Source: Nitrospirota bacterium (GTDB lineage: Bacteria; Nitrospirota; UBA9217). From it: DNA of 64,000 bases. Below the pieces are notes generated by a model. It made no database searches and was not told the origin of the DNA. It worked only from the letters and a program-made list of their open reading frames with translations. Shown piece after piece: positions 1-64,000 of the stretch; position 1 is the first letter of the stretch; each line of letters starts with the position of its first letter. The position numbers and the translations under genes are program-made. The DNA is taken from positions 1 through 64,000 of the forward strand of contig JAOUEV010000006.1 in NCBI GenBank assembly GCA_029858565.1, read 5' to 3'.

Positions 1-4
1 CGGG

Positions 5-523
5 TTGCTGAGGATCGCGGCGGGCCACCGTGAAGTGATAGCAGGATTCGGCGCGCTTGCGGCGGTGCTGGGCCTGTTCCTGCTGCTCCTTCCTCCGGGA
101 GGAACAGCGCTGCCGCAGGATAGCAGGCATATCCTGTTCTACAGCCAGGACTGCAAGCACTGCGCGGAGATCAAAAAGGAGCTCGAAGCGGGAAAAGTGG
201 AGTTTGAACCGGTGCTGATCAAGGAATACTCGGCCACGCTCAGGCCCCTGGGCATCGAAGAAGTGCCGACCCTTCTCGTGACGGGCCCCTATGAAAAAAT
301 ATTCCTGACCGGGACCAAGGCTATCCGCCGGTATCTCGCGTCCTGCTCGGCCGAATCGGCCGTTGCCGCGGGAGCCAAAAAAAGGTCGCCCGCTGCCGCA
401 GCCCGGAATCAGCCGGCCGGGCAGCTTGACCTGCGGATCTTTGCGCCGGCCGGATCGCCGAACGATATCCTCAACCCCATTCCCGACGAGGGTCTCTGCA
501 AGGAAGATGTCAAGTGTGATTGA
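5..523 (+). CDS. Membrane-anchored thioredoxin/glutaredoxin-fold protein, probably 5'-truncated by the window edge
   Basis: Hydrophobic segment followed by FYSQDCKHC (CxxC) and the cis-Pro motif EEVPTLLV; frame is open at the window start. Confidence 0.6.
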   Translation: MLRIAAGHREVIAGFGALAAVLGLFLLLLPPGGTALPQDSRHILFYSQDCKHCAEIKKELEAGKVEFEPVLIKEYSATLRPLGIEEVPTLLVTGPYEKIFLTGTKAIRRYLASCSAESAVAAGAKKRSPAAAARNQPAGQLDLRIFAPAGSPNDILNPIPDEGLCKEDVKCD

Positions 524-719
524 CGGACCTCCCAGGTTGTTCAGCGGAAATACAGAAATTCAGCTATATTATGTACACTAGAAAACCCCGTCCGGTCCGA
601 GGGATTTCTCTATGCACCGAGGGCCTGTGTCCGCATGCCGGCTGCACGGACGCCGGTGAAGCCATGCCGGACGGCGCGACAGATCCGCGGGCCGAAAGGC
701 GCATGATGAGGAGGCTGCA

Positions 720-1601
720 ATGGAGCGAATTGATGACGACATGCTGCTCGATGAGCTTAGAAAACGGTTGGAGGAGAACAAGATCGCCTTATCGAATCTT
801 CGGTCAATGACGCAGACGCTCGAGTCCATGAACGAGAAGCTGCGCCAATCAGAGGCGCTCAAAAGCGATTTCCTCTCCAATATCCGGAATGAGATCATCA
901 ATCCGCTGACCGCCATTCTGGGCATTTCCCGGCAGGTTGCCGCCAGGAAAGCCGATGCTGCGGAGGCCGCAGAGATGGCCCAGACGATCTATGATGCGGC
1001 CTTTGAGCTCGACTTTCAGCTCCGGAACATCTTTGCCGCGGCGGAGCTCGAAGCCGGGGATGTCGATCGCAGCATAGCAAAGGTCGATGTGGCGGCGCTT
1101 GTGCATGGCCAGATCGAGGCCTTCCGTCACAAGGCTGCGGAAAAAAAGGTGACCATAGAGTTCTCCTGCGAGACCGAGCCCGGCCTGTCGTTCAAGACCG
1201 ATCCGGACAAGCTCCAGAAGATCGTTGCCAACCTGCTGGCGAACGCGATCGAGTTCAATCTGGAGGGCAAGCGCGTACTCGTCCGTCTCTGGATCGAGAA
1301 CAAGCGGCTGAACATTTCCTTCAGCGACGAGGGGCTCGGCATTCCCGAGGCGGACCGGAAAAAGGTCTTCGACCGGTTCGTTCAGCTCGACTCCGGCGTC
1401 AGCAAGCGGCACAAAGGGCATGGTCTTGGGCTGAGCATCACGAAGGCCTTGACCGAAATGCTGGAGGGAAGCGTATCGCTCACCAGCGGACAGGGGGCCG
1501 GATGCGTTTTTACCGTGTCCGTACCTGAGAGCGAGTCCGATCAGGATGTGACCTCCGGCAACGGCAATGAGTTCATCTTCGAGGGCGGGACCCAGTTCTG
1601 A
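720..1601 (+). CDS. Cytoplasmic sensorless histidine-kinase-like protein (coiled coil, HisKA, HATPase); H-box His replaced by Asn
   Basis: SDFLSNIRNEIINPL H-box, NLLANAIEFN N-box, DEGLGI, GHGLGLSI; RBS gaggagg. Confidence 0.85.
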   Translation: MERIDDDMLLDELRKRLEENKIALSNLRSMTQTLESMNEKLRQSEALKSDFLSNIRNEIINPLTAILGISRQVAARKADAAEAAEMAQTIYDAAFELDFQLRNIFAAAELEAGDVDRSIAKVDVAALVHGQIEAFRHKAAEKKVTIEFSCETEPGLSFKTDPDKLQKIVANLLANAIEFNLEGKRVLVRLWIENKRLNISFSDEGLGIPEADRKKVFDRFVQLDSGVSKRHKGHGLGLSITKALTEMLEGSVSLTSGQGAGCVFTVSVPESESDQDVTSGNGNEFIFEGGTQF

Positions 1602-1656
1602 TGGGGCGGGAAGGGAAGGCGCACTTCCGTGCGCGATCAATGAGGGACGTGCGTGC

Positions 1657-2148
1657 ATGACAGAAGGACGCGGGAACAATACGCATTATCTGCTGGCGGG
1701 AAGCCTTTTCGCCCATGAGGAGCCACATGTCGTTACGACCGTGCTCGGCTCCTGCGTGTCGGTCTGCCTGTGGGATTGTATGGCGCACCGGGGCGGCATC
1801 AATCATTACATGCTGCCGCTCTGGAACGGCGAAGGACTGGCATCGCCCAAGTACGGGAACATCGCCATCCTTAAGCTGATCGAACGTATGCGGGAGCTGG
1901 GATCGGAAAAACGCAACCTCCGGGCAAAGGTCTTCGGCGGCGGCGTGGTCCTGAACGTCACGAACTCGTTCATGAACATAGGTGAACGGAACATTCAGCT
2001 GGCCGACGACGTGCTCCGCAGTGAGAACATCCAGATCATCAGCGCGGACACCGGCGGTAATGTGGGCCGGAAGATCATCTTTAACACGGAATCGGGAACA
2101 GTCCTCGTTAAAAAGCTCATGAAGCAGATCGACGATATCCGTATCTGA
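1657..2148 (+). CDS. cheD: Chemoreceptor glutamine deamidase CheD
   Basis: TVLGSCVSVCLWD, GGINHYMLP, AKVFGG, NIGERN, DTGG motifs; start set at the ATG at 1657. Confidence 0.93.
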   Translation: MTEGRGNNTHYLLAGSLFAHEEPHVVTTVLGSCVSVCLWDCMAHRGGINHYMLPLWNGEGLASPKYGNIAILKLIERMRELGSEKRNLRAKVFGGGVVLNVTNSFMNIGERNIQLADDVLRSENIQIISADTGGNVGRKIIFNTESGTVLVKKLMKQIDDIRI

Positions 2149-2247
2149 TCCCTCCCCCGGCATCGCGGCAAAATTCAGCTCATTGTCCCCACTGAAGCCG
2201 TCCTTTCCCTGTTGTTCGATAACTCCGCTGAATTTCAGGCAAATTTC

Positions 2248-2277
2248 TTGACTTTTCCGAATTGGCCGTGCTATTAT
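2248..2277 (+). promoter_or_regulatory. Putative sigma70 promoter of the chemosensory operon
   Basis: TTGACT-N18-TATTAT with TG extension upstream of the ATG at 2309. Confidence 0.5.
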
Positions 2278-2308
2278 CATGCTGCTGTTGAGTCATGGGG
2301 AACAGGTG

Positions 2309-3610
2309 ATGGCAGGCGAGAAGATCCTGAACATAGACGATAGCCCGACGGTCCAGCGGCTCATCGAGATGATCCTTGCGAGCCAGGGGTACAAGGTCGT
2401 GCTTGCGTCCGATGGCGAGGAAGGCATTGCCAAGGCGAAATCGGAGCGGCCCGAGCTGATCCTTGTGGATTTTGTCATGCCCAAAATGAATGGGTATCAG
2501 GTCTGCAAGACGCTGAAGGACGATCCCGAGTTCCGCGACACGCCGATCATCCTGGTCACGTCCAAGGGCGACAAGGTCGGCAGCAAATTCGTCGATACCC
2601 TCGGCATCACCGAGTATTTCACCAAACCCTTCCAGCCCGAGGAATTGCTGAGCAAGATCCGGGAGGTCCTCGACAAGAAGGCCGAGGAAGCTGCCGCAGC
2701 CCGCGCTGCCATGGCGGCGAAAGCGCGGTCTGCGCCCGCCGCGGCCCCGGCCGCGGCCGCACCGCAGGGTCTCGAGGCCATGATCGCGAATATCGTCCGC
2801 AAGGCGCTTGATGAGTTCGCGGCAACAACGCTTCCCGCCTTGATCAGACAGGAACTCGGCAGGGGCGGCGCCGGAGAAGACACGGGAGTTCCTGCGCCCG
2901 GCGGCATCCGCGGGAACCTTGCCGCTTTTCGCATCATCGAGCTCATGCAGATGCTCGCGCTTCAGCGCCACACCGGAAGGCTGGTCATCACACGGAAGGA
3001 AGGGCGGGCCGAGATCTTCTTCAAGGAAGGCGCTGTCGCATTCGCAGGCAGCACGCTGAACGGCAGCCTGCCCGGAGTGGACGGTCTTCTGCGAAAGACC
3101 TGCCGCGTTGACGAGGATGGATTGCAGCACGCTCTCCGGATCGCAGGAATGACCGGCCAGCCGATCGATGGTGTGCTTGCCCAGGAACGACTGATGGACC
3201 AGAAGGCCTTTGCCTCATGTCTCCGGCGGCACACGGAGGCGGTCGTATTCAAGGCAATGGCGTGGACCGAGGGTGACTTTGTGTTCGACCGCGAAGCGCC
3301 CCCGGTCTTTGCGAACCCCGTTGCGATCAAGGTTGACGATCTGATCCTCGAGGGCACTCGCCGGGCTGACGAGTGGATCCTGATACAGCAAAAAATCCCG
3401 AATTTATCCGTGGTGTTCGAGCCGCTCATCGGAAACGCCGAGGAGTTGACCCGCAGGGGTCTGAGCGCGGCTGACCTGAAAGTGTTTTCCATGGTGGACG
3501 GCCGTCGGTCAGTGCAGGATATTGTGGATGTTGCCATGATGGCGGATTTCGAGGTTGCCAAGAGCCTGTTCATTCTGCTGTCGGTCGGATTGATACGCAA
3601 GAAAAAATAG
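2309..3610 (+). CDS. Response regulator with DUF4388 (PatA-N-like) domain and C-terminal wHTH-like region
   Basis: N-terminal REC (IDDS, LVDFVMP, TKPF); GNLAAFRIIELMQMLALQRHTGRL and AMAWTEGDFVF typical of DUF4388. Confidence 0.85.
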   Translation: MAGEKILNIDDSPTVQRLIEMILASQGYKVVLASDGEEGIAKAKSERPELILVDFVMPKMNGYQVCKTLKDDPEFRDTPIILVTSKGDKVGSKFVDTLGITEYFTKPFQPEELLSKIREVLDKKAEEAAAARAAMAAKARSAPAAAPAAAAPQGLEAMIANIVRKALDEFAATTLPALIRQELGRGGAGEDTGVPAPGGIRGNLAAFRIIELMQMLALQRHTGRLVITRKEGRAEIFFKEGAVAFAGSTLNGSLPGVDGLLRKTCRVDEDGLQHALRIAGMTGQPIDGVLAQERLMDQKAFASCLRRHTEAVVFKAMAWTEGDFVFDREAPPVFANPVAIKVDDLILEGTRRADEWILIQQKIPNLSVVFEPLIGNAEELTRRGLSAADLKVFSMVDGRRSVQDIVDVAMMADFEVAKSLFILLSVGLIRKKK

Positions 3611-3651
3611 GATTCGAGAGTCTGCAACCCTGCGATAAAACGAAAGAAAAC

Positions 3652-3680
3652 TTGACAATACCAACAAAAAGTGTTACCCT
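3652..3680 (+). promoter_or_regulatory. Putative sigma70 promoter
   Basis: TTGACA-N17-TACCCT with TGn extension, upstream of the RBS and ATG at 3715. Confidence 0.55.
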
Positions 3681-3714
3681 GATTTTTATCGTGTGACACG
3701 TAAAGGAGAGGAAA

Positions 3715-4074
3715 ATGGCAAAGATACTCGTAGCAGATGACAGCCTGGCAGAGTTGCAGATCATTCAACAGACGCTCCAGTCGACAGGACACTCCATTGT
3801 CACGGTCATGGACGGAGAGGCGGCGGAGGCGAAGGCCAAGTCTGAGAAGTTCGATCTGATCATCCTTGACGTGATCATGCCGAAGAAGAACGGTTTTCAG
3901 GTCTGCCGCGAGATCAAGACCAATGACTCGACCAAGAACATCCCGGTCATTATGGTCACCTCGAAGGACCAGGAAAGCGACAAGTTCTGGGGAATGAAAC
4001 AGGGCGCGGACGAATATCTTACCAAGCCGTTCAAGCCGGAAGACCTGCTGAAGACCGTCAAGAAGTACATCTAA
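3715..4074 (+). CDS. Single-domain response regulator, PilH-like
   Basis: ILVADDS, LDVIMP, KDQESDKFWGMKQGADEYLTKPF, closely matching the PilH pattern. Confidence 0.88.
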   Translation: MAKILVADDSLAELQIIQQTLQSTGHSIVTVMDGEAAEAKAKSEKFDLIILDVIMPKKNGFQVCREIKTNDSTKNIPVIMVTSKDQESDKFWGMKQGADEYLTKPFKPEDLLKTVKKYI

Positions 4075-4103
4075 CGCCGGGATCCCCCCTGGAGGGAGGC
4101 TGT

Positions 4104-4604
4104 TTGGCCGATTTCGACACCGACGTCACCGCAGATGTGGTGCACCATGCGACTGCTGAGGAGGAAGTACGGGTCTGCCTCTTCGGCATCAGCGGGGACA
4201 CCTACGCCGTGACGGTCGATATCCTCGTCGAGATCATCATTCCTCAGAAGATCTTCCCAGTTCCTACTACACCACCCCACGTGATCGGCGTCATCAGCCT
4301 GCGCGGCAACATCGTCCCCATTGTCGATATCCGGCCGGCGCTCTCGCTGCCGCCCGCGACCGGGATCACGCAGGTCGCTATCATGCGCATCGGATCCACA
4401 ACGATCGGCATCGTCGTTGACGCCGTGTCGGAGGTCGTTGCGATCCCCCTGAGCAATATTCTTCCGCTTCCCTCCGAGCTTTCGGTGCAGGATGCCGCGT
4501 CGAAGAGCAGGAGCCGCTACCTGAAGGCGATCATTCAGCGGAAGAACGGTGTGGCGGCATTGCTGAACATCGATCGTCTGCTGGAAGCCATTTCACTTTC
4601 GTAG
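4104..4604 (+). CDS. cheW: CheW adaptor (PilI-like)
   Basis: PVPTTPPHVIGVISLRGNIVPIVD, GIVVDAVSEV; TTG start after ggagggagg. Confidence 0.9.
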   Translation: MADFDTDVTADVVHHATAEEEVRVCLFGISGDTYAVTVDILVEIIIPQKIFPVPTTPPHVIGVISLRGNIVPIVDIRPALSLPPATGITQVAIMRIGSTTIGIVVDAVSEVVAIPLSNILPLPSELSVQDAASKSRSRYLKAIIQRKNGVAALLNIDRLLEAISLS

Positions 4605-4658
4605 GCACGGAGCCGCACGGCGGCTGCGTGAAGATATTTTGCACAAAGGAGTTCGTCC

Positions 4659-6548
4659 ATGAAGATCGTTGACGGTATTCTGAATGCGCTTTTCCTGCGC
4701 CGGGTCAGCATCAGAACGAAGGTCGTGTTCATGATCGTGATGATGTCGGCAGTCTTCGGGTCCGGCATTCTCGGCTTCATCTACTATCAGCTCCAGAACA
4801 CGCTCAAGGACGAGTCGCTGAACAAGGCGCTGATCCTTGCCGACGGACTTTCCGTCAAGGCGGCGGAGCCGGTGCAGGTGGAGGACCTGAACGCCCTCCA
4901 GTTCATCCTGGGCGAGGCGATCGGACAGTCCGACGTGGCCTACGCGTTCATCCGCGACGGGAGGGGGAAGATCCTTTCCTCGTCCTTCGAGGGCAATATG
5001 GTTCCCCCGGCGCTGGCAAACATCAACCGGCTGGCGCCGAACGTTCCCTTCGGAACCGAGAACACCGAGCTTGCCATCAAGGACATGATCATCGAGGTCA
5101 CGGACATCGCCTCGCCGATCGGCGGCGGCGCTCTCGGGTCGATCCATATCGGCCTGAACATCACGCAGATCAAGCATAATATCCGGAATCTGCTCCTGAC
5201 GATCCTCTACGTCGGGGCCGGCGGTCTCGTTATCCTGTCCATTGTGACGATCATCATGGTTGCCATCATCATCGCGCCGGTTAAGGACCTGATGCGGGTC
5301 GCTGAAGCGGTGGGCCGCGGCGATTTGTCCGTCAAGGCCACGGTCAAGACCAGCGACGAACTGGGCCAGCTGGGACAGACCCTCAACAATACGATCGACC
5401 GTCTCCAGGGCCTGGTCCAGACCGAATCCGACCGGGACAAGATGCAGCACCAGGTCATGGACCTGCTGTCCATCGTGAGCGGCGCGGCCGAGGGCGACCT
5501 GACGGTCAAGGCTGAAGTGACCGCCGACGCGCTGGGATCGGTGGCCGACGCGTTCAATCTCATGATCACCGGTCTGACGAGCCTGGTCACCCAGGCGTTC
5601 AACGTGGCCCACGAGATCCAGACGTCGACGACGGATATTCTCCGGGCTTCGGAGCGCATGCGCAAGGGCGCCGAGCAGCAGACATCGCAGATCTCCACCG
5701 CCGTGCACGCCGTGAACGACATGTCCCACACGATCGCGCGCATGGCCGAGAACGCCGAAGCCGCGACCCAGACGTCCCTCAAGGCGACCCAGGCGGCAGT
5801 CAAGGGCGGAACCTCGGTGTCCGAAACGATCAAGGGCATGCAGCGCATCCGCGCGGCGGTGCAGACCACCGGGAAAAAGATCAAAGGCCTGGGCGAACGG
5901 TCCCTCGAGATCGGCGCCATCATCGAAGTGATCAACGAGATCGCGACCCAGACGAACCTGCTGGCGCTCAACGCCGCGATCGAGGCCGCCCGCGCCGGAG
6001 AGCAGGGCAAGGGTTTCGCGGTCGTTGCCGACGAAGTCCGGAAGCTCGCGGAACGCGCCGCCCGCGCGACCAAGGACATCACGAGCCTCATCAAGGGCAT
6101 TCAGGTTGAAACGAGCGAGGCCGTGACGGTTATGGAAGAAGGTACCCGCGAAGTGGAGGAAGGTACGAAGCTTGCCGACCAGGCCGGCGCAGCGCTCCGC
6201 GAGATCGAACAGATCGTTAAACAGACATCGACGCTGGTGACGGAGATTACGAAGGCGGCCAATGACCAGGTGAAGGTGTCCGAAAGCGTCGTGCACTCCA
6301 TGGACGATATTTCCAAGCTGACCCAGGAAACGACGGTCGGCGTGCGCGACACCGTGGAGACCATCAGCAGGCTGGCGGACCTGTCCACGCGGCTCGCCGA
6401 CGCTATCGGCCGGTTCAAACTGGGCGGGGAACAACATCCGCTGGCGGCACAGTCCGGCGAGCTTCCGGCGCTTGAAGGCGGTTATCCGCAGCTGGCGGCG
6501 GATGTCACGACAAGTGATGAGGAGATCAAGCTCGGTTTCATTGAATAG
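4659..6548 (+). CDS. Methyl-accepting chemotaxis protein (PilJ-like)
   Basis: Two TM segments, HAMP domains, [36 protein letters not shown] hairpin. Confidence 0.95.
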
Positions 6549-6553
6549 CGTCT

Positions 6554-9235
6554 ATGGCGGGCTCATTGGATAAATCCGGCATCATCGAGTTCTTCCTGGT
6601 CGAGGCGGGAGAACACCTGCAGAACCTGAACTCGGGCCTGCTTGCCCTTGAAAAGGACCCCTCGAGCCGCGAAGTGATCGATGAGCTCTTCCGGGCCGCG
6701 CACACGCTCAAGGGCTCCGCGGCCATGATGGGTTTTCAGGGCGTAAGCGATGTGGGACACAAGGCCGAGGATATGCTCGGACTGTTCCGCTCGGGCTCCA
6801 TCCCCATATCGCGCGACACGCTGAACTTCCTCTTCGACAGCGTAGACGCGATAAAGCTCCTTGTGGACGGTATCGCGTCTAAAACGCCTGAAGATCCGCT
6901 CATTGTCGAGACCATAGCGCAGTCGTTCAAGACCATCGTCGACGCGGCAAAGGGCGCTCCGGCCGAGGCTCCTGCAAAGCCGGCAACCAAGCAGCCGGCC
7001 GCTCCCGCACCTCCCGCACCGGCTGCTGCCGTTCCCGAGCCCGCCCCTGCAGCGCCGAAACCGCCAACTGCGGAAAAGACACCTGCCAAACCGGTCAACC
7101 TCCCGTCGAGGGAGGAGCTTGATGATGCCTGGGAAAAGGCTTTTGCCGAGGAGAGCGAGACGCTGAAGCAGGCGCCGCCGTTTCCGGCGAAGTCCGCGCA
7201 AACCGAGCCTGCGCCACAGCGCACGCCGGCTGCCAATCCCCCTGCTGCGCCTCAGCCGGTTGCCGTGCCAACACCTCCGACCCCCGAGTCGCTCCGGCAG
7301 GAGATCGAGGAAGCCAAAAAGACAGGGGTCGTCGAGAAGCGCGGAGTGGGCAGACGCGCGACCGATGCGCCAGACGTCGAAAAGCAGTTCATCCGCGTGA
7401 ACATCGAACGCCTCGACAATCTGATGAACCTCGTGGGCGAGATGGTCGTGAACAGGAACAAGCTCTCGAAACAGGTGGATGCCATCAAGTCGTTGCGCGA
7501 TGAGCTTGTCTTCAGTCAGAACCGGCTGCTGTTCGAGATCAGGAACTTCGAGGAGAAATACGAATATACGCTGAACACCCAGACCCCGGCGCCCTCGGCC
7601 GTGCCCGCGCCGGGACAGGCAGGAGATTTCTTCGAGCTTGAGTTCGATCGCTATGACGACTTCAACCTGCTGTCCCGGAAGCTCATGGAGATCACGAACG
7701 ACACCAACGAAGTGATGATGGAGCTTGCCGGGCTGTTCGACTCCTTCGAGCTCGATACCGCGCGCATCTCCACGATCACCTCGAACCTCCAGGATGAGAT
7801 CACCCAGGCGCGCATGGTCGAGATGGACCGGCTGTTCCAGCTGTTCCAGCGGCCGGTCCGGGACCTGGCCCAGTCGGAGAACAAGCGCATTAACCTGGTG
7901 GTGACCGGCGGCGAGACAAAAATAGACAAGACGATCTTCGAGATCATCTCCGATCCCCTGATGCACATGGTCCGGAACGCGATCTCCCACGGCATCGAGC
8001 CGGAGGATGAACGTGTTCGCCGGGGAAAGGAACCGGTGGGCTCCCTGATCCTCTCCGCGCGGCATGACGGCAGCAGTATCGTGCTCCAGATCGAGGACGA
8101 CGGCAAGGGCATGGACCCGGAACAGCTGCGAAATGCCGCGGTCGAGAAGGGTTTCCTGTCACAGGGAGAGGCTAAAGGGCTGTCCGACGCAGAAGCGCTG
8201 AACCTGATCTTCCGGGCGGGATTTTCCACAGCTGCGAGCGTCGGGAAGGTTTCCGGCAGGGGCGTCGGCATGGACGTGGTCACCACCCAGCTGGGAAAGA
8301 TCAACGGACGGATCGAGATCAAGACCGAACGGGGTGTCGGCACCCGATTCATCATCAAGCTGCCGCTTACCCTTGCGATCGCCCAGGCGCTGATCATCAA
8401 GATGAAGGACCAGGAGGTCGCTGTCCCCATGAACCTCGTCGAGGAAACGACGCGGTTCTCGGAAAAGGACATTCAGCACACGGCCGGCGAGGAGATGGTG
8501 AATCTCCGCGGCACGCTCATGCGGCTGGTCCGGCTGAACACCCTGCTCGGCGCCGGCAAGCTCCCGAAGCGGGAGGAGGATTACCGGTATCCGACGCTGG
8601 TGCTCGTGATGGCGGAAAAGCGCCTGGCGCTGATGGTCGAGGACATTGTGGGCCGCGAGGAGATCGTGGTCAAGACCGTTGGGGACTTTCTCAGGAATGT
8701 GCGCATGTTCTCCGGCGCGACCATTTCGGGGGAGGGTGATGTCCGCCTGATCCTGAACATATCGCACCTGTTCGGCGAAGAGACGGTCAGCACCAAAACG
8801 AGCTTTGTCGGCACCAAGGAAGGCATTGCCGCGGACATCCCGAGGCGGAAGCCGCGGGTCCTTGTTGTCGATGACTCCATCAGCATCCGCAAATATGTTC
8901 AGCGTTTCCTCGACCGCAGCGGATATGAGGTCGAGACCGCAACCGACGGCATGAACGCTCTTGAGGTCCTGGGCAAGGCAAAGTTCGACGCCGTGATCAC
9001 CGACCTTGAGATGCCCGTCATGCACGGGTACGACCTGATCGCTGAAATGAAACGCAATCCTGTGTTCATGGTGATCCCGATCATCGTGCTTACCTCGCGG
9101 GCCGGCGACAAGCACCGGCAGAAGGCCATAGAAATGGGTGCGCAGGATTATCTGGTAAAACCGTTCGAAGAGCAGGAAATGATCGAAGCGCTGAGAAAGC
9201 TGTTGAGCGGGGCCGCCGTGGCGGCTCGCGCGTAG
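6554..9235 (+). CDS. cheA: Hybrid CheA kinase (Hpt, Pro/Ala linker, dimerisation, HATPase, CheW, REC), ChpA/PilL-like
   Basis: FRAAHTLKGSA, HMVRNAISHGIE, SGRGVGMDVV, C-terminal REC VVDDSISIR...TDLEMP. Confidence 0.95.
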   Translation: MAGSLDKSGIIEFFLVEAGEHLQNLNSGLLALEKDPSSREVIDELFRAAHTLKGSAAMMGFQGVSDVGHKAEDMLGLFRSGSIPISRDTLNFLFDSVDAIKLLVDGIASKTPEDPLIVETIAQSFKTIVDAAKGAPAEAPAKPATKQPAAPAPPAPAAAVPEPAPAAPKPPTAEKTPAKPVNLPSREELDDAWEKAFAEESETLKQAPPFPAKSAQTEPAPQRTPAANPPAAPQPVAVPTPPTPESLRQEIEEAKKTGVVEKRGVGRRATDAPDVEKQFIRVNIERLDNLMNLVGEMVVNRNKLSKQVDAIKSLRDELVFSQNRLLFEIRNFEEKYEYTLNTQTPAPSAVPAPGQAGDFFELEFDRYDDFNLLSRKLMEITNDTNEVMMELAGLFDSFELDTARISTITSNLQDEITQARMVEMDRLFQLFQRPVRDLAQSENKRINLVVTGGETKIDKTIFEIISDPLMHMVRNAISHGIEPEDERVRRGKEPVGSLILSARHDGSSIVLQIEDDGKGMDPEQLRNAAVEKGFLSQGEAKGLSDAEALNLIFRAGFSTAASVGKVSGRGVGMDVVTTQLGKINGRIEIKTERGVGTRFIIKLPLTLAIAQALIIKMKDQEVAVPMNLVEETTRFSEKDIQHTAGEEMVNLRGTLMRLVRLNTLLGAGKLPKREEDYRYPTLVLVMAEKRLALMVEDIVGREEIVVKTVGDFLRNVRMFSGATISGEGDVRLILNISHLFGEETVSTKTSFVGTKEGIAADIPRRKPRVLVVDDSISIRKYVQRFLDRSGYEVETATDGMNALEVLGKAKFDAVITDLEMPVMHGYDLIAEMKRNPVFMVIPIIVLTSRAGDKHRQKAIEMGAQDYLVKPFEEQEMIEALRKLLSGAAVAARA

Positions 9236-9250
9236 CGCGCCGGACCCGGT

Positions 9251-9661
9251 ATGGCCGAATCGACCCGATATCTCATAATGACCCTCGAGGAGGAGAGCTT
9301 TGCGATACCGATCACGAGCTTGCTCGAGATCGCCGTACCGCGGGCCATCCAGCGGGATGCGAAACTGTCCGAGATCTTCGAGGGGAAGATAGACTACCGG
9401 GGCAAGCTGATCCCGGTGGTGAATCTGAAAAAGATCCTGAAGCTGCCCGGAGCCGTCGGGGGCTCCATGATCGTCACGAAATGCGGCAAGGGCGTGGTCG
9501 CTCTCCTGGTGGACAGCGCCAAGGAGCTGCTGGAGACCCGGGAGGCCCCTGTCCCGCTTCCTCCGGGGGTCATCAATTCGAGCCTCGGCTACTACGCCGG
9601 GGTGCTGAGGAACCGTGATGAGCTGGTCCTGCTGCTGAACGAGGATGGATTGCTGCCATGA
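9251..9661 (+). CDS. cheW: CheW-domain protein
   Basis: FEGKIDYRGKLIPVVNL, ALLVDS. Confidence 0.8.
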   Translation: MAESTRYLIMTLEEESFAIPITSLLEIAVPRAIQRDAKLSEIFEGKIDYRGKLIPVVNLKKILKLPGAVGGSMIVTKCGKGVVALLVDSAKELLETREAPVPLPPGVINSSLGYYAGVLRNRDELVLLLNEDGLLP

Positions 9662-10107
9662 CGAACAATTATCTCTTGTTTCGTCTTGGTGACCGTCTTT
9701 TCGGCATTTCGATGGAAGGCGCCCTGGAGATCCTTCCGTGGCGGAAGTCGCGGATGGTCCCGCTCGCCTATTCTTATATTGAGGGTTTGCTCGACTACCG
9801 CGGGACCATCTATCCGGTGTTCCAGCTGGCGTTGCTCCTGGGGCTGTCCCGGCCAGGCCCGATCGGCTTTACTGCGCCCGACCCCATGCAACCGTTGAAG
9901 GACAGGAGCATAGTCCTTCTCCGGGAGGGTGACCGGCGTTTCGGCATCACCGTGGACAGTGTTGTGAAGATGGCGAGGCTGGAACATCCCGACGATCAGA
10001 CCTCTGATATCAAGGGCATCCAGCCGCATCTGATCCTTGGCCGCAGTTTCGACGAGGACCAGGAAATCATTCTGCTCCGATTTGAAAGGTTATTCCATGC
10101 CGGCTAA
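9658..10107 (+). CDS. cheW: CheW-domain protein
   Basis: VPLAYSYIEGLLDYRGTIYPV, FGITVDSV; ATGA overlap with the previous gene. Confidence 0.82.
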   Translation: MTNNYLLFRLGDRLFGISMEGALEILPWRKSRMVPLAYSYIEGLLDYRGTIYPVFQLALLLGLSRPGPIGFTAPDPMQPLKDRSIVLLREGDRRFGITVDSVVKMARLEHPDDQTSDIKGIQPHLILGRSFDEDQEIILLRFERLFHAG

Positions 10108-11416
10108 AATTCTGCTTGCTGATAAGAGCATCACGATCCAGAAGGTGGTCGAGATGCTGTTCTCCGGAAAGGACTTCGAGGTCACCTGCGTCAGCGACGG
10201 CGAAAGCGCACTGAGCGAGGCCGGCCGCATCAGGCCCGATGTCATTCTGGCTGACGTGGACCTGCCGCGTATCGACGGGTACACGCTTGCGGTGCAGGCG
10301 CGTCAGCAGGCCGCACTCTCGCAGATCCCAATCATTCTGATGCTCAGCAGGGACGATCAGTACGATGCCGCCCGGGGAAGCCAGGCAGGTATCGTCGACA
10401 ATATCGCGAAACCCTTTGAATCGAAGGACCTGATCAGCAAGGTCAAGAAGGCGTTGAGCTCTGCTCCGGCTCCGGCAAAGGGCCCAGCGCCGGCACCGCG
10501 TCCAGTGGAACGGCCGGCAGCCGCGGCACCGCCGCCACCTCCACCGCCGCCAAAGCCAGCCGCGCCACCTCTGCCGAAGCCCAAGCAGGCAGTGCCTTCG
10601 GATATATTCGGGATCATTGACGAGGCTCCGGCCGCGGCCGCGGTCGTAAAAACAGCCCCGGCCCCGCCAGTCGCTCCGAAGCAGGCTCCGGCTCCAGCTC
10701 CTTTGGTGGAGGAAAGTGTTTTTGAGGTGGAGCCCGAGGTCGAAGTAGAACCGGAAGTGGCCGCGCCGCCGCCCCGGCCGGCAGCAGAAGCACCGGTCGC
10801 ACGGGAGTGGAAAGCGCCTGTGGAGGAGCCGCGGCAGACCGTGGAACCCGATGCCTTTGATACAGAGCAGCTTTTCGGACGAACCGCTCCAGCGGAGGCA
10901 GAAGAGGAGTTCGTCGAGGCCGAGGTCGAGGAGACTGTGCAGGCAGAAGTGGTTTCCGAGCCGCCCGCGGCCGGGACCGGTTTTGACAGCTTCGACATGG
11001 GAGGCGGGGAAACAGTGGAAGAGGCGGAAAAAGCGCTTCCGCTGGGTGCGCGCGCGATGGAGGAAATGCGCGAGGGCCTGGGCCTGGGCCGGGAACCCGA
11101 GGGAGCGCCCGCTGCGACAGCGCCGTCGGACTTTGTAAGTTTTGAGAACCTTGATGATGCTTCACGTGTTTCGCACGAGGACTATATTCCGCCGGCCGCG
11201 GAGCCTCGCCCCGCGGCGGCACCTGCGGGCATGGCGCGATCAGCATTATCAGTAGCGGGAGGCGCGGCATCGGATGACCGGATCCAGTCCGCTGCCCATG
11301 ATGCCATAGCGCAGGTGGCGCGCGAGGTCCTGGAACGCGTTGCATGGGAAGTCATACCCGAACTTGCCGAACGTCTCATTCGCGAGGAGATCGAACGGCT
11401 GAAGGCGGGAAAATAG
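10097..11416 (+). CDS. RomR-like response regulator (REC, Pro/Ala/Glu-rich linker, conserved C-terminal helix)
   Basis: KILLADKSITIQKVVEMLF N-terminus and REVLERVAWEVIPELAERLIREEIERL C-terminus resemble Myxococcus RomR. Confidence 0.8.
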   Translation: MPAKILLADKSITIQKVVEMLFSGKDFEVTCVSDGESALSEAGRIRPDVILADVDLPRIDGYTLAVQARQQAALSQIPIILMLSRDDQYDAARGSQAGIVDNIAKPFESKDLISKVKKALSSAPAPAKGPAPAPRPVERPAAAAPPPPPPPPKPAAPPLPKPKQAVPSDIFGIIDEAPAAAAVVKTAPAPPVAPKQAPAPAPLVEESVFEVEPEVEVEPEVAAPPPRPAAEAPVAREWKAPVEEPRQTVEPDAFDTEQLFGRTAPAEAEEEFVEAEVEETVQAEVVSEPPAAGTGFDSFDMGGGETVEEAEKALPLGARAMEEMREGLGLGREPEGAPAATAPSDFVSFENLDDASRVSHEDYIPPAAEPRPAAAPAGMARSALSVAGGAASDDRIQSAAHDAIAQVAREVLERVAWEVIPELAERLIREEIERLKAGK

Positions 11417-11450
11417 CAATTTGATAAGAGGGGTCGGAGCGCGGAATGAG

Positions 11451-11475
11451 AGAGGGGACTTGCTCCCCTCTTTTT
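11451..11475 (+). terminator. Intrinsic terminator
   Basis: AGAGGGGA-cttgc-TCCCCTCT followed by a T run. Confidence 0.75.
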
Positions 11476-11645
11476 GTTGCAGCTGATGCTTGAGCATCAC
11501 GATATATCCTGATTTGCCGCAACCTGCACCGAGAGCACAAGACAAGACGCCAAGGTGAAAGAATATCTCCGGCCTGTTATGACCGCTGTCGCTAAATAAT
11601 TTTAACTGCTATCAAGCCTGATACCAAACAAGGAGTATGGCACTG

Positions 11646-14378
11646 ATGTCCTCACGAGAGCTTTCGAAATCCTACGATCCCAAACAGGTCGAGCAGACAT
11701 GGTATGACACCTGGTCGGAAAAGCAGTATTTTCACGCCGACGCGCAGAGGCCGGGCGCGCCATTCTCGATTGTGATCCCGCCGCCGAACGTGACCGGCTC
11801 GCTGCATATCGGCCACGCTCTGAACTCCACGCTCCAGGACGTGCTGGTGCGCTGGATGCGCATGTCCGGCAGGAACGCGCTCTGGGTGCCGGGCACGGAC
11901 CACGCCGGCATCGCAACCCAGAACGTGGTGGAACGCAAGCTTGCCGGAGAAAAGATCGATCGCCACCAGCTCGGCAGGGAGAAGTTCGTTGAGAAGGTAT
12001 GGGAATGGAAAAAACAGTCCGGCGGCACGATCATCAGCCAGCTCAAGAAGATGGGCGCGTCCTGCGATTGGGACCGTGAACGCTTCACCATGGACGAGGG
12101 CCTGTCCAAGGCGGTGCGTGAGGTATTCGTGAGGCTTTACGAAGAAGGCTTGATCTACCGCGGTGAACGGCTGATCAACTGGTGCCCGCGCTGCCATACC
12201 GCGCTGTCTGATATCGAAGTGGAGCACGAGGATGAAAAGGGCAAGCTGTACCATCTCGCGTACCCGCTGTCGCACGACCCCAGGATCCGCCTCACGGTCG
12301 CCACGACCCGGCCCGAGACCATGCTGGGCGATACGGCCGTTGCCGTGCATCCGCTCGACCCGCGATACAAGGACCTGATCGGCAAGACCGTGGACCTGCC
12401 GCTCACGAACCGCAAGATTCCCATCGTGGGAGATTCCATCCTCGTGGACCTGGAGTTCGGCACCGGCGCGGTGAAGGTGACTCCTGCGCACGATTTCAAC
12501 GATTACGAGGCAGGTACGCGCCAGACGCCGCAGCTCGGCCGCGTAAAGATGCTGGACGACAAAGCGGAAGTCCTCACGGAGATTCCGGATGTGAAGATCG
12601 ACGTGCTCAAGCATGTAGGCGGCAAACCGGCAAAAAAGGCACGCGGTATGGTCGTGGAATTGCTGCAGGAGCAGGGTTTCCTGATCAAGACGGACGATCA
12701 CAACCATTCAATCGGAAAATGCTATCGCTGCAGGACCGTGGTGGAGCCCTTCCTTTCGCCGCAGTGGTTCGTGAAGACGGCGCCGCTCGCCGGGCCGGCG
12801 ATCAAGGCCGTTGAGGACGGCAGTATCCGGTTCATTCCCAGGGGGTGGGAGAACACCTATTTCGATTGGATGCGGAACATCAAGGACTGGTGCATTTCGC
12901 GCCAGATCTGGTGGGGGCACCGGATCCCGGCATGGTACTGTGACGACTGCGGACACATCACGGTCAGCCGCACGGACGCGACACAGTGCGCGAAATGCGG
13001 CAGCAAGAATGTCCGGCAGGAGACCGATGTGCTGGACACCTGGTTCTCGTCCGCACTCTGGCCTTTCTCTACGCTCGGCTGGCCCGAGCAGACAAAAGAG
13101 CTGCAGGTCTATTATCCCACCTCGGTCCTGGTCACGAGCTTCGACATCATCTTCTTCTGGGTGGCCCGCATGATCATGATGGGCCTGCACTTCATGAAGG
13201 AGATCCCGTTCCGGGACGTGTACATCCACGCCCTGGTGCGGGACGCCGAAGGCCAGAAAATGAGCAAGTCCAAGGGGAACGTGATCGACCCGCTGGAAAT
13301 GACCGAACAGTTCGGCACCGACGCGTTCCGCTTCACCCTGGTGGCCTTTGCGGCCCAGGGCCGGGACATCAAGATGTCGCCGGAGCGCATCGAAGGATAC
13401 CGCAATTTCGCGAACAAGATCTGGAACGCCAGCCGGTTTGTCCTGATGAATCTTGAGAATGATTTTACTCCGAACGCCGAACTCGTCACTCCGAACGCAT
13501 CCCTTGCGGACCAATGGATTCTGTCCCGCCTGAACACGGTTATCAAAGAAGTCCGGTCCAGTCTGGAGGAATACCGGTTCAATGACGCGGCCTCGGGTCT
13601 TTATCAGTTCATCTGGCATGAGTACTGCGACTGGTACGTGGAACTGTCGAAGCCTGCGCTTCGGGACGAGGACCTGAAAAAGAAACGTGCTGCGCAGGTC
13701 ACGCTGGTGACGACCCTCGAAGCGGTGCTGCGGCTGCTCCATCCGATCATGCCGTTCATCACCGAGGAAATATGGCAGAAGCTGCCTGATGAAGTGCGGA
13801 GTGCGGAGTGCGGAGTGCGGAATGAAAAACCGAAGAAAGCATCCGAGTCCATTATGATCGCTGCTTATCCCGTGGCCGACGAGAAGTTGATCAATAAGGA
13901 CATTGAAAGTCTTATGAAGCTGCCGATGGACGCGATCCTCGCGATCAGGAACATCCGCGGCGAGATGAACATCTCCCCCAAGGAGCGCATCCGTGCAAGC
14001 ATCCGCGCGGAGAACGACGGGGTGCTCAAGAACCTTGAAAAGACCTCCGGGTATGTGATGTCCCTTGCCGGCCTGTCGGAGATCACCATGTCCCTGAACG
14101 AACCAAAGCCCGAGGGATCGGCCGCAAGCGCGATATTCGGAGCCGAGATCTACGTGGTTCCCGCGGAGCAGGCCATTGACAAGGGCGCGGAGCGGGACCG
14201 CATCATGAAGGAGATCGCGAAGATCTCCAAGGACATCGACGTCTTCTCGAAGAAGCTCTCGAACAAGAACTTTGTGGAAAAGGCGCCGAAAGAGGTCGTG
14301 GAAAAGGATACGGCGAAGCTGGAAGAGTTCAGGGCCAAGCGGGATAAGCTCGAGCAGAGCCTCAAAGCGCTGGGATAG
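11646..14378 (+). CDS. valS: Valine--tRNA ligase
   Basis: PPPNVTGSLHIGH, DWCISRQIWWGH, KMSKS, C-terminal coiled coil; ATG at 11646 is best spaced from AGGAG (alternative start 11637). Confidence 0.98.
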   Translation: MSSRELSKSYDPKQVEQTWYDTWSEKQYFHADAQRPGAPFSIVIPPPNVTGSLHIGHALNSTLQDVLVRWMRMSGRNALWVPGTDHAGIATQNVVERKLAGEKIDRHQLGREKFVEKVWEWKKQSGGTIISQLKKMGASCDWDRERFTMDEGLSKAVREVFVRLYEEGLIYRGERLINWCPRCHTALSDIEVEHEDEKGKLYHLAYPLSHDPRIRLTVATTRPETMLGDTAVAVHPLDPRYKDLIGKTVDLPLTNRKIPIVGDSILVDLEFGTGAVKVTPAHDFNDYEAGTRQTPQLGRVKMLDDKAEVLTEIPDVKIDVLKHVGGKPAKKARGMVVELLQEQGFLIKTDDHNHSIGKCYRCRTVVEPFLSPQWFVKTAPLAGPAIKAVEDGSIRFIPRGWENTYFDWMRNIKDWCISRQIWWGHRIPAWYCDDCGHITVSRTDATQCAKCGSKNVRQETDVLDTWFSSALWPFSTLGWPEQTKELQVYYPTSVLVTSFDIIFFWVARMIMMGLHFMKEIPFRDVYIHALVRDAEGQKMSKSKGNVIDPLEMTEQFGTDAFRFTLVAFAAQGRDIKMSPERIEGYRNFANKIWNASRFVLMNLENDFTPNAELVTPNASLADQWILSRLNTVIKEVRSSLEEYRFNDAASGLYQFIWHEYCDWYVELSKPALRDEDLKKKRAAQVTLVTTLEAVLRLLHPIMPFITEEIWQKLPDEVRSAECGVRNEKPKKASESIMIAAYPVADEKLINKDIESLMKLPMDAILAIRNIRGEMNISPKERIRASIRAENDGVLKNLEKTSGYVMSLAGLSEITMSLNEPKPEGSAASAIFGAEIYVVPAEQAIDKGAERDRIMKEIAKISKDIDVFSKKLSNKNFVEKAPKEVVEKDTAKLEEFRAKRDKLEQSLKALG
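13467..13501. repeat. Degenerate heptamer tandem repeat inside valS
   Basis: actccga-acgccga-actcgtc-actccga-acgcatc. Confidence 0.6.
13794..13821. repeat. Perfect (GTGCGGA)4 heptamer repeat inside valS
   Basis: Four exact copies, encoding VRSAECGVRN. Confidence 0.9.
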
Positions 14379-14395
14379 GGATCGGGAATCAGAAT

Positions 14396-15061
14396 ATGCA
14401 AATGCTTGTGCGATCCGCGAGAACGGTCCTGGACAGTCCGCTGCTGGTGCTGCTCATGGCCTGTACCACGCTCTACGTGACCTGTCATTCTACGCCTCTC
14501 TTCTTGTGGATCAGCCTTGTTGTCTCGATCATATTGACCCCGGCGATCTACGGCCGCTTTGCTCAGGTCATGACCAACGAGAGGCCGAGCGCGCTGTTCC
14601 GGTTGTTCGCACGCCACGGTTTCAACTTTTATGTCGTGGTTGCTCTGTTCTTTGTTCCCGTGGTGATCACCGCGTTCTGGGCGCGTAAGGACCTGGCTAC
14701 GGCTGTTATGAACATCGGCTTCGCTGTCGCACAGGTCCTTTTGATCTATATTCTTCCCGGTGTCTTTCTGATGCGATCACCGGTCGAAGCGATCACATCG
14801 GGGCTGGCGTTCCTGGGAAAGAACGTTTTGCCCAGCCTGCCGCTCATAGGTCTTGCATTGTTCAATCCGCTGCTGCACCTGGCGATACCGTCCGCCTGGA
14901 TCGCTCTTGACCTGTCCTCGGTCAGGGCTGCGGCGCGAACGCTGCCTTTGGCGCTGCTCTATAATATTGCATTATCAGCTGTCACTCTGACGCTATTTGT
15001 CGCGGCGGGCAGGACGCTGCGCGGGATCCCGCATGATGAACGATCTTCAAACGCTAATTAA
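14396..15061 (+). CDS. Hypothetical multi-pass membrane protein
   Basis: Several hydrophobic segments; fills the gap between valS and nadC. Confidence 0.65.
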   Translation: MQMLVRSARTVLDSPLLVLLMACTTLYVTCHSTPLFLWISLVVSIILTPAIYGRFAQVMTNERPSALFRLFARHGFNFYVVVALFFVPVVITAFWARKDLATAVMNIGFAVAQVLLIYILPGVFLMRSPVEAITSGLAFLGKNVLPSLPLIGLALFNPLLHLAIPSAWIALDLSSVRAAARTLPLALLYNIALSAVTLTLFVAAGRTLRGIPHDERSSNAN

Positions 15062-15860
15062 GACCGCCCTTGCCGAGGACCTTGGATCCGGGGACGTCAC
15101 CTCCGAGGCGACCATACCGCCGGATGCCCGGGCAGGTGCGCGCATGCTTGCAAAACAGGACCTGGTACTGGCGGGGCTCGATGTCAGCCGCGAAGTCTTT
15201 CATCATCTTGACCGTGATATTCATTTTATCGCAACCTGCAAGGACGGCGACCGGATCACCGCAGGGACCGAGTTCGCGAACCTCGAAGGACGAACAAGAT
15301 CGCTCCTTGCGGGCGAGCGGGTCGCGCTCAATCTCCTGCAGCATCTTTCGGGGATCGCGACGCTGACAGCGGCCTATGTGGAACGGCTCAAAGGGACCAA
15401 GGCCCGCATCCTGGACACCCGGAAGACCCTGCCCGGGCTCAGGCGGCTGGAAAAGTACGCCGTATCCGTCGGCGGCGGAAAGAACCACCGCATGGGGCTC
15501 TATGATATGGTCCTGATCAAGGACAACCATATCAAAGCGGCAGGCGGCATCACGACCGCGGTCAGCCGGGTCAGGGAAAAGCTTCAGGACCGGTACAAGA
15601 TCGAGGTCGAAACAAAGAACCTCGACGAGGTCCGGGAAGCTATTGCTGCGAAAGCGGACATCATCATGCTGGACAACATGTCCCTGGATGCGACGCGGGA
15701 AGCGGTGCAGGTCATAAACGGAGCCGCGCTGGTCGAGGCCTCGGGCAACGTGACGCTCGAAACGGTGAGGGCCATTGCCGAGACCGGCGTGGACCTCATT
15801 TCCGCCGGAGCGCTCACCCATTCGGCGCCGGCCGCGGACATCAGCATGAAGATTAAGTAG
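15033..15860 (+). CDS. nadC: Nicotinate-nucleotide pyrophosphorylase (carboxylating)
   Basis: ALAEDLGSGDVTS, DTRKTLPG, LIKDNH, IMLDN, EASG. Confidence 0.96.
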   Translation: MMNDLQTLIKTALAEDLGSGDVTSEATIPPDARAGARMLAKQDLVLAGLDVSREVFHHLDRDIHFIATCKDGDRITAGTEFANLEGRTRSLLAGERVALNLLQHLSGIATLTAAYVERLKGTKARILDTRKTLPGLRRLEKYAVSVGGGKNHRMGLYDMVLIKDNHIKAAGGITTAVSRVREKLQDRYKIEVETKNLDEVREAIAAKADIIMLDNMSLDATREAVQVINGAALVEASGNVTLETVRAIAETGVDLISAGALTHSAPAADISMKIK

Positions 15861-15868
15861 ACGGAACC

Positions 15869-16843
15869 ATGAATAAGGACGCAATACTCGATTTGCTCCG
15901 GTCATCGACCGCCAACCACCTGTCCGGCGCCGAGCTTGCCCGCAGGCTTGGCGTATCGCGCACTGCTGTCTGGAAGCACATAAAAACGCTGGAGGACGAG
16001 GGGTACCGGATCGAGGCGGTTCCGTCCAAGGGATACCGTATCACGGCTGAACCGGACTGTATCCGGCCGGGAGAGCTGAAGCGTCTCCTCGGCAGCAGTA
16101 TCTTCGGCAGGAACATACAGTATCTGACTGAAAGCGCTTCCACGAACACCCTGGCCATGGAGCTCGCATCCCGCGGCGCCGAAGAAGGGAGCCTGGTTAT
16201 CGCCGAGGTCCAGACGGGCGGCAAGGGGCGAATGGGGCGGAGCTGGGTATCGCCGAAAGGCAATCTCTACTTCAGCGCGATCTTGAGGCCCGCGGTATCG
16301 CCGCACCAGGCTCCTCTCATGACGCTGGTCGGGGCGGTAGCTGTGGCTAGAGCGCTCCGGAAGGTTCCCGGTATCGCCGCCGCGATCAAGTGGCCGAATG
16401 ATATACTTATAGAGGGCAGGAAGGTCTCGGGCCTTCTGACCGAAATGAGCGCTGAGGCGGACCGCATCAGGCACCTTGTCCTGGGCATCGGGATCAATTG
16501 CAACATGGACCCGGGCACGCTGCCCGGGGAGGTGCGTGCGCAGGCGACATCGCTTGCAACAGAGACGGGAAAAAATGCCGATCGTACCGCGGTCCTTGCC
16601 GAAGTTCTCCGGGAACTCGACCGCTGGTACGGGGTGTTCCTCTCGGACCGGCAGGGCGTTCTGGACGCCTGGAGGGACCTGAACGTGACGCTCGACAGGG
16701 CGGTCACGGTGAGCGGAGCAGGAGAACTGCTGCAAGGTACGGCATCGGACATTGACAGCGAAGGACGTCTTGTCATCACGGCCGCAGACGGGTCCACCCG
16801 GACCGTCGCCGCAGGAGATGTTACGATAGTAAAACGACCGTAG
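15869..16843 (+). CDS. birA: Bifunctional biotin ligase/repressor
   Basis: N-terminal HTH SGAELARRLGVSRTAVWKHI; QTGGKGRMGRSW; KWPND. Confidence 0.96.
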   Translation: MNKDAILDLLRSSTANHLSGAELARRLGVSRTAVWKHIKTLEDEGYRIEAVPSKGYRITAEPDCIRPGELKRLLGSSIFGRNIQYLTESASTNTLAMELASRGAEEGSLVIAEVQTGGKGRMGRSWVSPKGNLYFSAILRPAVSPHQAPLMTLVGAVAVARALRKVPGIAAAIKWPNDILIEGRKVSGLLTEMSAEADRIRHLVLGIGINCNMDPGTLPGEVRAQATSLATETGKNADRTAVLAEVLRELDRWYGVFLSDRQGVLDAWRDLNVTLDRAVTVSGAGELLQGTASDIDSEGRLVITAADGSTRTVAAGDVTIVKRP

Positions 16844-16911
16844 GCTGGGGCTTTCGGCCTGTAGCTGGGGAGCTTTTGAACATCTTCGGACCCCGGTGTT
16901 CTGGAGGGAAC

Positions 16912-17676
16912 ATGCTGCTGGCAATAGACATCGGCAACTCGAACGTCGTGCTCGGCCTGTTCGACGGCGCAAAGCTTCGCGAGAGCTGGCGTATCGGGAC
17001 CAAGGCGCAGATCACGTCCGACGAGTATGCCATGATCATCAAGGACCTATTCAGCTTCTCAGGCATCGGCTTCTCCGATGTGGACGGCATCATTCTGTCC
17101 ACCGTGGTTCCGCCGCTGCTTCCGGTGATGGCTGAAATGGCCAGAAAATATTTCAAGCGTGATCCGCTCGTGGTCACGAACGACATCAAGACCGGCATCA
17201 CGCTCCGGTATGACAATCCCCGGGAGATCGGCGCGGACCGCATCGTCAACGCTGCAGCGGGTTTTAAGCTCTACGGAGGCCCGCTTATCATCATCGACTT
17301 CGGCACTGCCACGACCTTCTGCGCGATCACGGGACAGGGAGAGTACCTGGGCGGCGCGATCGTGCCGGGCGTGAAGATATCCGCAGAAGCGCTCTATCAA
17401 CGGGCAGCGAAGCTGCCCCGGGTCGAACTGGTCAAGCCGGGGAAGGTCATCGGCCGCGACACGGTCACGGCCATGCAGGCGGGCATGATCTACGGCTATG
17501 CAGGTCTGGTGGACGGCATCGTGCGGCGTATGAAACAAGAGCTTTCCGAGAGCAGCACCGTGATCGCCACCGGAGGTTTGGCCGAGCTGATCGCGCCGGA
17601 GGCAGCGAGCATCAACGAAGTACGCCCACACCTGACCCTGGAGGGATTGCAGCTGCTGTTCGAAATAAACCGTTGA
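16912..17676 (+). CDS. coaX: Type III pantothenate kinase
   Basis: LLAIDIGNSN, IGADRIVN, IDFGTATT, ATGG. Confidence 0.95.
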   Translation: MLLAIDIGNSNVVLGLFDGAKLRESWRIGTKAQITSDEYAMIIKDLFSFSGIGFSDVDGIILSTVVPPLLPVMAEMARKYFKRDPLVVTNDIKTGITLRYDNPREIGADRIVNAAAGFKLYGGPLIIIDFGTATTFCAITGQGEYLGGAIVPGVKISAEALYQRAAKLPRVELVKPGKVIGRDTVTAMQAGMIYGYAGLVDGIVRRMKQELSESSTVIATGGLAELIAPEAASINEVRPHLTLEGLQLLFEINR

Positions 17677-17805
17677 ATTTCAAAGAGTCCAGGGAGCGAT
17701 ACTTTGGGCCCCCTTGGCACGCTGCTATTATTAACGTCTCCCTACCTTGACGCCGTGGGTTTTTTATGATATTTATTCGACATTCAGCATATGGTTGGAG
17801 CAGAA

Positions 17806-18183
17806 ATGAAAATATTGGTAGTTGACGACGAGGAAGGCGCTCGGGAGCTTTTCAATACGATCCTGACCGATGAAGGGTACGAGGTCGCTCTTGCCGAAGA
17901 CGGTGAACAAGCGCTGAACAGGATGAAGGGCGACGCCTATGACCTGGTGGTCACGGACATCAAGATGCCCGGCATGGACGGACTGCAGCTGCTGCAGGAG
18001 CTGCGGAAGGTCGGGTCCACGGCGGATGTTATCATGGTCACCGCGTACGGCGAGGTCGAATCCTATCTCAAGGCCATGAGCCTCGGCGCCGCAGAGTACA
18101 TCAACAAGCCCATCCGGATCAAAGAACTCAAGCGCATTGTCCACAAGGTCCTCACCGAACGGAAGGCCAAGCCGGGTAACTGA
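17806..18183 (+). CDS. Single-domain response regulator
   Basis: ILVVDDE, VTDIKMP, TAYG, KP. Confidence 0.9.
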   Translation: MKILVVDDEEGARELFNTILTDEGYEVALAEDGEQALNRMKGDAYDLVVTDIKMPGMDGLQLLQELRKVGSTADVIMVTAYGEVESYLKAMSLGAAEYINKPIRIKELKRIVHKVLTERKAKPGN

Positions 18184-19208
18184 TGTCACGACTTCGCAAG
18201 GATCCCATCGTCGGCCGCTGGATCATCATCTCCACGGACCATCCCAAGAAACCGGAAGATTACCACACGGAAGAGCCGCAGGACGATGTGTCTCCCGCGG
18301 ATTGCCCCCTGTGCGGGGGGAACGAGTCCAAGACCCCGCCGGAGATCGCCGCGTTCCGCGCGGAAAAAAGCCTGCCGAACTCGAAGGATTGGTGGGTGCG
18401 CGTCATTCCGAGCAAGTATCCGGTGCTGCATGTGGAAGGCAGCCTGGAGCGCGAGGGGGCCGGCATCTACGACTGGATGAACGGCGTCGGCGCCCACGAG
18501 ATCATCATCGAGACGCCGGAACATGCCCAGCGGCTCGAAGAGCTGCCGGAAAGCCAGATCGAGAAGGTGCTCTGGGCCTATCGCGACCGCATGCTGGACC
18601 TGGAGCGCGACGAGCGCCTCCGCTATGTCCTGGTGCTCAAGAACCAGGGATGGTCGGCAGGATCTGCGGTCAATCACACGCACACCCAGATCATCGCCAC
18701 TCCCATCATCCCCAAACGCGTCAAGGAGAAGCTGGATGGCGCAAAATCCTACTATGACTACAAGGAGCGCTGCATCTTCTGCGATATGATCCGCCAGGAG
18801 CTGGGCTCGGGCGAGCGCATCATCGAGGAGACCCGCCACTTCGTTGCCTTCACTCCGTTCGCGGCCCGTTTCCCCTTCGAGACCTGGGTCTATCCCAAAC
18901 GCCACTCCTGCGCCTACACCGACATCTCGAAGGAAGAGATCATGGATTTCAGCAGGATGCTCAGGAACATGCTCCGCAGGCTTGGTATCGTTCTGAACGA
19001 TCCTCCCTACAACTACATCCTCTATACCGCGCCGAATCGTATAGCTCGGAGCGGTCACTGGCATACCTTGAACGACGATTTCCACTGGCATGTAGAGATC
19101 ATGCCCCGCCTGATCCGCGTTGCCGGATTCGAGTGGGGTTCCGGCTTCTATATCAACCCCACCTCGCCCGAGGATGCGGCGAAATATCTGCGCGACGTCA
19201 AGCTTTGA
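18183..19208 (+). CDS. galT: Galactose-1-phosphate uridylyltransferase family (GalT/HIT) protein
   Basis: LRKDPIVGRW, CPLC, GAHEIIIETPEH, HxHxQ (HTHTQ), AGFEWGSG. Confidence 0.88.
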   Translation: MSRLRKDPIVGRWIIISTDHPKKPEDYHTEEPQDDVSPADCPLCGGNESKTPPEIAAFRAEKSLPNSKDWWVRVIPSKYPVLHVEGSLEREGAGIYDWMNGVGAHEIIIETPEHAQRLEELPESQIEKVLWAYRDRMLDLERDERLRYVLVLKNQGWSAGSAVNHTHTQIIATPIIPKRVKEKLDGAKSYYDYKERCIFCDMIRQELGSGERIIEETRHFVAFTPFAARFPFETWVYPKRHSCAYTDISKEEIMDFSRMLRNMLRRLGIVLNDPPYNYILYTAPNRIARSGHWHTLNDDFHWHVEIMPRLIRVAGFEWGSGFYINPTSPEDAAKYLRDVKL

Positions 19209-19231
19209 ACCATGCAGCGGATCCAACCATC

Positions 19232-19630
19232 ATGCTGAAATACCCTGTTGCTTCTCGGCCAAGCCCTATCGAGGGGACCGGCGTCTTTGCGCTATCGCGG
19301 ATTCCCCGGCGGAAAAAGATCGGTGAAGTGACCGGCGAGATCATCTCGGTCCGGGAAGCGAGAAAGCGCGCCCGTCTGCGCTGCCGCATGTGCCTCATCG
19401 ACGTGAGCGACACTCGCGCGCTCGACTGCACCCGGGGCAATGCCTTGCGCCATCTCAATCATTCCTGCAGGTCCAGTGCTTTCCTCAGGATATTCCGCGA
19501 GCGCGTGGAGGTCTATGCCCGCCGCGCCATCAGGCCCGGCGAGGAGATCACGGTGGATTATGGCGAATCGCCGCACAGCGGAGGAATGAAGTGCCGGTGC
19601 GGACACCGGGACTGCAGGGACAGAATCTAG
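19232..19630 (+). CDS. SET-domain protein with post-SET Cys motif
   Basis: SPIEGTGVFA, RHLNHSC, GEEITVDY, CRCGHRDCR. Confidence 0.88.
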   Translation: MLKYPVASRPSPIEGTGVFALSRIPRRKKIGEVTGEIISVREARKRARLRCRMCLIDVSDTRALDCTRGNALRHLNHSCRSSAFLRIFRERVEVYARRAIRPGEEITVDYGESPHSGGMKCRCGHRDCRDRI

Positions 19631-19648
19631 ACCCAGGGAGCGTTCTCT

Positions 19649-19736
19649 CACGAAGGCACGAAACCACGAAGAAAGGCATCTTCGTCCGAACAGCTGATAG
19701 TCTTAGTCGAGCGTTTCCTTCGTGTTCTTCGTGGTG
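19649..19736. repeat. Inverted CACGAA/CTTCGTG short-repeat hairpin
   Basis: cacgaagg-cacgaaac-cacgaaga ... cttcgtgtt-cttcgtggtg. Confidence 0.7.
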
Positions 19737-20107
19737 TGGAAGGTGATAAGATCGTCGGATACGCGCTCTGGAGCCCGGCAATCATCGAGTCCGGCTCAAT
19801 GGTCTCCCAGGGCATGGGCCTCGGACCTGTCGGGGTAGCGCCGGAACTCCAGCGCAAAGGTATTGGCACACTGCTGATAAAGGAAGGGAATGATACTCTC
19901 CGAGAACGGGGGTGCCGGTTCATCATCGTGCTCGGCCATCCGGATTACTACCCGAGGTTCGGATTCGTGCCCGCCTCCCGGTACCGGATACGGAGTGAAT
20001 GGGACATGCCGGACAATGCGTTCATGGTCCTGGTGCTGGACAAATCGCAATCGTCCGTGATCCAGGGTGTTGCGAAATACCGGCCCGAGTTCTCGGTGGT
20101 TAGCTGA
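19736..20107 (+). pseudogene. 5'-truncated YhbS-like GNAT acetyltransferase
   Basis: LGPVGVAPELQRKGIG, VLGHPDYYPRFGF present; N-terminal part absent, no in-frame ATG back to the stop at 19628-19630. Confidence 0.7.
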
Positions 20108-20126
20108 CCGCTGCCTGTTCACGATA

Positions 20127-20160
20127 AAGAAAGCCGCGCCCTGTTGGGCGCGGCTTTCTT
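20127..20160. terminator. Bidirectional intrinsic terminator
   Basis: AAGAAAGCCGCGCCC-tgtt-GGGCGCGGCTTTCTT between convergent genes. Confidence 0.88.
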
Positions 20161-20188
20161 GTTGTGCAAGATGAAGTATGATGTGCGG

Positions 20189-22126
20189 TTACGCGCTGCG
20201 TGACCTCGTATAGTTCAGCATGCCCCCGGCAAAGAGGATGTCCTTCTGCCGTTCGCTGAGCGAATACTTGAGGCTGACGGTCTTTCCTGATGTTGTCGTC
20301 AGCAACAGGTCCTTCCCTGCCTTGAGCGCTGCCTGGATGTCTCTGATCTCCACCTTCTCCTCCGCCTTCACTGCTTCATAATCCGACTCATTTACGAAGG
20401 TAAGCGGCAGGATGCCGAAGTTGATCAAATTCGCGGCATGGATGCGCTCGAAGCTCTTGGCGACCACGGCTTTCACGCCCAGGAACATGGGGCAGATGGC
20501 AGCGTGTTCGCGGCTTGAACCCTGGCCGTAGCTCGCGCCCGCAATAATCACGTTGTGTACGCCGGCCTTCTTGTTTTCCAGTGCATTCTTTGAGAACTGG
20601 GCATCAACGCCTTCGAACACGAATTCGGCGTACTTGGGGATGTTGGACCGGTATTTCAACCTGCTGCCGGCTGGCATTATATGGTCGGTCGTGATCTTGT
20701 CTCCCACCTTGATGGCAACGACGCCCTTGATCGTGTCGGCAAGAGCGTCGCTCTTCGGCGGGTCGCCGATGTTCGGGCCGCGGAAGACCGTGATGCTTTC
20801 CGGTTTGTCCGAGGGCAAAAGGATCATGGAATCATCGATCCAGAACTCCGCGGGCAGCGTGATCTCGGGATAGGCGATGCCGAGGTCACGGGGGTCGGTG
20901 ATGCTAGCGGTGAGAGCGGCGGCAACAGCAGTTTCCGGGCTGGCAAGGTAGACCTGGGCGCTTTTGGTGCCCGAGCGTCCCTCGAAGTTGCGGTTGCTGG
21001 TGCGTACCGAGACCGCGCCGGTCTTTGGCGCCTGGCCCGAGCCGATGCAGAATCCACAGGTGGACTCCAGGATACGGGCGCCGGACGCGATGATGTCCGC
21101 AAGCGCCCCGTTCTTCGCGATCATTTCGAGCACCTGGCGCGAACCCGGTGCGATGCCGAAGCTCACGTCGGGATTGACGCGTCTTCCTTTCAGCACCGAG
21201 GCAACGAGCATCAGGTCCCGGTACGAGGAATTGGTGCAGGAACCTACCATCACCTGATCGACCCTCGTGCCCGCCACTTCCTTAACGGTCGCGATATGGT
21301 CAGGCGAATGAGGTTTTGCAACGCGCGGAACAAGACTGGAAAGGTCAAGGTCGATAGTCCGGTCATAGGGAGCGTCGGGATCGGCCGTCAGCGGGACCCA
21401 CTGGTCCTCACGCTTCTGCGCCCGGAGAAAGGCCTTGGTTACCTCATCGCTCGGGAAGACCGAGGTGGTGACCCCGAGCTCCGCGCCCATGTTCGTGATT
21501 GTGGCCCGCTCGGGAACTGACAGGGTGGCGACGCCGGGGCCGGCATACTCGACCACGCAGCCGACGTTGCCCTTGGTGGTGAGCTTTTCCAAAAGTGCAA
21601 GGATCACGTCCTTTGCTGCGACCCAGGGCGAGAGCCTGCCTGTGAGGTTCACCTTGATCACCCTGGGACAAGCGAGATAAAAAGGTCCGCCGCCCATGGC
21701 AACAGCCACGTCCAGTCCGCCCGCGCCGATGGCGATCATTCCCGCTCCGCCGCCGGTGGGCGTGTGCGAGTCCGAGCCGAGGAGCGTCCTGCCCGGCCGG
21801 CCGAAGCGTTCGAGATGGACCTGATGGCATATGCCGTTGCCGGCCTTGGAGTAGCGGATGCCGTGCTTGGCCGCGACGGTCTGGAGATAGCGGTGGTCAT
21901 CGGCGTTCTCAAACCCGTCCTGCAGGGTATTATGGTCTACATAGCTCACCGATAGCTCGGTTTTGACCTGTGCCACACCCATTGCCTCGAACTGCAGATA
22001 GGCCATGGTGCCGGTGGCATCCTGGGTCAGGGTCTGGTCAATGCGGATCGCGATCTCGGCTCCCGGCTCCAGTTTTCCCTCAACAAGATGAGTTTCCAGT
22101 ATTTTGTAAACAAGGTTCTTACCCAT
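20189..22126 (-). CDS. Aconitate hydratase (short aconitase family)
   Basis: TQDATGTMA, GSDSHT, GSCTN, CGFCIG, NRNFEGR, TTDHI, YGQGSSREHAA. Confidence 0.93.
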   Translation of the reverse strand: MGKNLVYKILETHLVEGKLEPGAEIAIRIDQTLTQDATGTMAYLQFEAMGVAQVKTELSVSYVDHNTLQDGFENADDHRYLQTVAAKHGIRYSKAGNGICHQVHLERFGRPGRTLLGSDSHTPTGGGAGMIAIGAGGLDVAVAMGGGPFYLACPRVIKVNLTGRLSPWVAAKDVILALLEKLTTKGNVGCVVEYAGPGVATLSVPERATITNMGAELGVTTSVFPSDEVTKAFLRAQKREDQWVPLTADPDAPYDRTIDLDLSSLVPRVAKPHSPDHIATVKEVAGTRVDQVMVGSCTNSSYRDLMLVASVLKGRRVNPDVSFGIAPGSRQVLEMIAKNGALADIIASGARILESTCGFCIGSGQAPKTGAVSVRTSNRNFEGRSGTKSAQVYLASPETAVAAALTASITDPRDLGIAYPEITLPAEFWIDDSMILLPSDKPESITVFRGPNIGDPPKSDALADTIKGVVAIKVGDKITTDHIMPAGSRLKYRSNIPKYAEFVFEGVDAQFSKNALENKKAGVHNVIIAGASYGQGSSREHAAICPMFLGVKAVVAKSFERIHAANLINFGILPLTFVNESDYEAVKAEEKVEIRDIQAALKAGKDLLLTTTSGKTVSLKYSLSERQKDILFAGGMLNYTRSRSA

Positions 22127-22295
22127 GCTCGGAACGCTCCTTATAAAGACAAATAACGGTCCTGTGAAGACGATATTATAGTGCACGGCCACTCAGGGAG
22201 GCAATAGGAAACTTGGGTAAAAATATGTTTGATGGAAGGGGTTTTTATTCTCTGATAAGCTTGACAGGAGCGTGAATTTACGATACTTTTTTACA

Positions 22296-23177
22296 ATGAA
22301 GAAGATATTCTGCTTATGCAGCACACTGTTCCTGCTGCTCATGTCCGCCGGACCGGGACAGGCTGCGGAAACAACAGCAACTCCTCCAACGGACTCCCCC
22401 TATACCCTGACGGTCATTCCGTTCTACAGCCCGGAAAAGCTCTGGGCGCTATATTCCCCGCTCATCACCTATCTCAAGCGATCGACCGGACAACCCTGGG
22501 AACTGAAGCTGTACCATGACCATGACACGCTCATCGAAGGACTGTGCAAGGGCGACGTGGCCATCGCACTGCTCGGACCCGTTCCGATGGGCCGCGCGAA
22601 CCGCAGATGCTGGGCCAAGCCTGTTCTTGTCGCGCTGGACAAGGGGGGGGATCCCTTCTATCGCTCTGTGATCGTGACGAACGATCCCTCGGTCACCAGC
22701 CTGGCGATGCTGAAAGGAAAGAAGTTCGGCCTGTTCAAGGGTTCGACAGCTGCCCATATCCTTCCGCTCAAGATGCTCAAGGATGCCGGTCTCGGATCCG
22801 GCGCGGTCCAACCGATCTTTTTTGAAGGCCAGGACCGCATTATGACCGCCCTGCTCACCCGCGAGATCACTGCCGCGGGCATGAAGGAGGCGTTGTACCG
22901 GAAGTTCGAGAAGGAGTCCATCAAGCCGCTCAAGATGTCGGATCCGCTTCCGAACTTCGCCTTGACGGCTTCACCCGCGGTCAACCCCCAGATCTACCAG
23001 GAGCTCGTAAAGGCGCTGCTTGTCCTCAAGCCCCTTCAGGACCCCGCGGACGGGCGGGCGGTCAGGGACTGGGATGATGAGATCAAGAACGGATTCATGC
23101 TTCCCGACGCCGACTTTCTTCCCTCAGTGATCAGGCTGCACAATATTTACCAGGAGATCATGCATGAAGCTCGATAA
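22296..23177 (+). CDS. PhnD/phosphonate-type periplasmic substrate-binding protein
   Basis: Signal peptide; PLITYLKRSTG, YRSVIV, GSTAAHILP, SDPLPN. Confidence 0.75.
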   Translation: MKKIFCLCSTLFLLLMSAGPGQAAETTATPPTDSPYTLTVIPFYSPEKLWALYSPLITYLKRSTGQPWELKLYHDHDTLIEGLCKGDVAIALLGPVPMGRANRRCWAKPVLVALDKGGDPFYRSVIVTNDPSVTSLAMLKGKKFGLFKGSTAAHILPLKMLKDAGLGSGAVQPIFFEGQDRIMTALLTREITAAGMKEALYRKFEKESIKPLKMSDPLPNFALTASPAVNPQIYQELVKALLVLKPLQDPADGRAVRDWDDEIKNGFMLPDADFLPSVIRLHNIYQEIMHEAR

Positions 23178-25776
23178 GAGCGGCATCGGCTACCGGATCC
23201 TGGTCCCCATCTTTATTCTTGTTCTTGTCATAACGATCGGTCTGCTCGGCCTCATTCAGTCCATATCAGCCCGTGTGCAGGAAGACTATTTCCGCTTCGC
23301 GGTAACGTCCGCGGGAAACAATGCTTTCATGGCGCTCGAGCTTGCAGCCTCTGAGCTCATCGCTGCCAAGCTTACCAGCAATCCGGTGGTGATCGAAGCG
23401 AAAAAGCGGGCGGTCCTTGATACGATAGTCCGCTTCTGGACCCAGGGCAAGCAGGAAGGCATCATCAGCACCACGGAAGGTTCCGTGCTGTTTTCCACGC
23501 TCCCGCCAAAGGAAACAGCGGAGATCATTGCGTTGCCCCTGGACGGCTATCATGTTGTGGAAGGCGTTGAGGGGCATCACCACTGCTTTACGAACAGCTT
23601 TCCGCTCTGGGGTTGGACCGTCACTACCGTGGTGCCCCACAGCGCGTCCCATATCGCCCGGGTGGAAGTCCTTTTGCTTGCGCCGATCGTCGCTCTTGGA
23701 GCATTCCTGATCATCGGCGGCCTGTTCGTCATACTTCGCCGGAACCTGCAGCACCCGGTGGCAACAATGGTCCAGGCGGTCACCGCGGGTGGAGAAATTC
23801 CGCTGACCGGCGTGGCGGAGTTCGACCATGTCGGAGCCGCGGTGAATGATGCTCTCGGCAAGGTACGGAAGAAAGAACGGGAGATCCACCAACTGCTCGA
23901 TTCCACGGCAGAGGGCATCTATGGTGTGGACCCCCGCGGGAATTGCACGTTCTGCAATCCCTCCTGTCTTCGCATGCTGGGCTACGAGCGCGAGGAAGAG
24001 CTTTTGGGGAAGAACACCCACAGGCTTTTCCACCATACCCGCGCTGACGGACAGGCATTGCCTGAGGCGGATTGCAGGATCTATCAGGCATATCAGAAGA
24101 ATACAGGAATCCACGTTGATGATGAAGTGTTCTGGCGAAAGGATGGCAGCAGCTTTCCAGTGGAGTACTGGTCCTATCCGGTGATCGAAAAGGGTGCGGT
24201 CACCGGCACGGTCGTGGCTTTCGTGGATATCACGGAGCGAAAAAAAGCGGATTCCTCGCTGCGCGAGGAGAAGAACAAGATCGAGGCCATCATCGCAGCC
24301 ATGGGCGAGGGTCTCAGCATCCAGGACCGGGATTTCCGCGTCCTCTATCAGAACGACGTGCACAAGGGATTCGTCGGGGCTCACGCAGGGGAGCTGTGCT
24401 ACCAGGCCTACGAGTCCAGCGACAAGCAGTGCGACGGGTGCCCGATCGCGAGTGCGTTCAAGGACGGCTCTGTTCACACCGTGGAGCGGATCGTGGACCT
24501 GCCGGGAGGCACGAAAAGCTTCGAGATCACGGCATCTCCGCTTCGGAATGCCCAAGGCGAGATCGTCGCGGGCATCGAACTGGTCAGGGACGTGACCGAG
24601 CGAAAACGTACCGAGCAGCAGCTGCAGCAGGCGCAGAAGATGGAGGCGATCGGGCAGCTTGCCGGCGGTGTTGCGCACGACTTCAACAATATCCTGACCG
24701 CGATCACCGGGTACGCGAGCTTCCTCAAGGTCAAGACCGAGGAGGGGAGCCAGCTGCGGTATTACGGGGAGCAGATCCTGACCGCCGCGGAAAAGGCAGG
24801 GAACCTCACCCGCCAGATACTCGCGTTCAGCCGCAAGCAGGTGATCAAGCCGCGGCCGGTGAACGTTAACGAGAGCATCCGCGGCATGGAAAAGATGATG
24901 TTTCGGCTCCTGGGCGAGGACATTGAGGTGCGCACTGTTCTGACGGACCGGGATGCGACCGTGATGGCCGATCCCGGGCAGTTCGAACAGGTGCTGCTCA
25001 ATCTCGCCACGAACGCCCGGGATGCCATGCCTGCAGGCGGGAGTCTGCATGTAAGCACCGAGGTCGTCGAGCTCAATAATGAAGCCGCTCACAGCAAGGG
25101 GCTGAAAGTTCCCGGCAAGTACGTGCTGATCTCCTTTTCCGACACCGGTGAGGGAATGAGCCAGAAAGTTCGGCAGCGTATCTTCGAGCCCTTTTTCACG
25201 ACCAAGGAGATGGGCCGGGGAACGGGGCTCGGCCTTTCCATCGTCTACGGGATCGTGACGCAGCATGAGGGCCAGATCAATGTCTACAGCGAGCCCGGCG
25301 AGGGCACGAGCTTCCGGATCTACCTTCCGCTGGTGACCGGGCACCAGGTGCGGCCTGCTGCTTCGAAGGAAACCACGTACAAGGGAAAGGGTGAAACGAT
25401 ACTGATCGCCGAGGATGACGAGACGGTCAGGAACATCGCCCGGCTCACGCTGGAGGAGGCCGGTTACCGGGTCATTACTGCCGTTGACGGGGAAGATGCG
25501 GTGGCCAGGTTCCGGGAACAGCCCGATTCGATACAGCTCTGCCTCTTTGACCTGATCATGCCGAAAAAGACCGGGAAAGCAGCTCTTGAAGCGATCCGGT
25601 CGCTGCGACCCGATGTCCCTGCGCTCTTTATGAGCGGTTACGCCGCGGACATCATCAAGAGCAAGGACCTTGCGGAGATCGATGTGGAGGTCATGGACAA
25701 ACCGCTCGTTCCCCGGGAGCTCCAACGGCGGGTTCGCGAGACGCTCGACGGATCGCCGGGCCCCGGGAAGAACTAA
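23164..25776 (+). CDS. Membrane hybrid histidine kinase (2 PAS, HisKA, HATPase, REC)
   Basis: GQLAGGVAHDFNNIL, NARDAM, FEPFFTTK..GTGLGL, C-terminal REC. Confidence 0.93.
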   Translation: MKLDKSGIGYRILVPIFILVLVITIGLLGLIQSISARVQEDYFRFAVTSAGNNAFMALELAASELIAAKLTSNPVVIEAKKRAVLDTIVRFWTQGKQEGIISTTEGSVLFSTLPPKETAEIIALPLDGYHVVEGVEGHHHCFTNSFPLWGWTVTTVVPHSASHIARVEVLLLAPIVALGAFLIIGGLFVILRRNLQHPVATMVQAVTAGGEIPLTGVAEFDHVGAAVNDALGKVRKKEREIHQLLDSTAEGIYGVDPRGNCTFCNPSCLRMLGYEREEELLGKNTHRLFHHTRADGQALPEADCRIYQAYQKNTGIHVDDEVFWRKDGSSFPVEYWSYPVIEKGAVTGTVVAFVDITERKKADSSLREEKNKIEAIIAAMGEGLSIQDRDFRVLYQNDVHKGFVGAHAGELCYQAYESSDKQCDGCPIASAFKDGSVHTVERIVDLPGGTKSFEITASPLRNAQGEIVAGIELVRDVTERKRTEQQLQQAQKMEAIGQLAGGVAHDFNNILTAITGYASFLKVKTEEGSQLRYYGEQILTAAEKAGNLTRQILAFSRKQVIKPRPVNVNESIRGMEKMMFRLLGEDIEVRTVLTDRDATVMADPGQFEQVLLNLATNARDAMPAGGSLHVSTEVVELNNEAAHSKGLKVPGKYVLISFSDTGEGMSQKVRQRIFEPFFTTKEMGRGTGLGLSIVYGIVTQHEGQINVYSEPGEGTSFRIYLPLVTGHQVRPAASKETTYKGKGETILIAEDDETVRNIARLTLEEAGYRVITAVDGEDAVARFREQPDSIQLCLFDLIMPKKTGKAALEAIRSLRPDVPALFMSGYAADIIKSKDLAEIDVEVMDKPLVPRELQRRVRETLDGSPGPGKN

Positions 25777-25858
25777 AAAAAGAATGCAAACAGGACGAGG
25801 CCTGTGCTATAAATGATACAAAGCATCAGCGCAGGAACAACATCTTAAGGAGGGTACC

Positions 25859-26284
25859 ATGGTCCAGAAGGCAAGTCCCAAACTGACGGAGATGATGAAC
25901 CAGGCCATCGCCGGAGAGCTTCAGGCGATCGTACAGTACATGTGGCACCATATCATGGTGAAAGGACTGAACTCAGCGTCGCTCATGGACGTGTTCGAGG
26001 AAGTGGCGATCGAGGAAATGAAGCACGCGGAAAAGATCGCCGAACGGCTCTTCTACTTCGACGTGAATCCCACGACCAAACCGACGTCCATCGCAGTAGG
26101 CGGTTCGGCCGAACAGATGCTCGCCGCGAATGTGAAGGCCGAGGAGGAGGCGATCACCCTGTACAAGCAGATCATCGCCCAGGCGGCGTCGGAAAAGGAT
26201 GAGACCACGCGGCTCCTGTTCGAGCAGATCCTCTCCGACGAAGAGCGGCATCACGATACGTTCACGACGTTGCTGGGGCAGTAG
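25859..26284 (+). CDS. Ferritin-like di-iron protein (bacterioferritin-related)
   Basis: ELQAIVQY, EEMKHAEKIAERL, EEEAI..Y, DEERH; RBS aaggagg. Confidence 0.88.
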   Translation: MVQKASPKLTEMMNQAIAGELQAIVQYMWHHIMVKGLNSASLMDVFEEVAIEEMKHAEKIAERLFYFDVNPTTKPTSIAVGGSAEQMLAANVKAEEEAITLYKQIIAQAASEKDETTRLLFEQILSDEERHHDTFTTLLGQ

Positions 26285-26399
26285 CTTCCGGGCTTTTTCC
26301 GTGGCACTGCGGCAGACGGAGAAGCCTGCCGCAGGAAGAGGTTTCACCAGAACAAAATGCGGACGGAGGCGCCTGGGGAGGATATTTTCCGCGGGAGAG

Positions 26400-26446
26400 A
26401 AGGCTGGCCGGCAGGGCTGTGCTCTGCGGCCGGCCTTTTTGTTTTA
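26400..26446 (+). terminator. Intrinsic terminator-like hairpin
   Basis: aggctggccggcagggc-tgt-gctctgcggccggcct followed by a T-rich tail. Confidence 0.6.
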
Positions 26447-26591
26447 TGAGGAAAAGCCGACAGAAGAATGTCGCTGAATATTACTGTGCATGCCAACATG
26501 CAACCGGAACAGGACAGACGGGACATAGCGAAACTCACCCCACCCTGAACAACGGGTATCGTTCCGAGGGAGCGTCTATATAAGCGGCTCG

Positions 26592-29500
26592 ATGCATCAG
26601 CCTATAGCTAAACTGACCATGCCGAAAGCGGCAGGCGCCGTGCCGCGGACGCGGTTGTTTCATCTGCTGGACCGCTTCCGGAAACGGAGCCCTGCGCTCT
26701 GGCTCTCCTCTCCCGGCGGATCGGGCAAGACCGTGCTGGTCAGCGGGTATGTGCAGGACCGCAGGCTTCCCTGCCTTTGGTACCAGATGGATGGCGGCGA
26801 CGCCGATCTTTCCGGGTTCTTCTACTATCTCGGCCAGGCTGTTGTGCGCGCCGCGCCGAAGCGGAAACCACTGCCCCTGTTCACGGCTGAATACCAGCAG
26901 AGTGCGCGTCTTTTTGCCCGCCGCTTTTTCGAGGAACTTGCCGCAGGACTGAAACATCCGGCCATCATGGTGTTCGACAACTGCGAGACCGTTGATGGGA
27001 AGCCCGACCTCCTGGAGGCGCTGGCCGAGGGCGTCTGCTCCCTGCCCGAGTCCGTGAGCGCGGTCTTCATCAGCCGTCATGACCTGCCGAAGGAGTTCTC
27101 CGGCCTGAAGCTCAGCGGCAGGATCGAATCGATCGGCTGGGAGGAGATGAAACTTTCCCCGGCCGAGACCGGGGAGATCGCAGGCTTGCGCGGATGGACC
27201 CGGACCGAGGCGCGGCAGCTCCATGAACAAGCCGGAGGCTGGATGGCAGCCCTGATCGTGATGCTCGAACAGGCGCGGACAAGCGGCGATATGATTGAGT
27301 CTGCCCCGGCCACCCGCACTGCGCTCTTCGATTTCTTTTCCCATGAAATCTACGGCCGTATGCCCGAAGAGACGCGGATGCTTCTGCTCAAAACGGCCTT
27401 TCTGCGCGCCCTGTCTCCGGAGGCGGGGGAACGGCTGAGCAGGAGCGCGCATGCGGGCCGTATCCTGGCGCTGCTCAGCCGGAAGAATTATTTCACCGAA
27501 CGGCTGTCCGGTTCCGCGCCGGTTTACCAGTACCATCCCCTTTTCCGCGAATTTCTGGCTGAGCAATGCCGCGAGACCTTTTCCCCGGACCAGATCAAGG
27601 AGATCAAGCAGGAAAGCGCGGCTGTTCTGGCGGAAAAAGGCGATCCCGACGTTGCGGTGCGTCTCCTTATGGAGGCGGAAAAGCCCGCGGAGGCGCTGGA
27701 ACTGCTGCTGGGAAACGCCTTTTCCTTCATCAGCCAGGGCAGGAACCGGACCTTCCTGGAACTGCTCGCGCTCCTACCCGAGGGGCTTGTCGCCGCGACT
27801 CCCTGGTGCGGCTTTTGGCGCGGACTGGCAACGCAGCCTTTTGATCCGGCGCAAGCGCGCGAATATTTCTCCGGCGCCTTCCACGGGTTCAAAAGCGCCG
27901 GAGATCTGGCGGGGATGCTCAGGTGCTGGAGCAGCCTGGTGGAAACGCTTTTTCACGCATGGAACGATTGCACCTTGTTCGATCCGTGGCTTGCCTGGCT
28001 CGATGAAGTTTCCCGGGAGGGGCTCGTGATTTCCGATCCGGTCCTGGATCTGCAGGTTTCGTCGGCCATGTCTGCGGCGCTCACCATGCGGGGCGGGGAC
28101 CCGGCGAAGATGCGGTACTGGGCCGAACGGGCGATCCGGGCGCTCGAGCCGGTGAATGAACCTTATCCCAAGCTGAGCGCGCTCGTGTACTGCGTAAATT
28201 ACGTCTCCTGGGTGCGGCAGCTCGATCTTGATTCGGGAATCATGGAAATAAGCCTGCGCGAGGCGGAAAAAGCCGACCTTCCGCCGATCCTGAAACTGAC
28301 GGCAGTTTATGTGCGCTCCGCGCTCGCGATCCGGCGCGATCCGGACATGCGAAAGGTGCTCGAAGACGTGCGCAGCGCCCTGTCCCTGGCTGAAGAAACA
28401 GGAGTGCATGTGTGGGACGAGATTTTTTACGGTCTGGGCGTGTATTGCGCTGTCGTGCTGAATGAAAAAGCCGCCTCCGCGTTGTTTGTCGATAAAATGC
28501 AGGCCTGCGTCAGCATCGAACGAAAACAGGGAATGGCGTTCTGTCATTATGTCCGCGCCTGGGACCGGCTGACGTTCGGCCCGGCTGCCGAGGCGAGCGA
28601 AGCGATTGCGCAGGGCCTCCATCTGTACGGCCAGACAGGGTACGAATTCCCCTCGAATGTGGCGACCTACGCTGCGGCGGTTATCTTTGCGGAAAACAAT
28701 GAACCGGACAAGGCGCTTGAACATGCCGTTGCGGCGGACGCAATCGCCGAAAAGTTCGAGGCCCTTTCCATGCGGTACACCACGCTGCTCGTTCTTGCCT
28801 ATGTGCGGCTCAAGCGGGGAGAACGGCCCGAGGCGATAAAAGCGCTTGGAGAAGCCCTCAGGATAGCCAGGGCCGGAAAGTTTCTCCGGCTGATCTGGTG
28901 GTGGCACGGACCCATGATGTCAGGGCTCATGGCGCTTGCGATCCATGAAAACATCGAACGAGAATACGCGATCGAGCTTGTACGCAGGCTGAAACTTTTG
29001 CCCGCGGACCCCGCAACGGCCCCGGAAGCATGGCCCTGGCAGATCAAGGTTGACGTGCTCGGCCGTTTCCAGGTGACGGTCGAGGACAAGCCGGTTGATA
29101 CCGGGAAGCGATCCCAGCAGAAGCCGCTGGCGCTCCTCCGTCTGCTCGCGTTCTTCGGGCCGGAAGGCATCGCGACCAGCCGCCTGGCCGACCTGCTCTG
29201 GCCCGAGGCTGAAGGGGACAAGGCGCAGCATGCGCTCGAAATGGCTCTCTCGCGACTGCGAAAACTGCTGCAACGCGACGACGCAGTAGAAGTGCGCGCC
29301 GGCACGGTGCGGCTGAACCGCAGTCTCTGCTGGGTCGATGCACGGGCGTTCGGCGAGATCGCGGACGCGGGGCTCGATCATCTGAAGAACGGCAAGACCG
29401 ACGACGGGAAGCGGCTGCTCGAACAAGCCCTGCCGCTCTACCGGGGCCATCTCGCGGACAGCGACGGTCAGGACCATTGGGCGCTCTCCGCCCGCGAACG

Positions 29501-29795
29501 GCTGCGCATGAAATACCTGCTCGCGATCGAGGCGCTGGCCGATGCCTATGAACAATCCGGCGATTCGGCGAAAGCGCTGGATCTTTTTCGCAAGGGCATC
29601 GAGGTCGACGAACTGTCGGAAGAGCTCTGCCGAAGATACATGCGCTGCTGCCTCCAGCTCGGCCGCAGGAGCGAGGCCCTGAGCGCATACCAGCGCTTGG
29701 ATCGAGCGCTGAAAAACATCATGGGGATCGCGCCGTCAGCCGAGACGCGGAAGATGATCGAGGCTAATGAGAACCGGTCTCAAAAAATGGAATAA
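26592..29795 (+). CDS. Large transcriptional activator: MalT-like STAND ATPase, helical repeats, C-terminal wHTH and BTAD
   Basis: AKLTMP, SPGGSGKT, WYQMDGGDAD, YQYHPLFREFL; C-terminal LADLLWPEAEGD, WVDARAF, EALSAYQR..LGIAPS-like motif. Confidence 0.88.
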   Translation: MHQPIAKLTMPKAAGAVPRTRLFHLLDRFRKRSPALWLSSPGGSGKTVLVSGYVQDRRLPCLWYQMDGGDADLSGFFYYLGQAVVRAAPKRKPLPLFTAEYQQSARLFARRFFEELAAGLKHPAIMVFDNCETVDGKPDLLEALAEGVCSLPESVSAVFISRHDLPKEFSGLKLSGRIESIGWEEMKLSPAETGEIAGLRGWTRTEARQLHEQAGGWMAALIVMLEQARTSGDMIESAPATRTALFDFFSHEIYGRMPEETRMLLLKTAFLRALSPEAGERLSRSAHAGRILALLSRKNYFTERLSGSAPVYQYHPLFREFLAEQCRETFSPDQIKEIKQESAAVLAEKGDPDVAVRLLMEAEKPAEALELLLGNAFSFISQGRNRTFLELLALLPEGLVAATPWCGFWRGLATQPFDPAQAREYFSGAFHGFKSAGDLAGMLRCWSSLVETLFHAWNDCTLFDPWLAWLDEVSREGLVISDPVLDLQVSSAMSAALTMRGGDPAKMRYWAERAIRALEPVNEPYPKLSALVYCVNYVSWVRQLDLDSGIMEISLREAEKADLPPILKLTAVYVRSALAIRRDPDMRKVLEDVRSALSLAEETGVHVWDEIFYGLGVYCAVVLNEKAASALFVDKMQACVSIERKQGMAFCHYVRAWDRLTFGPAAEASEAIAQGLHLYGQTGYEFPSNVATYAAAVIFAENNEPDKALEHAVAADAIAEKFEALSMRYTTLLVLAYVRLKRGERPEAIKALGEALRIARAGKFLRLIWWWHGPMMSGLMALAIHENIEREYAIELVRRLKLLPADPATAPEAWPWQIKVDVLGRFQVTVEDKPVDTGKRSQQKPLALLRLLAFFGPEGIATSRLADLLWPEAEGDKAQHALEMALSRLRKLLQRDDAVEVRAGTVRLNRSLCWVDARAFGEIADAGLDHLKNGKTDDGKRLLEQALPLYRGHLADSDGQDHWALSARERLRMKYLLAIEALADAYEQSGDSAKALDLFRKGIEVDELSEELCRRYMRCCLQLGRRSEALSAYQRLDRALKNIMGIAPSAETRKMIEANENRSQKME

Positions 29796-30040
29796 GCCGT
29801 TTCCACTCATTTATCAATCCGGTATGCGAGCTGGTCCCGACTTGCTCGGGGGAATCCTCCCTTTAAATTTTGATAGACTGCCTCCCGCTGTCATCAACAC
29901 ACAACGATTTTTGCTCTTGCCAAATCATAACGCTTCCTATACGCTCTTGCTAATTACGCAAGTCGCAAGTTTCCGTTGCGTAATTCTTCCTGTAATTGAG
30001 GTTCCATTAATTGCATCAAGGATGCAGGGTACAACATGCA

Positions 30041-30376
30041 ATGATCAATCTGTATTCACCACAAGATGAGGCGGAGCTGGCCTTACTAAGGAGCATTCTT
30101 GACTCTGAAAATATTAATTACTGTGTAAAGAATGACATCTTTGGTTCCTTAAAGATTGGGCCCCGGATTGCCCTCTACAATGTCAAAATGATAGAGGTCC
30201 AGGATGATCAATATGCTTGGGCGAAAGATCTTTTATCTGATTATTTCGAAAAGACCACCGCTGATAACGTCGAACATGATATATATTCTTGGTCCGACAA
30301 AGTACGAATGGTGATCGAAGTACTGTTGATGGGATGGATTGTCCTAGGGAGAAGAAATAGCAAAGGTATTGATTAG
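30041..30376 (+). CDS. DUF2007-like (signal-transducing) small protein, low GC
   Basis: LYSPQDEAELALLRSILDSENI...VQDDQYAWAKDLL. Confidence 0.7.
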   Translation: MINLYSPQDEAELALLRSILDSENINYCVKNDIFGSLKIGPRIALYNVKMIEVQDDQYAWAKDLLSDYFEKTTADNVEHDIYSWSDKVRMVIEVLLMGWIVLGRRNSKGID

Positions 30377-30583
30377 CCCGAAAACAACTTCCTGTTGAAC
30401 TAAGCCGCTGCGCGGCGGTGAGATACACATCCAACTGAAGTTCCCTCCGAAGCTTTCACAATTCTATTCCCGATGTATTTTTCACGTTCATTGCCTCGCC
30501 TTGCAACACCAGCCTGTTCGTTCTACAATCTTCTTTCGCATTACCATCGGCGTCATGCCGCTGGAATTTCGGGACCGTATGGG

Positions 30584-31592
30584 GTCAGACTTCATAATTA
30601 ATATTTAGACATTTCCCGCTTCCTTTGCTATGTTTGCATCATGCCTCGCAAACCCCGCATTGAATACCCCGGCGCATTCTATCACGTAATCGTCCGCGGG
30701 AACCAGCGGCAGCGGATTTTCAAGGATGCGGCCGACTATCAGAAATATCTCCTGACGCTTACCGTCTATCGGAATCGGTATCAATTCCATCTGTACGCTT
30801 ATATCCTCATGGGCAACCATGTGCATCTGCTTCTCGAAACGGGGGACATCCCTCTTTCCAAGATCCTGCAAGGGATCAGCCAGACCTATACGCTGTATTT
30901 CAATCGGAGGTATCGCACGGTTGGCCATCTGTTTCAAGGCAGGTATAAGGCGATTCTCTGCGATCGGGAAACCTACCTGCTAGGCCTCCTGAAATATATC
31001 CACCAGAACCCGCTCCGGGCGAAGATCGTGGTAGACCTCCGGGAGTACACCTGGTCCAGCCATCATGCCTATGAGGGCAGGAACAATCCGCTGGGATTGG
31101 TCGAGACCGATCAGGTGCTTCGCCTGTTTACAGAGAACAAACGACGGGCGCGGGACCAGTACCGGGATTTCATGAAGTTCGGGGAGAGATTATCAAAAGG
31201 CCAAGTCTACGCGACCATTGACCAGAGGCTTCAGGGCGATGAGGAGTTTGTCGACCGGGTGCTCAAGCAGTACGATGGCCCGATCGAGGGGAGAAAGCGG
31301 AAAAAAGAGCTGACGTTGCCGGCCCTGGCGTCGGTTATTGAAGATCGGCTTGAAGTCTCTTTGGCCGATATGCGAAAAGCATCGAAACATAAAAGTGTTT
31401 CACATGCGCGGAAAGTGTTTGCGCATGTGGCGCGGGAATATGGCTATCGTGGCAAAGAGATAGCCGACTATTTAGAAAAGGTGCCGGTTTCGATTACGAT
31501 GTATTTGCGGCCAGACGAGAATGTGCGTAAAACTGCAGCTGCGCTCCTGAAACATGTGGATCGAGTCAAGAATATTAATAATGAAGTCTGAC
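30584..31592. mobile_element. RAYT/Y1-transposase element bounded by 22-bp inverted repeats
   Basis: gtcagacttcataattaatatt (30584-30605) and aatattaataatgaagtctgac (31571-31592), one mismatch. Confidence 0.75.
30641..31591 (+). CDS. REP-associated tyrosine transposase (RAYT, HUH Y1) with C-terminal DnaA-like helical domain
   Basis: MPRKPR..YHVIVRGN, LMGNHVHLL, GHLFQGRYKA, YIHQNP, YTWSS. Confidence 0.92.
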   Translation: MPRKPRIEYPGAFYHVIVRGNQRQRIFKDAADYQKYLLTLTVYRNRYQFHLYAYILMGNHVHLLLETGDIPLSKILQGISQTYTLYFNRRYRTVGHLFQGRYKAILCDRETYLLGLLKYIHQNPLRAKIVVDLREYTWSSHHAYEGRNNPLGLVETDQVLRLFTENKRRARDQYRDFMKFGERLSKGQVYATIDQRLQGDEEFVDRVLKQYDGPIEGRKRKKELTLPALASVIEDRLEVSLADMRKASKHKSVSHARKVFAHVAREYGYRGKEIADYLEKVPVSITMYLRPDENVRKTAAALLKHVDRVKNINNEV

Positions 31593-31675
31593 ACTAGATG
31601 TCCCTAGATGTCCCCGTGATCATGTGTCGCAATTGATGATTGTTTTGTCACGCATCTAATGCACCTTCGCATGTA

Positions 31676-31735
31676 AAGTCGTTGTTTTTCCAAAAAGCCG
31701 CCTGGAATATACCGCATTGGTCTTCCTGTTTTTCC
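31676..31735. repeat. 60-bp direct repeat, copy 1 (left of higBA)
   Basis: Matches 32656-32715 with 2 mismatches. Confidence 0.92.
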
Positions 31736-31828
31736 GAGCAGTTGGTAGGTCGGGCAAAAGGGTCATCTTGCCCAACGTTTCGTCAATAGCAGATGCGTTG
31801 GGCTTCATGCCTCAGTCCAACCTGCGAC

Positions 31829-31857
31829 TTGACAGTGATAAACAATTTGTTTATTAT
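31829..31857 (+). promoter_or_regulatory. higBA promoter with operator palindrome; probably a leaderless transcript
   Basis: TTGACA-N17-TATTAT, 6 nt before the ATG at 31864; ATAAACAA-t-TTGTTTAT palindrome at 31838-31854. Confidence 0.78.
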
Positions 31858-31863
31858 TGTGCT

Positions 31864-32145
31864 ATGATTCAGTCATTCGCTTCTTCCGAAACGGAACGCT
31901 TCTTTGCCGCAGGGAAGTCTCGGCGTTTTCCGCGGAATGTTCTGAAGCGGGCGGCAATGCGATTAACGCAACTGGATGGGGCTGCCTGTCTTGATGATTT
32001 ACGAATGCCCCCATCGAACAGGCTGGAAGCCCTGACGCATGACCGCAAAGGTCAGTGGAGCATTCGCATCAACGATCAATGGCGCATTTGCTTCTGTTTC
32101 AAAGATGGCGACGCCTATGATGTCGAAATCGTGGATTATCATTAA
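31864..32145 (+). CDS. higB: HigB (RelE/ParE superfamily) toxin
   Basis: MIQSF, DLRMPPSNRLEAL, GQWSIRINDQWRICF, EIVDYH. Confidence 0.94.
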   Translation: MIQSFASSETERFFAAGKSRRFPRNVLKRAAMRLTQLDGAACLDDLRMPPSNRLEALTHDRKGQWSIRINDQWRICFCFKDGDAYDVEIVDYH

Positions 32146-32159
32146 GGGAGGTATAAACA

Positions 32160-32456
32160 ATGGTTCAGAATGGATTGCCTGCAATTCATCCCGGGGAATT
32201 TCTGGCGGAAATACTGAGCGAGATGAGGATATCTCAGGCAGAATTCGCGCGCACTATCGGAGTATCACCAATGCGCATTTCCCATGTCATCAAGGGTAAT
32301 CGTCCTGTGACGGCGGAACTGGCCCTGTTGTTCGGCCGCGCATTTAACCAGACGCCTCAATATTGGCTCAATCTTCAGGCGGCTTACGATCTGAAGATCG
32401 CAAAGGCGGGCATCGGCAAACGCCTTGCTGGTATTCACGCCCTCGCACATGCCTGA
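32160..32456 (+). CDS. higA: HigA antitoxin
   Basis: IHPGEFLAE, HTH, VTAELALLF, YWLNLQAAYDL. Confidence 0.95.
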   Translation: MVQNGLPAIHPGEFLAEILSEMRISQAEFARTIGVSPMRISHVIKGNRPVTAELALLFGRAFNQTPQYWLNLQAAYDLKIAKAGIGKRLAGIHALAHA

Positions 32457-32655
32457 TTTTCCACTTCGCCATACGCGAAAAGTCCTGTTCCAACCACGCC
32501 GAGAGGGTCGGAGAATCACGCCCCTCACGGCGGCGCTCAAATGACAGTTTCAATCCGTAATTGTTCATTTCATCATCGATCTTCCGTCACGTCATGCCGT
32601 CTCGCTAACACAATCTAGGTCAAGTCCCGCCATCGCCAATGCTCTCGCTTCCTGT

Positions 32656-32715
32656 AAGTCGTTGTTTTTTCACAAAGCCGCCTGGAATATACCGCATTGG
32701 TCTTCCTGTTTTTCC
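32656..32715. repeat. 60-bp direct repeat, copy 2 (right of higBA)
   Basis: Matches 31676-31735. Confidence 0.92.
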
Positions 32716-32816
32716 CTGGCAGTAAAATTCCCGCTTGAGATCAGCTCCCAATTCACTCTCCTTTGACCGATTTTTTCTCCCCGATTTGAAAAAAAAGACT
32801 GAACTAACCCGTTCCC

Positions 32817-32849
32817 GTGAGTTATCGGTGAGTCCGTTCATGGCATGAT
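32817..32849 (+). promoter_or_regulatory. Possible SARP/BTAD-type activator site and -10 box
   Basis: GTGAGT direct repeats 11 bp apart (32817, 32828), then TGgCATGAT. Confidence 0.4.
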
Positions 32850-32927
32850 GGCGTCCGGATAGGGACAAAACCGTTCCTGCCGGGAAAGAGCGATCCGGCG
32901 CACCAGAGGACAACGAGGACGACATCC

Positions 32928-33122
32928 ATGCTACCGTCGGAAAGCTATATCGTGCGGATCTACCGCCGCAGCAAGAAAAATCCCCGCCTTATCGCGGGGA
33001 TCGTGGAGCAGGTCGGGGAGGATGGCTGGAAAGCCGGGTTCGAGAATGCCGAGGAAATGCAGGAGCTATTGAGAGGCAACAAGCAGGCAAACAAACCGGC
33101 CAAGCCTCGAAATGATCAGTAA
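32928..33122 (+). CDS. Small hypothetical protein (SYIVRIYR type)
   Basis: RBS gagga; compact 64-aa ORF, ESYIVRIYRR..IAGIVEQVG..GFENAEEM. Confidence 0.65.
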   Translation: MLPSESYIVRIYRRSKKNPRLIAGIVEQVGEDGWKAGFENAEEMQELLRGNKQANKPAKPRNDQ

Positions 33123-33260
33123 GGAGCTGGTTTTAATACGGAGAGTCGTTCCTATCGCTGCTGCGGTTTTTTAGCGCGAACCCCTGAGACAACTTTTGTC
33201 AGGGGATTCGTGATTCAAATTGCATAAATCACTGAGGTCGTAAGCAGGAGGTACTGTTCC

Positions 33261-36200
33261 ATGAGAAAAAGAATCGTGTTGGTTGTCGGTATGTGTATCG
33301 CGGCGCTGCTGGCCTGGGTCCCGGTATTCGCTGCCACGTCCGAGGACGGTTTTAATCCGAAGGCGGATAATTACGTCTGGACCGCGGCAATACAGGCCGA
33401 TGGCAAGATTCTTGTGGGCGGAAATTTTAGCACCATAACGAGCAACCTTACCAGCACGGTGACGACTACGTTGACGCGGAACAAAATCGCCCGGCTGAAT
33501 GCCGACGGCTCGGTAGATGCGTCATTCGATCCCAATGCGAGCCATGCCGTCCAGTCCATCGTTGCCCAGCCCGACGGCACGATTCTCATGGGCGGCGTTT
33601 TTACCACCGTAGGGGGCGTAACGAGATTGCGGGTCGCCCGCCTGAATGCCGATGGAACGCTTGATGCGGCTTTTAATCCAAGCGCGAACGGCACGGTCAA
33701 TTCCCTTGCGGTCCAGGCCGATGGGAAGATCCTTGTAGGCGGTGCATTTACCACCATGGGCGGAGTGGCGAGGAACAAGATAGCCCGCCTGAATGCCGAC
33801 GGCTCGCTTGACACGTCTTTTGATCCCAATGCGAACGACGCGGTATCCTCTCTAGTGGTTCAGCCGGACGGAAAGATTCTTGTCGGCGGATTATTTACCA
33901 CCATGGGCGGGGTGACAAGGAACCGGATCGCCCGCCTGAACACCGATGGAACGCTTGACACGTCTTTTAATCCCAATGCCGGCAATAGGGTTGAAACCAT
34001 GGAAATTCAGCCAGACGGAAAGATCCTTGTTGGCGGCACATTTATCACCATGGGCGGCGTGACGAGAAACTATATTGCCCGCCTGAATGCCGATGGAACG
34101 CTTGATACGGCTTTTAATCCAAGCGCGAACAGCACGGTCAATTCTATTGCGTTTCAGGCCGACGGGAAGATCCTTGCAGGCGGCGGATTTACCACCATGG
34201 GCGGCGTGGCAAGAAACCGGATCGCACGCTTCAATGTCGATGGAACGCTCGACGGAACCTTTGATCCCAATGCCGACAGCACGGTCTATGTCGTCAGGGT
34301 CCAGCCCGACGGGAAAGTATTTGCGGGGGGATGGTTTACCACAATGAGCGGCGTGTCGAGATTGTCCATGGCCCGCCTGAATCCGGACACTACCCTTGAT
34401 GATACCTTCCAGCCTGTTCTGACCGGCGCGGCCTACGGCATGGCGGTCCAGCCCGACGGGAAAGTTCTTGTGGGCGGCGGGTTTACCATAGTAAGCGGCG
34501 TGACAAGGAACTATATTGCCCGCCTGAATGCCGATGGCACGCTTGACACGGCATTCAATCCTAACGCGAACGTGAATGTAAGCTCCCTTGCGGTCCAGCC
34601 CGATGGAAAGATCATTGCAGGCGGTCAATTTAGCCTGATGGGCGGCGTTTTGAGGAACAAGATAGCCCGCCTGAATGCCGACGGCACGCTCGATACCGGA
34701 TTCGATCCGAATGCAGGCTCCATTGTTACTGCCATTGCGATTCAGGCTGATGGTAAGATACTTGTAGGCGGTTTTTTTACCACGATGGGCGGTGTCACGA
34801 GAAACTACATCGCCCGCGTAAACACAGACGGAACGCTTGACACGGCCTTTGATCCCAACGCGGGCGGTTCGGTCTTTTCCATCGCGGTCCAGTCTGACGG
34901 CAAGATTCTTGTTGGCGGAGGATTCACCACCATGGGCGGCGTTGCAAGGAACCGGATCGCCCGCCTGAATGCCGACGGGACATTGGACGCCTCCTTCGAT
35001 CCCAATGCGAACGCTAATGTCAACTCCATTGCGATACAGCCCGACGGGAAGGTTCTCCTGGGCGGCTCATTTAGCACTGTGGGCGGCACTGCGAGGAGCA
35101 AGATCGCCCGTATTAACGCCGATGGCACGCTTGATACGTCCTTCAATCCCAATGCGAACAACATCGTCTATGCCATTGTGGGACTGGCCAATGGGAAGAT
35201 CGTCGTGGGCGGGACATTTACCACCGTGGGCGGCGTGACGCGGAACCGGATCGCCCGCCTCAACGCCGACGGCACGCTTGATACGTCTTTTGATCCCAAT
35301 TCGAATAACGTAGTTTACGGCATCGCGGTCCAGCCTGATGGGAAAGTCCTCGCGGGCGGAACATTTCTTAAGATGGGCGTGGAGACGCGAAACTACATTG
35401 CCCGAATTGGCGCCGACGATGCGGCCCTCCAGGACCTCGCTGTTTCCAGCGATGCATCCACCGTTACCTGGCTGCGGAGCGGATCATCCCCCGAGGTCCA
35501 CGGCGTGACCTTTGCGCGTTCCGCCGACCAGGTCACCTGGACGGAACTTGGCGCAGGGACGAGGATATCGGGAGGCTGGCAACTTACGGGGCTTTCGCTT
35601 CCCATGGACACGTACGACTATATCCGCGCGCGCGGCACATCAGCGGGAGGATATCAGGTCAACTCGACTTCCCTTGTGGAATCCCAGCTGCGATACTATG
35701 TCCCTGATACCATAGCGCCAGCCGCGCCGGTCATCAGCAGTCCCGCGAACGGGTCTTCGACCAGCGATACGACGCCCCTGGTGAGCGGGACGGCGGAAGC
35801 AAACAGCACGGTGAAGGTCTATGACGGCGCAACGCTCGTTGCCACGGCCGCGGCGAACGGAAGCGGCGCATGGAGCGTCAGCACGTCCGCGCTGATCGAG
35901 GGAGCCCACTCCCTGACAGCCACGGCCACGGACGCCGCGGGTAACACGAGCGCGGCTTCGACGGCCAAGAACATCACCATTGATACGGCCGCGCCCAACG
36001 CGCCGGTCATCACGAGCCCCTTGACCGGGACGTCGACCGATGACACGACGCCCCTGGTTGCCGGGACCGCGGAAGCGAACAGCACGGTGTTCGTCTATTC
36101 CGGCGCAACGCAGGTCGGCTCAACCGCGGCGAGCGGAAGCGGCGCCTGGAGCGTCAGCACGAATGCCCTGGCACGGGGGCCGCATACCCTGACAGCCAAG

Positions 36201-39200
36201 GCCAGGGATGCGGCGCTCAATCTCAGCGCGGCGTCCGCGGCGGTAACCATCACCGTCATTCCTCCGGCCCCGGTGATTACCAGTCCGGCGAACGGGTCGG
36301 CGACGAACGATACGACGCCCCTGGTGAGCGGAACGGCCGAGGCAAACAGCACGGTTACGGTCTATGACGGCGCAACACAGGTCGGATCAACAACGGCCAC
36401 TGGCGGCGTCTGGAGCGTCAGCACGTCCGCTTTGACCGTGGGAGTCCACTCCTTGACGGCAACAGCCACGGTCGCCGGGCCCTACACGAGCGTGGCCTCG
36501 GCCGCGGTTACCATCACCATCGATATAACCGCGCCCGGCACGCCGGTGATCACGAGCCCGGCGAGCGGGACTTCGACGAAAGATACGACCCCGGCCGTAA
36601 GCGGGACCGCGGAAGCGAACAGCACGGTGAAGGTCTATGTGGGAGGAACGACGCTCGTGGCAACGACCACGGCGGACGGGAGCGGAAACTGGAGCGTCAG
36701 CACGTCCGCCCTGGCTGAGGCGACTTACAGCCTGACGGCAACGGCAACGGATGCAGCCGGAAACACGAGTCTTGCCTCGTCGGCGAAGAGCATCACCATC
36801 GATATAACCGCGCCCGCTGCCCCGTCGATCACGGGCCCGGCAAGCGGGACGTCGACCAACGACTCGACCCCGGCCGTAAGCGGGACAGCGGAAGCGAACA
36901 GCACGGTGAAGGTCTATGCGGGCGCTACGCTGGTCGGCACAACCACGGCGGGCGGCGGTGTCTGGAGCGTCAGCACTTCCACTTTGACGGATAACACTTA
37001 TTCTCTTACGGCCACGGCCACGGACGCGGCGGGAAATACAGGCCCGTCGTCGGCAGCGGTGAGCCTCACCATCGACACGGTTTCGCCGAATGCGCCTGCG
37101 ATCACGAGCCATGTGACCGGCGCCTCGACCAACGACACGACGCCGGTAATCAGCGGCACGGGCGAGCCGGGCGTTACGGTGAAGCTCTTTGCCGATGCCG
37201 TTCAAATCGCGTCCGCGCTCGTAAACGGAAGCGGCTTATGGTCTGCGGAAACAACGACCCTGACGGAAGGATTAAAAACCGTATATTACAGCGCCTGGGA
37301 TGCAGCGGGCAATTACAGCCCGTCGAACTCGATCCAGATCATTATCGATACGGCCGCGCCGAACGCGCCGGTGATCACTTCTCCGGCGAACAACGCGATT
37401 CTGAGCGCTACGACGCCGACGGTGAGCGGCACGGCCGAAGCGAACAGCACGGTGAAGGTCTATGACAGCGCAGCGCTGGTCGGCACGACCACGGCGAACG
37501 GAAGCGGTAACTGGAGCGTCAGCACGTCCGTTCTGTCGGCGGGGACCCACACCATAACAGCCACGGCAACGGACGCCGCGGGCAACGCGAGCGCGGCTTC
37601 GACGGCCAAGAACATCACGATTGATACGACCGCGCCGAACGCGCCGGTGATCACGAGCCCGGCAAACGGGACCGTGACCAGCGTCACGACGCCTCTCGTG
37701 AGCGGAACGGCCGAGAGCGGGAGCACCGTGAAAGTGTATGCCGGCGCAACGCTGGTCGGCACAACCACGGCGGCCGGCGGTTCCTGGAGCGTTAACACTT
37801 CCAATTTGACGCTGGGGATCTATTCCTTAACAGCCACGGCCACGGACGTCGCGGGAAATACAAGCCCGGCTTCGGCGGCAATAAGCATCACCATCGCAAC
37901 ACTCCCCGGCGCGCCGACAAGCGTCACGGCCACGGCGGGCAATGCCCAGGCCACGGTTGCCTTTACGCCGCCTGCGTCTGACGGAGGCAGCTCAATAACC
38001 GGGTATACGGCAACCAGCAGCCCCGGCGGTCTCACGGGCACCTGCGCAAGCTCACCCTGCACAGTGACCGGCCTGACGAACGGAACGTCCTATACCTTCA
38101 CCGTCACGGCGACCAATGCCGTGGGCACCGGCGCTTCGTCGGCAGCCTCGAACAGCGTGACGCCGGCAACGGTTCCGGGCGCGCCGACCATCGGCACGGC
38201 CACGGCGGGCAATGCCCAGGCCACGGTCGCCTTCACGGCGCCGGCAAGCAACGGCGGCAGCGCGATCACCGGGTATACGGCAACCTCCACGCCCGACGGC
38301 ATTATCGCCACCGGAGCTTCCAGCCCGATTACGGTAATGGGCCTGACGAACGGCACCGCCTACACTTTCAAGGTCAAGGCGACCAACGCTGTCGGAACGG
38401 GCCTGGAGTCCGCGGCCTCGAACAGCGTGACGCCGAACACGGGTCCCTATATCGTTACTCCGTCAGCGGGCGCCGGCGGCGGCTTCAGCCCGAGCATGCC
38501 GCAAACCGTCAGCTACGGTGAAACTGCGATCTTCACTGTGACGCCCGATGCAGGCTATCATCTCGGCACGGTCACGGGCTGCGGCGGCAATCTTGCCGGA
38601 AACACCTACACCACGGGCTTGATCACGGGCGACTGCACGGTGACGGCGAGCTTCGTCGCCAATACTGCCCCCACGGTCCCGGCGCTCAGCAGTCCTGCTG
38701 ATGCTGGCGAAGTGATCACGCTGACCCCGACGCTCACGGTCAATGCATCAACGGACGCGGAAGGAGACCCGGTCAGCTATATCTTCGAGCTCGACACCGT
38801 CAATAGCTTTGACAGCGGCGACAAACAGGCCTCGGGCGCGACTGGAGCCACGAATTGGACTCCATCGAACCTGATCGACAACACCATGTACTACTGGCGC
38901 GCCCGTTCCTCGGATGGGACAGCATCCAGCGGCTGGATGTCAACAGCAAGCTTCTTCGTGAACACAGCAAACGACGCGCCTTCGATTCCGGCGATCAGCA
39001 GCCCGGCGGACAACGGCGTGGTGTCGTCTGCCACCCCGACGCTCACGGTCACGAACGCGACCGACGTGGACAAGGACACGCTTACCTACGAGTTCGAGGT
39101 CTACGCAAACAGCAACTTCACCGGCTTGGTGACGAGTGCTACGGGCATGGGCCAGGGCGGGAGCGGCAGCAGCTCCTGGACCGTGGACACGAGTCTCGCG

Positions 39201-40457
39201 GAAGACACGACCTACTACTGGAAGAGCCGGGCACGGGACGAGCACAACCTGGCAGGGAGCGACGCAAGCGGCTCCTTCCGGGTGAACACCACGAACAGCG
39301 CGCCGAGCGATCCGACAATCAACAGCCCGGCCTCGGGAAGCGAGAGCACCAGCACGACCCCGACGCTCGCGGTGACCAACTCGACCGACGCAGACAGCGA
39401 CAGCCTGCACTACGTCTTCGAGATCGACAGCGTGAACACCTTCAACAGCGGGAACAAGCAAATCTCGGGCCTTGTTGCCGAGGGCGCGGGCAGCACGACC
39501 TGGACGCCCGCGGCATTGACCGACAACACCACGTACTACTGGAGAATCAAAGCCAACGACGGCATCACCGACAGCGGCTGGATGACCGCGGCGAGTATCT
39601 TCGTGAACACGGCGAACGACGCTCCGACCGTGCCGACCCTGCTCAACCCGGCGGACGGTAGCAACGTCACCGTACTCGGTCCCACGTTCTCGCTCAATGC
39701 CGCGAGCGACGTGGACAACGACAGCCTGACCTATGATTTCTCGGTCTACTCGGACAGCGGGCTCTCGAGCCTCGTGACGAGCACCACGGGAGCAGGCACC
39801 AGCTGGAGCGTAAGCCAGGATCTCTCGGACAATACCACCTACTACTGGACCGCGCGGGCAGTGGATGAGCACGGACAGCCGGGTGGATGGATGACCGGCA
39901 AGTCATTCTTCGTGAACAACAACGGAACGAACGACGCTCCGACGATCACGGTCACGAAGCCGGGAGCTTCTGAGCCAGGAACCACAGGCAACAGCTTCAG
40001 CATCACCTGGACCGATTCCGACCCGGACAGCGACGCAACAATCACGCTGGGCTACGACAGCACGGGAACGGGCTGCGGCGGGACCGTGATCGCAACGAAC
40101 ATCAGCGAGAACGATCTCACGAACAGCTACAGCTGGGACATCTCGGGCCTGGCCGATGGCAGCTACTCCGTCTATGCCAAGATCGACGACGGAACCACGA
40201 GCGTCTGCTCCTATGCAGCGGGCCAGGTCGTGAAACTCGGCAGCTCAGGCGACCTGAACGCGGACGGTACGGTGGACATTGTCGACGCGCTCAAGGCGCT
40301 CCGGATGGCCGCGGGGATCGATACGGTCGCCGCGGCGGATCTTGCGAACGGCGATGTTGCGCCGATTGTGAGCGGGACTCCGCAGCCCGACGGCGTCATC
40401 GACGTGGGCGACGTGGTAGTGATCCTGCGGAAGGCCGTGGGACTGGTGAACTGGTAG
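33261..40457 (+). CDS. Giant secreted surface protein: 14 delta-60 beta-propeller repeats, 8 bacterial Ig-like repeats, FN3-like domains, C-terminal dockerin-like domain
   Basis: Signal peptide; repeated QPDGKILVGG..IARLNADGTLD; DTxAPxAP..SGTAEANSTVKVY..ATDAAGN; GDLNADGTVDIVDAL...DGVIDVGDVVVILRKAVGL. Confidence 0.92.
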   Translation: MRKRIVLVVGMCIAALLAWVPVFAATSEDGFNPKADNYVWTAAIQADGKILVGGNFSTITSNLTSTVTTTLTRNKIARLNADGSVDASFDPNASHAVQSIVAQPDGTILMGGVFTTVGGVTRLRVARLNADGTLDAAFNPSANGTVNSLAVQADGKILVGGAFTTMGGVARNKIARLNADGSLDTSFDPNANDAVSSLVVQPDGKILVGGLFTTMGGVTRNRIARLNTDGTLDTSFNPNAGNRVETMEIQPDGKILVGGTFITMGGVTRNYIARLNADGTLDTAFNPSANSTVNSIAFQADGKILAGGGFTTMGGVARNRIARFNVDGTLDGTFDPNADSTVYVVRVQPDGKVFAGGWFTTMSGVSRLSMARLNPDTTLDDTFQPVLTGAAYGMAVQPDGKVLVGGGFTIVSGVTRNYIARLNADGTLDTAFNPNANVNVSSLAVQPDGKIIAGGQFSLMGGVLRNKIARLNADGTLDTGFDPNAGSIVTAIAIQADGKILVGGFFTTMGGVTRNYIARVNTDGTLDTAFDPNAGGSVFSIAVQSDGKILVGGGFTTMGGVARNRIARLNADGTLDASFDPNANANVNSIAIQPDGKVLLGGSFSTVGGTARSKIARINADGTLDTSFNPNANNIVYAIVGLANGKIVVGGTFTTVGGVTRNRIARLNADGTLDTSFDPNSNNVVYGIAVQPDGKVLAGGTFLKMGVETRNYIARIGADDAALQDLAVSSDASTVTWLRSGSSPEVHGVTFARSADQVTWTELGAGTRISGGWQLTGLSLPMDTYDYIRARGTSAGGYQVNSTSLVESQLRYYVPDTIAPAAPVISSPANGSSTSDTTPLVSGTAEANSTVKVYDGATLVATAAANGSGAWSVSTSALIEGAHSLTATATDAAGNTSAASTAKNITIDTAAPNAPVITSPLTGTSTDDTTPLVAGTAEANSTVFVYSGATQVGSTAASGSGAWSVSTNALARGPHTLTAKARDAALNLSAASAAVTITVIPPAPVITSPANGSATNDTTPLVSGTAEANSTVTVYDGATQVGSTTATGGVWSVSTSALTVGVHSLTATATVAGPYTSVASAAVTITIDITAPGTPVITSPASGTSTKDTTPAVSGTAEANSTVKVYVGGTTLVATTTADGSGNWSVSTSALAEATYSLTATATDAAGNTSLASSAKSITIDITAPAAPSITGPASGTSTNDSTPAVSGTAEANSTVKVYAGATLVGTTTAGGGVWSVSTSTLTDNTYSLTATATDAAGNTGPSSAAVSLTIDTVSPNAPAITSHVTGASTNDTTPVISGTGEPGVTVKLFADAVQIASALVNGSGLWSAETTTLTEGLKTVYYSAWDAAGNYSPSNSIQIIIDTAAPNAPVITSPANNAILSATTPTVSGTAEANSTVKVYDSAALVGTTTANGSGNWSVSTSVLSAGTHTITATATDAAGNASAASTAKNITIDTTAPNAPVITSPANGTVTSVTTPLVSGTAESGSTVKVYAGATLVGTTTAAGGSWSVNTSNLTLGIYSLTATATDVAGNTSPASAAISITIATLPGAPTSVTATAGNAQATVAFTPPASDGGSSITGYTATSSPGGLTGTCASSPCTVTGLTNGTSYTFTVTATNAVGTGASSAASNSVTPATVPGAPTIGTATAGNAQATVAFTAPASNGGSAITGYTATSTPDGIIATGASSPITVMGLTNGTAYTFKVKATNAVGTGLESAASNSVTPNTGPYIVTPSAGAGGGFSPSMPQTVSYGETAIFTVTPDAGYHLGTVTGCGGNLAGNTYTTGLITGDCTVTASFVANTAPTVPALSSPADAGEVITLTPTLTVNASTDAEGDPVSYIFELDTVNSFDSGDKQASGATGATNWTPSNLIDNTMYYWRARSSDGTASSGWMSTASFFVNTANDAPSIPAISSPADNGVVSSATPTLTVTNATDVDKDTLTYEFEVYANSNFTGLVTSATGMGQGGSGSSSWTVDTSLAEDTTYYWKSRARDEHNLAGSDASGSFRVNTTNSAPSDPTINSPASGSESTSTTPTLAVTNSTDADSDSLHYVFEIDSVNTFNSGNKQISGLVAEGAGSTTWTPAALTDNTTYYWRIKANDGITDSGWMTAASIFVNTANDAPTVPTLLNPADGSNVTVLGPTFSLNAASDVDNDSLTYDFSVYSDSGLSSLVTSTTGAGTSWSVSQDLSDNTTYYWTARAVDEHGQPGGWMTGKSFFVNNNGTNDAPTITVTKPGASEPGTTGNSFSITWTDSDPDSDATITLGYDSTGTGCGGTVIATNISENDLTNSYSWDISGLADGSYSVYAKIDDGTTSVCSYAAGQVVKLGSSGDLNADGTVDIVDALKALRMAAGIDTVAAADLANGDVAPIVSGTPQPDGVIDVGDVVVILRKAVGLVNW

Positions 40458-40464
40458 AAAGAGA

Positions 40465-40620
40465 AAGTAGCAAGTAGCAAGGAAAAGAGAAAAAGACACG
40501 AGCAAGGAACAAAAAAGCAGCGAAAAGATGGCGCAAGACAGGGGTAGAGGGCTAAAGGTGTAAAGGCCATGGTTGTTGCAGTTACCTTGCTGCTTGACCC
40601 CTGTTACTTGCTACTCGATC
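40465..40620. repeat. Oppositely oriented heptamer tracts in an intergenic spacer
   Basis: aagtagc-aagtagc (40465-40478) and cttgctg-cttgacc-cctgtta-cttgcta (40586-40613). Confidence 0.55.
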
Positions 40621-40637
40621 GTAAAGGAGAATATATT

Positions 40638-41135
40638 ATGAAACGAATGCTCATATTCTTACTGATGCTCTTGACCCTATCCCTCCTCGCCGCCTGCGGC
40701 GGGGGAGGCGGCGGCGGAGCGACGGCACCGGTTGTCGAACCGACGCAGGCCTTTGTGAAGATCAGCACCTCGGGCACGCTTCCGTCAGGTACGCTGGTCG
40801 GCGGGGTGGACGTGACCGTGACGCTTCCTTCGGGCGTGACCGTCGCAAGCACGACACCGCCGCAGACCGACGCGGGCGTCGTGGCTGGTTCGGGTCTGGC
40901 CGGATCATCGGCTTCGGCCATGGGCACCTATGGCTCTTCGGAAAATGCGGTGCGCGTGCTGCTGGCTGACCCGGACGGCATGGCAGCGGGCGAGTTCGCC
41001 ACCGTGACCTGTGCCATTGCTTCAGGCAGTTCTCCGTCGGCCTCGGACTTCACGGTATCTTCCGCGACCGTGAAGGACCTGAACGGCGCTGCGATCAGCG
41101 GGATGACCGCGACGCTCAGCGTGACGATGCAATAG
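40638..41135 (+). CDS. Lipoprotein with cohesin-like beta-sandwich
   Basis: Lipobox LAAC, Gly linker; GGVDVTVTLPSGV..VRVLLA..GEFATVTC..VKDLNG; RBS aaggag. Confidence 0.7.
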   Translation: MKRMLIFLLMLLTLSLLAACGGGGGGGATAPVVEPTQAFVKISTSGTLPSGTLVGGVDVTVTLPSGVTVASTTPPQTDAGVVAGSGLAGSSASAMGTYGSSENAVRVLLADPDGMAAGEFATVTCAIASGSSPSASDFTVSSATVKDLNGAAISGMTATLSVTMQ

Positions 41136-41225
41136 GCGAAGATGGAGCAGGATTCCGAACGCGAGCACGACGGACGTTGCGGTGATGTTTCAGTAATATG
41201 CTTTTTATCAGAAAAAAATGATATA

Positions 41226-41268
41226 ATACGGCCGGACCTCCCTCGGGAAGGTCCGGCCGTATCATTTT
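41226..41268. terminator. Strong hairpin (terminator or regulatory)
   Basis: ATACGGCCGGACCT...AGGTCCGGCCGTAT followed by catttt. Confidence 0.6.
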
Positions 41269-41286
41269 CCCCCAGGCGGTGCTGTC

Positions 41287-42564
41287 ATGTCCACCCGGTT
41301 TTTTTATAGTGCGACCGAGGTCCTGCTGTTGCTCGCAATGTCGATCAGTGCGTTTGCCTCAGCTGGCATATCCGTCTCATCGTCAGGCGGGGGGGCGTAT
41401 TCCATTGACGGCGCCGCGTTCGACAGAGCGGCGGCGATCGAGCTTACCCTCACCTATGACCGCGGCGCTCTCTCAAATCCGCGCGTAATCCAGGGCCCGC
41501 TCCTGTCCGGCGCCCTCGTTGCGGTCAATCCCAATACGCCTGGCGTGATACGGATCGCGGCAGTCACCACAATGCCTATTAGCGGCGGCGGCGGGATCGC
41601 GTCCGTGGTCTTCGATACCCACGGATCATCCGGGGGGGTCACCTCGGTCTCCGCCCGGCTCTCGGCCCTGAACGGCAGCGCCCTCCCGGTCCTGGCGTCA
41701 GTGGTGAATCCCGGCGTTTCGCCGACCACGCCGCAAGGGGAGGATTCGCCGGGAGCCGCGCCGGCGGAAGAAATGCGAACAACGGCGACCCTGCCCGCAG
41801 TCGTGGTTTCCGGAGGGGCGGTCGCTGTTTCCGGCGAAGCGGATCGCACAGTTGACCGTGGCGACCCGGAAGCGATTCCCGGCAAGGCGGATGCCGGCCA
41901 GGACCAGCCTGAACCGATCATGCTTGCGGCGCGCGAACCGTCGCCGCTGAAGAAACCGGCGGCTCCTGAAGCAGCGCAAGCCAGAAAGATTTATACGCAG
42001 CAGGGCGTGCTGGAGAAATTCCGGAAATACCAGGGGGTGCGTTCGCGGAAGGCGCTCGTCTCTCTGTTTGAACAGGACGGCATGATCGGGTACCGGCAGG
42101 AACCGGCCATCGCCCTGTCGGACGGAAAGAAAACGGTGAAAGCGATATTCATCGCTCCGGCCGACTTGAACGGCAAGCCCGATATCGCTATTGCCGGAGC
42201 CCGCCTGGTTTCACTCGATCGGCACCCTGATTTTACCAACACCTGGGTGGCGGACCTGCTCCCCTATAAGAATGCCTCTGAAGCAGCGATCACTGTTCCG
42301 CTCACGGACCTCATCATGATCCTGCCTGTTACCATTGCGCCGCCGGCGAAAGCAGATCTCGACCGATCAGGGGGGGTGACGGAGGAGGATTTCGGGATCT
42401 TCCTGAGCGCGACGAATGCCGAAAGGAATCTTGCCTCCGATCTGAACGGAGACGGAAGGCGGGACTATTACGATGATTTTATTTTTACCGCGAATTACCT
42501 GATGCGGATGGAAGCGGCGGCCGGCAAGAAGGAGTCTCCTCGCCAAGGGCCGGAGCGCAGGTAA
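41287..42564 (+). CDS. Secreted protein with N-terminal cohesin-like domain and C-terminal dockerin/EF-hand-like pair
   Basis: Signal peptide; AAIELTLTYD..LSNP..VIRIA..GIASVVF; DLDRSGGVTEEDF and DLNGDGRRDYYDDFIFTANYL. Confidence 0.72.
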   Translation: MSTRFFYSATEVLLLLAMSISAFASAGISVSSSGGGAYSIDGAAFDRAAAIELTLTYDRGALSNPRVIQGPLLSGALVAVNPNTPGVIRIAAVTTMPISGGGGIASVVFDTHGSSGGVTSVSARLSALNGSALPVLASVVNPGVSPTTPQGEDSPGAAPAEEMRTTATLPAVVVSGGAVAVSGEADRTVDRGDPEAIPGKADAGQDQPEPIMLAAREPSPLKKPAAPEAAQARKIYTQQGVLEKFRKYQGVRSRKALVSLFEQDGMIGYRQEPAIALSDGKKTVKAIFIAPADLNGKPDIAIAGARLVSLDRHPDFTNTWVADLLPYKNASEAAITVPLTDLIMILPVTIAPPAKADLDRSGGVTEEDFGIFLSATNAERNLASDLNGDGRRDYYDDFIFTANYLMRMEAAAGKKESPRQGPERR

Positions 42565-42713
42565 GCCGCACAGAACGCAAAGATCGGCCTTTCGTATAAT
42601 AGTTGAAGAAACGGATTTCGCTTCAGAAACCCGAGGAAGAACCTTTAAAAAGCAATGGAGAAGGGTTGGCGAAATGGGGGGTGGGTAACTCGACGTGCAG
42701 CAGTGCCCGTCCC

Positions 42714-43175
42714 TTACGGCATCTTGAACTCTTTTCCAGCCATCCTGACCGTCAGCACCGGGCAGGACGCCTTGCGCACCACTTTTTCCGCGGTGCTGCC
42801 GAAGAGCATGTGGTCGATGCCGGTCCGGCCGTGGGTCCCGATGACGATCAGGTCCGCGTTCTTTTCCTTCGCCGTCCTGATGATCTCCACAAAGGGAACG
42901 CCCCGCACCACCAGCTTCTCCACGTCCTTGACCCTGCCAGCGGCCTCGCTGTCCCACTTCTCCATTTCCCGGTCAGCGCTTTTCTGCATGTCCTCGACCA
43001 GGTCCGCTGCGGAGATCGAAGACGGGATGTACCATTCCGCTATGCTGATGTCCTGGATGACATAGAGCAGGACCAGCCTGGCCTTATAGTCCTGGGCAAG
43101 GGACATGGCATAGTCCATGGCAGCCCGGGCGCCCTGCGAAAAATCAGTCGGGAACAGGATGGTCTTGATCTGCAT
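42714..43175 (-). CDS. Universal stress protein (UspA family)
   Basis: ILFPTDFS, DLIVIGTHGRTG, FGSTAEKVVRKASCPVLTV. Confidence 0.95.
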   Translation of the reverse strand: MQIKTILFPTDFSQGARAAMDYAMSLAQDYKARLVLLYVIQDISIAEWYIPSSISAADLVEDMQKSADREMEKWDSEAAGRVKDVEKLVVRGVPFVEIIRTAKEKNADLIVIGTHGRTGIDHMLFGSTAEKVVRKASCPVLTVRMAGKEFKMP

Positions 43176-43319
43176 AGCGGAAAGGCCTCCTTGGTCAGTG
43201 GTTGTGCCTGCAATTCAAGTGTATCGCCGGTATGTCCCGATGTCAACCGTTGTCTGTTCCCGGTGCTGAAAAGACCGTCGCAAAAGCACCAACAGGCTGA
43301 AAAGGTTCGCAAATAACCG

Positions 43320-43348
43320 TTGACAATCCTTTTTCCTGCGGTTATAAA
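43320..43348 (+). promoter_or_regulatory. sigma70 promoter of ilvE (very short or no leader)
   Basis: TTGACA-N17-TATAAA, 8 nt before the ATG; no SD sequence. Confidence 0.7.
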
Positions 43349-43356
43349 TACTGCCT

Positions 43357-44280
43357 ATGCTTCAGGCCACTGAAAAGATCTGGATGGACGGCAAGTTCGT
43401 CGCATGGAACGATGCGAAGGTCCATGTGCTGACCCACACGCTTCATTACGGCACGGGCGTGTTCGAAGGCATCCGCTGCTATAAGACCGACTCCGCCGGC
43501 TCCGGCGTGTTCCGGCTCAAGGAGCATGTGGACCGCCTCTTTACGTCGGCCCACATCTGCCAGATGGATATCCCCTTTACCCGCGAACAGGTCGCCGAGG
43601 CGATCCTTGAGACCATCCGGGTGAACAAGATCGAGGCCTGTTACATCCGGCCGCTGGCGTTCATCGGCTACGGCGCCATGGGCATCTATCCCAAGGAAAA
43701 TCCGGTACAGCTGATCATCGCGGTCTGGCCCTGGGGAAGCTACCTGGGCGAGGAAGGCGTGAAGAACGGTATTCGCGTCAAGATCTCCTCCTTTACGCGG
43801 CCCCATATCAATGCTACCATGGTCCGTTCCAAGACCGTTGCCAACTACGCGAACTCGCTCCTGGCGAAGCGCGAGGCGCTCAAGGACGGATACGACGAAG
43901 CCATGCTGCTGGACACCGACGGCTATGTGGCCGAAGGCAGCGGTGAGAACGTGTTCATCGTGCGGAAAGGCGTGATCAAGACGCCGCCGCTCACCGCGAT
44001 CCTCGAAGGCATCACCCGCGAGACCATCATGCAGCTTGCTGCCGAGCGGAATCTGCGCGTGGTGGAGGAGCGGTTCACGCGCGACGAACTGTACATCGCC
44101 GACGAGGCGTTCTTCACCGGCACGGCTGCTGAGATCACACCTATCCGTGAAGTGGACAACCGCAGGATCGGGACCGGCAAGCCGGGACCGGTGACCACCG
44201 CGCTCAAGGCGGCGTTCTTCGATGTGGTTCAGGGCCGGGACAAGAAACATGCGGACTGGCTGGCAATGGTGAAGAAGTAA
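43357..44280 (+). CDS. ilvE: Branched-chain amino acid aminotransferase
   Basis: [40 protein letters not shown]. Confidence 0.96.
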
Positions 44281-44293
44281 GCTTACACAAAGT

Positions 44294-44378
44294 GCCGATG
44301 TGGTGGAACTGGTAGACACGCACGTTTGAGGGGCGTGTGGGGCAACCCATGGGGGTTCAAATCCCCCCGTCGGCACCA
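44294..44378 (+). tRNA. tRNA-Leu (anticodon GAG)
   Basis: GCCGATG/CGTCGGC acceptor stem, D-loop GGAACTGGTAGAC, anticodon loop TTGAGGG, long variable arm, GTTCAAATC, encoded CCA. Confidence 0.96.
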
Positions 44379-44502
44379 TTCTTTTTCCGGGCCTGTCGCG
44401 CCGGACAGGGCATCTGCCCTGGATCTTTGAGTTCCGTCAGGCGCAGCCCGCCTGACGTATTTTTTTTATATCCACTCTTCCGTTCCTGCGTCACGTCATA
44501 TC

Positions 44503-46116
44503 ATGATAAAACGACTTCCGTCTCTATATGGATTTCTCATCGCCCTGGGGCTCTTGCTGCAGGGTCAGCCGGCGTTCGCCCAGCCCGCACAGAACGGCAT
44601 GGGCATCATTTCGGTGCCCCTTGCCAATGTCCGTTCAGAGCCGGAGCCGAAAGCCCCCATCGTGACCCAGGTGCTGCTAGCCGATGAGGTGCGCATCCTG
44701 GAAAAGCTCGATTACCGGTACCGCATCGCCATCCCCAATCAAGGGGACCGTGAGGGCTGGATCCATCAGGAGGCGGTCCTCCTCCCCCGCGACAACGGCA
44801 AGACGTTCTTTGCCTCCGACCGCCAGCGGATCGTGATCGCTGCGCCGAAAACTCCGGCCCTGATCATTGACCGCACCGGGAACCATGTCATCTCTCTTTA
44901 TGCCGGGACCAGGCTGCCGGTGGCTGCAAAGACCGCGGAAGGCTACAAGGTCCAGTTCCCCGATCACACGCTCGCCATCATCCCCGAGGCAGACGTCATG
45001 CCGGTGAAGCCGCGGAATCCGGTCTTTGAGGACATCGCGCCTGCGGAGATCGCCAGGACCGCGCAGAAGTTCAAGGGCGTCCGCTACCTGAGCGGCGGCA
45101 TAACTGCCCAGGGTATTGACACCCGCGGCCTGATCTACACGGTCTACCGCGTCCACGGGATCGATCTCACCATGGATCCCGACGCACTGCGGTCAAAGCT
45201 TACCCGCGTGCCCAAGAAGGAACTCGAGCCCGGCGATGTTCTTGCCTTTTACGGCGAAGGTCTCGGCTTGTATGTCGCCAACGGGCAGTTCCTGCACGTT
45301 CCGCGCAAGACCACGGTCCAGACCGGAGGCGTGCACGACCGGCGCTATGCCAAGGCGCTCCAGTTCGGATTGCGCGTGCTCGGCCCGGACCCGGCGCAGA
45401 AAAAACTGCCAGCGGAAATGACCGCCGACGAGATCCTGGTCGCCCAGTCCTATGCAGCAGGGATGCCGCTTCCCCGGCGGATCGTGTTCTGGGCCGAACG
45501 GTTCATTGGGACTCCGTACGATCCGGACCCCCTCGGCCTCTATGTCCGGTCGAACCGCATTGTGACCGATGAGATGGCCGACTGCATGTACCTCACCTTC
45601 CGGGCTGTCGAGCTTGCCCGTTCCGCAACGCCCGGAGAGGCGGTCGAGCAGGCGCTGGACCTCCGGTTCCGCACAAAGGGAACGCTCCGCGACGGCATCG
45701 TGGAGAACTACAACGAGCGGTTCGACTACGGCGAGGACATGGTCTGGAGCGGCAAGTGGGGCAGGAATATCACCGCGGACCTCGGCGCGGTCAGGACCAT
45801 CCCCGGATCCCGGGGAAAAGAGACTGTGGACATGCTGCCCAAGGCAGCGCTCGCGACGCGGACGCTCCAGAAGCAGCTGCAGGACGGGGATGTCATCTAC
45901 TGGGTGAAGGACCCGAAGAAGCGCGTGGTCGAGGAGATCGTGGCGCATCTGTCCTTTGTCCATGTGAAGAACAATAAGGCGTACCTCATCCACGCCTCGG
46001 GCAGCAAGGACAGCGCGACCCGCAAGGGCGGCGGCGCGGTAAAGGAAGTTCCGTTCAGCGATTATGTGCGCGATATGAAGTTCGTGGGCGCTCTTGTGAC
46101 GCGGCTCGAACAGTAG
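44503..46116 (+). CDS. Secreted cell-wall hydrolase-like protein: SH3-like domains, degenerate NlpC/P60, DUF1460-like amidase domain
   Basis: Signal peptide; ANVRSEP..GWI; KGVRYLSGG..GIDTRGL..LEPGDVLAF; FIGTPY..ADCMY..LQDGDVI..H..LIHAS. Confidence 0.72.
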   Translation: MIKRLPSLYGFLIALGLLLQGQPAFAQPAQNGMGIISVPLANVRSEPEPKAPIVTQVLLADEVRILEKLDYRYRIAIPNQGDREGWIHQEAVLLPRDNGKTFFASDRQRIVIAAPKTPALIIDRTGNHVISLYAGTRLPVAAKTAEGYKVQFPDHTLAIIPEADVMPVKPRNPVFEDIAPAEIARTAQKFKGVRYLSGGITAQGIDTRGLIYTVYRVHGIDLTMDPDALRSKLTRVPKKELEPGDVLAFYGEGLGLYVANGQFLHVPRKTTVQTGGVHDRRYAKALQFGLRVLGPDPAQKKLPAEMTADEILVAQSYAAGMPLPRRIVFWAERFIGTPYDPDPLGLYVRSNRIVTDEMADCMYLTFRAVELARSATPGEAVEQALDLRFRTKGTLRDGIVENYNERFDYGEDMVWSGKWGRNITADLGAVRTIPGSRGKETVDMLPKAALATRTLQKQLQDGDVIYWVKDPKKRVVEEIVAHLSFVHVKNNKAYLIHASGSKDSATRKGGGAVKEVPFSDYVRDMKFVGALVTRLEQ

Positions 46117-46150
46117 CAGGTGGCTGAACGTGGCTTCCCCTCCCTTGGTG

Positions 46151-46177
46151 GTCATTCCCGCGCAGGCGGGAATCCAG
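46151..46177. repeat. REP/dRS3-like palindrome
   Basis: GTC-ATTCCCGCGCAGGCGGGAAT-CCAG (ATTCCC-N8-GGGAAT). Confidence 0.7.
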
Positions 46178-46284
46178 TGACAGGTTCTCCGCTTTTTGTT
46201 TGACATCCTTTCCTGCTCTCTGCTATCCTCTCGGGTAATCGGATGCCTGGCCCGGGGAGGTCGCACTCCTCGCTCAGGTTCTTC

Positions 46285-46319
46285 AATCCGAAATCCGCAA
46301 TCTCAGATCCGCAATTGAA
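46285..46319. repeat. Degenerate heptamer tract just upstream of the comM RBS
   Basis: aatccga-aatccgc-aatctca-gatccgc-aattgaa. Confidence 0.6.
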
Positions 46320-46330
46320 TAAGGAGCCTC

Positions 46331-47863
46331 ATGCTTGCCAAGGTGATGAGCGCGGCCGTGCTCGGAATCGACGCCTATTCCGTGGAGGTGGAGGTCGATA
46401 TCGCCAGCCGCGGTCTGCCGTTCTTTTCCACGGTCGGCCTGCCCGATGCTGCGGTCAAGGAAAGCAAGGAGCGGGTGCGCGCGGCGCTCAAGAACACGGG
46501 ATTCGACTTCCCCCTGAAGCAGGTGGTGGTCAATCTCGCGCCTGCTGACATCAAGAAAGAAGGGTCTGCCTTTGACCTGCCCATTGCCGTTGCCATGCTG
46601 ATCGGCGAGGGCGTGCTTACCCAGGAAATGGTCGATGGCTACATCATCACCGGCGAGCTTGCCCTGGACGGAAGGGTGAAGTCCGTGCGGGGAGCCTTGT
46701 CCATGGCAGTGCTGGGCAAGCGGTCCAACTGCCGCGGCATGATCCTTCCGCAGGAGAATGCGGCCGAGGCAGCGGTCGTGGACCCGGTCAAGGTCTACGG
46801 TGTGAGAACGCTCCCCGAGGTCGTTGAGTTCCTAGGCGGCAAAGCGGCACTGGAGCACCTGCGGATCGATGTACAGAACGCTTTCGAGACCTTCTCGCTC
46901 TATCAGGAGGATTTCTCCGAGGTGCGCGGACAGGAGCATGCAAAGCGCGCCATCGAGATCGCCGCCGCCGGCGGCCACAACATCATCATGATCGGCCCTC
47001 CGGGGTCAGGCAAGACCATGCTCGCGCGTCGTCTTCCGTCGGTGCTTCCGCGGATGAGCTTTGACGAATCCATCGAGACCACCAAGATCCACAGCATCAT
47101 GGGATTGCTCAAGCAGGGCCAGCCTTTGATCGCAACAAGACCGTTCCGCAGCCCTCATCATACAATTTCCGACGCCGGCCTGATCGGCGGAGGCCAGGTC
47201 CCGAAGCCCGGCGAGGTCAGCCTGTCCCATAATGGGGTGCTTTTCCTGGACGAGTTGCCGGAGTTCAAGCGCAATGTGCTTGAAGCGCTCCGTCAGCCGC
47301 TCGAAGACGGCCAGGTGACCATCTCCCGCGCTTTAACCTCGCTCACCTATCCCGCGTCGCTCATGCTCGTGGCTGCCATGAACCCCTGTAAGTGCCAGGG
47401 CCGGGGCGATCCACAACGGCCTTGCACCTGCACGCCGAACCAGATCAGGCAGTATCAGTCGAAGATCTCCGGTCCGCTCCTGGACAGGATCGATATACAC
47501 GTCGAGGTTCCTGCAGTGAAGTTCAACGAGATATCATCGGATAAAGCAGCTGAACCATCGATTGCGATCAGGGATCGTGTTGTCAAAGCTCGAACAATCC
47601 AGTATGAGCGGTTCATTAATGATGGGATCTATTCCAACGCGCAGATGAAACCGAGACATATCCGTAAATACTGCAAGATCGACGATGACTCGCTGCGGCT
47701 CATGGAAATGGCCATGAACCGGCTGGGACTTTCCGCGCGGGCATACAGCCGCATCCTGAAGGTGTCACGAACGATCGCGGATATCGAGTGCAGCGATAAA
47801 ATAGCTTCCCATCACATCTCAGAAGCGATCCAGTATCGGAGCTTGGATAGAAAAGCGGTCTGA
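46331..47863 (+). CDS. comM: ComM/YifB Mg-chelatase-like AAA+ ATPase, full length, probably chimeric at the NPC codons
   Basis: VGLPDAAVKESKERV, GPPGSGKT, RPFRSPHH, LFLDELPEF, MNPCKC, SGPLLDRID, LSARAY. Confidence 0.95.
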   Translation: MLAKVMSAAVLGIDAYSVEVEVDIASRGLPFFSTVGLPDAAVKESKERVRAALKNTGFDFPLKQVVVNLAPADIKKEGSAFDLPIAVAMLIGEGVLTQEMVDGYIITGELALDGRVKSVRGALSMAVLGKRSNCRGMILPQENAAEAAVVDPVKVYGVRTLPEVVEFLGGKAALEHLRIDVQNAFETFSLYQEDFSEVRGQEHAKRAIEIAAAGGHNIIMIGPPGSGKTMLARRLPSVLPRMSFDESIETTKIHSIMGLLKQGQPLIATRPFRSPHHTISDAGLIGGGQVPKPGEVSLSHNGVLFLDELPEFKRNVLEALRQPLEDGQVTISRALTSLTYPASLMLVAAMNPCKCQGRGDPQRPCTCTPNQIRQYQSKISGPLLDRIDIHVEVPAVKFNEISSDKAAEPSIAIRDRVVKARTIQYERFINDGIYSNAQMKPRHIRKYCKIDDDSLRLMEMAMNRLGLSARAYSRILKVSRTIADIECSDKIASHHISEAIQYRSLDRKAV

Positions 47864-47948
47864 TTTCAAAAGGACTTTTCCAGATTTCTCACACAAGATA
47901 TTTCCGATAAAAAAATAACTGTAATAATAATTTATTTGCACATTTCTG

Positions 47949-47977
47949 TTGACAAGGGATTGCGATTTCACTATAAT
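47949..47977 (+). promoter_or_regulatory. Consensus sigma70 promoter upstream of the RHS gene
   Basis: Exact TTGACA-N17-TATAAT. Confidence 0.85.
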
Positions 47978-48114
47978 CGCAGCCAATTTACCCCTCGTTG
48001 TCGCACTTCACTATAAAAAGTAATTGAGAGTCCTTTCAACGACGCTGTCGATGCAGCATGCACGCATTCGTCGTGATATTGAGACCTATTGTCACTTGAT
48101 CATAGGAGAATGGC

Positions 48115-51100
48115 ATGTTTTTTCTAAACCGTTGGAGCATACTTAAAGCAGTTTTGCATGCAGTGATTTTGACAGTTATGACTGTTAGCACTGTTTTTGC
48201 TGTCGAGTCTGGCCAGACTGCTCCAAAAAAATCATCTGGATTGGGTGGCGAGGGCAGTGGTGGCTCCGGGTCTGTAGTGCCTGATCTCTCAACGGGGTCA
48301 TTTTCCTATTCCATTCCGATTGAAGTGCCTGCCGGTCGTAAAGGCATGAATCCCAATTTATCCCTAATTTATAATAGTACAAACGGCAGGAGCTGGGTCG
48401 GTTACGGATGGGAGTTAGAAAGTGGAGCTATCGAACGGAATAATAAAAGTGGCGTCGATTATAGTAAGGAAGACTATATATTACGCATGGGCGGAGCGAC
48501 GAGTGAGCTTATTAAAATAGAGACCAACGAGCTCGGCCAACCCGTAACAAATGAATTTCGAGTGAAAATTGAAGGGGCCTTTTTCCTCATAAAAAAGGTT
48601 GCCGCAACGAACTCATGGGAGCTCATTGACAAGAAAGGGGTCCACTATTACTTTGGCCAAACAACGCTTTCACGGCTGGATAACCCAGCAAATGCCAATG
48701 AAATATTCAAGTGGTGTCTCGATCGAGTCGAAGATACAAACGGTAATTACATGACGTTATCTTATAATAAAACGTATCTTCAAATTCCCTGGGCTTTGCC
48801 GGACGATGCACAATTATACTTGAAAGAAATCGCGTATGCTGGCAATACAAATACGGGTTTACTACCAACAGTCAATGTCAAGTTCTATACGGAGCTCAAT
48901 TACGACAAGACCGACAGCGGTTCTTCAAACTTTCGGGTACGAACTGCTTATAGACTAAAATCGATCGATATTAGTGCAAACGGGAACCGCGTGCGCGCCT
49001 ATCGTCTCCGGTACGATGTCGATCCGGGCGCAACCGGGAATCAGAATAGTCCTAGTAGCGGACGCTATTTGCTTACGAGCGTGGAACAGTATGGAAGCGA
49101 CGCGGACGTCTCCCCCACCACCGGCGATGTAACCGGAAGTTCTTTGCCCGCCACGACATTTTCTTACCCTCTTAACACGAACGGCTTTTCTGTGCAGGAA
49201 TGGACAGGAATGCCGAATTGGGGTGACGCAGCATATACATGGGTAGGCGATTTCGATGGCGATGGTATGATGGACATTGCAACAGCAACAGCGAACGGTA
49301 CAGCTATTTGGATTAAACACTCTCAAGGCATGACGAGCAGCCAATATTTTGTTGAAGAACAATGGGCATCCGGTTTGAATACCATAGGGCCATCGAATTT
49401 TACCTGGGCAGGCGATTTTGACGGAGATGGAAAGACCGATATTGCAACTATCGTTAACGGTATTGTTCGAGTCAGACTGTCAAGACCCGATAATCCACTT
49501 GGTAGCAGATTTGTAGAACAACCGTGGTCAACCACAATTACTACCTATTACGGTGGAATGACTTGGGCAGGCGATTTTAACGGCGATGGGAAAACCGACA
49601 TAGCATATGGCGTGCCGGGGAGCGGTAGCTGGAATATTTGGGTCCTCGCATCGAACGGCGCTGGGTTCGATTCACCGCAGGTTTGGCAAAGTAATTCGGT
49701 AAATTGGGGCACAACGTTGCTCGGCGACTTTAACGGTGATGGGAAAACCGATATCGCGACGTATGCAGGTGGAACGATTTGGTTAAAAGTCGCGCGGCCG
49801 GATCTGCCTTCGGGGCAGAGATTTCCAGAAACGGCAACAACTAATGTCCCTAGTTGGGGCCAAAGTGTCTGGGTGGGCGACTTCAATGGCGATGGTCGGA
49901 TGGATATTGCGACAGGAACAATAAATGGTTTGTTCGGTGGACCCGGCACGTTATGGGTAAAAATATCCACAGGAAATTATTTCATCGAACAACTATGGTG
50001 GTCCGGAACTTATACACCCTTAATAATTCCTAATTCAGAATGGATAGGCGATTTTAATGGGGATGGGAGAACTGATATAGCCTCATTGTACAGCAATTCT
50101 CAAATCAGTATTAAACAATCAACCGGATTTAGTTTTACTGAACAGTTGTACACGGTAAGCGGTCTTTGGAGCGATGGCGGATATAACTGGGCAGGCGATT
50201 TCAATGGTGACGGCAAGGACGATTTAGCAACCGGATGGTATGGATCGATCTGGATCAGAAAGGCAAATGTTTTTCAAGTGGATCGGCTGACCTCGATCAA
50301 AGATAGTATGGGAAGCACCACTACCATTCAGTACGATTGTTCTACCGATTTTCGCTGGAACAATACATTGATGCCTTTTCCTGTCCAGACAGTCAGCGAG
50401 ATCAGAGTCAACGACGGCAACGGAGTTGAGTCATCAACTTTATATACATACCTTGGTGCCTACTACCACATCGGTGATAGAGATTTTCGGGGTTTCAACC
50501 AAACACAGGTTGTCGGGCCACACGGACCAAACGGAGAAAATGCAACGACAATTACATGGTTTCACCAAGGCAGGGATACAGGTGTTGATGAGAATCATCC
50601 AGAAGTGTCGAATGGTTATATGAAAGGTCGGCCTTATCGAACTAAGGTAGTAGGCAATCATAATAAAACATATTCTGAATCGACAATTACCTATGCTCCC
50701 GACGATTCTGCACCTTACTTTAACCCAGCTTCAGAGGTAATTTCATATATTTGCGATGGCGATGAGTGTGGTCTTGATTCAAAGAAGACTCTCGCATTCG
50801 ATCGATTTGGTAACCTGCAGGAGGAGCGTGTATATGGTTCAGCCAGTGCTCAATCACCGGAGCGAAGGGTCGTACATACTTATGCCGAGAACAGCTCATC
50901 GGATAAGTGGATCGTGAGTCTACCTCTGACTGTGGAGCTTTATGATCAGAACAACGCCCTTATGGCAAAAAAGCGGATCTATTATGATGGGGTGGGAGGT
51001 TGCACGCAGTCTGCCGGTCTTGCGACGCCGGAAAAAGGAAATGTCACGCGTATTGTCAATGAACATATAGATCCTCTTCCGCAACTACAACCCGTTATTG

Positions 51101-54100
51101 GTGATATAGAAATCGGTATGGGCTATTATGCTGACGGAAATACCGCATGCATGCGTGACGCGCGTGGAAGTATAGTCTCAATCGCCGAAACAGATTACGA
51201 CACTTCCCGTACATTCCTGCTAAAAAAGAGAAATGCCCTGGGCCATGAGACAGCCACGAAGTATTACGGAGTTGATCAGGAACCTACAGACAATGGTTTA
51301 TATGGTCAGGTTAAGAGCATTACCGGTCCGAACGGTGCGGCAGAGATAGTAAATTCCCAATATGATAGTTTCGGGCGTCGCATTAGAGTTGACCTGCCTG
51401 ATGGTACCTGGCAGACGTGGCAGTACAACAATATCGGTTCTATCGGGACCCAGCATATTCAAACAACGAATAGCGCGGGATTGAGTGCTTGGACATATTT
51501 TGACGGACTCGGACGGACTTTCCTGCAAAAGCAGGTAGGCCCGGATGGAAAAACTATCGCTCAAAATACAGAATATAACAATACAGGAACGGTGAAACGT
51601 TCATCTTTGCCCTATTATTACGGCTTGGAAAGCGTCCGTTATGTGAACTTTGTTTATGACTCCATAGGACGAGTCATACAAAAAAACAATCCAGACGCCA
51701 CAACGGAATATGCATGCTATGACGATGGTGTTATCACTTCGATCGATGCAGAAGGAAAGAGAAAACGCGAAATTCGCAATGCCTTCGGGCAGTTAATCAA
51801 AGTCGAGGAGTACATTGGAACGGGAACTTCCTGCACGCTCAACGCTTCGGACGTATATGCCACGACAACTTACACCTATGATGCAGCGGGCAATCTTCGT
51901 TTTGTAACAGATGCTGAAAACCACGTAATGGAAATGCGTTATGATTCGCTGGGTCGCAAATTTTATATGAAAGATCCAGACATGGGTGAATGGTACTACA
52001 AGCACGATGAAAATGGAAATCTCAAGCGACAAAAAGACGCGAATCTTGCGGTAATAACGTTCGACTATGATAATATCAACAGGCTATCTCTAAAAACTTA
52101 TCCGGATGCAAAAACGGTCCAGTACGTTTACGACGATCCATCTGCTGCTTATTCAAAAGGCCGTTTGACATCAATGGTCGACGAGTCAGGCGTAACGAGC
52201 TATTCTTATGATATTGTAGGCCGTGTCGTAACTGTGAAAAAACGAATAGACGGGCAGGATTACACTGTAACGACTGGCTATTCGAGTGGTCGCTTGTCTA
52301 GCATATCCTATCCCGATCCACAAGGGACTGACCCATTAACGGTGAATCATTCTTACGACGGCGGTGGAAATCTACACCAGCTATCGAGCAGCGCACAGAC
52401 ATTTCTGACTCTCACTGGATACAATGCCCTGGCTCAGCCTGGAACTGCGACCATGGGTAATGGAGCAGCGACAGTTTATCAATATTACCAGACGAACAAT
52501 CGTCTTCAGAGAATTACGACGACCGGTGCATCTCAGACGCATCTGGATATTACGTATGACTATTATGACGCAGGTAATGTCAAGGAAATCAAGGATCAGC
52601 GCGATAATGCACGCTCGCAATGGTTTATTTACGACGATCTGAACAGGCTAGTCGAGGCGCAGAGTACACTTTATGGCGCTTTATTCTTTAGCTATAACCA
52701 AACTGGCAATATCCTTTCGAAACCAGTAGAACCATTGGCTGGGAATGGTGGGGCTCTCCCGAGCGGCGCAACGCCTACCTGTCCAACCGGCACTGCGCTC
52801 AATGGTGCAACCGGTCGCTGTGAAGCAGTGCCGCAATGCAATTCAGGAACGTATAGCTCTTCCCAAAATATATGTATGTCGGAAAGTTTGAGCGAACCAT
52901 CCTGTCTTGCGGGGAGTCAACTTGATATAACAAGGGATCAGTGCATTGCTGCTGCTACTGTTACTACAACCTATTCTGATCCCAGTTGTCCCACGTATTC
53001 CCGGATGTACAGTCAGTTTCCTAGGGTTGATCCAACAACCGACCAGTGCAGTTATTACTCGACCTCAGGATGTAGCTCAAGCATGTGTACAGGCCAAGGT
53101 TTGACATTTACGGGTTGTAAAATCATACCTGCCATTGGTTACCGTACGACATGTCTTGGGCCAGCGCCATCTTGTTCCGTCGGTACCTATGACGCCTTCC
53201 GTAATGCATGTGCGTTAACCACAATATCTTGCCCGGCAGGACTTGCTTATAACTCATCAACGCAGGATTGTGTTGCAGCACCTGTATGCGCCAGCGGAAC
53301 TTACGATCTTTCCCGGAATAAATGCGTCTCAAGCTCCACCGCTGCTGCAACTTGCCCAGCAGGAACAACGCTGAATGGCATTTCGGATAAATGTGAAGCG
53401 ATGCCGACTTGTTCAGCGGGTTCTTATGACGCGGGTCAGAACACATGCGTTTACAATATCGTGCCTGCTACAACATATACATACGACGGGACTGCACATG
53501 CGCTAACCTCTACGTCAGATGGTCGCGTCTATCAACACGATTCGAATGGGAACATGTGGTCAGATGGTCTGCGAACGATAAACTACAATTACGATAACTT
53601 ACCGATATCAATAACTTATAGTGGTATAACGACTACGCTTGTTTATGACGGAAACGGTGATCGGGTCAAAAAAATTACGCCGTCCGGTACGACAATTTAC
53701 ATAGGAAAACTTGCTGAGTGCATAAACGGCGAGTGCACAAAGTACATTTTTGCGGGAGGGACGCGGATTGCCGCAAAGTTTTACAATGATATCAATTACT
53801 ATCATCAGGACCATCTCGGTAGTACCCGGGTCGTAACTGATGGAAGCGGAAACAGTGCCGAGGGCATCCAATACTATCCTTTCGGTGCCACGCTAAGCGA
53901 CACAGGTAGCAACTTCAATCACAGATACACATCTCAGGAATATGATAGGGAAACCGGGCTATATTATTACAACGCGAGGTACTATAACCCGACGCTGGGA
54001 AGGTTCATTAGTCCGGATTCAATTGTTCCTGATCCGGCCAATCCCCAGGCTTTGAACCGATACAGTTACGTCATCAACAATCCGGTAAACTATACAGATC

Positions 54101-54975
54101 CAAGCGGACATGCGTTCTGGAAGCGAATGAACAATTGGTCGAAAAAACCATGGGTTGCTTTTGCGTTACAGATGATTCCTGGTGCCATTGCTCCTGGAGT
54201 CGCAGAATTCGCCACATATCAACTGACGAAATCAAAGAGAGGTCGGCAAATACTAATCGCAGAAGCTGTCATAGCAACAATTGCGGTGTCTTGTGGGGCT
54301 ACTGCGGAGGCGTCAGCGGCAGGTGCGTCAGAAGGAGGGATGGCAACAGCAGACACTTCGCAAATATTTGAAGTATACCCATACGATTTCATCGCACCAA
54401 ATTCTGCCAATGGTGGTTCAGTCATCAGCGGTACGGGTAGTACTGGTAGCGCTGGTGCGGCATCTTATGGATCTTCGGAAGAAATTGCAAGGCAGTCTCT
54501 TGCCGCGATAAAATATGGCGGCACTGCATATATTTCCTATCAAGGCATCAGTGCCGTGGGTGGAGCAATTGGCACGCCACGCAGTGGAGGGGACCACGGC
54601 GGCTCCAATGGTGGCGGACAAAATGGGTATAAAAGTGGATATTGGGATGTAAATACATCCGGCGGATTTATCATTGGGTATACTCATGGATGGCTATTTA
54701 CTGGAAGTAATCATTATGTCTATTCTGGTGGTGGACTTGTGACGCCGGGATATGGTGGTTCCATTACTTGGTCATCATCTGCTCCAACTCCTGGGTGGAA
54801 TGCAGCACTGCAAGTTCAATTTGGTATTGCTATTCAAGTAGGTTATGGGTTTGGTCCTAGTGGTGGCTGGTTTGGGGAGGTTGGTGGAGGGTGGCCCCCA
54901 GGCGCATCATTGACCGGTTACTTCGTTTTTGAAGGCAGACGCAATAATTTACCAAAATTATTGCCATCACATTAA
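48115..54975 (+). CDS. RHS/YD-repeat polymorphic toxin: signal peptide, SpvB-like N-terminus, 7 FG-GAP/VCBS-type repeats, YD repeats, Cys-rich insertion, RHS core, C-terminal putative toxin
   Basis: TGSFSYSIPIEVPAGRKG, GDFxGDG x7, YDxxGR repeats, HQDHLGS, YNARYYNPTLGRFISPD, NNPVNYTDPSG. Confidence 0.92.
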   Translation: MFFLNRWSILKAVLHAVILTVMTVSTVFAVESGQTAPKKSSGLGGEGSGGSGSVVPDLSTGSFSYSIPIEVPAGRKGMNPNLSLIYNSTNGRSWVGYGWELESGAIERNNKSGVDYSKEDYILRMGGATSELIKIETNELGQPVTNEFRVKIEGAFFLIKKVAATNSWELIDKKGVHYYFGQTTLSRLDNPANANEIFKWCLDRVEDTNGNYMTLSYNKTYLQIPWALPDDAQLYLKEIAYAGNTNTGLLPTVNVKFYTELNYDKTDSGSSNFRVRTAYRLKSIDISANGNRVRAYRLRYDVDPGATGNQNSPSSGRYLLTSVEQYGSDADVSPTTGDVTGSSLPATTFSYPLNTNGFSVQEWTGMPNWGDAAYTWVGDFDGDGMMDIATATANGTAIWIKHSQGMTSSQYFVEEQWASGLNTIGPSNFTWAGDFDGDGKTDIATIVNGIVRVRLSRPDNPLGSRFVEQPWSTTITTYYGGMTWAGDFNGDGKTDIAYGVPGSGSWNIWVLASNGAGFDSPQVWQSNSVNWGTTLLGDFNGDGKTDIATYAGGTIWLKVARPDLPSGQRFPETATTNVPSWGQSVWVGDFNGDGRMDIATGTINGLFGGPGTLWVKISTGNYFIEQLWWSGTYTPLIIPNSEWIGDFNGDGRTDIASLYSNSQISIKQSTGFSFTEQLYTVSGLWSDGGYNWAGDFNGDGKDDLATGWYGSIWIRKANVFQVDRLTSIKDSMGSTTTIQYDCSTDFRWNNTLMPFPVQTVSEIRVNDGNGVESSTLYTYLGAYYHIGDRDFRGFNQTQVVGPHGPNGENATTITWFHQGRDTGVDENHPEVSNGYMKGRPYRTKVVGNHNKTYSESTITYAPDDSAPYFNPASEVISYICDGDECGLDSKKTLAFDRFGNLQEERVYGSASAQSPERRVVHTYAENSSSDKWIVSLPLTVELYDQNNALMAKKRIYYDGVGGCTQSAGLATPEKGNVTRIVNEHIDPLPQLQPVIGDIEIGMGYYADGNTACMRDARGSIVSIAETDYDTSRTFLLKKRNALGHETATKYYGVDQEPTDNGLYGQVKSITGPNGAAEIVNSQYDSFGRRIRVDLPDGTWQTWQYNNIGSIGTQHIQTTNSAGLSAWTYFDGLGRTFLQKQVGPDGKTIAQNTEYNNTGTVKRSSLPYYYGLESVRYVNFVYDSIGRVIQKNNPDATTEYACYDDGVITSIDAEGKRKREIRNAFGQLIKVEEYIGTGTSCTLNASDVYATTTYTYDAAGNLRFVTDAENHVMEMRYDSLGRKFYMKDPDMGEWYYKHDENGNLKRQKDANLAVITFDYDNINRLSLKTYPDAKTVQYVYDDPSAAYSKGRLTSMVDESGVTSYSYDIVGRVVTVKKRIDGQDYTVTTGYSSGRLSSISYPDPQGTDPLTVNHSYDGGGNLHQLSSSAQTFLTLTGYNALAQPGTATMGNGAATVYQYYQTNNRLQRITTTGASQTHLDITYDYYDAGNVKEIKDQRDNARSQWFIYDDLNRLVEAQSTLYGALFFSYNQTGNILSKPVEPLAGNGGALPSGATPTCPTGTALNGATGRCEAVPQCNSGTYSSSQNICMSESLSEPSCLAGSQLDITRDQCIAAATVTTTYSDPSCPTYSRMYSQFPRVDPTTDQCSYYSTSGCSSSMCTGQGLTFTGCKIIPAIGYRTTCLGPAPSCSVGTYDAFRNACALTTISCPAGLAYNSSTQDCVAAPVCASGTYDLSRNKCVSSSTAAATCPAGTTLNGISDKCEAMPTCSAGSYDAGQNTCVYNIVPATTYTYDGTAHALTSTSDGRVYQHDSNGNMWSDGLRTINYNYDNLPISITYSGITTTLVYDGNGDRVKKITPSGTTIYIGKLAECINGECTKYIFAGGTRIAAKFYNDINYYHQDHLGSTRVVTDGSGNSAEGIQYYPFGATLSDTGSNFNHRYTSQEYDRETGLYYYNARYYNPTLGRFISPDSIVPDPANPQALNRYSYVINNPVNYTDPSGHAFWKRMNNWSKKPWVAFALQMIPGAIAPGVAEFATYQLTKSKRGRQILIAEAVIATIAVSCGATAEASAAGASEGGMATADTSQIFEVYPYDFIAPNSANGGSVISGTGSTGSAGAASYGSSEEIARQSLAAIKYGGTAYISYQGISAVGGAIGTPRSGGDHGGSNGGGQNGYKSGYWDVNTSGGFIIGYTHGWLFTGSNHYVYSGGGLVTPGYGGSITWSSSAPTPGWNAALQVQFGIAIQVGYGFGPSGGWFGEVGGGWPPGASLTGYFVFEGRRNNLPKLLPSH

Positions 54976-54999
54976 TAGACTCTATTAAGGCGGATAACA

Positions 55000-55224
55000 A
55001 TGAATGAAATTGCATTTGGAGTCATGGGCTTATTTATAGGGTTTCTCCTAATTTATTTCAATAAGCAATTTGCTCGTTTGCTTGTTGAACAGCAGAATAA
55101 GTTTTGGGGGTTCCATTTTGATCATAGAGAAATAATGATTTCAAGAATTGGCGCGTTTATTGCTGGTGCCGGTTTTGTTATAGCAGGATTATTAATGGTA
55201 TTTAAGATAATACATTTTAAATAA
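55000..55224 (+). CDS. Small 2-TM membrane protein, candidate cognate immunity protein
   Basis: Starts 24 nt after the RHS stop, AT-rich, two hydrophobic helices. Confidence 0.6.
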   Translation: MNEIAFGVMGLFIGFLLIYFNKQFARLLVEQQNKFWGFHFDHREIMISRIGAFIAGAGFVIAGLLMVFKIIHFK

Positions 55225-55235
55225 ATAGGGTCAAT

Positions 55236-55260
55236 TGAACTGACCCCCTCCGTTTAGACA
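55236..55260 (+). mobile_element. Possible solitary IS3-family-like terminal inverted repeat
   Basis: TGAACTGACCCCCTCCGTTTAGACA, followed by an orphan AAGGAGG and no transposase. Confidence 0.35.
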
Positions 55261-55352
55261 ATAACACAAAGCGAGTTATTGAAGGAGGCTCTCAAGCTAA
55301 TGAATTCGTAGTGCCCCGTGCTCCACAGGCTGGTTCCAACTAGCGATGAAAA

Positions 55353-55721
55353 ATGAAACCACCATTATTCGTGATTGAAGGTTTTGATATTAGTGCTTAT
55401 GCTTCGCTTGAAAAGCTTGAGAACCACCTGGAGCCATTCTTTGTGAAGGAAGTAAATTATAAGGCATATGATTCTGAAGGAAGACTCTTGACTCTATCAG
55501 TGAAGGTCGAGCGCAAGCCATTTTTTTTTGGATTGTTTAAGGCAGAACGAAAGTGTGTTGTCATGCAGTCGGTTGAGTTAGAACCCAAATATCAAAAAGA
55601 TCTACATGATGCGCTTGTAAATAATTTAGCCTATACAACTGAAGAGAATAAATCAACGTACCAAGAAATGTCACTAAGTAAATTGATCGATATATTTGTG
55701 AAAATTAATGGCTTAACTTGA
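55353..55721 (+). CDS. Hypothetical protein, candidate orphan immunity protein
   Basis: AT-rich 122-aa ORF downstream of the RHS locus; YKAYDSEGRLL. Confidence 0.6.
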   Translation: MKPPLFVIEGFDISAYASLEKLENHLEPFFVKEVNYKAYDSEGRLLTLSVKVERKPFFFGLFKAERKCVVMQSVELEPKYQKDLHDALVNNLAYTTEENKSTYQEMSLSKLIDIFVKINGLT

Positions 55722-55842
55722 AATCGGGAGTTTAACAGTAGCTGACTGAATCATCTAAACATGCCTACTGAACCAAGGTTAACGTTAACCCAATAATTTG
55801 ATATTTGAGTACTTGATCAGAATTGTAAATTCGCGCATGAAC

Positions 55843-56298
55843 TCAATAAATATTTTTCAAATTATGCTGTAGAAATTGATTGATGCTTCGAATGTTCCGC
55901 TTGCACGGCCGCATGCCACGGCTTATCCAATCCAGCAGCTGCTCCGGATCCCGCCCCATAACAGCCCCCAGCCGCTCAAAGGATAGCCCGTTTACCATCT
56001 TAAAGTACCTGAGCCTGCCGAGGGTGTCTTCCGGGCAGGGGAATGGGACATATCCCAGAAATCGTATGATAGCCGGCATATGTCGGATCTCAGGTTCTGT
56101 ACCCCGTTCCCAGTTATAGACCGAGGCTTCGGATACCCCTATTTGCTCGGCAGCCTGTCTTTGGAATAATCCTAAATCTATTCGTCGCTTACGGAGATGC
56201 TCGCCAATGGATTTCGGGTTGCTCGGGTAGCCGGGTCGTGCTACAATCGGCCGTGGTAAAGAATAACTATAAACCGGCCACTCTAAAAAGCTGAACAA
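55843..56298 (-). CDS. XRE-family protein with two HTH-like units; start uncertain
   Basis: IGEHLRKRRIDLGLFQRQAAEQIGVSEASVYNWERG; second unit LGRLRYFKMVNGLSFERLG. Confidence 0.8.
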   Translation of the reverse strand: MFSFLEWPVYSYSLPRPIVARPGYPSNPKSIGEHLRKRRIDLGLFQRQAAEQIGVSEASVYNWERGTEPEIRHMPAIIRFLGYVPFPCPEDTLGRLRYFKMVNGLSFERLGAVMGRDPEQLLDWISRGMRPCKRNIRSINQFLQHNLKNIY

Positions 56299-56780
56299 AC
56301 CCCTGCAAGTGCGGTTTTCACAGCGATCCCCTGCATCAGTGTCTCTGCACGCCCCACCAGGTCCAGACCTACCGGTCCCGCGTATCCGGCCCTCTCATGG
56401 ACCGGATCGATATTCATATCGAGGTGCCGGCGGTCAAGTTCCGCGAGATCGCAGATGATACTCCGACTGAACCGTCTGTTCATATCCGTGAACGTGTGAC
56501 CCAGGCAAGAGAGATCCAGCAGGAGCGTTTCCGGAGTGACGGCATCTACGCCAACGCGCAGATGAAGCCGCGGCACCTCAGGAAGTATTGCAAGATCGGC
56601 GAAGATTCCCAGCGACTTATGGAAGCTGCAATGAGCAAAATGGGCCTCTCCGCCCGCGCGTACAACCGCATCCTCAAAGTCAGCCGCACCATCGCGGACC
56701 TGGACGCCAGCGAGAGTATTGCTACTCATCATATTTCTGAGGCGATTCAGTATCGGAGTTTGGATAGAAGAACGGTCTGA
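56298..56780 (+). pseudogene. comM: Second comM 3' half beginning at NPCKC
   Basis: NPCKCGFHSDP..SGPLMDRIDIH..LSARAYNRILKVSRTIAD..EAIQYRSLDR; in-frame TGA at 56292, no 5' portion. Confidence 0.9.
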
Positions 56781-56855
56781 TTTTAAAAGGACTTTTCAGA
56801 TTTCTCAGAAAAAAAGCTTGCCTGATAAAAACAAACTGCAATATTCGTATTTTTC

Positions 56856-56884
56856 TTGCAACGAAGTTCAATTTACACTACTAT
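56856..56884 (+). promoter_or_regulatory. Putative sigma70 promoter at a position equivalent to the one at 47949
   Basis: TTGCAA-N17-TACTAT after the second comM tail. Confidence 0.5.
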
Positions 56885-57033
56885 TCTTGAAACCTACCCT
56901 TGGAGTGTCGTCCTATTTTCTCAAATCCTTGGTATCATTAAAATGGGCGCTAGGATAAAAATGGCAGTTCGAAGCAGAAAAATGCCGTTATCTGCCAAAA
57001 GAAGCTGTGAACTTCCTGGGACAGCCGGAACGT

Positions 57034-60000
57034 ATGAAAAAAAAGCGAATAGTTATTGTGGAAGATGAAGCGCTGATTGCAATGGAATTGGAACGCCAGC
57101 TGGCCGGGCTTGGATACGAGGTGTGTGGTTCTGCAGTGACGGCAGATGGCGCAATAGGGCTCGTGGAAGCACGAGATCCTGATCTTGTTCTAATGGATAT
57201 TCGCCTCCGGGGCGAAGGGGACGGAATCGAAGCAGCTGCGGAAATACGCAGGCGGTTCGATATTCCCGTGATATTCCTGACGGCCTATGCCGATGACGGC
57301 ACTATCTTTCGGGTACGGCAGGCCGCTCCTTTCGGATATATCCTAAAGCCCTATCGAGAAGAAGATCTGCGTCTGGCTATTGAAGTAGCCCTGGTCAAAC
57401 ATGACGGAGAACGGCAACTTCGGGCTCAGAATGAATCCCTGGAAGCCAGGGTGCGGGAACGCACCGCTGAACTCGGCCGTGCTGTCGATGCACTGAAAGG
57501 GGAAATCGCGGAGCGGACACAGGCGGTCGAGCGTCTTCGGAAGAGCGAAGAGCGGTATCGTTTTCTTTTTGAGGCTATCCCGATAGCCGTGGGGATGGCC
57601 TCGCTCGACGGACAGGCGCTTTTGGCGAACAAAGCGTCGTTGGATCTCTACGGGATGTCCCGGGAAGACCAGCAAGGGATGAATCTTCGGGACCTCTATG
57701 CGAATTCCGCGGAGCGAAGTGAATTGATGCGGCAGCTCCAGGAATCAGGCCGTGTGCGTGACCGCGAAGTGTCCCTGCAGCGAATGGATGGGGCAGGGAT
57801 CACTGTTTTGCTGAACATGGACATCGTGGAAATGGACGGCCAGAAGGTGATCCTGACCACGCAACGCGACATCACCGAGCGCAGGAAGGCGGAGACGGCG
57901 CTGCGGGAGCGGGTGAAGGAACTGACCTGTCAGTACGCGGTCCGGCTCGATATGCAGAAGGATTTGTCTGCTGACGAGTTTTGCACGCGGGTCGTTAACC
58001 ACGTAGTCGCGGCCATGCAATTTCCGGAACTCTGCGCAGCGGAGCTCGAATTGGAGGGGCAGAGGTGTTTTGCCGGGCATCGCGCGGAACGGCAGTCACG
58101 CGAGTTGTATGGGGACATCAAGTCCGGGGACAAGGTCATCGGGCGATTGCGGGTTTGGTGCGTTGATGACAGGCCTTTTATGATGCCTGAAGAGCAGCAC
58201 CTGATCAGCGCCGTAGCTGACATGGTCCGCCAGTGGCATGCATTCCAGAAGGCGCAAAAGGAGATTGAACACCTGGCCAGTTTTCCGACGCTCAATCCGA
58301 ATCCCGTGCTTGAGATCGACGAGACAGGTCAGGTGGTGTTCCGCAATAACGCTGCTGCCGAAATCCTCGCACAGGCCGGCTCGGCCGACCACCGGCTGTT
58401 CTTCCCGCAGGATATGCAGTCGCTCCTGGCTTCCCTGCCCAGGGAGCCGGTATGCCGGGAAGTCGCTTTTGGCGGACGCGTATTCCAGGAAACGATCCAT
58501 GCGCTTCCCGAGTTGAACACCCTGCGCATTTACGCGGCTGATATCACCGAGCTCAAGCTGCTCGACGAAGCGCTCGCCAGGAGCAAGCGGGAGTTTGAAT
58601 CCATATTTGCCTCGATGAACGATGCCGCGATCTTCGCGGACAGCAGGCGCCGGATCGTCAGGATGAACCGGGCCGCGGAAGAGATGTTCGGCTGGAGGCA
58701 TGAGGAGCTGGAGGGAAAAACCACGGAGTGCCTCTATGCGGAGCGGTCCGACTATGACGCGCTCGGCAGGAGTCGTTACAATGTCGCGGCCCGGCGCGAT
58801 CGCGCTTTTTTCGAGATGCGCTACCGGCGAAAGGATGGGAGCGTTTTTCCGGCCGAATCTTTCGGCACGCAGGTGCCGGACGCGGACGGCGGAGTCATGG
58901 GCTTTCTGGGCATTCATCGCGATATCACGGCCCGCAAGGAGGCGGAAGAACAGCTGGCTCGTTACCAGGCGGAGCTCGAGGAAATGGTGAAGTCGCGTAC
59001 CCGGGAACTGCAGGATACCGTCACACGGCTGCAGGAGGAGATCTCTCGTCGGGAAATAGTGAGCCGTGACCTCAATCGAAACAAGCTGTTTCTGACGAAT
59101 ATCCTGAACAGCATCCAGGACGGCATCTGCGTGTTCGACCGGGAACGGCGGATCATGCTCGTGAATAACACGATAGCGAAGTGGATTCCCGGGGTCGGTA
59201 GCCTGGGGTTCCGGACGCATACCTGTGCGGAGCTGTTCCACAGTTTCGGCCGCTGCGACGTGTGCGCCGCGGACTACTCAGAGGAATTCAGCGGAAAACG
59301 GAGCTTGATATTCGCGAGCGGCGACGAGAACGAGAAAAAATGGTTCGAGGTGCATACCTTTCCCCTGATAACGAACGACGACAAGCACGTCGGGCGGGTG
59401 GAATATTTCCGCGACATTACAGCGGCAAAAGACCTGGAGAGTAAGATTGCCGGTTACCAGGAGCAGCTGCGAGCCTTGAATTACGAAATGGCGGACGTCG
59501 TCAACCGGGAACAGCGCAGGATCGCTCAGGAACTGCACGATACCATCCCCCAGACGCTGCTGTTTTGCAGGATGCGGCTGGAGAGGATAGAAAAGCGCGA
59601 CACAGCCGAAGGCCGGCGTTCCGGGCAGTCCTCCGATTTCCGGGAGATCTACCAGTTCCTGGATGACGCCATCGAACAATCGCGCAACCTGATGTTTAAA
59701 CTTGCCCCTCCCATGCTGTACGAACTGGGACTGGAGCCTGCGCTTCAGAGCCTTTTGGACCAGTTCGGCAGGGAACACCCTATAGCCTTCCGGTTCAAGG
59801 GAAGAGAGCTGAAAGCTCCCTTGCAAGGGGATGGCGCCGCCATGGTGTATGGTATGGTCCGTGAACTCCTGGTAAACTGCGTCAAACATTCTGAAGCAAC
59901 GCATGTCGAGGTGGCCGTCAATCGCAGGGACGGCGGTCTTGTCGTCGCGGTCCGGGACAACGGCAAGGGCCGGGAAGCGGGGGCGCAGGCCGGAAATACC

Positions 60001-60132
60001 GAAAAGGGATTTGGGCTGTTCAGCATCCGGGAACGCGTGCGGTATCTGGACGGTGACTTCACGATCGACACCGCTCCCGGCAAAGGTTTCTGCGCGACCA
60101 TCAGGATCGCGCTGGAGAAACTGAGGAAGTGA
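57034..60132 (+). CDS. Cytoplasmic multi-sensor kinase: REC, several PAS, GAF-like segment, HisKA_3, HATPase
   Basis: IVEDE..LMDIRL; repeated RDITERR/ADITE/RDITARK; RIAQELHD; ELLVNCVKHS; DNGKG; GFGLFSIRER. Confidence 0.9.
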   Translation: MKKKRIVIVEDEALIAMELERQLAGLGYEVCGSAVTADGAIGLVEARDPDLVLMDIRLRGEGDGIEAAAEIRRRFDIPVIFLTAYADDGTIFRVRQAAPFGYILKPYREEDLRLAIEVALVKHDGERQLRAQNESLEARVRERTAELGRAVDALKGEIAERTQAVERLRKSEERYRFLFEAIPIAVGMASLDGQALLANKASLDLYGMSREDQQGMNLRDLYANSAERSELMRQLQESGRVRDREVSLQRMDGAGITVLLNMDIVEMDGQKVILTTQRDITERRKAETALRERVKELTCQYAVRLDMQKDLSADEFCTRVVNHVVAAMQFPELCAAELELEGQRCFAGHRAERQSRELYGDIKSGDKVIGRLRVWCVDDRPFMMPEEQHLISAVADMVRQWHAFQKAQKEIEHLASFPTLNPNPVLEIDETGQVVFRNNAAAEILAQAGSADHRLFFPQDMQSLLASLPREPVCREVAFGGRVFQETIHALPELNTLRIYAADITELKLLDEALARSKREFESIFASMNDAAIFADSRRRIVRMNRAAEEMFGWRHEELEGKTTECLYAERSDYDALGRSRYNVAARRDRAFFEMRYRRKDGSVFPAESFGTQVPDADGGVMGFLGIHRDITARKEAEEQLARYQAELEEMVKSRTRELQDTVTRLQEEISRREIVSRDLNRNKLFLTNILNSIQDGICVFDRERRIMLVNNTIAKWIPGVGSLGFRTHTCAELFHSFGRCDVCAADYSEEFSGKRSLIFASGDENEKKWFEVHTFPLITNDDKHVGRVEYFRDITAAKDLESKIAGYQEQLRALNYEMADVVNREQRRIAQELHDTIPQTLLFCRMRLERIEKRDTAEGRRSGQSSDFREIYQFLDDAIEQSRNLMFKLAPPMLYELGLEPALQSLLDQFGREHPIAFRFKGRELKAPLQGDGAAMVYGMVRELLVNCVKHSEATHVEVAVNRRDGGLVVAVRDNGKGREAGAQAGNTEKGFGLFSIRERVRYLDGDFTIDTAPGKGFCATIRIALEKLRK

Positions 60133-60162
60133 TATAATTCACAGTGCGGAGGTAGGGTTGCC

Positions 60163-60813
60163 ATGATCGATCTTGTTATCGCCGATGACCATGCCATCTT
60201 CCGATACGGACTCAGGGCCTTGTTGTCCGATGAGCCGGATTTTCGGATCCTGTCCGAAGCGGACAATGGAACGGCCGCGCTGGGTGAGATACGGGAGAAA
60301 AATCCCCAGATCGCCGTTTTGGATGTCTCCATGCCCGGCAAGAACGGCGTCGAAGTGCTCGCGGAGGTCTGTCGCGATAAATTGAAGACCCGGTGCATCC
60401 TCCTGACGGTCCACAACAATCCGGTGCTCGCCGCTACCGCGATCCGGAACGGAGCGGCAGGCTACCTGCTCAAGAACCAGACGTTTCGTGAGCTGCCCGA
60501 CGCGCTCAGGGTCGTGGCAGCAGGAAAGAAATACTATTCCGCGGAATTGATACAGGCCCTGGCGCGCCAAAAAGAGCATCTCAATCTCGCCCGGCAGCTC
60601 ACCCGGCGTGAGTATGAAGTCCTGGCGCTGATAGTTAAGGGGATGACAAACAACGAGATCGCGACGCAGCTCAAAATCAGCATCCGCACCGCGGAAACCC
60701 ACAAGAGCCGTATCATGAATAAACTGGACATTCACACATCGGTAGCTCTGATTGCCTATGCGTTCCAGCATAAGCTGGTGAATGACAGCCAGGATATGCC
60801 GTCGTCCGAATAG
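60163..60813 (+). CDS. NarL/LuxR-family response regulator
   Basis: IADDHAIFR, LDVSMP, LTRREYEVL..NNEIATQLKISIRTAETH. Confidence 0.94.
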   Translation: MIDLVIADDHAIFRYGLRALLSDEPDFRILSEADNGTAALGEIREKNPQIAVLDVSMPGKNGVEVLAEVCRDKLKTRCILLTVHNNPVLAATAIRNGAAGYLLKNQTFRELPDALRVVAAGKKYYSAELIQALARQKEHLNLARQLTRREYEVLALIVKGMTNNEIATQLKISIRTAETHKSRIMNKLDIHTSVALIAYAFQHKLVNDSQDMPSSE

Positions 60814-61564
60814 CTGATGCTGCGATTGAATATGCGGCCCGCGCCGGGCCATGGCTGAAGATATTTCTCCGCATTCCCCCTCCCGACCTTCTATTCCGAT
60901 TAACCGCCTGCCTGCCCGGACCGTATGGCCGAGATGCGCTGATCCCGGTGTAAATTCATTTCAACGAATATTTGCCGCGTGCCATCCGAAGAAAAACAGG
61001 CAGTGTGCCGCTGGACTCGCCCAATGGCCTGCCGAACCGCTGCTATCCAAAAACAGCAGCGGTGATATTTTTGCGCGGTAAATGCAGAGATCTGAGGCCG
61101 TTCTCCAACTAGCTGCAATAACTTATTAAGACAATTCATGACTTACTGAAAAACCCCGGGAAGGGGCGCGCAAATCAGCCGGTGCGCCGGCGTTCCGTAT
61201 TTGCTGAGTGTGGGTGCCGGGCCGCGGTTTGAACGCAGCGGCCCCGGATTCATCGCACCTTGTCCTTCGCATCTTTTCATAAGTGGAAGATCTGTGAGCC
61301 CCTGCCGCAAACCAAGGAGGAAGCGGAGGTATGGGAAAAGTTCAAGCCTGCCTGGGAAGCATGGAAAATTTATCACCGAAGAACGTCGCTCTTGCCGAAG
61401 GCGGCAAAAAGGACGAAGGCTACGTTATTTTACTGATAAGACATACGGAACGAAGCCGATGCGGATGAGTGATATTTCTGATACGGTAACCCCATGACCA
61501 TGAGTGTTGCGGGACAAAGCGATGCGAACAGGAAGCTCAGCCGCGCAGGCGCCAAGAAACGAAC

Positions 61565-61909
61565 ATGAGAAAACTGAACTGTTGGGAATTCAAAAAATGC
61601 GGCCGGGGGCCCAGTGAAGCGAGAGCGGGGCAGGTCCTCTGTCCGGCGGCGTCCATGGCGGCGCTGAACGGCGTGCACGGCGGGATGCAGGGTGGGCGGT
61701 CCTGCTGGATCGTCGAGGGGACGCTGTGCAGCGGCAAAAAGAGCAGGCCGTTCAAGGAGAGATTCCATTCCTGTTCGTATTGCGACTTCTACCGGATGGT
61801 GATGCAGGAGGAGGGCGCCGCATTTGTCCTGTCGTCCGTCCTGCGCAGCCGGGTGGAGATAAGAACTGACGCCGAGCAGGACAAGTATTCCATGCGCATT
61901 GCAGCATGA
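61565..61909 (+). CDS. Two-CW-domain Cys-rich small protein
   Basis: KLNCWEFKKCGR..CPA..GGRSCWIVEGTLC..CSYCDFY. Confidence 0.8.
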   Translation: MRKLNCWEFKKCGRGPSEARAGQVLCPAASMAALNGVHGGMQGGRSCWIVEGTLCSGKKSRPFKERFHSCSYCDFYRMVMQEEGAAFVLSSVLRSRVEIRTDAEQDKYSMRIAA

Positions 61910-61935
61910 TCGAATTCCTGAAGAGGAGGCAAGCC

Positions 61936-62457
61936 ATGAGCACCGCAACCATAACCGGAATGACGCAATATCTGACCTACACGCTGGCGGACGAGGTGTT
62001 CGCCCTGGACATCGGGAAAGTGCGCGAGGTCCTGGACTTCACCACGGTGACTAAAGTGCCGAATATGCCGGATTTCATGCTCGGAGTGATCAACCTCCGG
62101 GGAAGCGTGGTGCCGGTGGTGGACCTGCGGACCCGGTTCCGCATGCCGCGGAACGAGCAGACGGTGAATACGTGCATTATCATCACCGAGGTGCGGATCG
62201 ACGGGGACACCACGGTGCTGGGCTGCCTGGCGGACTCGGTGCAGGAGGTGCTGGATTTGGAAGCGAACCAGGTCGAGCCGGCGCCGAAGATCGGGACCAA
62301 GCTGCGAAACGAGTTCATCCAGGGCATGGGGAAGCACGGCAACCGATTCATCATCATCCTGGACATTGACAAGGTGTTTACCGTTGATGACGTGGCGCTT
62401 GTGGCGGAACTGGGCGCGGCGGCCGAGTGTCCCCTTGTCCACCATCAGGCTGCTTGA
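61936..62457 (+). CDS. cheW: CheW adaptor (orphan)
   Basis: QYLTYTL, TKVPNMPDFMLGVINLRGSVVPVVDL, ADSVQEV. Confidence 0.93.
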   Translation: MSTATITGMTQYLTYTLADEVFALDIGKVREVLDFTTVTKVPNMPDFMLGVINLRGSVVPVVDLRTRFRMPRNEQTVNTCIIITEVRIDGDTTVLGCLADSVQEVLDLEANQVEPAPKIGTKLRNEFIQGMGKHGNRFIIILDIDKVFTVDDVALVAELGAAAECPLVHHQAA

Positions 62458-62766
62458 AAAAGAACGCGCGCCGCCGCGGAGCCTAAACGGTGAATGGCCG
62501 GGTCTATCATTCAATTATCATCATTCACACCTGGCACCTCAACGCCCGGTTTTCCGGAGGCCCTCGGCGGCGCGCATGGACCGAGAACAAAAGCATCGAG
62601 GAGGGCTGCGATGATCAGATTGCAGGGAAGCCGGGCCGTTGACAGGCAGTTCCACAAGGACAGATATATACCGGTCAGGCGGCTGGCAACCTGGATGCAG
62701 GCCGCGCCTGCCGACACGCGCCCGGCGGGAAGGAGAAACCGCATACCCTGGAGCGAGGTAGTAAGA

Positions 62767-63162
62767 ATGAAGACCATATTGCTGATAGACAACAATGTAG
62801 AGCATCTTTTGCAGCACAGCGAGCTCCTGGGGCGGTCCGGCTACCGGATCGTGACCGCGCAGGACTCAAAAGCGGCGCTGTTCATCCTGGAAAGCGGCAT
62901 GCTCCTTGACCTGATCGTGACCGAGTGCCAGATGCCGGACATGGGTGCCCAGGAGTTCCTGGCGGCGATCAGGAAAGAGGCGCCGTCGGTGCCGGTGGTC
63001 GTCGTGACCAGCTGCGACTCGGTGGAATCTTATCTGAACGCGGTCGGCATCGGCGTCTATGAATATCTGAACAAGCCGTTGCTGCCGGGAGAGTTGAGCA
63101 GCATAATAAAGATGGTCGCCAGGGACCGCCGGTGCGGCAGTTTGCCGACCGGCTTGGCATGA
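62767..63162 (+). CDS. Atypical single-domain receiver (phospho-Asp replaced by Glu); alternative start at 62611
   Basis: ILLIDNN, LIVTECQMP, YEYLNKP. Confidence 0.75.
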   Translation: MKTILLIDNNVEHLLQHSELLGRSGYRIVTAQDSKAALFILESGMLLDLIVTECQMPDMGAQEFLAAIRKEAPSVPVVVVTSCDSVESYLNAVGIGVYEYLNKPLLPGELSSIIKMVARDRRCGSLPTGLA

Positions 63163-63172
63163 GGAGGGATCA

Positions 63173-63922
63173 ATGAAGAGATTGCTGCAGGCAGTCTTCT
63201 GGCTGGTTCTTTACGCAGCCGCGGCCCATGCGACGCCGTCAACGCAGATCTGGATACCGTCCACGGACGTACAGCCCTACATGAAGTGGCATTTCGGCTT
63301 CGACCAGTACATAAAGGCGCGCAAAATCGACGGAACAACGCGAGAGCCGAACGTTATCAACAACGGCGTTACCGTCGGCGTGCTGCCCGGGGAAAAAATC
63401 CAGGCGGAAGTAGGCATCGACCAGCGGGCTTATGGCGTGGAGCCCGTGGATTCCGCGCCGGTCTACTTCAATGCCAAGATCGGCATGCCTGAGGACGCCC
63501 TGTTCAAGGGGGCGCCGGCGATCGCGCTCGGCGGCTATGACTTGGGCACGAAGAAATACAGCGCCGATGCGGGCTGGGGCACGGACTACAACGTCGTTTA
63601 CGGCCTGATCGCGAGGACTTTCGGCAAGGTCGGCAGGTTTTCAGCAGGATACTACCAGGGCAGCGACAAACTGCTGCTGGACAAGAACGGTCAAAAAGAC
63701 AATACAGGCGTTCTCGCTTCCTGGGACAGGACGATCTCGGAGGTCTCGGACAAACTCTGGGTTGCTGTCGATTACATGGGCGGCGAGAACGGCTACGGAG
63801 CTCTGTCCTGGGGAGCGGCATGGAAGTTCTCGCCGAACGTGGGCGTGATCTTCGGATACGACAAGTACAACAACGCGAACTACAAGCCGACGTACACGAT
63901 TCAGGTGGACATCGATCTCTGA
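63173..63922 (+). CDS. Secreted putative outer-membrane beta-barrel protein
   Basis: Signal peptide AHA-TPSTQIWIPSTD; amphipathic beta strands; C-terminal TIQVDIDL. Confidence 0.65.
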   Translation: MKRLLQAVFWLVLYAAAAHATPSTQIWIPSTDVQPYMKWHFGFDQYIKARKIDGTTREPNVINNGVTVGVLPGEKIQAEVGIDQRAYGVEPVDSAPVYFNAKIGMPEDALFKGAPAIALGGYDLGTKKYSADAGWGTDYNVVYGLIARTFGKVGRFSAGYYQGSDKLLLDKNGQKDNTGVLASWDRTISEVSDKLWVAVDYMGGENGYGALSWGAAWKFSPNVGVIFGYDKYNNANYKPTYTIQVDIDL

Positions 63923-64000
63923 AGCAAAGACATGGCAAGTGTCTTAATACATGATTCGAGACTGTTAATATTCCGCGATTTTCGATGTATTACGAGACTA

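Follow-up and report, generated by a model that had tools for sequence, protein, structure and literature searches.

A recombinase-less island in the comM gene of a Nitrospirota bacterium ends in a serine-recombinase fragment and leaves an intact comM with a foreign-looking 3' end

The window analyzed here, a stretch of 64,000 nucleotides from contig JAOUEV010000006.1 of a Nitrospirota bacterium (assembly GCA_029858565.1), contains a comM gene, an island, and a second copy of the comM 3' end (Table 1). The comM gene (46331-47863) is intact, as the original prediction had claimed: it is a single open frame of 510 aa that scores 640 bits against the TIGR00368 YifB profile (cut-off 362) and encodes a full-length ComM/YifB Mg-chelatase-like AAA+ ATPase, with the N-terminal ChlI, the AAA+ Mg_chelatase and the C-terminal Mg_chelatase_C domains all detected by a family profile search. 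Its upstream neighbours, including an NlpC/P60 gene, are syntenic across the family. The second copy (tail2) is a headless, stop-free stretch of 160 codons, which is identical to the corresponding part of comM (tail1) in 110 of 160 protein positions (69%) and in 68-73% of the DNA; the protein alignment of the two demonstrated that tail1 retains the four cysteines of the NPCKC..CxC cluster. Both tails start at the NPC codons proposed earlier as the insertion point, and the same codon is used in relatives. The sequence AACCCCTGYAAGTGC at this point occurs only at 47381 and 56298 across the whole 3.9-Mb genome, in which no further comM match was found beyond the tails of this locus.

The 8.9 kb separating the two tail starts are AT-richer, as predicted, with a GC content of 0.32-0.53 in the parts of the island (tail1, 0.53; the XRE fragment, 0.51; the Rhs gene, 0.47; small ORFs and spacers, 0.32-0.38) versus 0.62 in the comM head. 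Beyond the island, GC is 0.57 in tail2, 0.58 in the next gene at 57007-60132, and 0.35 in the spacer between them. The repeat is not limited to the coding part of comM: homology of the tails extends past the stop codon to about 47926/56843, with weaker similarity reaching about 47960. The last ~25 coding nt and ~35 nt after the stop are ~92% identical by hand count on the alignment. Among all loci fetched, this shared 3' end was found in the window genome alone, and the motif TGATTTYAAAAGGACTTTTC.. occurs in the two post-stop places only, among all loci and in the genome.

Table 1. Coordinates of the features at the comM locus of the window
Feature	Position	Strand	Basis and remarks
comM head, codons 1-350	46331..47380	+	Host part; attachment-site B arm at 3' end; 82-87% aa identity to family relatives
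Proximal core AACCCCTGTAAGTGC	47381..47395	+	Includes ACCCCTG, 47382-47388
Tail1, comM codons 351-510, apparently island-borne	47381..47863	+	In frame with host head; Mg_chelatase_C match
Post-stop stretch homologous to the stretch after tail2	47864..47926	+	Alignment
Candidate sigma-70-type promoter, TTGACA-17-TATAAT (12/12)	47949..47977	+	Pattern match only; ahead of toxin gene
Rhs / fused TcB-TcC-like polymorphic toxin, 2286 aa	48115..54975	+	SpvB, FG-GAP, TcdB_toxin_midN, RHS_repeat
74-aa hydrophobic ORF, putative immunity protein	55000..55224	+	Position only; GC 0.32
122-aa ORF, possible second immunity or orphan module	55353..55721	+	No family match
'XRE' ORF, detached C-terminal HTH module (stub) of a large serine recombinase	55843..56298	-	HTH_3 match; attachment-site P arm at 5' end
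Tail2, displaced comM codons 351-510	56298..56780	+	Most likely native; 80% aa identity to same-genus tails

An assembly chimera, or an old comM duplication of which the second tail is the remnant, is an extremely improbable source of this arrangement. The assembly is divided into 144 contigs and may itself derive from the only public run in which this DNA is found. Nevertheless, the contigs of that run bridge both island junctions: unitigs connect the head with tail1 (47236-47712) with no differences, and others run from 47790 through the island and tail2 and beyond, at a depth of 11.3, equal to that of the flank after tail2. Furthermore, the identical architecture is seen in independent assemblies from other genera and another phylum, with the break at the same codon everywhere. 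The read mapping proposed in the original prediction, made on this one run, is in agreement with the junctions; neither an in-register deletion nor the joint of an excised circle was found among its contigs, the only data for the run, whose silence is uninformative on excision. One contig (depth 4.5, side 29) carried a joint 47389->56665, which is out of register and under the trust limits of the mapping tool, and was taken as another organism's comM.

The toxin gene fits the layout of Rhs/YD polymorphic proteins, with RHS repeats, a shell-ending Rhs-associated core (TIGR03696, residues 1920-1999) and then a variable C-terminus, for whose ~287 residues profile searches returned no family match. 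The small ORFs downstream are candidate immunity genes; the 74-aa ORF, which has no family match either, was so assigned from its position only. The promoter-like site ahead of the toxin gene has a similar counterpart (TTGACA..TATAAA, found by eye) after the restoring tail in locus L155. The non-tail DNA of the island has no match in any other fetched locus, and matches of the Rhs protein are distant and occur only in G049 and L107.

The last ORF of the island, of the kind annotated as an XRE regulator, has no ATG or GTG start close to its 5' end. Its residues 3-151 align with residues 497-643 of P0004, a fused large serine recombinase (LSR) of 643 aa with Resolvase, Recombinase, Zn_ribbon_recom, and HTH_3 domains, at 56% identity, that is, from one end to the other with the final 147 residues of this protein. 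In genome G063, the LSR ORF (Pfam) runs for 1485 nt (mod 3 = 0) before it meets the core, and the ORF homologous to that of the island begins at the next base on the opposite side of the element, with the LSR frame continuing through the core. The two halves of the G063 element lie on separate contigs. Judged by these alignments, the XRE ORF is the C-terminal module of an LSR that has the attachment site within its own gene; such stub ORFs are 50-76% conserved across two phyla. The 7-nt sequence ACCCCTG is common to attL and attR of the full element in G063. The core copies differ at nt 9 in the window and at nt 3 in G049, and thus the LSR crossover would fall within nt 4-8.

The earlier statement that no integrase lies inside the island is therefore correct for the catalytic part of the protein and misses the 3' fragment of an LSR gene. 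No ORF combining Resolvase, Recombinase, and zinc-ribbon domains is present within the island, which has only the C-terminal HTH module. Extending the search for recombinases, as had been recommended, we found no match to PF00239 in the whole 100%-complete genome and none with the G063 LSR as a tblastn query, and the ten genomic matches to PF00589 (tyrosine recombinases) all lie outside the contig of the window. Since the genome has no LSR catalytic domain, the island unit cannot move by itself.

In relatives, an LSR adjoins the truncated comM head at the site used in the window in all five truncated heads examined: in G063, the head ends with ATG-AACCCCTG and the LSR follows, and in G080, G082, G083, and G084, head residue ~350 is directly adjoined by an LSR of 53-56% identity. 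These full elements break comM and do not restore it. A stub homologue abuts a tail with the same start codon in G049, G063, G066, and G060, and tail2 begins abruptly at the same codon as the displaced tails of these four genomes. Other Nitrospirota, and Geobacterales as well, have such a stub/tail junction, in many cases as part of a tandem stack. The 103 public loci, with overlapping and duplicate loci still included, contain 86 stub copies in which an N-terminal part is present. Of these copies, 55 directly adjoin a tail (from residue <=3), 27 have no tail, and 4 are at the edge of a contig. One candidate displaced tail, G011:C376, was rejected as the contig-end piece of a second comM-like gene, 55% identical. 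No LSR was detected beside the stubs of the 103 loci at E<=1e-5 or 1e-6, which does not show its absence, because the flanks span at most 10 kb.

An intact comM and a stub share one locus in at least seven cases: G049, G066, L088, L155, L167 (with a head match limited to residues 216-350), L188, and L191; in L088 and L188 the stub has no adjoining tail. Stacks of tail-cargo-stub units with no intervening LSR are found in G083:C17 (three units), L089, and L108. The tails within a single stack differ by ~15%, all of them open, and 39 of 40 full-length displaced tails are stop-free. In the window, G049, G066, and L155, the first cargo gene begins shortly after the tail, and no truncated gene was seen; the unit of L155 consists of just a two-gene HigB/HigA-like pair (by eye). 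Stub and cargo are 99.8-100% identical in two MAGs with differing contexts (L101 and L119), and thus the elements do move.

To assign the native tail, we compared both tails and the head with the same-genus counterparts. Amino acid identity is 84% for the head, 80% for tail2, and 67-73% for tail1, and the similarity of comM to its relatives falls abruptly at gene nt ~1051, i.e. at the start of tail1. In the tail tree, tail2 is placed with G001 and G003 of the same genus (85/93), and tail1 occupies a long branch within a starred clade of g17/g19 tails from other genera, its dN/dS against the nearest tails being 0.04-0.12 with dS saturated. The AU test did not reject, at the 0.05 level, a placement of tail1 with its own genus (p 0.054) or with tail2 (p 0.058). 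The separate trees suggested earlier were thus informative for the tails; the tree built from the DNA of 53 heads lacks resolution and is biased by base composition, and for this reason it allowed no test of head-versus-tail incongruence. Similarly, the suggested comparison with relatives placed tail2 closer to the same-genus tails and yielded no empty-site allele, the DNA after comM being different in all the relatives compared, the same-genus G001 and G003 among them. In G049, the stretch after the distal tail resembles (by eye) the stretch after comM of G016, its native context. Tail1 looks foreign, and tail2 is most likely the native tail of this lineage; this polarity, with tail1 incoming and tail2 displaced, is supported, not proven, by the sequence comparisons. 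The proposal that the island rebuilds comM holds in that foreign-looking tail1 completes the gene in frame, but the AU result for its own genus keeps the foreign origin short of proof.

With the reverse polarity, tail1 would be the lineage's own tail, either fast-evolved or swapped earlier, and a single homologous crossover, within the near-identical 3' end and the stretch after the stop, would have brought in cargo, stub, core, and tail2. This stretch is the sole long near-identical part of the repeat, where RecA would cross over; in addition, the AU tests are indecisive and tail2 likewise has a lower GC3 than the head (0.68 vs 0.79). We nevertheless regard this polarity as very unlikely, given the grouping of tail2 with same-genus tails and of tail1 with other genera, the similarity change exactly at the recombinase core, unexpected for a native gene, and the native downstream context of the distal tail in G049.

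Ending in a 3' fragment of an LSR gene, the island is a derivative of LSR elements. The reading that we prefer, with about even confidence, is that the island (47381-56297, 8.9 kb) is a recombinase-less tail-cargo-stub unit left at the fixed comM site of this LSR family. Having its attachment site within the recombinase gene, an element of this family cuts that gene when it integrates; the catalytic part would land beside the comM head and the ~145-aa HTH module beside the displaced tail. The window would have kept the stub, the accessory cargo (Rhs toxin and small ORFs), and a foreign comM tail replacing the recombinase end. Recombination probably took place in the ACCCCTG core. The unit may have arrived in a composite with a helper LSR element, integrated as a whole, and the helper may later have been excised by an ordinary attL x attR reaction in which the stub/tail1 junction served as attR, giving the order head-tail1-cargo-stub-tail2. 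The unit would now be immobile unless a new helper integrates in the restored comM, and the stacks of units in relatives suggest that such renewed integration has been repeated. On the observed side are the identity of the stub, the shared insertion point, the recurrence of the architecture, the intact composite comM, and the missing LSR catalytic domain. The restoring tail may have been acquired by hitch-hiking with a helper, through a repair that used foreign DNA, or in a cassette reaction proper.

The helper reading has costs of its own. Site-specific recombination only re-joins segments at cores, and therefore the first tail...stub segment needs another event, for which duplication, illegitimate joining, and repair are candidates. 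No contig was seen to carry a helper LSR element with a tail-bearing unit immediately behind it, and the full element of G063 is divided between two contigs. The proximal tails form no element-specific clade in the tail tree, and those of G049 (in g10) and G066 (in g17) look host-like; moreover, the two tails of G049 are identical over nt 4-446 (443 nt). These observations either require gene conversion under the helper reading or favour local repair, and an additional conversion in situ would be required for the near-identity of tail1 and tail2 over their 3' end and the stretch after the stop.

In such a repair, an LSR element would have broken comM, and incoming DNA with an intact comM allele of another strain would then have recombined in the head and joined illegitimately inside the element, deleting the recombinase end and restoring comM; every restored locus would be an independent repair, with no travelling unit. 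Homology-facilitated illegitimate recombination is a joining of this type. The scattered, often host-like proximal tails and the 443 identical nt of G049 are in agreement with it, as are the variable length of post-stop DNA carried with the tail (about 63-100 nt in the window, none in G049) and the LSR-less island of G060, where comM is unrepaired and its head is decaying. On the other hand, random deletion endpoints are at odds with the short tail-to-cargo distances and untruncated genes of the four loci named above. In the window, the foreign stretch begins at the core or in its close vicinity, as far as head conservation lets its start be resolved, though 1 kb of head allows crossover. The ~15% difference among open tails of a stack would require many separate repairs with distant donors. 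We therefore find repair in situ a rather doubtful explanation, for all that the loss of ComM is costly for transformation in the species tested (PMC12378983).

About equally doubtful, in our judgement, is a true cassette, in which the tail-cargo-stub unit is itself mobile and recombinase-less, its circle carries a stub-core-tail (attR-type) site, and a helper LSR acts in trans. Recombination with an intact comM (attB) would regenerate comM and a new attB, permitting limitless integron-like stacking. The stacked units with diverged and open tails, the 39 of 40 stop-free displaced tails, the compactness of the units with a promoter-like site right behind the tail (window and L155), the conservation of the stub ORFs across two phyla, and the commonness of the restored state all fit. 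However, serine integrases pair attP with attB and attL with attR, and are not known to recombine attR-type with attB sites. In addition, the circle junction and the empty site are absent from the sole run (contigs only), a search of viral contigs gave no free or circular units (3 weak matches of 32-34% identity from 23 candidates), and the genome has no LSR for action in trans. It is thus improbable, if conceivable, that comM hosts an integron-like system in which the catalytic part of a helper inserts stub-bearing cassettes, rebuilding both gene and landing site. Were it so, toxin and defence cassettes would be stackable in series, and any stacked stub could complete the helper's recombinase gene upon excision.

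The usual view is that serine-recombinase elements favour comM, silence it, and blunt natural transformation. The window and at least seven similar loci represent the opposite end state, a working-looking comM with what appears to be a foreign last third. The restored hosts keep the weaponry of the element (an Rhs toxin in the window; restriction, toxin-antitoxin-like, and other cargo elsewhere), while the recombinase is gone. This end state offers a concrete route by which comM may act as a renewable landing pad with toxin and defence islands accumulating behind it. The C-terminal third of ComM would be swappable between genera, which is relevant to comM-based phylogeny, and the reading of 'XRE regulators' annotated beside comM pieces is affected. 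The locus may also serve as a natural test bed for control of direction by a recombinase that cuts its own gene upon integration.

According to Durrant et al. 2022 (PMC10083194), the Mg-chelatase/comM (YifB) family is the target of 12.4% of predicted site-specific LSRs, and disruption of comM by mobile elements is described in two further papers (PMC12378983, PMC4774983). The island resembles the comM-targeting LSR elements in its target gene, in the fixed site shared with G063 and four Geobacterales genomes, in the short core at both ends, in accessory (toxin/defence) cargo, and in ending with a piece of the LSR gene; it differs in having no catalytic recombinase and in an unbroken comM, where a 160-codon foreign-looking tail stands in place of the recombinase end. 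The comparison with AbaR islands, drawn in the original prediction, is beside the point, since their mechanism is different. In word searches of open-access text, we came across neither recombinase-less units that restore comM nor an LSR gene interrupted by its own attP.

The toxin shares with Rhs/YD proteins and fused TcB-TcC shells the SpvB, FG-GAP, TcdB mid-N, RHS-repeat, and Rhs-associated core modules, the variable C-terminus, and the small downstream ORFs, and is distinguished by the absence of a family match for its C-terminal 287 aa. As a whole, the island is similar to a cis-mobilizable element (CIME) in being a recombinase-less island between repeats of the 3' end of the target gene, in the tandem stacks downstream of that gene, and, if the preferred reading holds, in riding with a helper element. 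However, a CIME keeps attL and attR, whereas the left junction of the island consists of an entire target gene, thus attB-type, and lacks an element arm, and its right end is of the attR type (recombinase stub-core-tail). The repeat is 480+ nt of coding sequence rather than ~20 bp, and the full elements of the LSR family of the island do not restore the gene.

Gene restoration is known for e14 and phage 21 in icd and for tRNA- and tmRNA-targeting islands. There, as is probable for the window, the host 5' part is joined to a 3' end that came with the element, and the native 3' end stays behind as a pseudo-copy. Those elements carry their own integrase, with the 3' copy forming part of attP, whereas the autonomous elements of the window family have attP in the recombinase gene and only the recombinase-less derivatives carry a tail. 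The tRNA-like rebuilding invoked in the original prediction is for this reason inapplicable to the full elements seen. Finally, in integration-dependent immunity of mycobacteriophages, attP lies in the repressor gene and integration truncates the protein. The comM-directed LSR family is similar in that an attP within an element gene changes the protein made upon integration, and differs in that integration cuts the recombinase's own gene and detaches an HTH module from it.

The comM gene is intact: its product contains the three domains listed in the table and scores 640 bits against the YifB model TIGR00368 (cut-off 362). Codons 351-510 are present twice, at a spacing of 8917 nt, and the protein of the displaced copy (tail2) is 69% identical (110 of 160 residues) to that of the copy joined to the comM head (tail1). 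Both tails start with the 15-mer AACCCCTGYAAGTGC, which is absent from the remainder of the genome, and no third comM piece was found in the 3.9-Mb, 144-contig assembly. The GC content is 0.62 in the comM head and 0.32-0.53 across the parts of the island; tail2 has 0.57 and the gene that follows it 0.58, with a spacer of 0.35 between these two. The original prediction of an intact comM, a second diverged 3' part beginning at the same codons, and AT-richer DNA between them is thus borne out, and the comM island with its second tail is a real feature; an artefact is scarcely credible. In the contigs of the sequencing run, part of tail1 has a minor variant with 8 differences (depth 3.9 versus 14.1), which represents another strain or allele in the sampled community.

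Features of the comM island and its borders
Feature	Position	Strand	Description
comM	46331-47863		single open frame, 510 aa; ChlI, Mg_chelatase, Mg_chelatase_C
tail1	47381-47863		comM codons 351-510, joined to the comM head
Island	47381-56297		between the starts of the two tails
Minor variant in tail1	47683-47819		
Promoter	47949-47977		perfect sigma-70-type consensus, predicted by pattern match
Rhs / fused TcB-TcC-like protein			2286 aa; SpvB, FG-GAP, TcdB mid-N, RHS repeats
HTH_3 ('XRE') ORF	55843-56298	-	151 codons; first codon touches the distal core
tail2	56298-56780		displaced comM 3' part, open

The Rhs protein has its Rhs-associated core at residues 1920-1999, and no family match was obtained for its C-terminal 287 aa or for two small ORFs in the island. 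The order of a comM tail followed by Rhs cargo recurs in the window, in the Nitrospirota MAG G049, and in a Geobacteraceae MAG (locus L107, 4308-6269), where a displaced tail precedes an Rhs-type gene of the same strand, with 42% identity across the Rhs core.

Homologues of the HTH_3 ORF occur in six of the 64 genomes of the order, the window's included. Those of three Nitrospirota MAGs (G049, G063, and G066) are close (66-76% identity) and that of a fourth (G060) is decayed; in all four a displaced comM tail starting at the same codon directly adjoins the ORF. In G063, the comM head, located on a separate contig from the stub, ends with ATG followed by AACCCCTG, and then immediately by a 507-aa minus-strand ORF for a large serine recombinase (LSR) with Resolvase, Recombinase, and Zn_ribbon_recom domains, beyond which lie a CI-like repressor, phage replication protein O, and a VRR-NUC nuclease. 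The LSR frame runs for 1485 nt, a multiple of three, to the end of the shared ACCCCTG, and at the opposite end of the element the stub-homologous ORF starts at the very next base after ACCCCTG. Two fused proteins are present in the public protein collection, P0003 (502 aa) and P0004 (643 aa; Resolvase, Recombinase, zinc ribbon, and HTH_3), and residues 3-151 of the window ORF correspond to residues 497-643 of P0004 with 56% identity. From this frame continuity and the fused proteins it follows that attP lies inside the recombinase gene, which is split upon integration; of this gene the window keeps the 3' fragment alone. An LSR, 53-56% identical, also comes directly after the comM head in four genomes of Geobacterales. 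The island is shown by these comparisons to be bounded by the site of this LSR family, with a stub of the family's gene at the attR-type end. The claim that the island carries no recombinase stands for the catalytic part, which is lacking, and no LSR was found elsewhere in the genome by Resolvase-domain and G063-LSR protein searches, but it overlooked the 3' gene fragment.

Amino acid identity to the same-genus genomes is 84% for the comM head, 80% for tail2, and 67-73% for tail1. Compared with the family, identity of the head plus tail1 gene is 0.82 in nt 901-1020 and falls to 0.67 in nt 1021-1140, versus 0.81 maintained in the same stretch by the head plus tail2 composite. In the maximum likelihood tail tree (58 rows, excluding partial fragments, G002:C303, G011:C376, and the tails of G045 and G070, which are interrupted by stops or frameshifts), tail2 joins the genomes G001 and G003 (85/93, not starred) and tail1 is placed on a long branch (0.37) within the starred (97/99) clade of genera g17/g19. 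These observations favor the predicted swap of the ComM C-terminus, but two AU tests count against tail2 being native, since tail1 could be grouped with G001 and G003 (p = 0.054) or with tail2 (p = 0.058) without rejection, as does the unresolved head tree. The dN/dS ratio of both tails is ~0.04-0.15, with dS saturated.

Homology of the two tails extends ~63 nt beyond the stop codon, with weaker similarity up to about +100. By manual count on the alignment, the final ~25 coding nt and ~35 nt after the stop are ~92% alike, versus ~68% for the rest of the repeat, and this near-identical 3' end occurs only in these two places across all fetched loci and the genome. Between the two G049 tails there is no difference in nt 4-446 and there are five synonymous ones in the last 30 nt, which points to gene conversion between the copies; the distal one seems to sit in its native context, as its downstream sequence resembles, by eye, the stretch after the G016 comM. 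Gene conversion may likewise account for the near-identical 3' end in the window; a homologous crossover there, giving the reverse polarity, is very improbable.

A scan of genome and metagenome contigs with four aligned stub proteins gave mostly Geobacterales/Desulfuromonadales matches with ~50% identity. Among 86 stub copies with the N-terminal part, 55 adjoin a comM tail from residue ≤3, four lie at contig edges, and 27 have no tail, and 39 of 40 full-length displaced tails lack a stop (103 public loci, L086-L134 and L144-L197), these counts including duplicate and overlapping loci (e.g., L086 = L144 = G049, L087 = G063, L152 = G066). LSR-free stacks of tail-cargo-stub units are present in G083:C17 (three units at intervals of 15-16 kb), L089, and L108. 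Besides the window, intact comM and a stub share one locus in G049, G066, L088, L155, L167 (where the head match covers residues 216-350 only), L188, and L191; in L088 and L188 no tail is next to the stub. G060 represents yet another state, in which the head ends exactly after M350, the restoring tail is absent, and the head is decaying.

Tails inside one stack differ by ~15% in DNA, although 39 of 40 displaced tails are open, which reflects either recent displacement or maintenance by selection or gene conversion. Stub and cargo of L101 (14322-20414) and L119 (9928-14673), from two different Geobacteraceae MAGs, are 99.8-100% identical; in L119 they adjoin a full comM tail, and in L101 only ~34 nt of tail remain before the cargo of another unit begins. 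The two loci attest to recent movement and to the truncation of tails within stacks. In L184 (3003-4494), the comM head and stub share a strand and are separated by 60 nt, in a relative orientation opposite to all other loci, which may reflect inversion between sites. Seven tail-less stubs (L098, L115, L116, L120, L158, L162, and L170) are preceded by 14-25 in-frame codons, which with their terminal ..K(F/S)RG resemble the end of the recombinase catalytic part, and then by a stop; such stubs seem to be relics of attP-type junctions where elements were stacked.

The cargo of other units includes a teneurin-type YD-shell toxin (G049), a PRTase-domain protein and DUF5131 (G066), a D12 methylase, FRG, and two GmrSD proteins next to the stub (G063), and, judged by eye, a HigB/HigA-like pair (L155, a 0.8-kb unit). 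In L034 (G021:C179, 6240-7944), intact comM is followed by a 65-aa ORF and a 73-codon comM tail fragment (residues 436-508), and ~0.6 kb further by a HigB/HigA-like pair (by eye) nearly the same as the entire L155 cargo. No recombinase stub was found in G021; L034 looks like a further-decayed unit. A 42-codon tail fragment with one TAG, ~830 nt downstream of intact comM in L035 (G016:C355, 1928-2053), is likewise the decayed remainder of a displaced tail, here broken at a different point. No comM tail match was detected in 13 of the 64 genomes of the order, near-complete ones included (G059, 100%; G065, 99%), and comM may be wholly missing in part of the family. Two overlapping comM matches in L030 (G014:C1, 347673-349197; residues 1-122 and 120-508) suggest a frameshift.

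Site-specific recombination re-joins DNA only at cores, and thus can rearrange but not generate tail-cargo-stub segments. In the route that we prefer, and hold as a whole at about even chances, the unit would have originated in a single event or a few, through duplication or illegitimate joining beside an integrated element; attL of an LSR-bearing helper would then have recombined with the stub/tail junction of the unit, which would thereby be carried within a composite. This composite would have integrated at the core in comM of the window's lineage, and later excision of the helper alone would have left comM closed by the unit's tail. We rather doubt two alternatives: a true cassette reaction in which attB recombines with an attR-type circle, and the local restoration of a disrupted comM by foreign DNA. 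These schemes draw on the site-pairing rules of serine integrases and, for local repair, on the notion of homology-facilitated illegitimate recombination.

Gene-restoring prophages are known, for instance, e14 and phage 21 in icd. Word searches of open-access text found no description of a comM-restored state or of an LSR gene split by its own attP. Disruption of comM by mobile elements is covered in passages of two reviews (PMC12378983, PMC4774983), and a passage of PMC10083194 assigns 12.4% of predicted site-specific LSRs to Mg-chelatase/comM targets. CIMEs and accretion (PMC5704250) and the tandem ssrA islands of Dehalococcoides (PMC3146451) form the closest formal parallels to the window island. 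It differs from the known systems in that full LSR elements of its family do not restore comM, the recombinase gene itself is cut in this family, and the left junction of the island is a complete gene, not attL.

Follow-up and report, generated by a model that had tools for sequence, protein, structure and literature searches.

A displaced comM tail beside a toxin island in a Nitrospirota genome as the probable scar of a serine-recombinase prophage

We analysed a window of 64,000 nucleotides, the whole stretch of DNA considered here, from a Nitrospirota genome. Our best explanation, which we hold to be probable, is that a temperate phage inserted in comM, that the insertion decayed and that the gene was then repaired. 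Briefly, a phage using a large serine recombinase (LSR) would have integrated at AACCCCTG, codon 351 of comM, as relatives indicate. Only the right end of this phage would remain: an XRE-type HTH gene and the attR junction (55843–56305). The putative remnant still adjoins what would be the original 3′ end of comM (tail 2), its 3′ flank and the accessory genes preceding RNase J. The first 350 codons of comM were presumably joined to another 3′ end (tail 1), giving a whole gene. A low-GC RHS cassette, with its own strong promoter-like site, may have come with tail 1 or later. The tails also appear to be mosaic, with anciently diverged bodies and a young segment spanning the last 10 codons and 63 nt. 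This could be explained by homologous recombination or gene conversion whose breakpoint lay in the highly conserved ...ISEAIQYRSLDR end of comM. As part of the same explanation, the cargo genes would probably have predicted promoters of their own, not a shared one.

The complete comM gene (46331–47863) encodes 510 amino acids and is assigned by sequence to the ComM/YifB family (TIGR00368, 640 bits against a cut-off of 362). The 3′ part at 47381–47863 is in frame with full comM. The other 3′ copy, at 56298–56780, is free-standing and begins at AACCCCTG, which is comM codon 351. Its reading frame is open, with an in-frame stop immediately upstream. The coding parts of the two tails are ~68% identical. 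Genome-wide, there are just two comM matches (one complete, one tail) and no orphan 5′ half. No third tail was detected between tail 2 and RNase J (tblastn, E ≤ 10; blastn, word size 7). On the other side lies the NlpC/P60-SH3 gene; of 20 stretches scanned from relatives, 13 also have it next to comM. All features are listed in Table 1.

Table 1. Features of the comM locus; coordinates are positions in the window.
Feature	Coordinates	Strand	Basis or remark
NlpC/P60-SH3 cell-wall hydrolase gene	44503..46116	+	Pfam; conserved neighbour upstream of comM
comM (YifB family) residues 1–350, left of the phage attachment point	46331..47380	+	Pfam ChlI, Mg_chelatase; TIGR00368
AACCCCTG core within uninterrupted comM; rebuilt attB-like site, without phage arm	47381..47388	+	Junction table versus G063
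Tail 1, comM residues 351–510, fused to the gene	47381..47863	+	Deviant; probably imported
Young shared patch, copy 1: last 10 comM codons and 63 nt of 3′ flank	47832..47926	+	dS; BLASTN end point
TTGACA-N17-TATAAT, sigma-70-type promoter-like site	47949..47977	+	12/12 match; outside repeat
RHS-type polymorphic toxin, 2286 aa	48115..54975	+	Pfam, NCBIfam
74-aa ORF directly 3′ of the toxin gene	55000..55224	+	GC3 0.28
122-aa ORF	55353..55721	+	ORF list
XRE-type HTH gene, right-end gene of comM-targeting prophage family	55843..56250	-	Pfam HTH_3
Putative fossil attR: phage arm and AACCCCTG core	56238..56305	+	Arm homology
Tail 2, displaced comM residues 351–510	56298..56780	+	Translation; Pfam
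Young shared patch, copy 2	56749..56843	+	Alignment, BLASTN, divergence
TTGCAA-N17-TACTAT, weak promoter-like site	56856..56884	+	8/12 match
Accessory signalling cluster: REC-PAS-HisKA_3 kinase, LuxR-type regulator, CheW, REC protein	57034..64000	+	Pfam

The phage is best seen in the related genome G063. Here, comM ends at about residue 352 and is followed by the gene for a 507-aa recombinase (Resolvase, Recombinase and Zn_ribbon_recom domains; phrog_95 integrase). Beyond it lie genes for a cI-like repressor and for phage replication. The prophage ends sit on separate contigs; on the next one, phage genes end in an HTH gene, followed by comM residues 351–508 and RNase J. The attL and attR of G063 have ACCCCTG in common, exactly at the junction found in the window. 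In our junction table, the AACCCCTG core of G063 is followed by the end of the recombinase gene, and AACCCCTG/ACCCCTG occurs at every junction tabulated. The HTH protein of the window is 64–71% identical to the copies in G049, G063 and G066. Homologues were found in 5 of 64 family genomes, always adjoining a displaced comM tail. The HTH gene occupies the same position beside the tail in four further genomes of the family. Among 40 informative metagenome loci, 25 show this arrangement too; there, the tail starts from tail residue 1–3 and lies 36–71 nt off the HTH start. The 60-nt phage arm of the window is homologous to the arms of G049, L094, L133 and L101. Since an LSR prophage splits comM at this point in G063, and since the HTH position recurs, we interpret tail 2 and the HTH gene as a fossil attR, the scar of such a prophage. 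Hence, the locus combines a recombinase at the opposite junction in G063, a common core and position, and a phage arm and phage gene in the window. The preliminary description had made the att core part of a repeating cargo unit; it is better read as the predicted target of the phage recombinase.

The recombinase itself is rarely kept. This type of LSR is retained in only 1 of the 64 family genomes (G063). In the genome studied here, nothing matched a G063-type recombinase (E ≤ 1e-5), and Pfam detected no recombinase domains in ORFs at 47864–56298. Across 26.6–64 kb (23 ORFs), the sole Pfam match to a mobile element was an IS200-like Y1 transposase at 30641–31591. With no recombinase of its own, and no phage arm at the left junction, the locus does not qualify as an active integrative element. 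A search for free phage genomes with the HTH gene, in a viral collection, gave just three weak matches (32–43% identity). Restored comM with an HTH scar also occurs in G049, G066, L103, L114, L136 and L139, and the cargo differs in each. In G049, the two tails agree at 100% of positions over about 445 nt, as do those of L103 over about 375 nt. One relative, G066, carries three tail pieces, in line with the preliminary description, which had proposed a search for arrays of more than two tails. Tail duplications in relatives start at differing codons (351, about 436 and about 466). Contig C376 of G011 was considered as a further second tail and rejected: it has a 55%-identical comM at the contig end, near FtsH-like genes. 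We treated this as another organism's gene and excluded it from counts.

Comparison with relatives suggests which tail belongs to the gene. Residues 1–350 of comM are 82–87% identical to those of 17 relatives. At the core, identity to relatives falls from 0.83 to 0.59 in tail 1, which has 8 changes among 81 invariant columns. Each of the 17 relatives compared is closer to tail 2 than to tail 1. The identity of the 5′ part exceeds that of tail 2 by 7.8 points and that of tail 1 by 14.3 points; in 190 pairs of relatives the difference is 6.2 ± 2.9. By this measure, tail 2 is about as similar as a partner of the comM 5′ part should be. Tail 1 is the deviant copy and was probably imported. In the tree, it falls in a clade with G021, G060, G019 and G066 (support 100/99). 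Import of tail 1 is unproven, because an AU test did not reject a sister relationship between tails 1 and 2 (p = 0.149). In both tails GC3 is below that of the 5′ part (differences of +0.14 and +0.10, against 0.018 ± 0.048 in relatives); hence, tail 2 may not be strictly native. As a test of nativeness for the tails, GC3 was set aside as not decisive. It is an oddity of the locus that the functional comM copy is more deviant than the displaced one.

BLASTN homology between the two copies extends 63 nt beyond the stop codons, ending at 47926 and 56843. This bears out the preliminary description, which had reported two comM tails with homology continuing past both stops to these same positions. 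Local alignment of the first 63 nt after the stops gives a score of 58, against 14.6 ± 2.5 for shuffled sequences (58 was reached by 0 of 500 shuffles). Two copies of the 19-mer GATTTYAAAAGGACTTTTC lie in the window; at least two matches were seen in 0 of 100 shuffles. Beyond +63, a stretch that includes both promoter-like sites, likeness is at the shuffled level (score reached by 205 of 500 shuffles). Hence, the shared unit comprises the tail and ~63 nt, and excludes the promoter. The patch at the end of this unit has a dS of 0.17 over the last 10 codons and 53 of 60 identical positions in the flank. Its divergence is about 0.13–0.17, whereas dS between the tail bodies is about 2. The patch is therefore far younger than the bodies, a contrast that speaks for homologous recombination or gene conversion. 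If the tails are mosaic in this way, the shared spacer would be a piece of comM 3′ flank left behind by recombination rather than an attachment site.

The distribution of the patch was also examined. It occurs twice in this genome and is absent from 63 of 63 other genomes of the order. The shared flank was not found in any other genome or metagenome contig searched and, hence, is unlike a mobile attachment site. The 19-mer GATTTYAAAAGGACTTTTC had 26 matches in public genome contigs, none near comM and all apparently chance matches, and a 24-mer of the flank had 0 matches in metagenome contigs; both scans required exact matches, which diverged copies would escape. Two further candidates were discarded. 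For structured RNA in the flank, Rfam gave nothing relevant over 46000–58000 (a single match, inside comM and sub-threshold). For a terminator or RNA fold, the two flanks were not better than shuffles (z = 1.10 and 0.12).

The preliminary description had placed a sigma-70-type promoter after each tail. The first site, TTGACA-N17-TATAAT at 47949, matches the consensus throughout, is the sole perfect site in 46000–58000 and lies 138 nt 5′ of the RHS start codon. The second sequence, TTGCAA-N17-TACTAT at 56856, is present as described but is at chance level; the threshold of our scan was 9/12, hence this site was unlisted. The proposed repeating unit of att core, tail, promoter and cargo therefore survives in part. 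Tail and flank are repeated before differing cargo, but the promoter is outside the repeat.

The product of the RHS gene contains, in order, SpvB, FG-GAP, TcdB_toxin_midN, RHS repeats, Rhs_assc_core and a ~287-aa C-terminal tip. Matches to Pfam RHS_repeat, SpvB and TcdB_toxin_midN and to TIGR03696, together with the variable tip and small downstream gene, identify an RHS cassette. The GC3 of the RHS gene is 0.43, compared with 0.79 for the comM 5′ part, and within the locus it is the stretch from RHS to HTH whose composition is foreign. Neither the tip nor the 74-aa ORF has a family match (for the ORF, in Pfam, PHROGs and NCBIfam); toxin and immunity roles are therefore putative. From its position, the 74-aa ORF could possibly encode an immunity protein. 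The 122-aa ORF had no match in Pfam, PHROGs or NCBIfam, and no tblastn match in the relatives' loci compared. Tail 1 and the RHS cassette make up an 8.9-kb toxin island that made comM whole, presumably by the joining step outlined above.

Beyond tail 2, the signalling cluster fills the gap before RNase J, which lies outside the window (contig position 67964–69619). This comM–RNase J gap is 11.2 kb here and about 0.2–12.6 kb in 13 relatives. No ortholog of the sensor kinase was detected at E ≤ 1e-80 in the 63 other family genomes (12 candidates scored per genome). Differing cargo, as first described, is thus borne out, and the downstream genes of relatives are variable rather than invariant. 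Between comM and RNase J, conserved flanks thus enclose changing content, as in an ordinary hotspot where such events accumulate. Hence, the stacking of displaced tails is real; no dedicated machinery was seen.

The explanation we prefer has weak points. The type of recombinase that it invokes is kept in G063 alone, where the two prophage ends are on different contigs; the AU result, the GC3 of both tails and the deviance of the functional copy also weigh against it. The new tail would have to have been joined precisely at the core by some further mechanism. No donor or intermediate form was found, and exact-pattern scans of public collections gave chance matches or nothing. Capture driven by a recombinase, as for lambda-bio, is the nearest workable form of the platform first proposed, and we consider it unlikely though conceivable. 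A donor circle (attR, tail, flank, cargo) would have recombined with a resident attL, rebuilding comM at the core; HTH × HTH recombination would have deleted the prophage, and phage enzymes in trans would stack units. The identity break exactly at the core and the left junction without a phage arm fit this scheme. So do the resemblance of tail 1 to a formerly displaced, relaxed copy, and the cargo, host-like and variable, that separates the new tail from the HTH gene. Moreover, HTH is the sole phage gene kept in the window and, of the 6 other restored loci, in 5 (L139 has a fragment only). However, serine-integrase pairings other than attP × attB are reported to need a phage-encoded factor (PMC3783163). 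The genome lacks a match to the G063-type recombinase, no circle or intermediate was seen, and the young 3′ patch is unexplained by capture alone. More generally, and just as doubtfully, codon 351 might be a phage-driven accretion point. Aberrant excision and intermolecular attL × attR recombination would deliver tail/flank/cargo units, each repairing the gene and pushing older attR–HTH scars toward RNase J. Were this true, replacement tails with an altered core-adjacent arm, such as tail 1, might resist re-integration.

Tail 1 need not be foreign. The genome's own tail and 63-nt flank could have been copied when comM was repaired, tail 1 then diverging fast or having its body replaced, without a foreign island ever having carried a tail. 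Identical tails in G049 and L103 offer precedents, the patch is shared only within this genome, and the AU test permits sister tails. Nevertheless, duplication in place is unlikely: the gulf in divergence between bodies and patch demands a second event anyway, faster evolution of the functional copy is unexpected, and the free tree puts tail 1 in a different clade with 100/99 support. It is quite improbable that the polarity is reversed, with tail 1 and RHS resident and an imported block, taken from the scarred comM locus of another genome, that runs from HTH and attR through tail 2 and its flank to the kinase cluster. The GC3 of tail 2 (0.68–0.69) does resemble that of the kinase (0.69) and LuxR-type gene (0.72) more than the comM 5′ part (0.79), and the kinase has no family ortholog. 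However, partner-level identity to the 5′ part is shown by tail 2, tail 1 breaks with that part at the core, and the foreign composition lies between RHS and HTH. A dedicated, integron-like platform, with the patch as recombination site and a conserved promoter driving stacked cassettes, is highly improbable. Two tandem units with differing cargo, the stacked tails of relatives, and a G049 island with a near-consensus promoter-like site after its comM tail speak for it. Yet neither the unit nor its surroundings hold an integrase, none of the other loci and genomes searched has the patch, no promoter is shared, and the tail duplications of relatives begin at three different codons; this claim of the preliminary description is thereby weakened. 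Finally, a chimeric contig, joining the comM genes of two strains in a metagenome-derived genome, is extremely improbable. In an independent assembly of the source run, the comM region is in several short contigs with minor variants. Nonetheless, independent contigs cross both critical junctions without differences: one spans the join of the 5′ part and tail 1 (47236–47712, 0 differences) and another covers 47790–58500. Like anatomy also occurs in other genomes and contigs.

Public runs were searched for related molecules. In run X3, a joint from 47383 to 56301 was considered as excision of the island and rejected. The 151-nt contig is only ~85% identical to the tail 2 side and derives from a related organism's intact comM. 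A run X3 contig matches tail 1 at 150 of 151 nt, and in run X2 a stretch of 205 nt is identical to the RHS gene; neither is long enough to reveal its context.

Among the closest known parallels is the Wolbachia phage WO group sr1WO, whose large serine recombinase directs integration into a magnesium chelatase gene (PMC9203015). There, a serine-recombinase prophage splits a Mg-chelatase-family gene whose portions flank it, as proposed for the window, and HTH_XRE regulators are a noted feature, compare the HTH gene here. The bacteria differ, however, and in the window only one phage gene is left and the target gene would have been rebuilt with a second tail. In the literature on comM as a serine-recombinase or prophage target, this was the only case found. 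Listeria A118 is another gene-splitting serine-integrase prophage, with comK as target. Similarly, the serine-integrase prophage SPbeta splits spsM (PMC5499854). In both, as in the window, attB is inside a coding gene. In those cases, however, such genes are restored by precise excision only. Here, comM is complete even though the attR scar is still present; its restoration would therefore have used an extra 3′ copy. Islands in tRNA genes target the gene end and carry a replacement copy. The same is described for dusA-specific integrase islands (PMC4482086). Like the window, these have a direct repeat of part of the target gene, an intact gene and toxin or defence cargo. However, they carry their own tyrosine integrase beside the repeat; the window has none, and its repeat boundary is the putative serine-recombinase crossover point.

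Conceptually, integrons resemble the window in stacking cargo units at a fixed point, newest nearest. In contrast, the window has no integrase, no attC-like sites common to the units or to different genomes, and no common promoter, and its cargo is multi-gene with own predicted promoters. Core-gene hotspots of horizontal transfer have their content turned over by homologous recombination in the flanks. The window resembles them in its conserved neighbours (NlpC/P60 and comM; RNase J), variable content and mosaic flank gene, and differs in that a phage attachment site in the flank gene adds displaced tails. AbaR-type resistance islands are transposons in Acinetobacter comM that leave the gene interrupted. 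There too comM is a recurrent insertion target, but the comM locus here has no transposition genes.

When a second comM tail turns up during annotation, a phage scar is a better reading than a new cassette system. On the explanation we prefer, the locus is a prophage-split gene that became whole although no excision took place, and what stayed behind is a datable scar: attR, one phage gene and a displaced tail. This scar recurs in many environmental genomes, which suggests that comM codon 351 is a widely used serine-recombinase target. Such scars, and recombination in the conserved comM end, would feed a hotspot of toxins, toxin-antitoxin pairs and signalling genes.

A search of the whole genome for comM returned two matches, the full gene and a displaced copy of its end, and no orphan 5' half. 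Here, codons 351–510 of the full gene (47381–47863) are termed tail 1, the codons before them (46331–47380) the 5' part, and the displaced copy tail 2. The coding parts of the two tails are ~68% identical. Homology extends beyond both stop codons, with BLASTN endpoints at 47926 and 56843. For the first 63 nt after the stops, the alignment score is far above that of shuffled sequences (0 of 500 reach it), and a 19-mer at the comM stop codon occurs exactly twice in the window. These data bear out the preliminary description, which reported the same spacer downstream of both tails. Past +63, similarity is at shuffle level (205 of 500 reach the score). Hence, the repeated unit is a tail plus ~63 nt, without a promoter. 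The preliminary description had included one. Both promoter-like sequences are indeed present, and that at 47949 is a complete match to consensus, but they lie outside the repeat and that at 56856 is incomplete. The 5' edge of tail 2 is abrupt, at the core AACCCCTG at codon 351, with an in-frame stop directly upstream. Both junctions are soundly assembled.

Features of the window and of related comM loci
Locus	Feature	Position	Details
Window	IS200-like Y1 transposase with DnaA-C-like HTH, then HigB-like toxin gene	30641–32145	316 aa and 142 aa
Window	Surface-type protein	33261–40457	2398 aa; 14 DUF5122 beta-propeller repeats, many Big_13/Big_6, fn3, weak Por_Secre_tail match
Window	tRNA-Leu(GAG)	44294–44378	Between class IV aminotransferase and NlpC/P60 genes
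Window	Full comM	46331–47863	510 aa, YifB family
Window	Promoter-like site	47949–47977	TTGACA-N17-TATAAT; 12/12 match
Window	Predicted RHS-type polymorphic toxin		2286 aa; SpvB, FG-GAP, TcdB_toxin_midN, RHS repeats, Rhs_assc_core, then a tip of ~287 aa without family assignment
Window	Seven tandem-spaced copies of a 48-nt unit	49236–50231	Spacing 147–171 nt; FG-GAP repeats of the RHS protein
Window	74-aa ORF		Between the tails
Window	122-aa ORF		Between the tails
Window	XRE-type HTH gene	55843–56250	Minus strand
Window	Tail 2	56298–56780	Free-standing second copy of the last 160 comM codons
Window	Promoter-like site	56856–56884	TTGCAA-N17-TACTAT; 8/12 match, under scan threshold
G049 (family genome)	Near-consensus promoter-like site	L078 ~4365–4470	TTGACA, 17 nt, TATTAT; in the island, between comM stop and YD-toxin gene
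G049	Cargo, new tail to HTH		2513-aa teneurin/YD-type toxin and 126-aa ORF
G066 (family genome)	Cargo, new tail to HTH		ORFs without known function, DUF5131, phosphoribosyltransferase, third tail remnant
L103 (comM locus)	Cargo, new tail to HTH		Gp49-type toxin-antitoxin pair
L114 (comM locus)	Cargo, new tail to HTH		MarR, Msr, Crp and Fic genes
L136 (comM locus)	Cargo, new tail to HTH		Signalling genes
L139 (comM locus)	Cargo, new tail to HTH		MNT-HEPN and HipBA

GC content drops from ~0.61 to ~0.45 across roughly 47.5–56 kb. The low-GC stretch between the tails contains four ORFs, and no recombinase domain was found among them. The promoter-like region of the G049 island has no homology to the window spacer.

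Searching all 64 family genomes with tail 2 identified further displaced tails. In G049, G063, G066 and G060, a homolog of the HTH gene is the immediate neighbour of the displaced tail and is encoded on the other strand; the G060 copy is degenerate. Such homologs occur in 5 of the 64 genomes, that of the window included, and at no other location in those five. The intact state is found in G063. Here, comM ends at around residue 352 and adjoins a gene for a 507-aa large serine recombinase. Beyond it come genes for a cI/LexA-like repressor, phage replication protein O and a VRR-NUC nuclease. On a neighbouring G063 contig, phage genes (Gp157, DUF5131, Dam methylase, GmrSD) lead to the HTH gene, comM residues 351–508 and RNase J. 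The motif ACCCCTG is common to attL and attR of G063 and lies exactly at the junction in the window. In addition, the 60-nt phage arm of the window is homologous to those of G049 and loci L094, L133 and L101.

HTH homologs were also present at 53 metagenome loci, 40 of which had sufficient upstream sequence to judge. A comM tail beginning at tail residue 1–3, and 36–71 nt from the HTH start, was found at 25 of the 40; two of these are contigs of G049 and G066. A comM remnant starting later lies beside the HTH gene at two loci, and the remaining 13 have no comM tail there. Judged by sequence, the window junction is a phage attachment site. There is a published precedent in Wolbachia: phage WO sr1WO likewise combines a serine recombinase with a target gene of the Mg-chelatase family (PMC9203015). 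In one metagenome contig (L132, 3003–4494), the HTH gene comes after comM residues 1–350 and shares their orientation, the reverse of the attR arrangement, with HNH and TraG/TrwB-like genes next. An inversion, or an element in the opposite orientation, may account for this.

At the left junction in the window, codon 350 runs directly into tail 1 and there is no phage arm. The G063-type recombinase has no match in the island between the tails or in the rest of this genome; among the 64 genomes searched, it occurs in G063 alone. The same anatomy, consisting of full comM, cargo, an HTH gene or remnant and an old tail or remnant, recurs at six other loci. Decay of the scars varies: the window, G049 and L114 retain an intact old tail, which is truncated or absent in L103, G066, L136 and L139. 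Such variation fits fossils rather than a maintained module.

In all 17 relatives compared, comM resembles tail 2 more closely than tail 1. Among 190 pairs of relatives, identity of the 5' part exceeds that of the tail by 6.2 ± 2.9 points. For the window, this gap is 7.8 with tail 2 versus 14.3 with tail 1. Right at the core, nucleotide identity between the window comM and relatives drops from 0.83 to 0.59; joining the 5' part to tail 2 gives 0.76–0.83 throughout. At 81 columns invariant across 20 functional relatives, tail 1 has eight changes and tail 2 has three (leave-one-out range among relatives, 0–4). In a free tree, tail 1 groups on a long branch with G021, the displaced tail of G060, G019 and G066 (support 100/99), and tail 2 falls in another clade. 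Set against this, an AU test did not reject a sister relationship between the tails (p = 0.149), and GC3 of both tails is below that of the 5' part. On balance, we favour tail 2 as the probable original partner of the 5' part. Tail 1 would then be an imported newcomer, possibly itself a tail once displaced elsewhere. It was unexpected that the functional copy, rather than the displaced one, should be deviant.

Tail codons 1–150 are saturated (dS ~2.0), whereas dS is 0.17 in the last 10 codons and the 63-nt flank is identical at 53 of 60 positions (JC distance 0.13). Hence, the repeat has two histories. The breakpoint of this terminal patch (47832–47926 and 56749–56843) falls within the ISEAIQYRSLDR block, where conservation of the tail DNA is highest. 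A switch at this point is also seen between the G049 tails, the other way round; they are 100% identical for ~445 nt, then diverged, and unrelated past the stop. None of 17 relatives has the patch in its 3' flank, it is missing from all fetched comM loci and from the 63 other genomes of the order, and exact-pattern scans of two large collections did not find it next to comM. It folds no better than shuffles and has no Rfam match. Were the patch a mobile attachment site, other genomes should carry it, so that reading is disfavoured. Most economically, the patch would result from homologous recombination or gene conversion between the two copies or between alleles, the crossover falling within the conserved comM end.

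Most relatives have NlpC/P60 upstream of comM, and the distance from comM to RNase J is 0.2–12.6 kb in 13 relatives. In our contig, RNase J lies 11.2 kb past tail 2, outside the window end. The genes downstream of tail 2 include those for a REC-PAS-HisKA_3 kinase, a LuxR-type regulator and CheW. Among the 63 other genomes (only 12 candidates scored per genome), none has a kinase ortholog at E <= 1e-80. Hence, the earlier guess that this signalling cluster is accessory cargo is reasonable. The kinase C-terminal half has a 57%-identical paralog elsewhere in the same genome (contig C80, 75–1403). Shorter tail duplications start at other points: in G021, one accompanied by a DUF2283 gene begins at around codon 436, and in G016 one with MNT-HEPN begins at around codon 466. 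Tail remnants occur in G066, G022, G075, L117 and L125. Hence, the 3' third of comM has been struck repeatedly, in several ways. An MNT-HEPN pair directly follows comM or a displaced tail at L033, L042, L078, L086 and L139 (G016, G003, G049, G075 and a metagenome contig), and looks like an old hotspot resident across several genera. In genus g3, comM appears reduced to its last 45–60 codons, ~200 nt after NlpC/P60 (L085 of G022, 5156–7140). A search with full comM did not find the complete gene in two g3 genomes (G005 and G022), and the tail 2 search of four g3 genomes found the L085 remnant only. In G014 (L049, 674–2198) and G070 (contig C7), comM is frameshifted or split into two frames.

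The preliminary description proposed an integron-like platform. With no recombinase domain between the tails, the patch absent from the other genomes searched and the promoter-like sites outside the repeat, this proposal is not supported. Accretion at comM, as a looser idea, is supported. The boldest reading to survive, capture of tail-plus-cargo units driven by a phage recombinase, is in our judgement unlikely. The best explanation would be the scar of a serine-recombinase prophage and a repaired, mosaic comM, placed before an RHS toxin cassette in an ordinary variable hotspot. Taken as a whole, we consider this chain fairly probable. Within it, the scar stands on much firmer ground than the route of repair.

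The first ~30 codons of tail 1 (47381–47480), which are Cys-rich and just past the att core, hold four of its eight changes at invariant positions. The changes in this region would modify the recombinase target in its bacterial arm.
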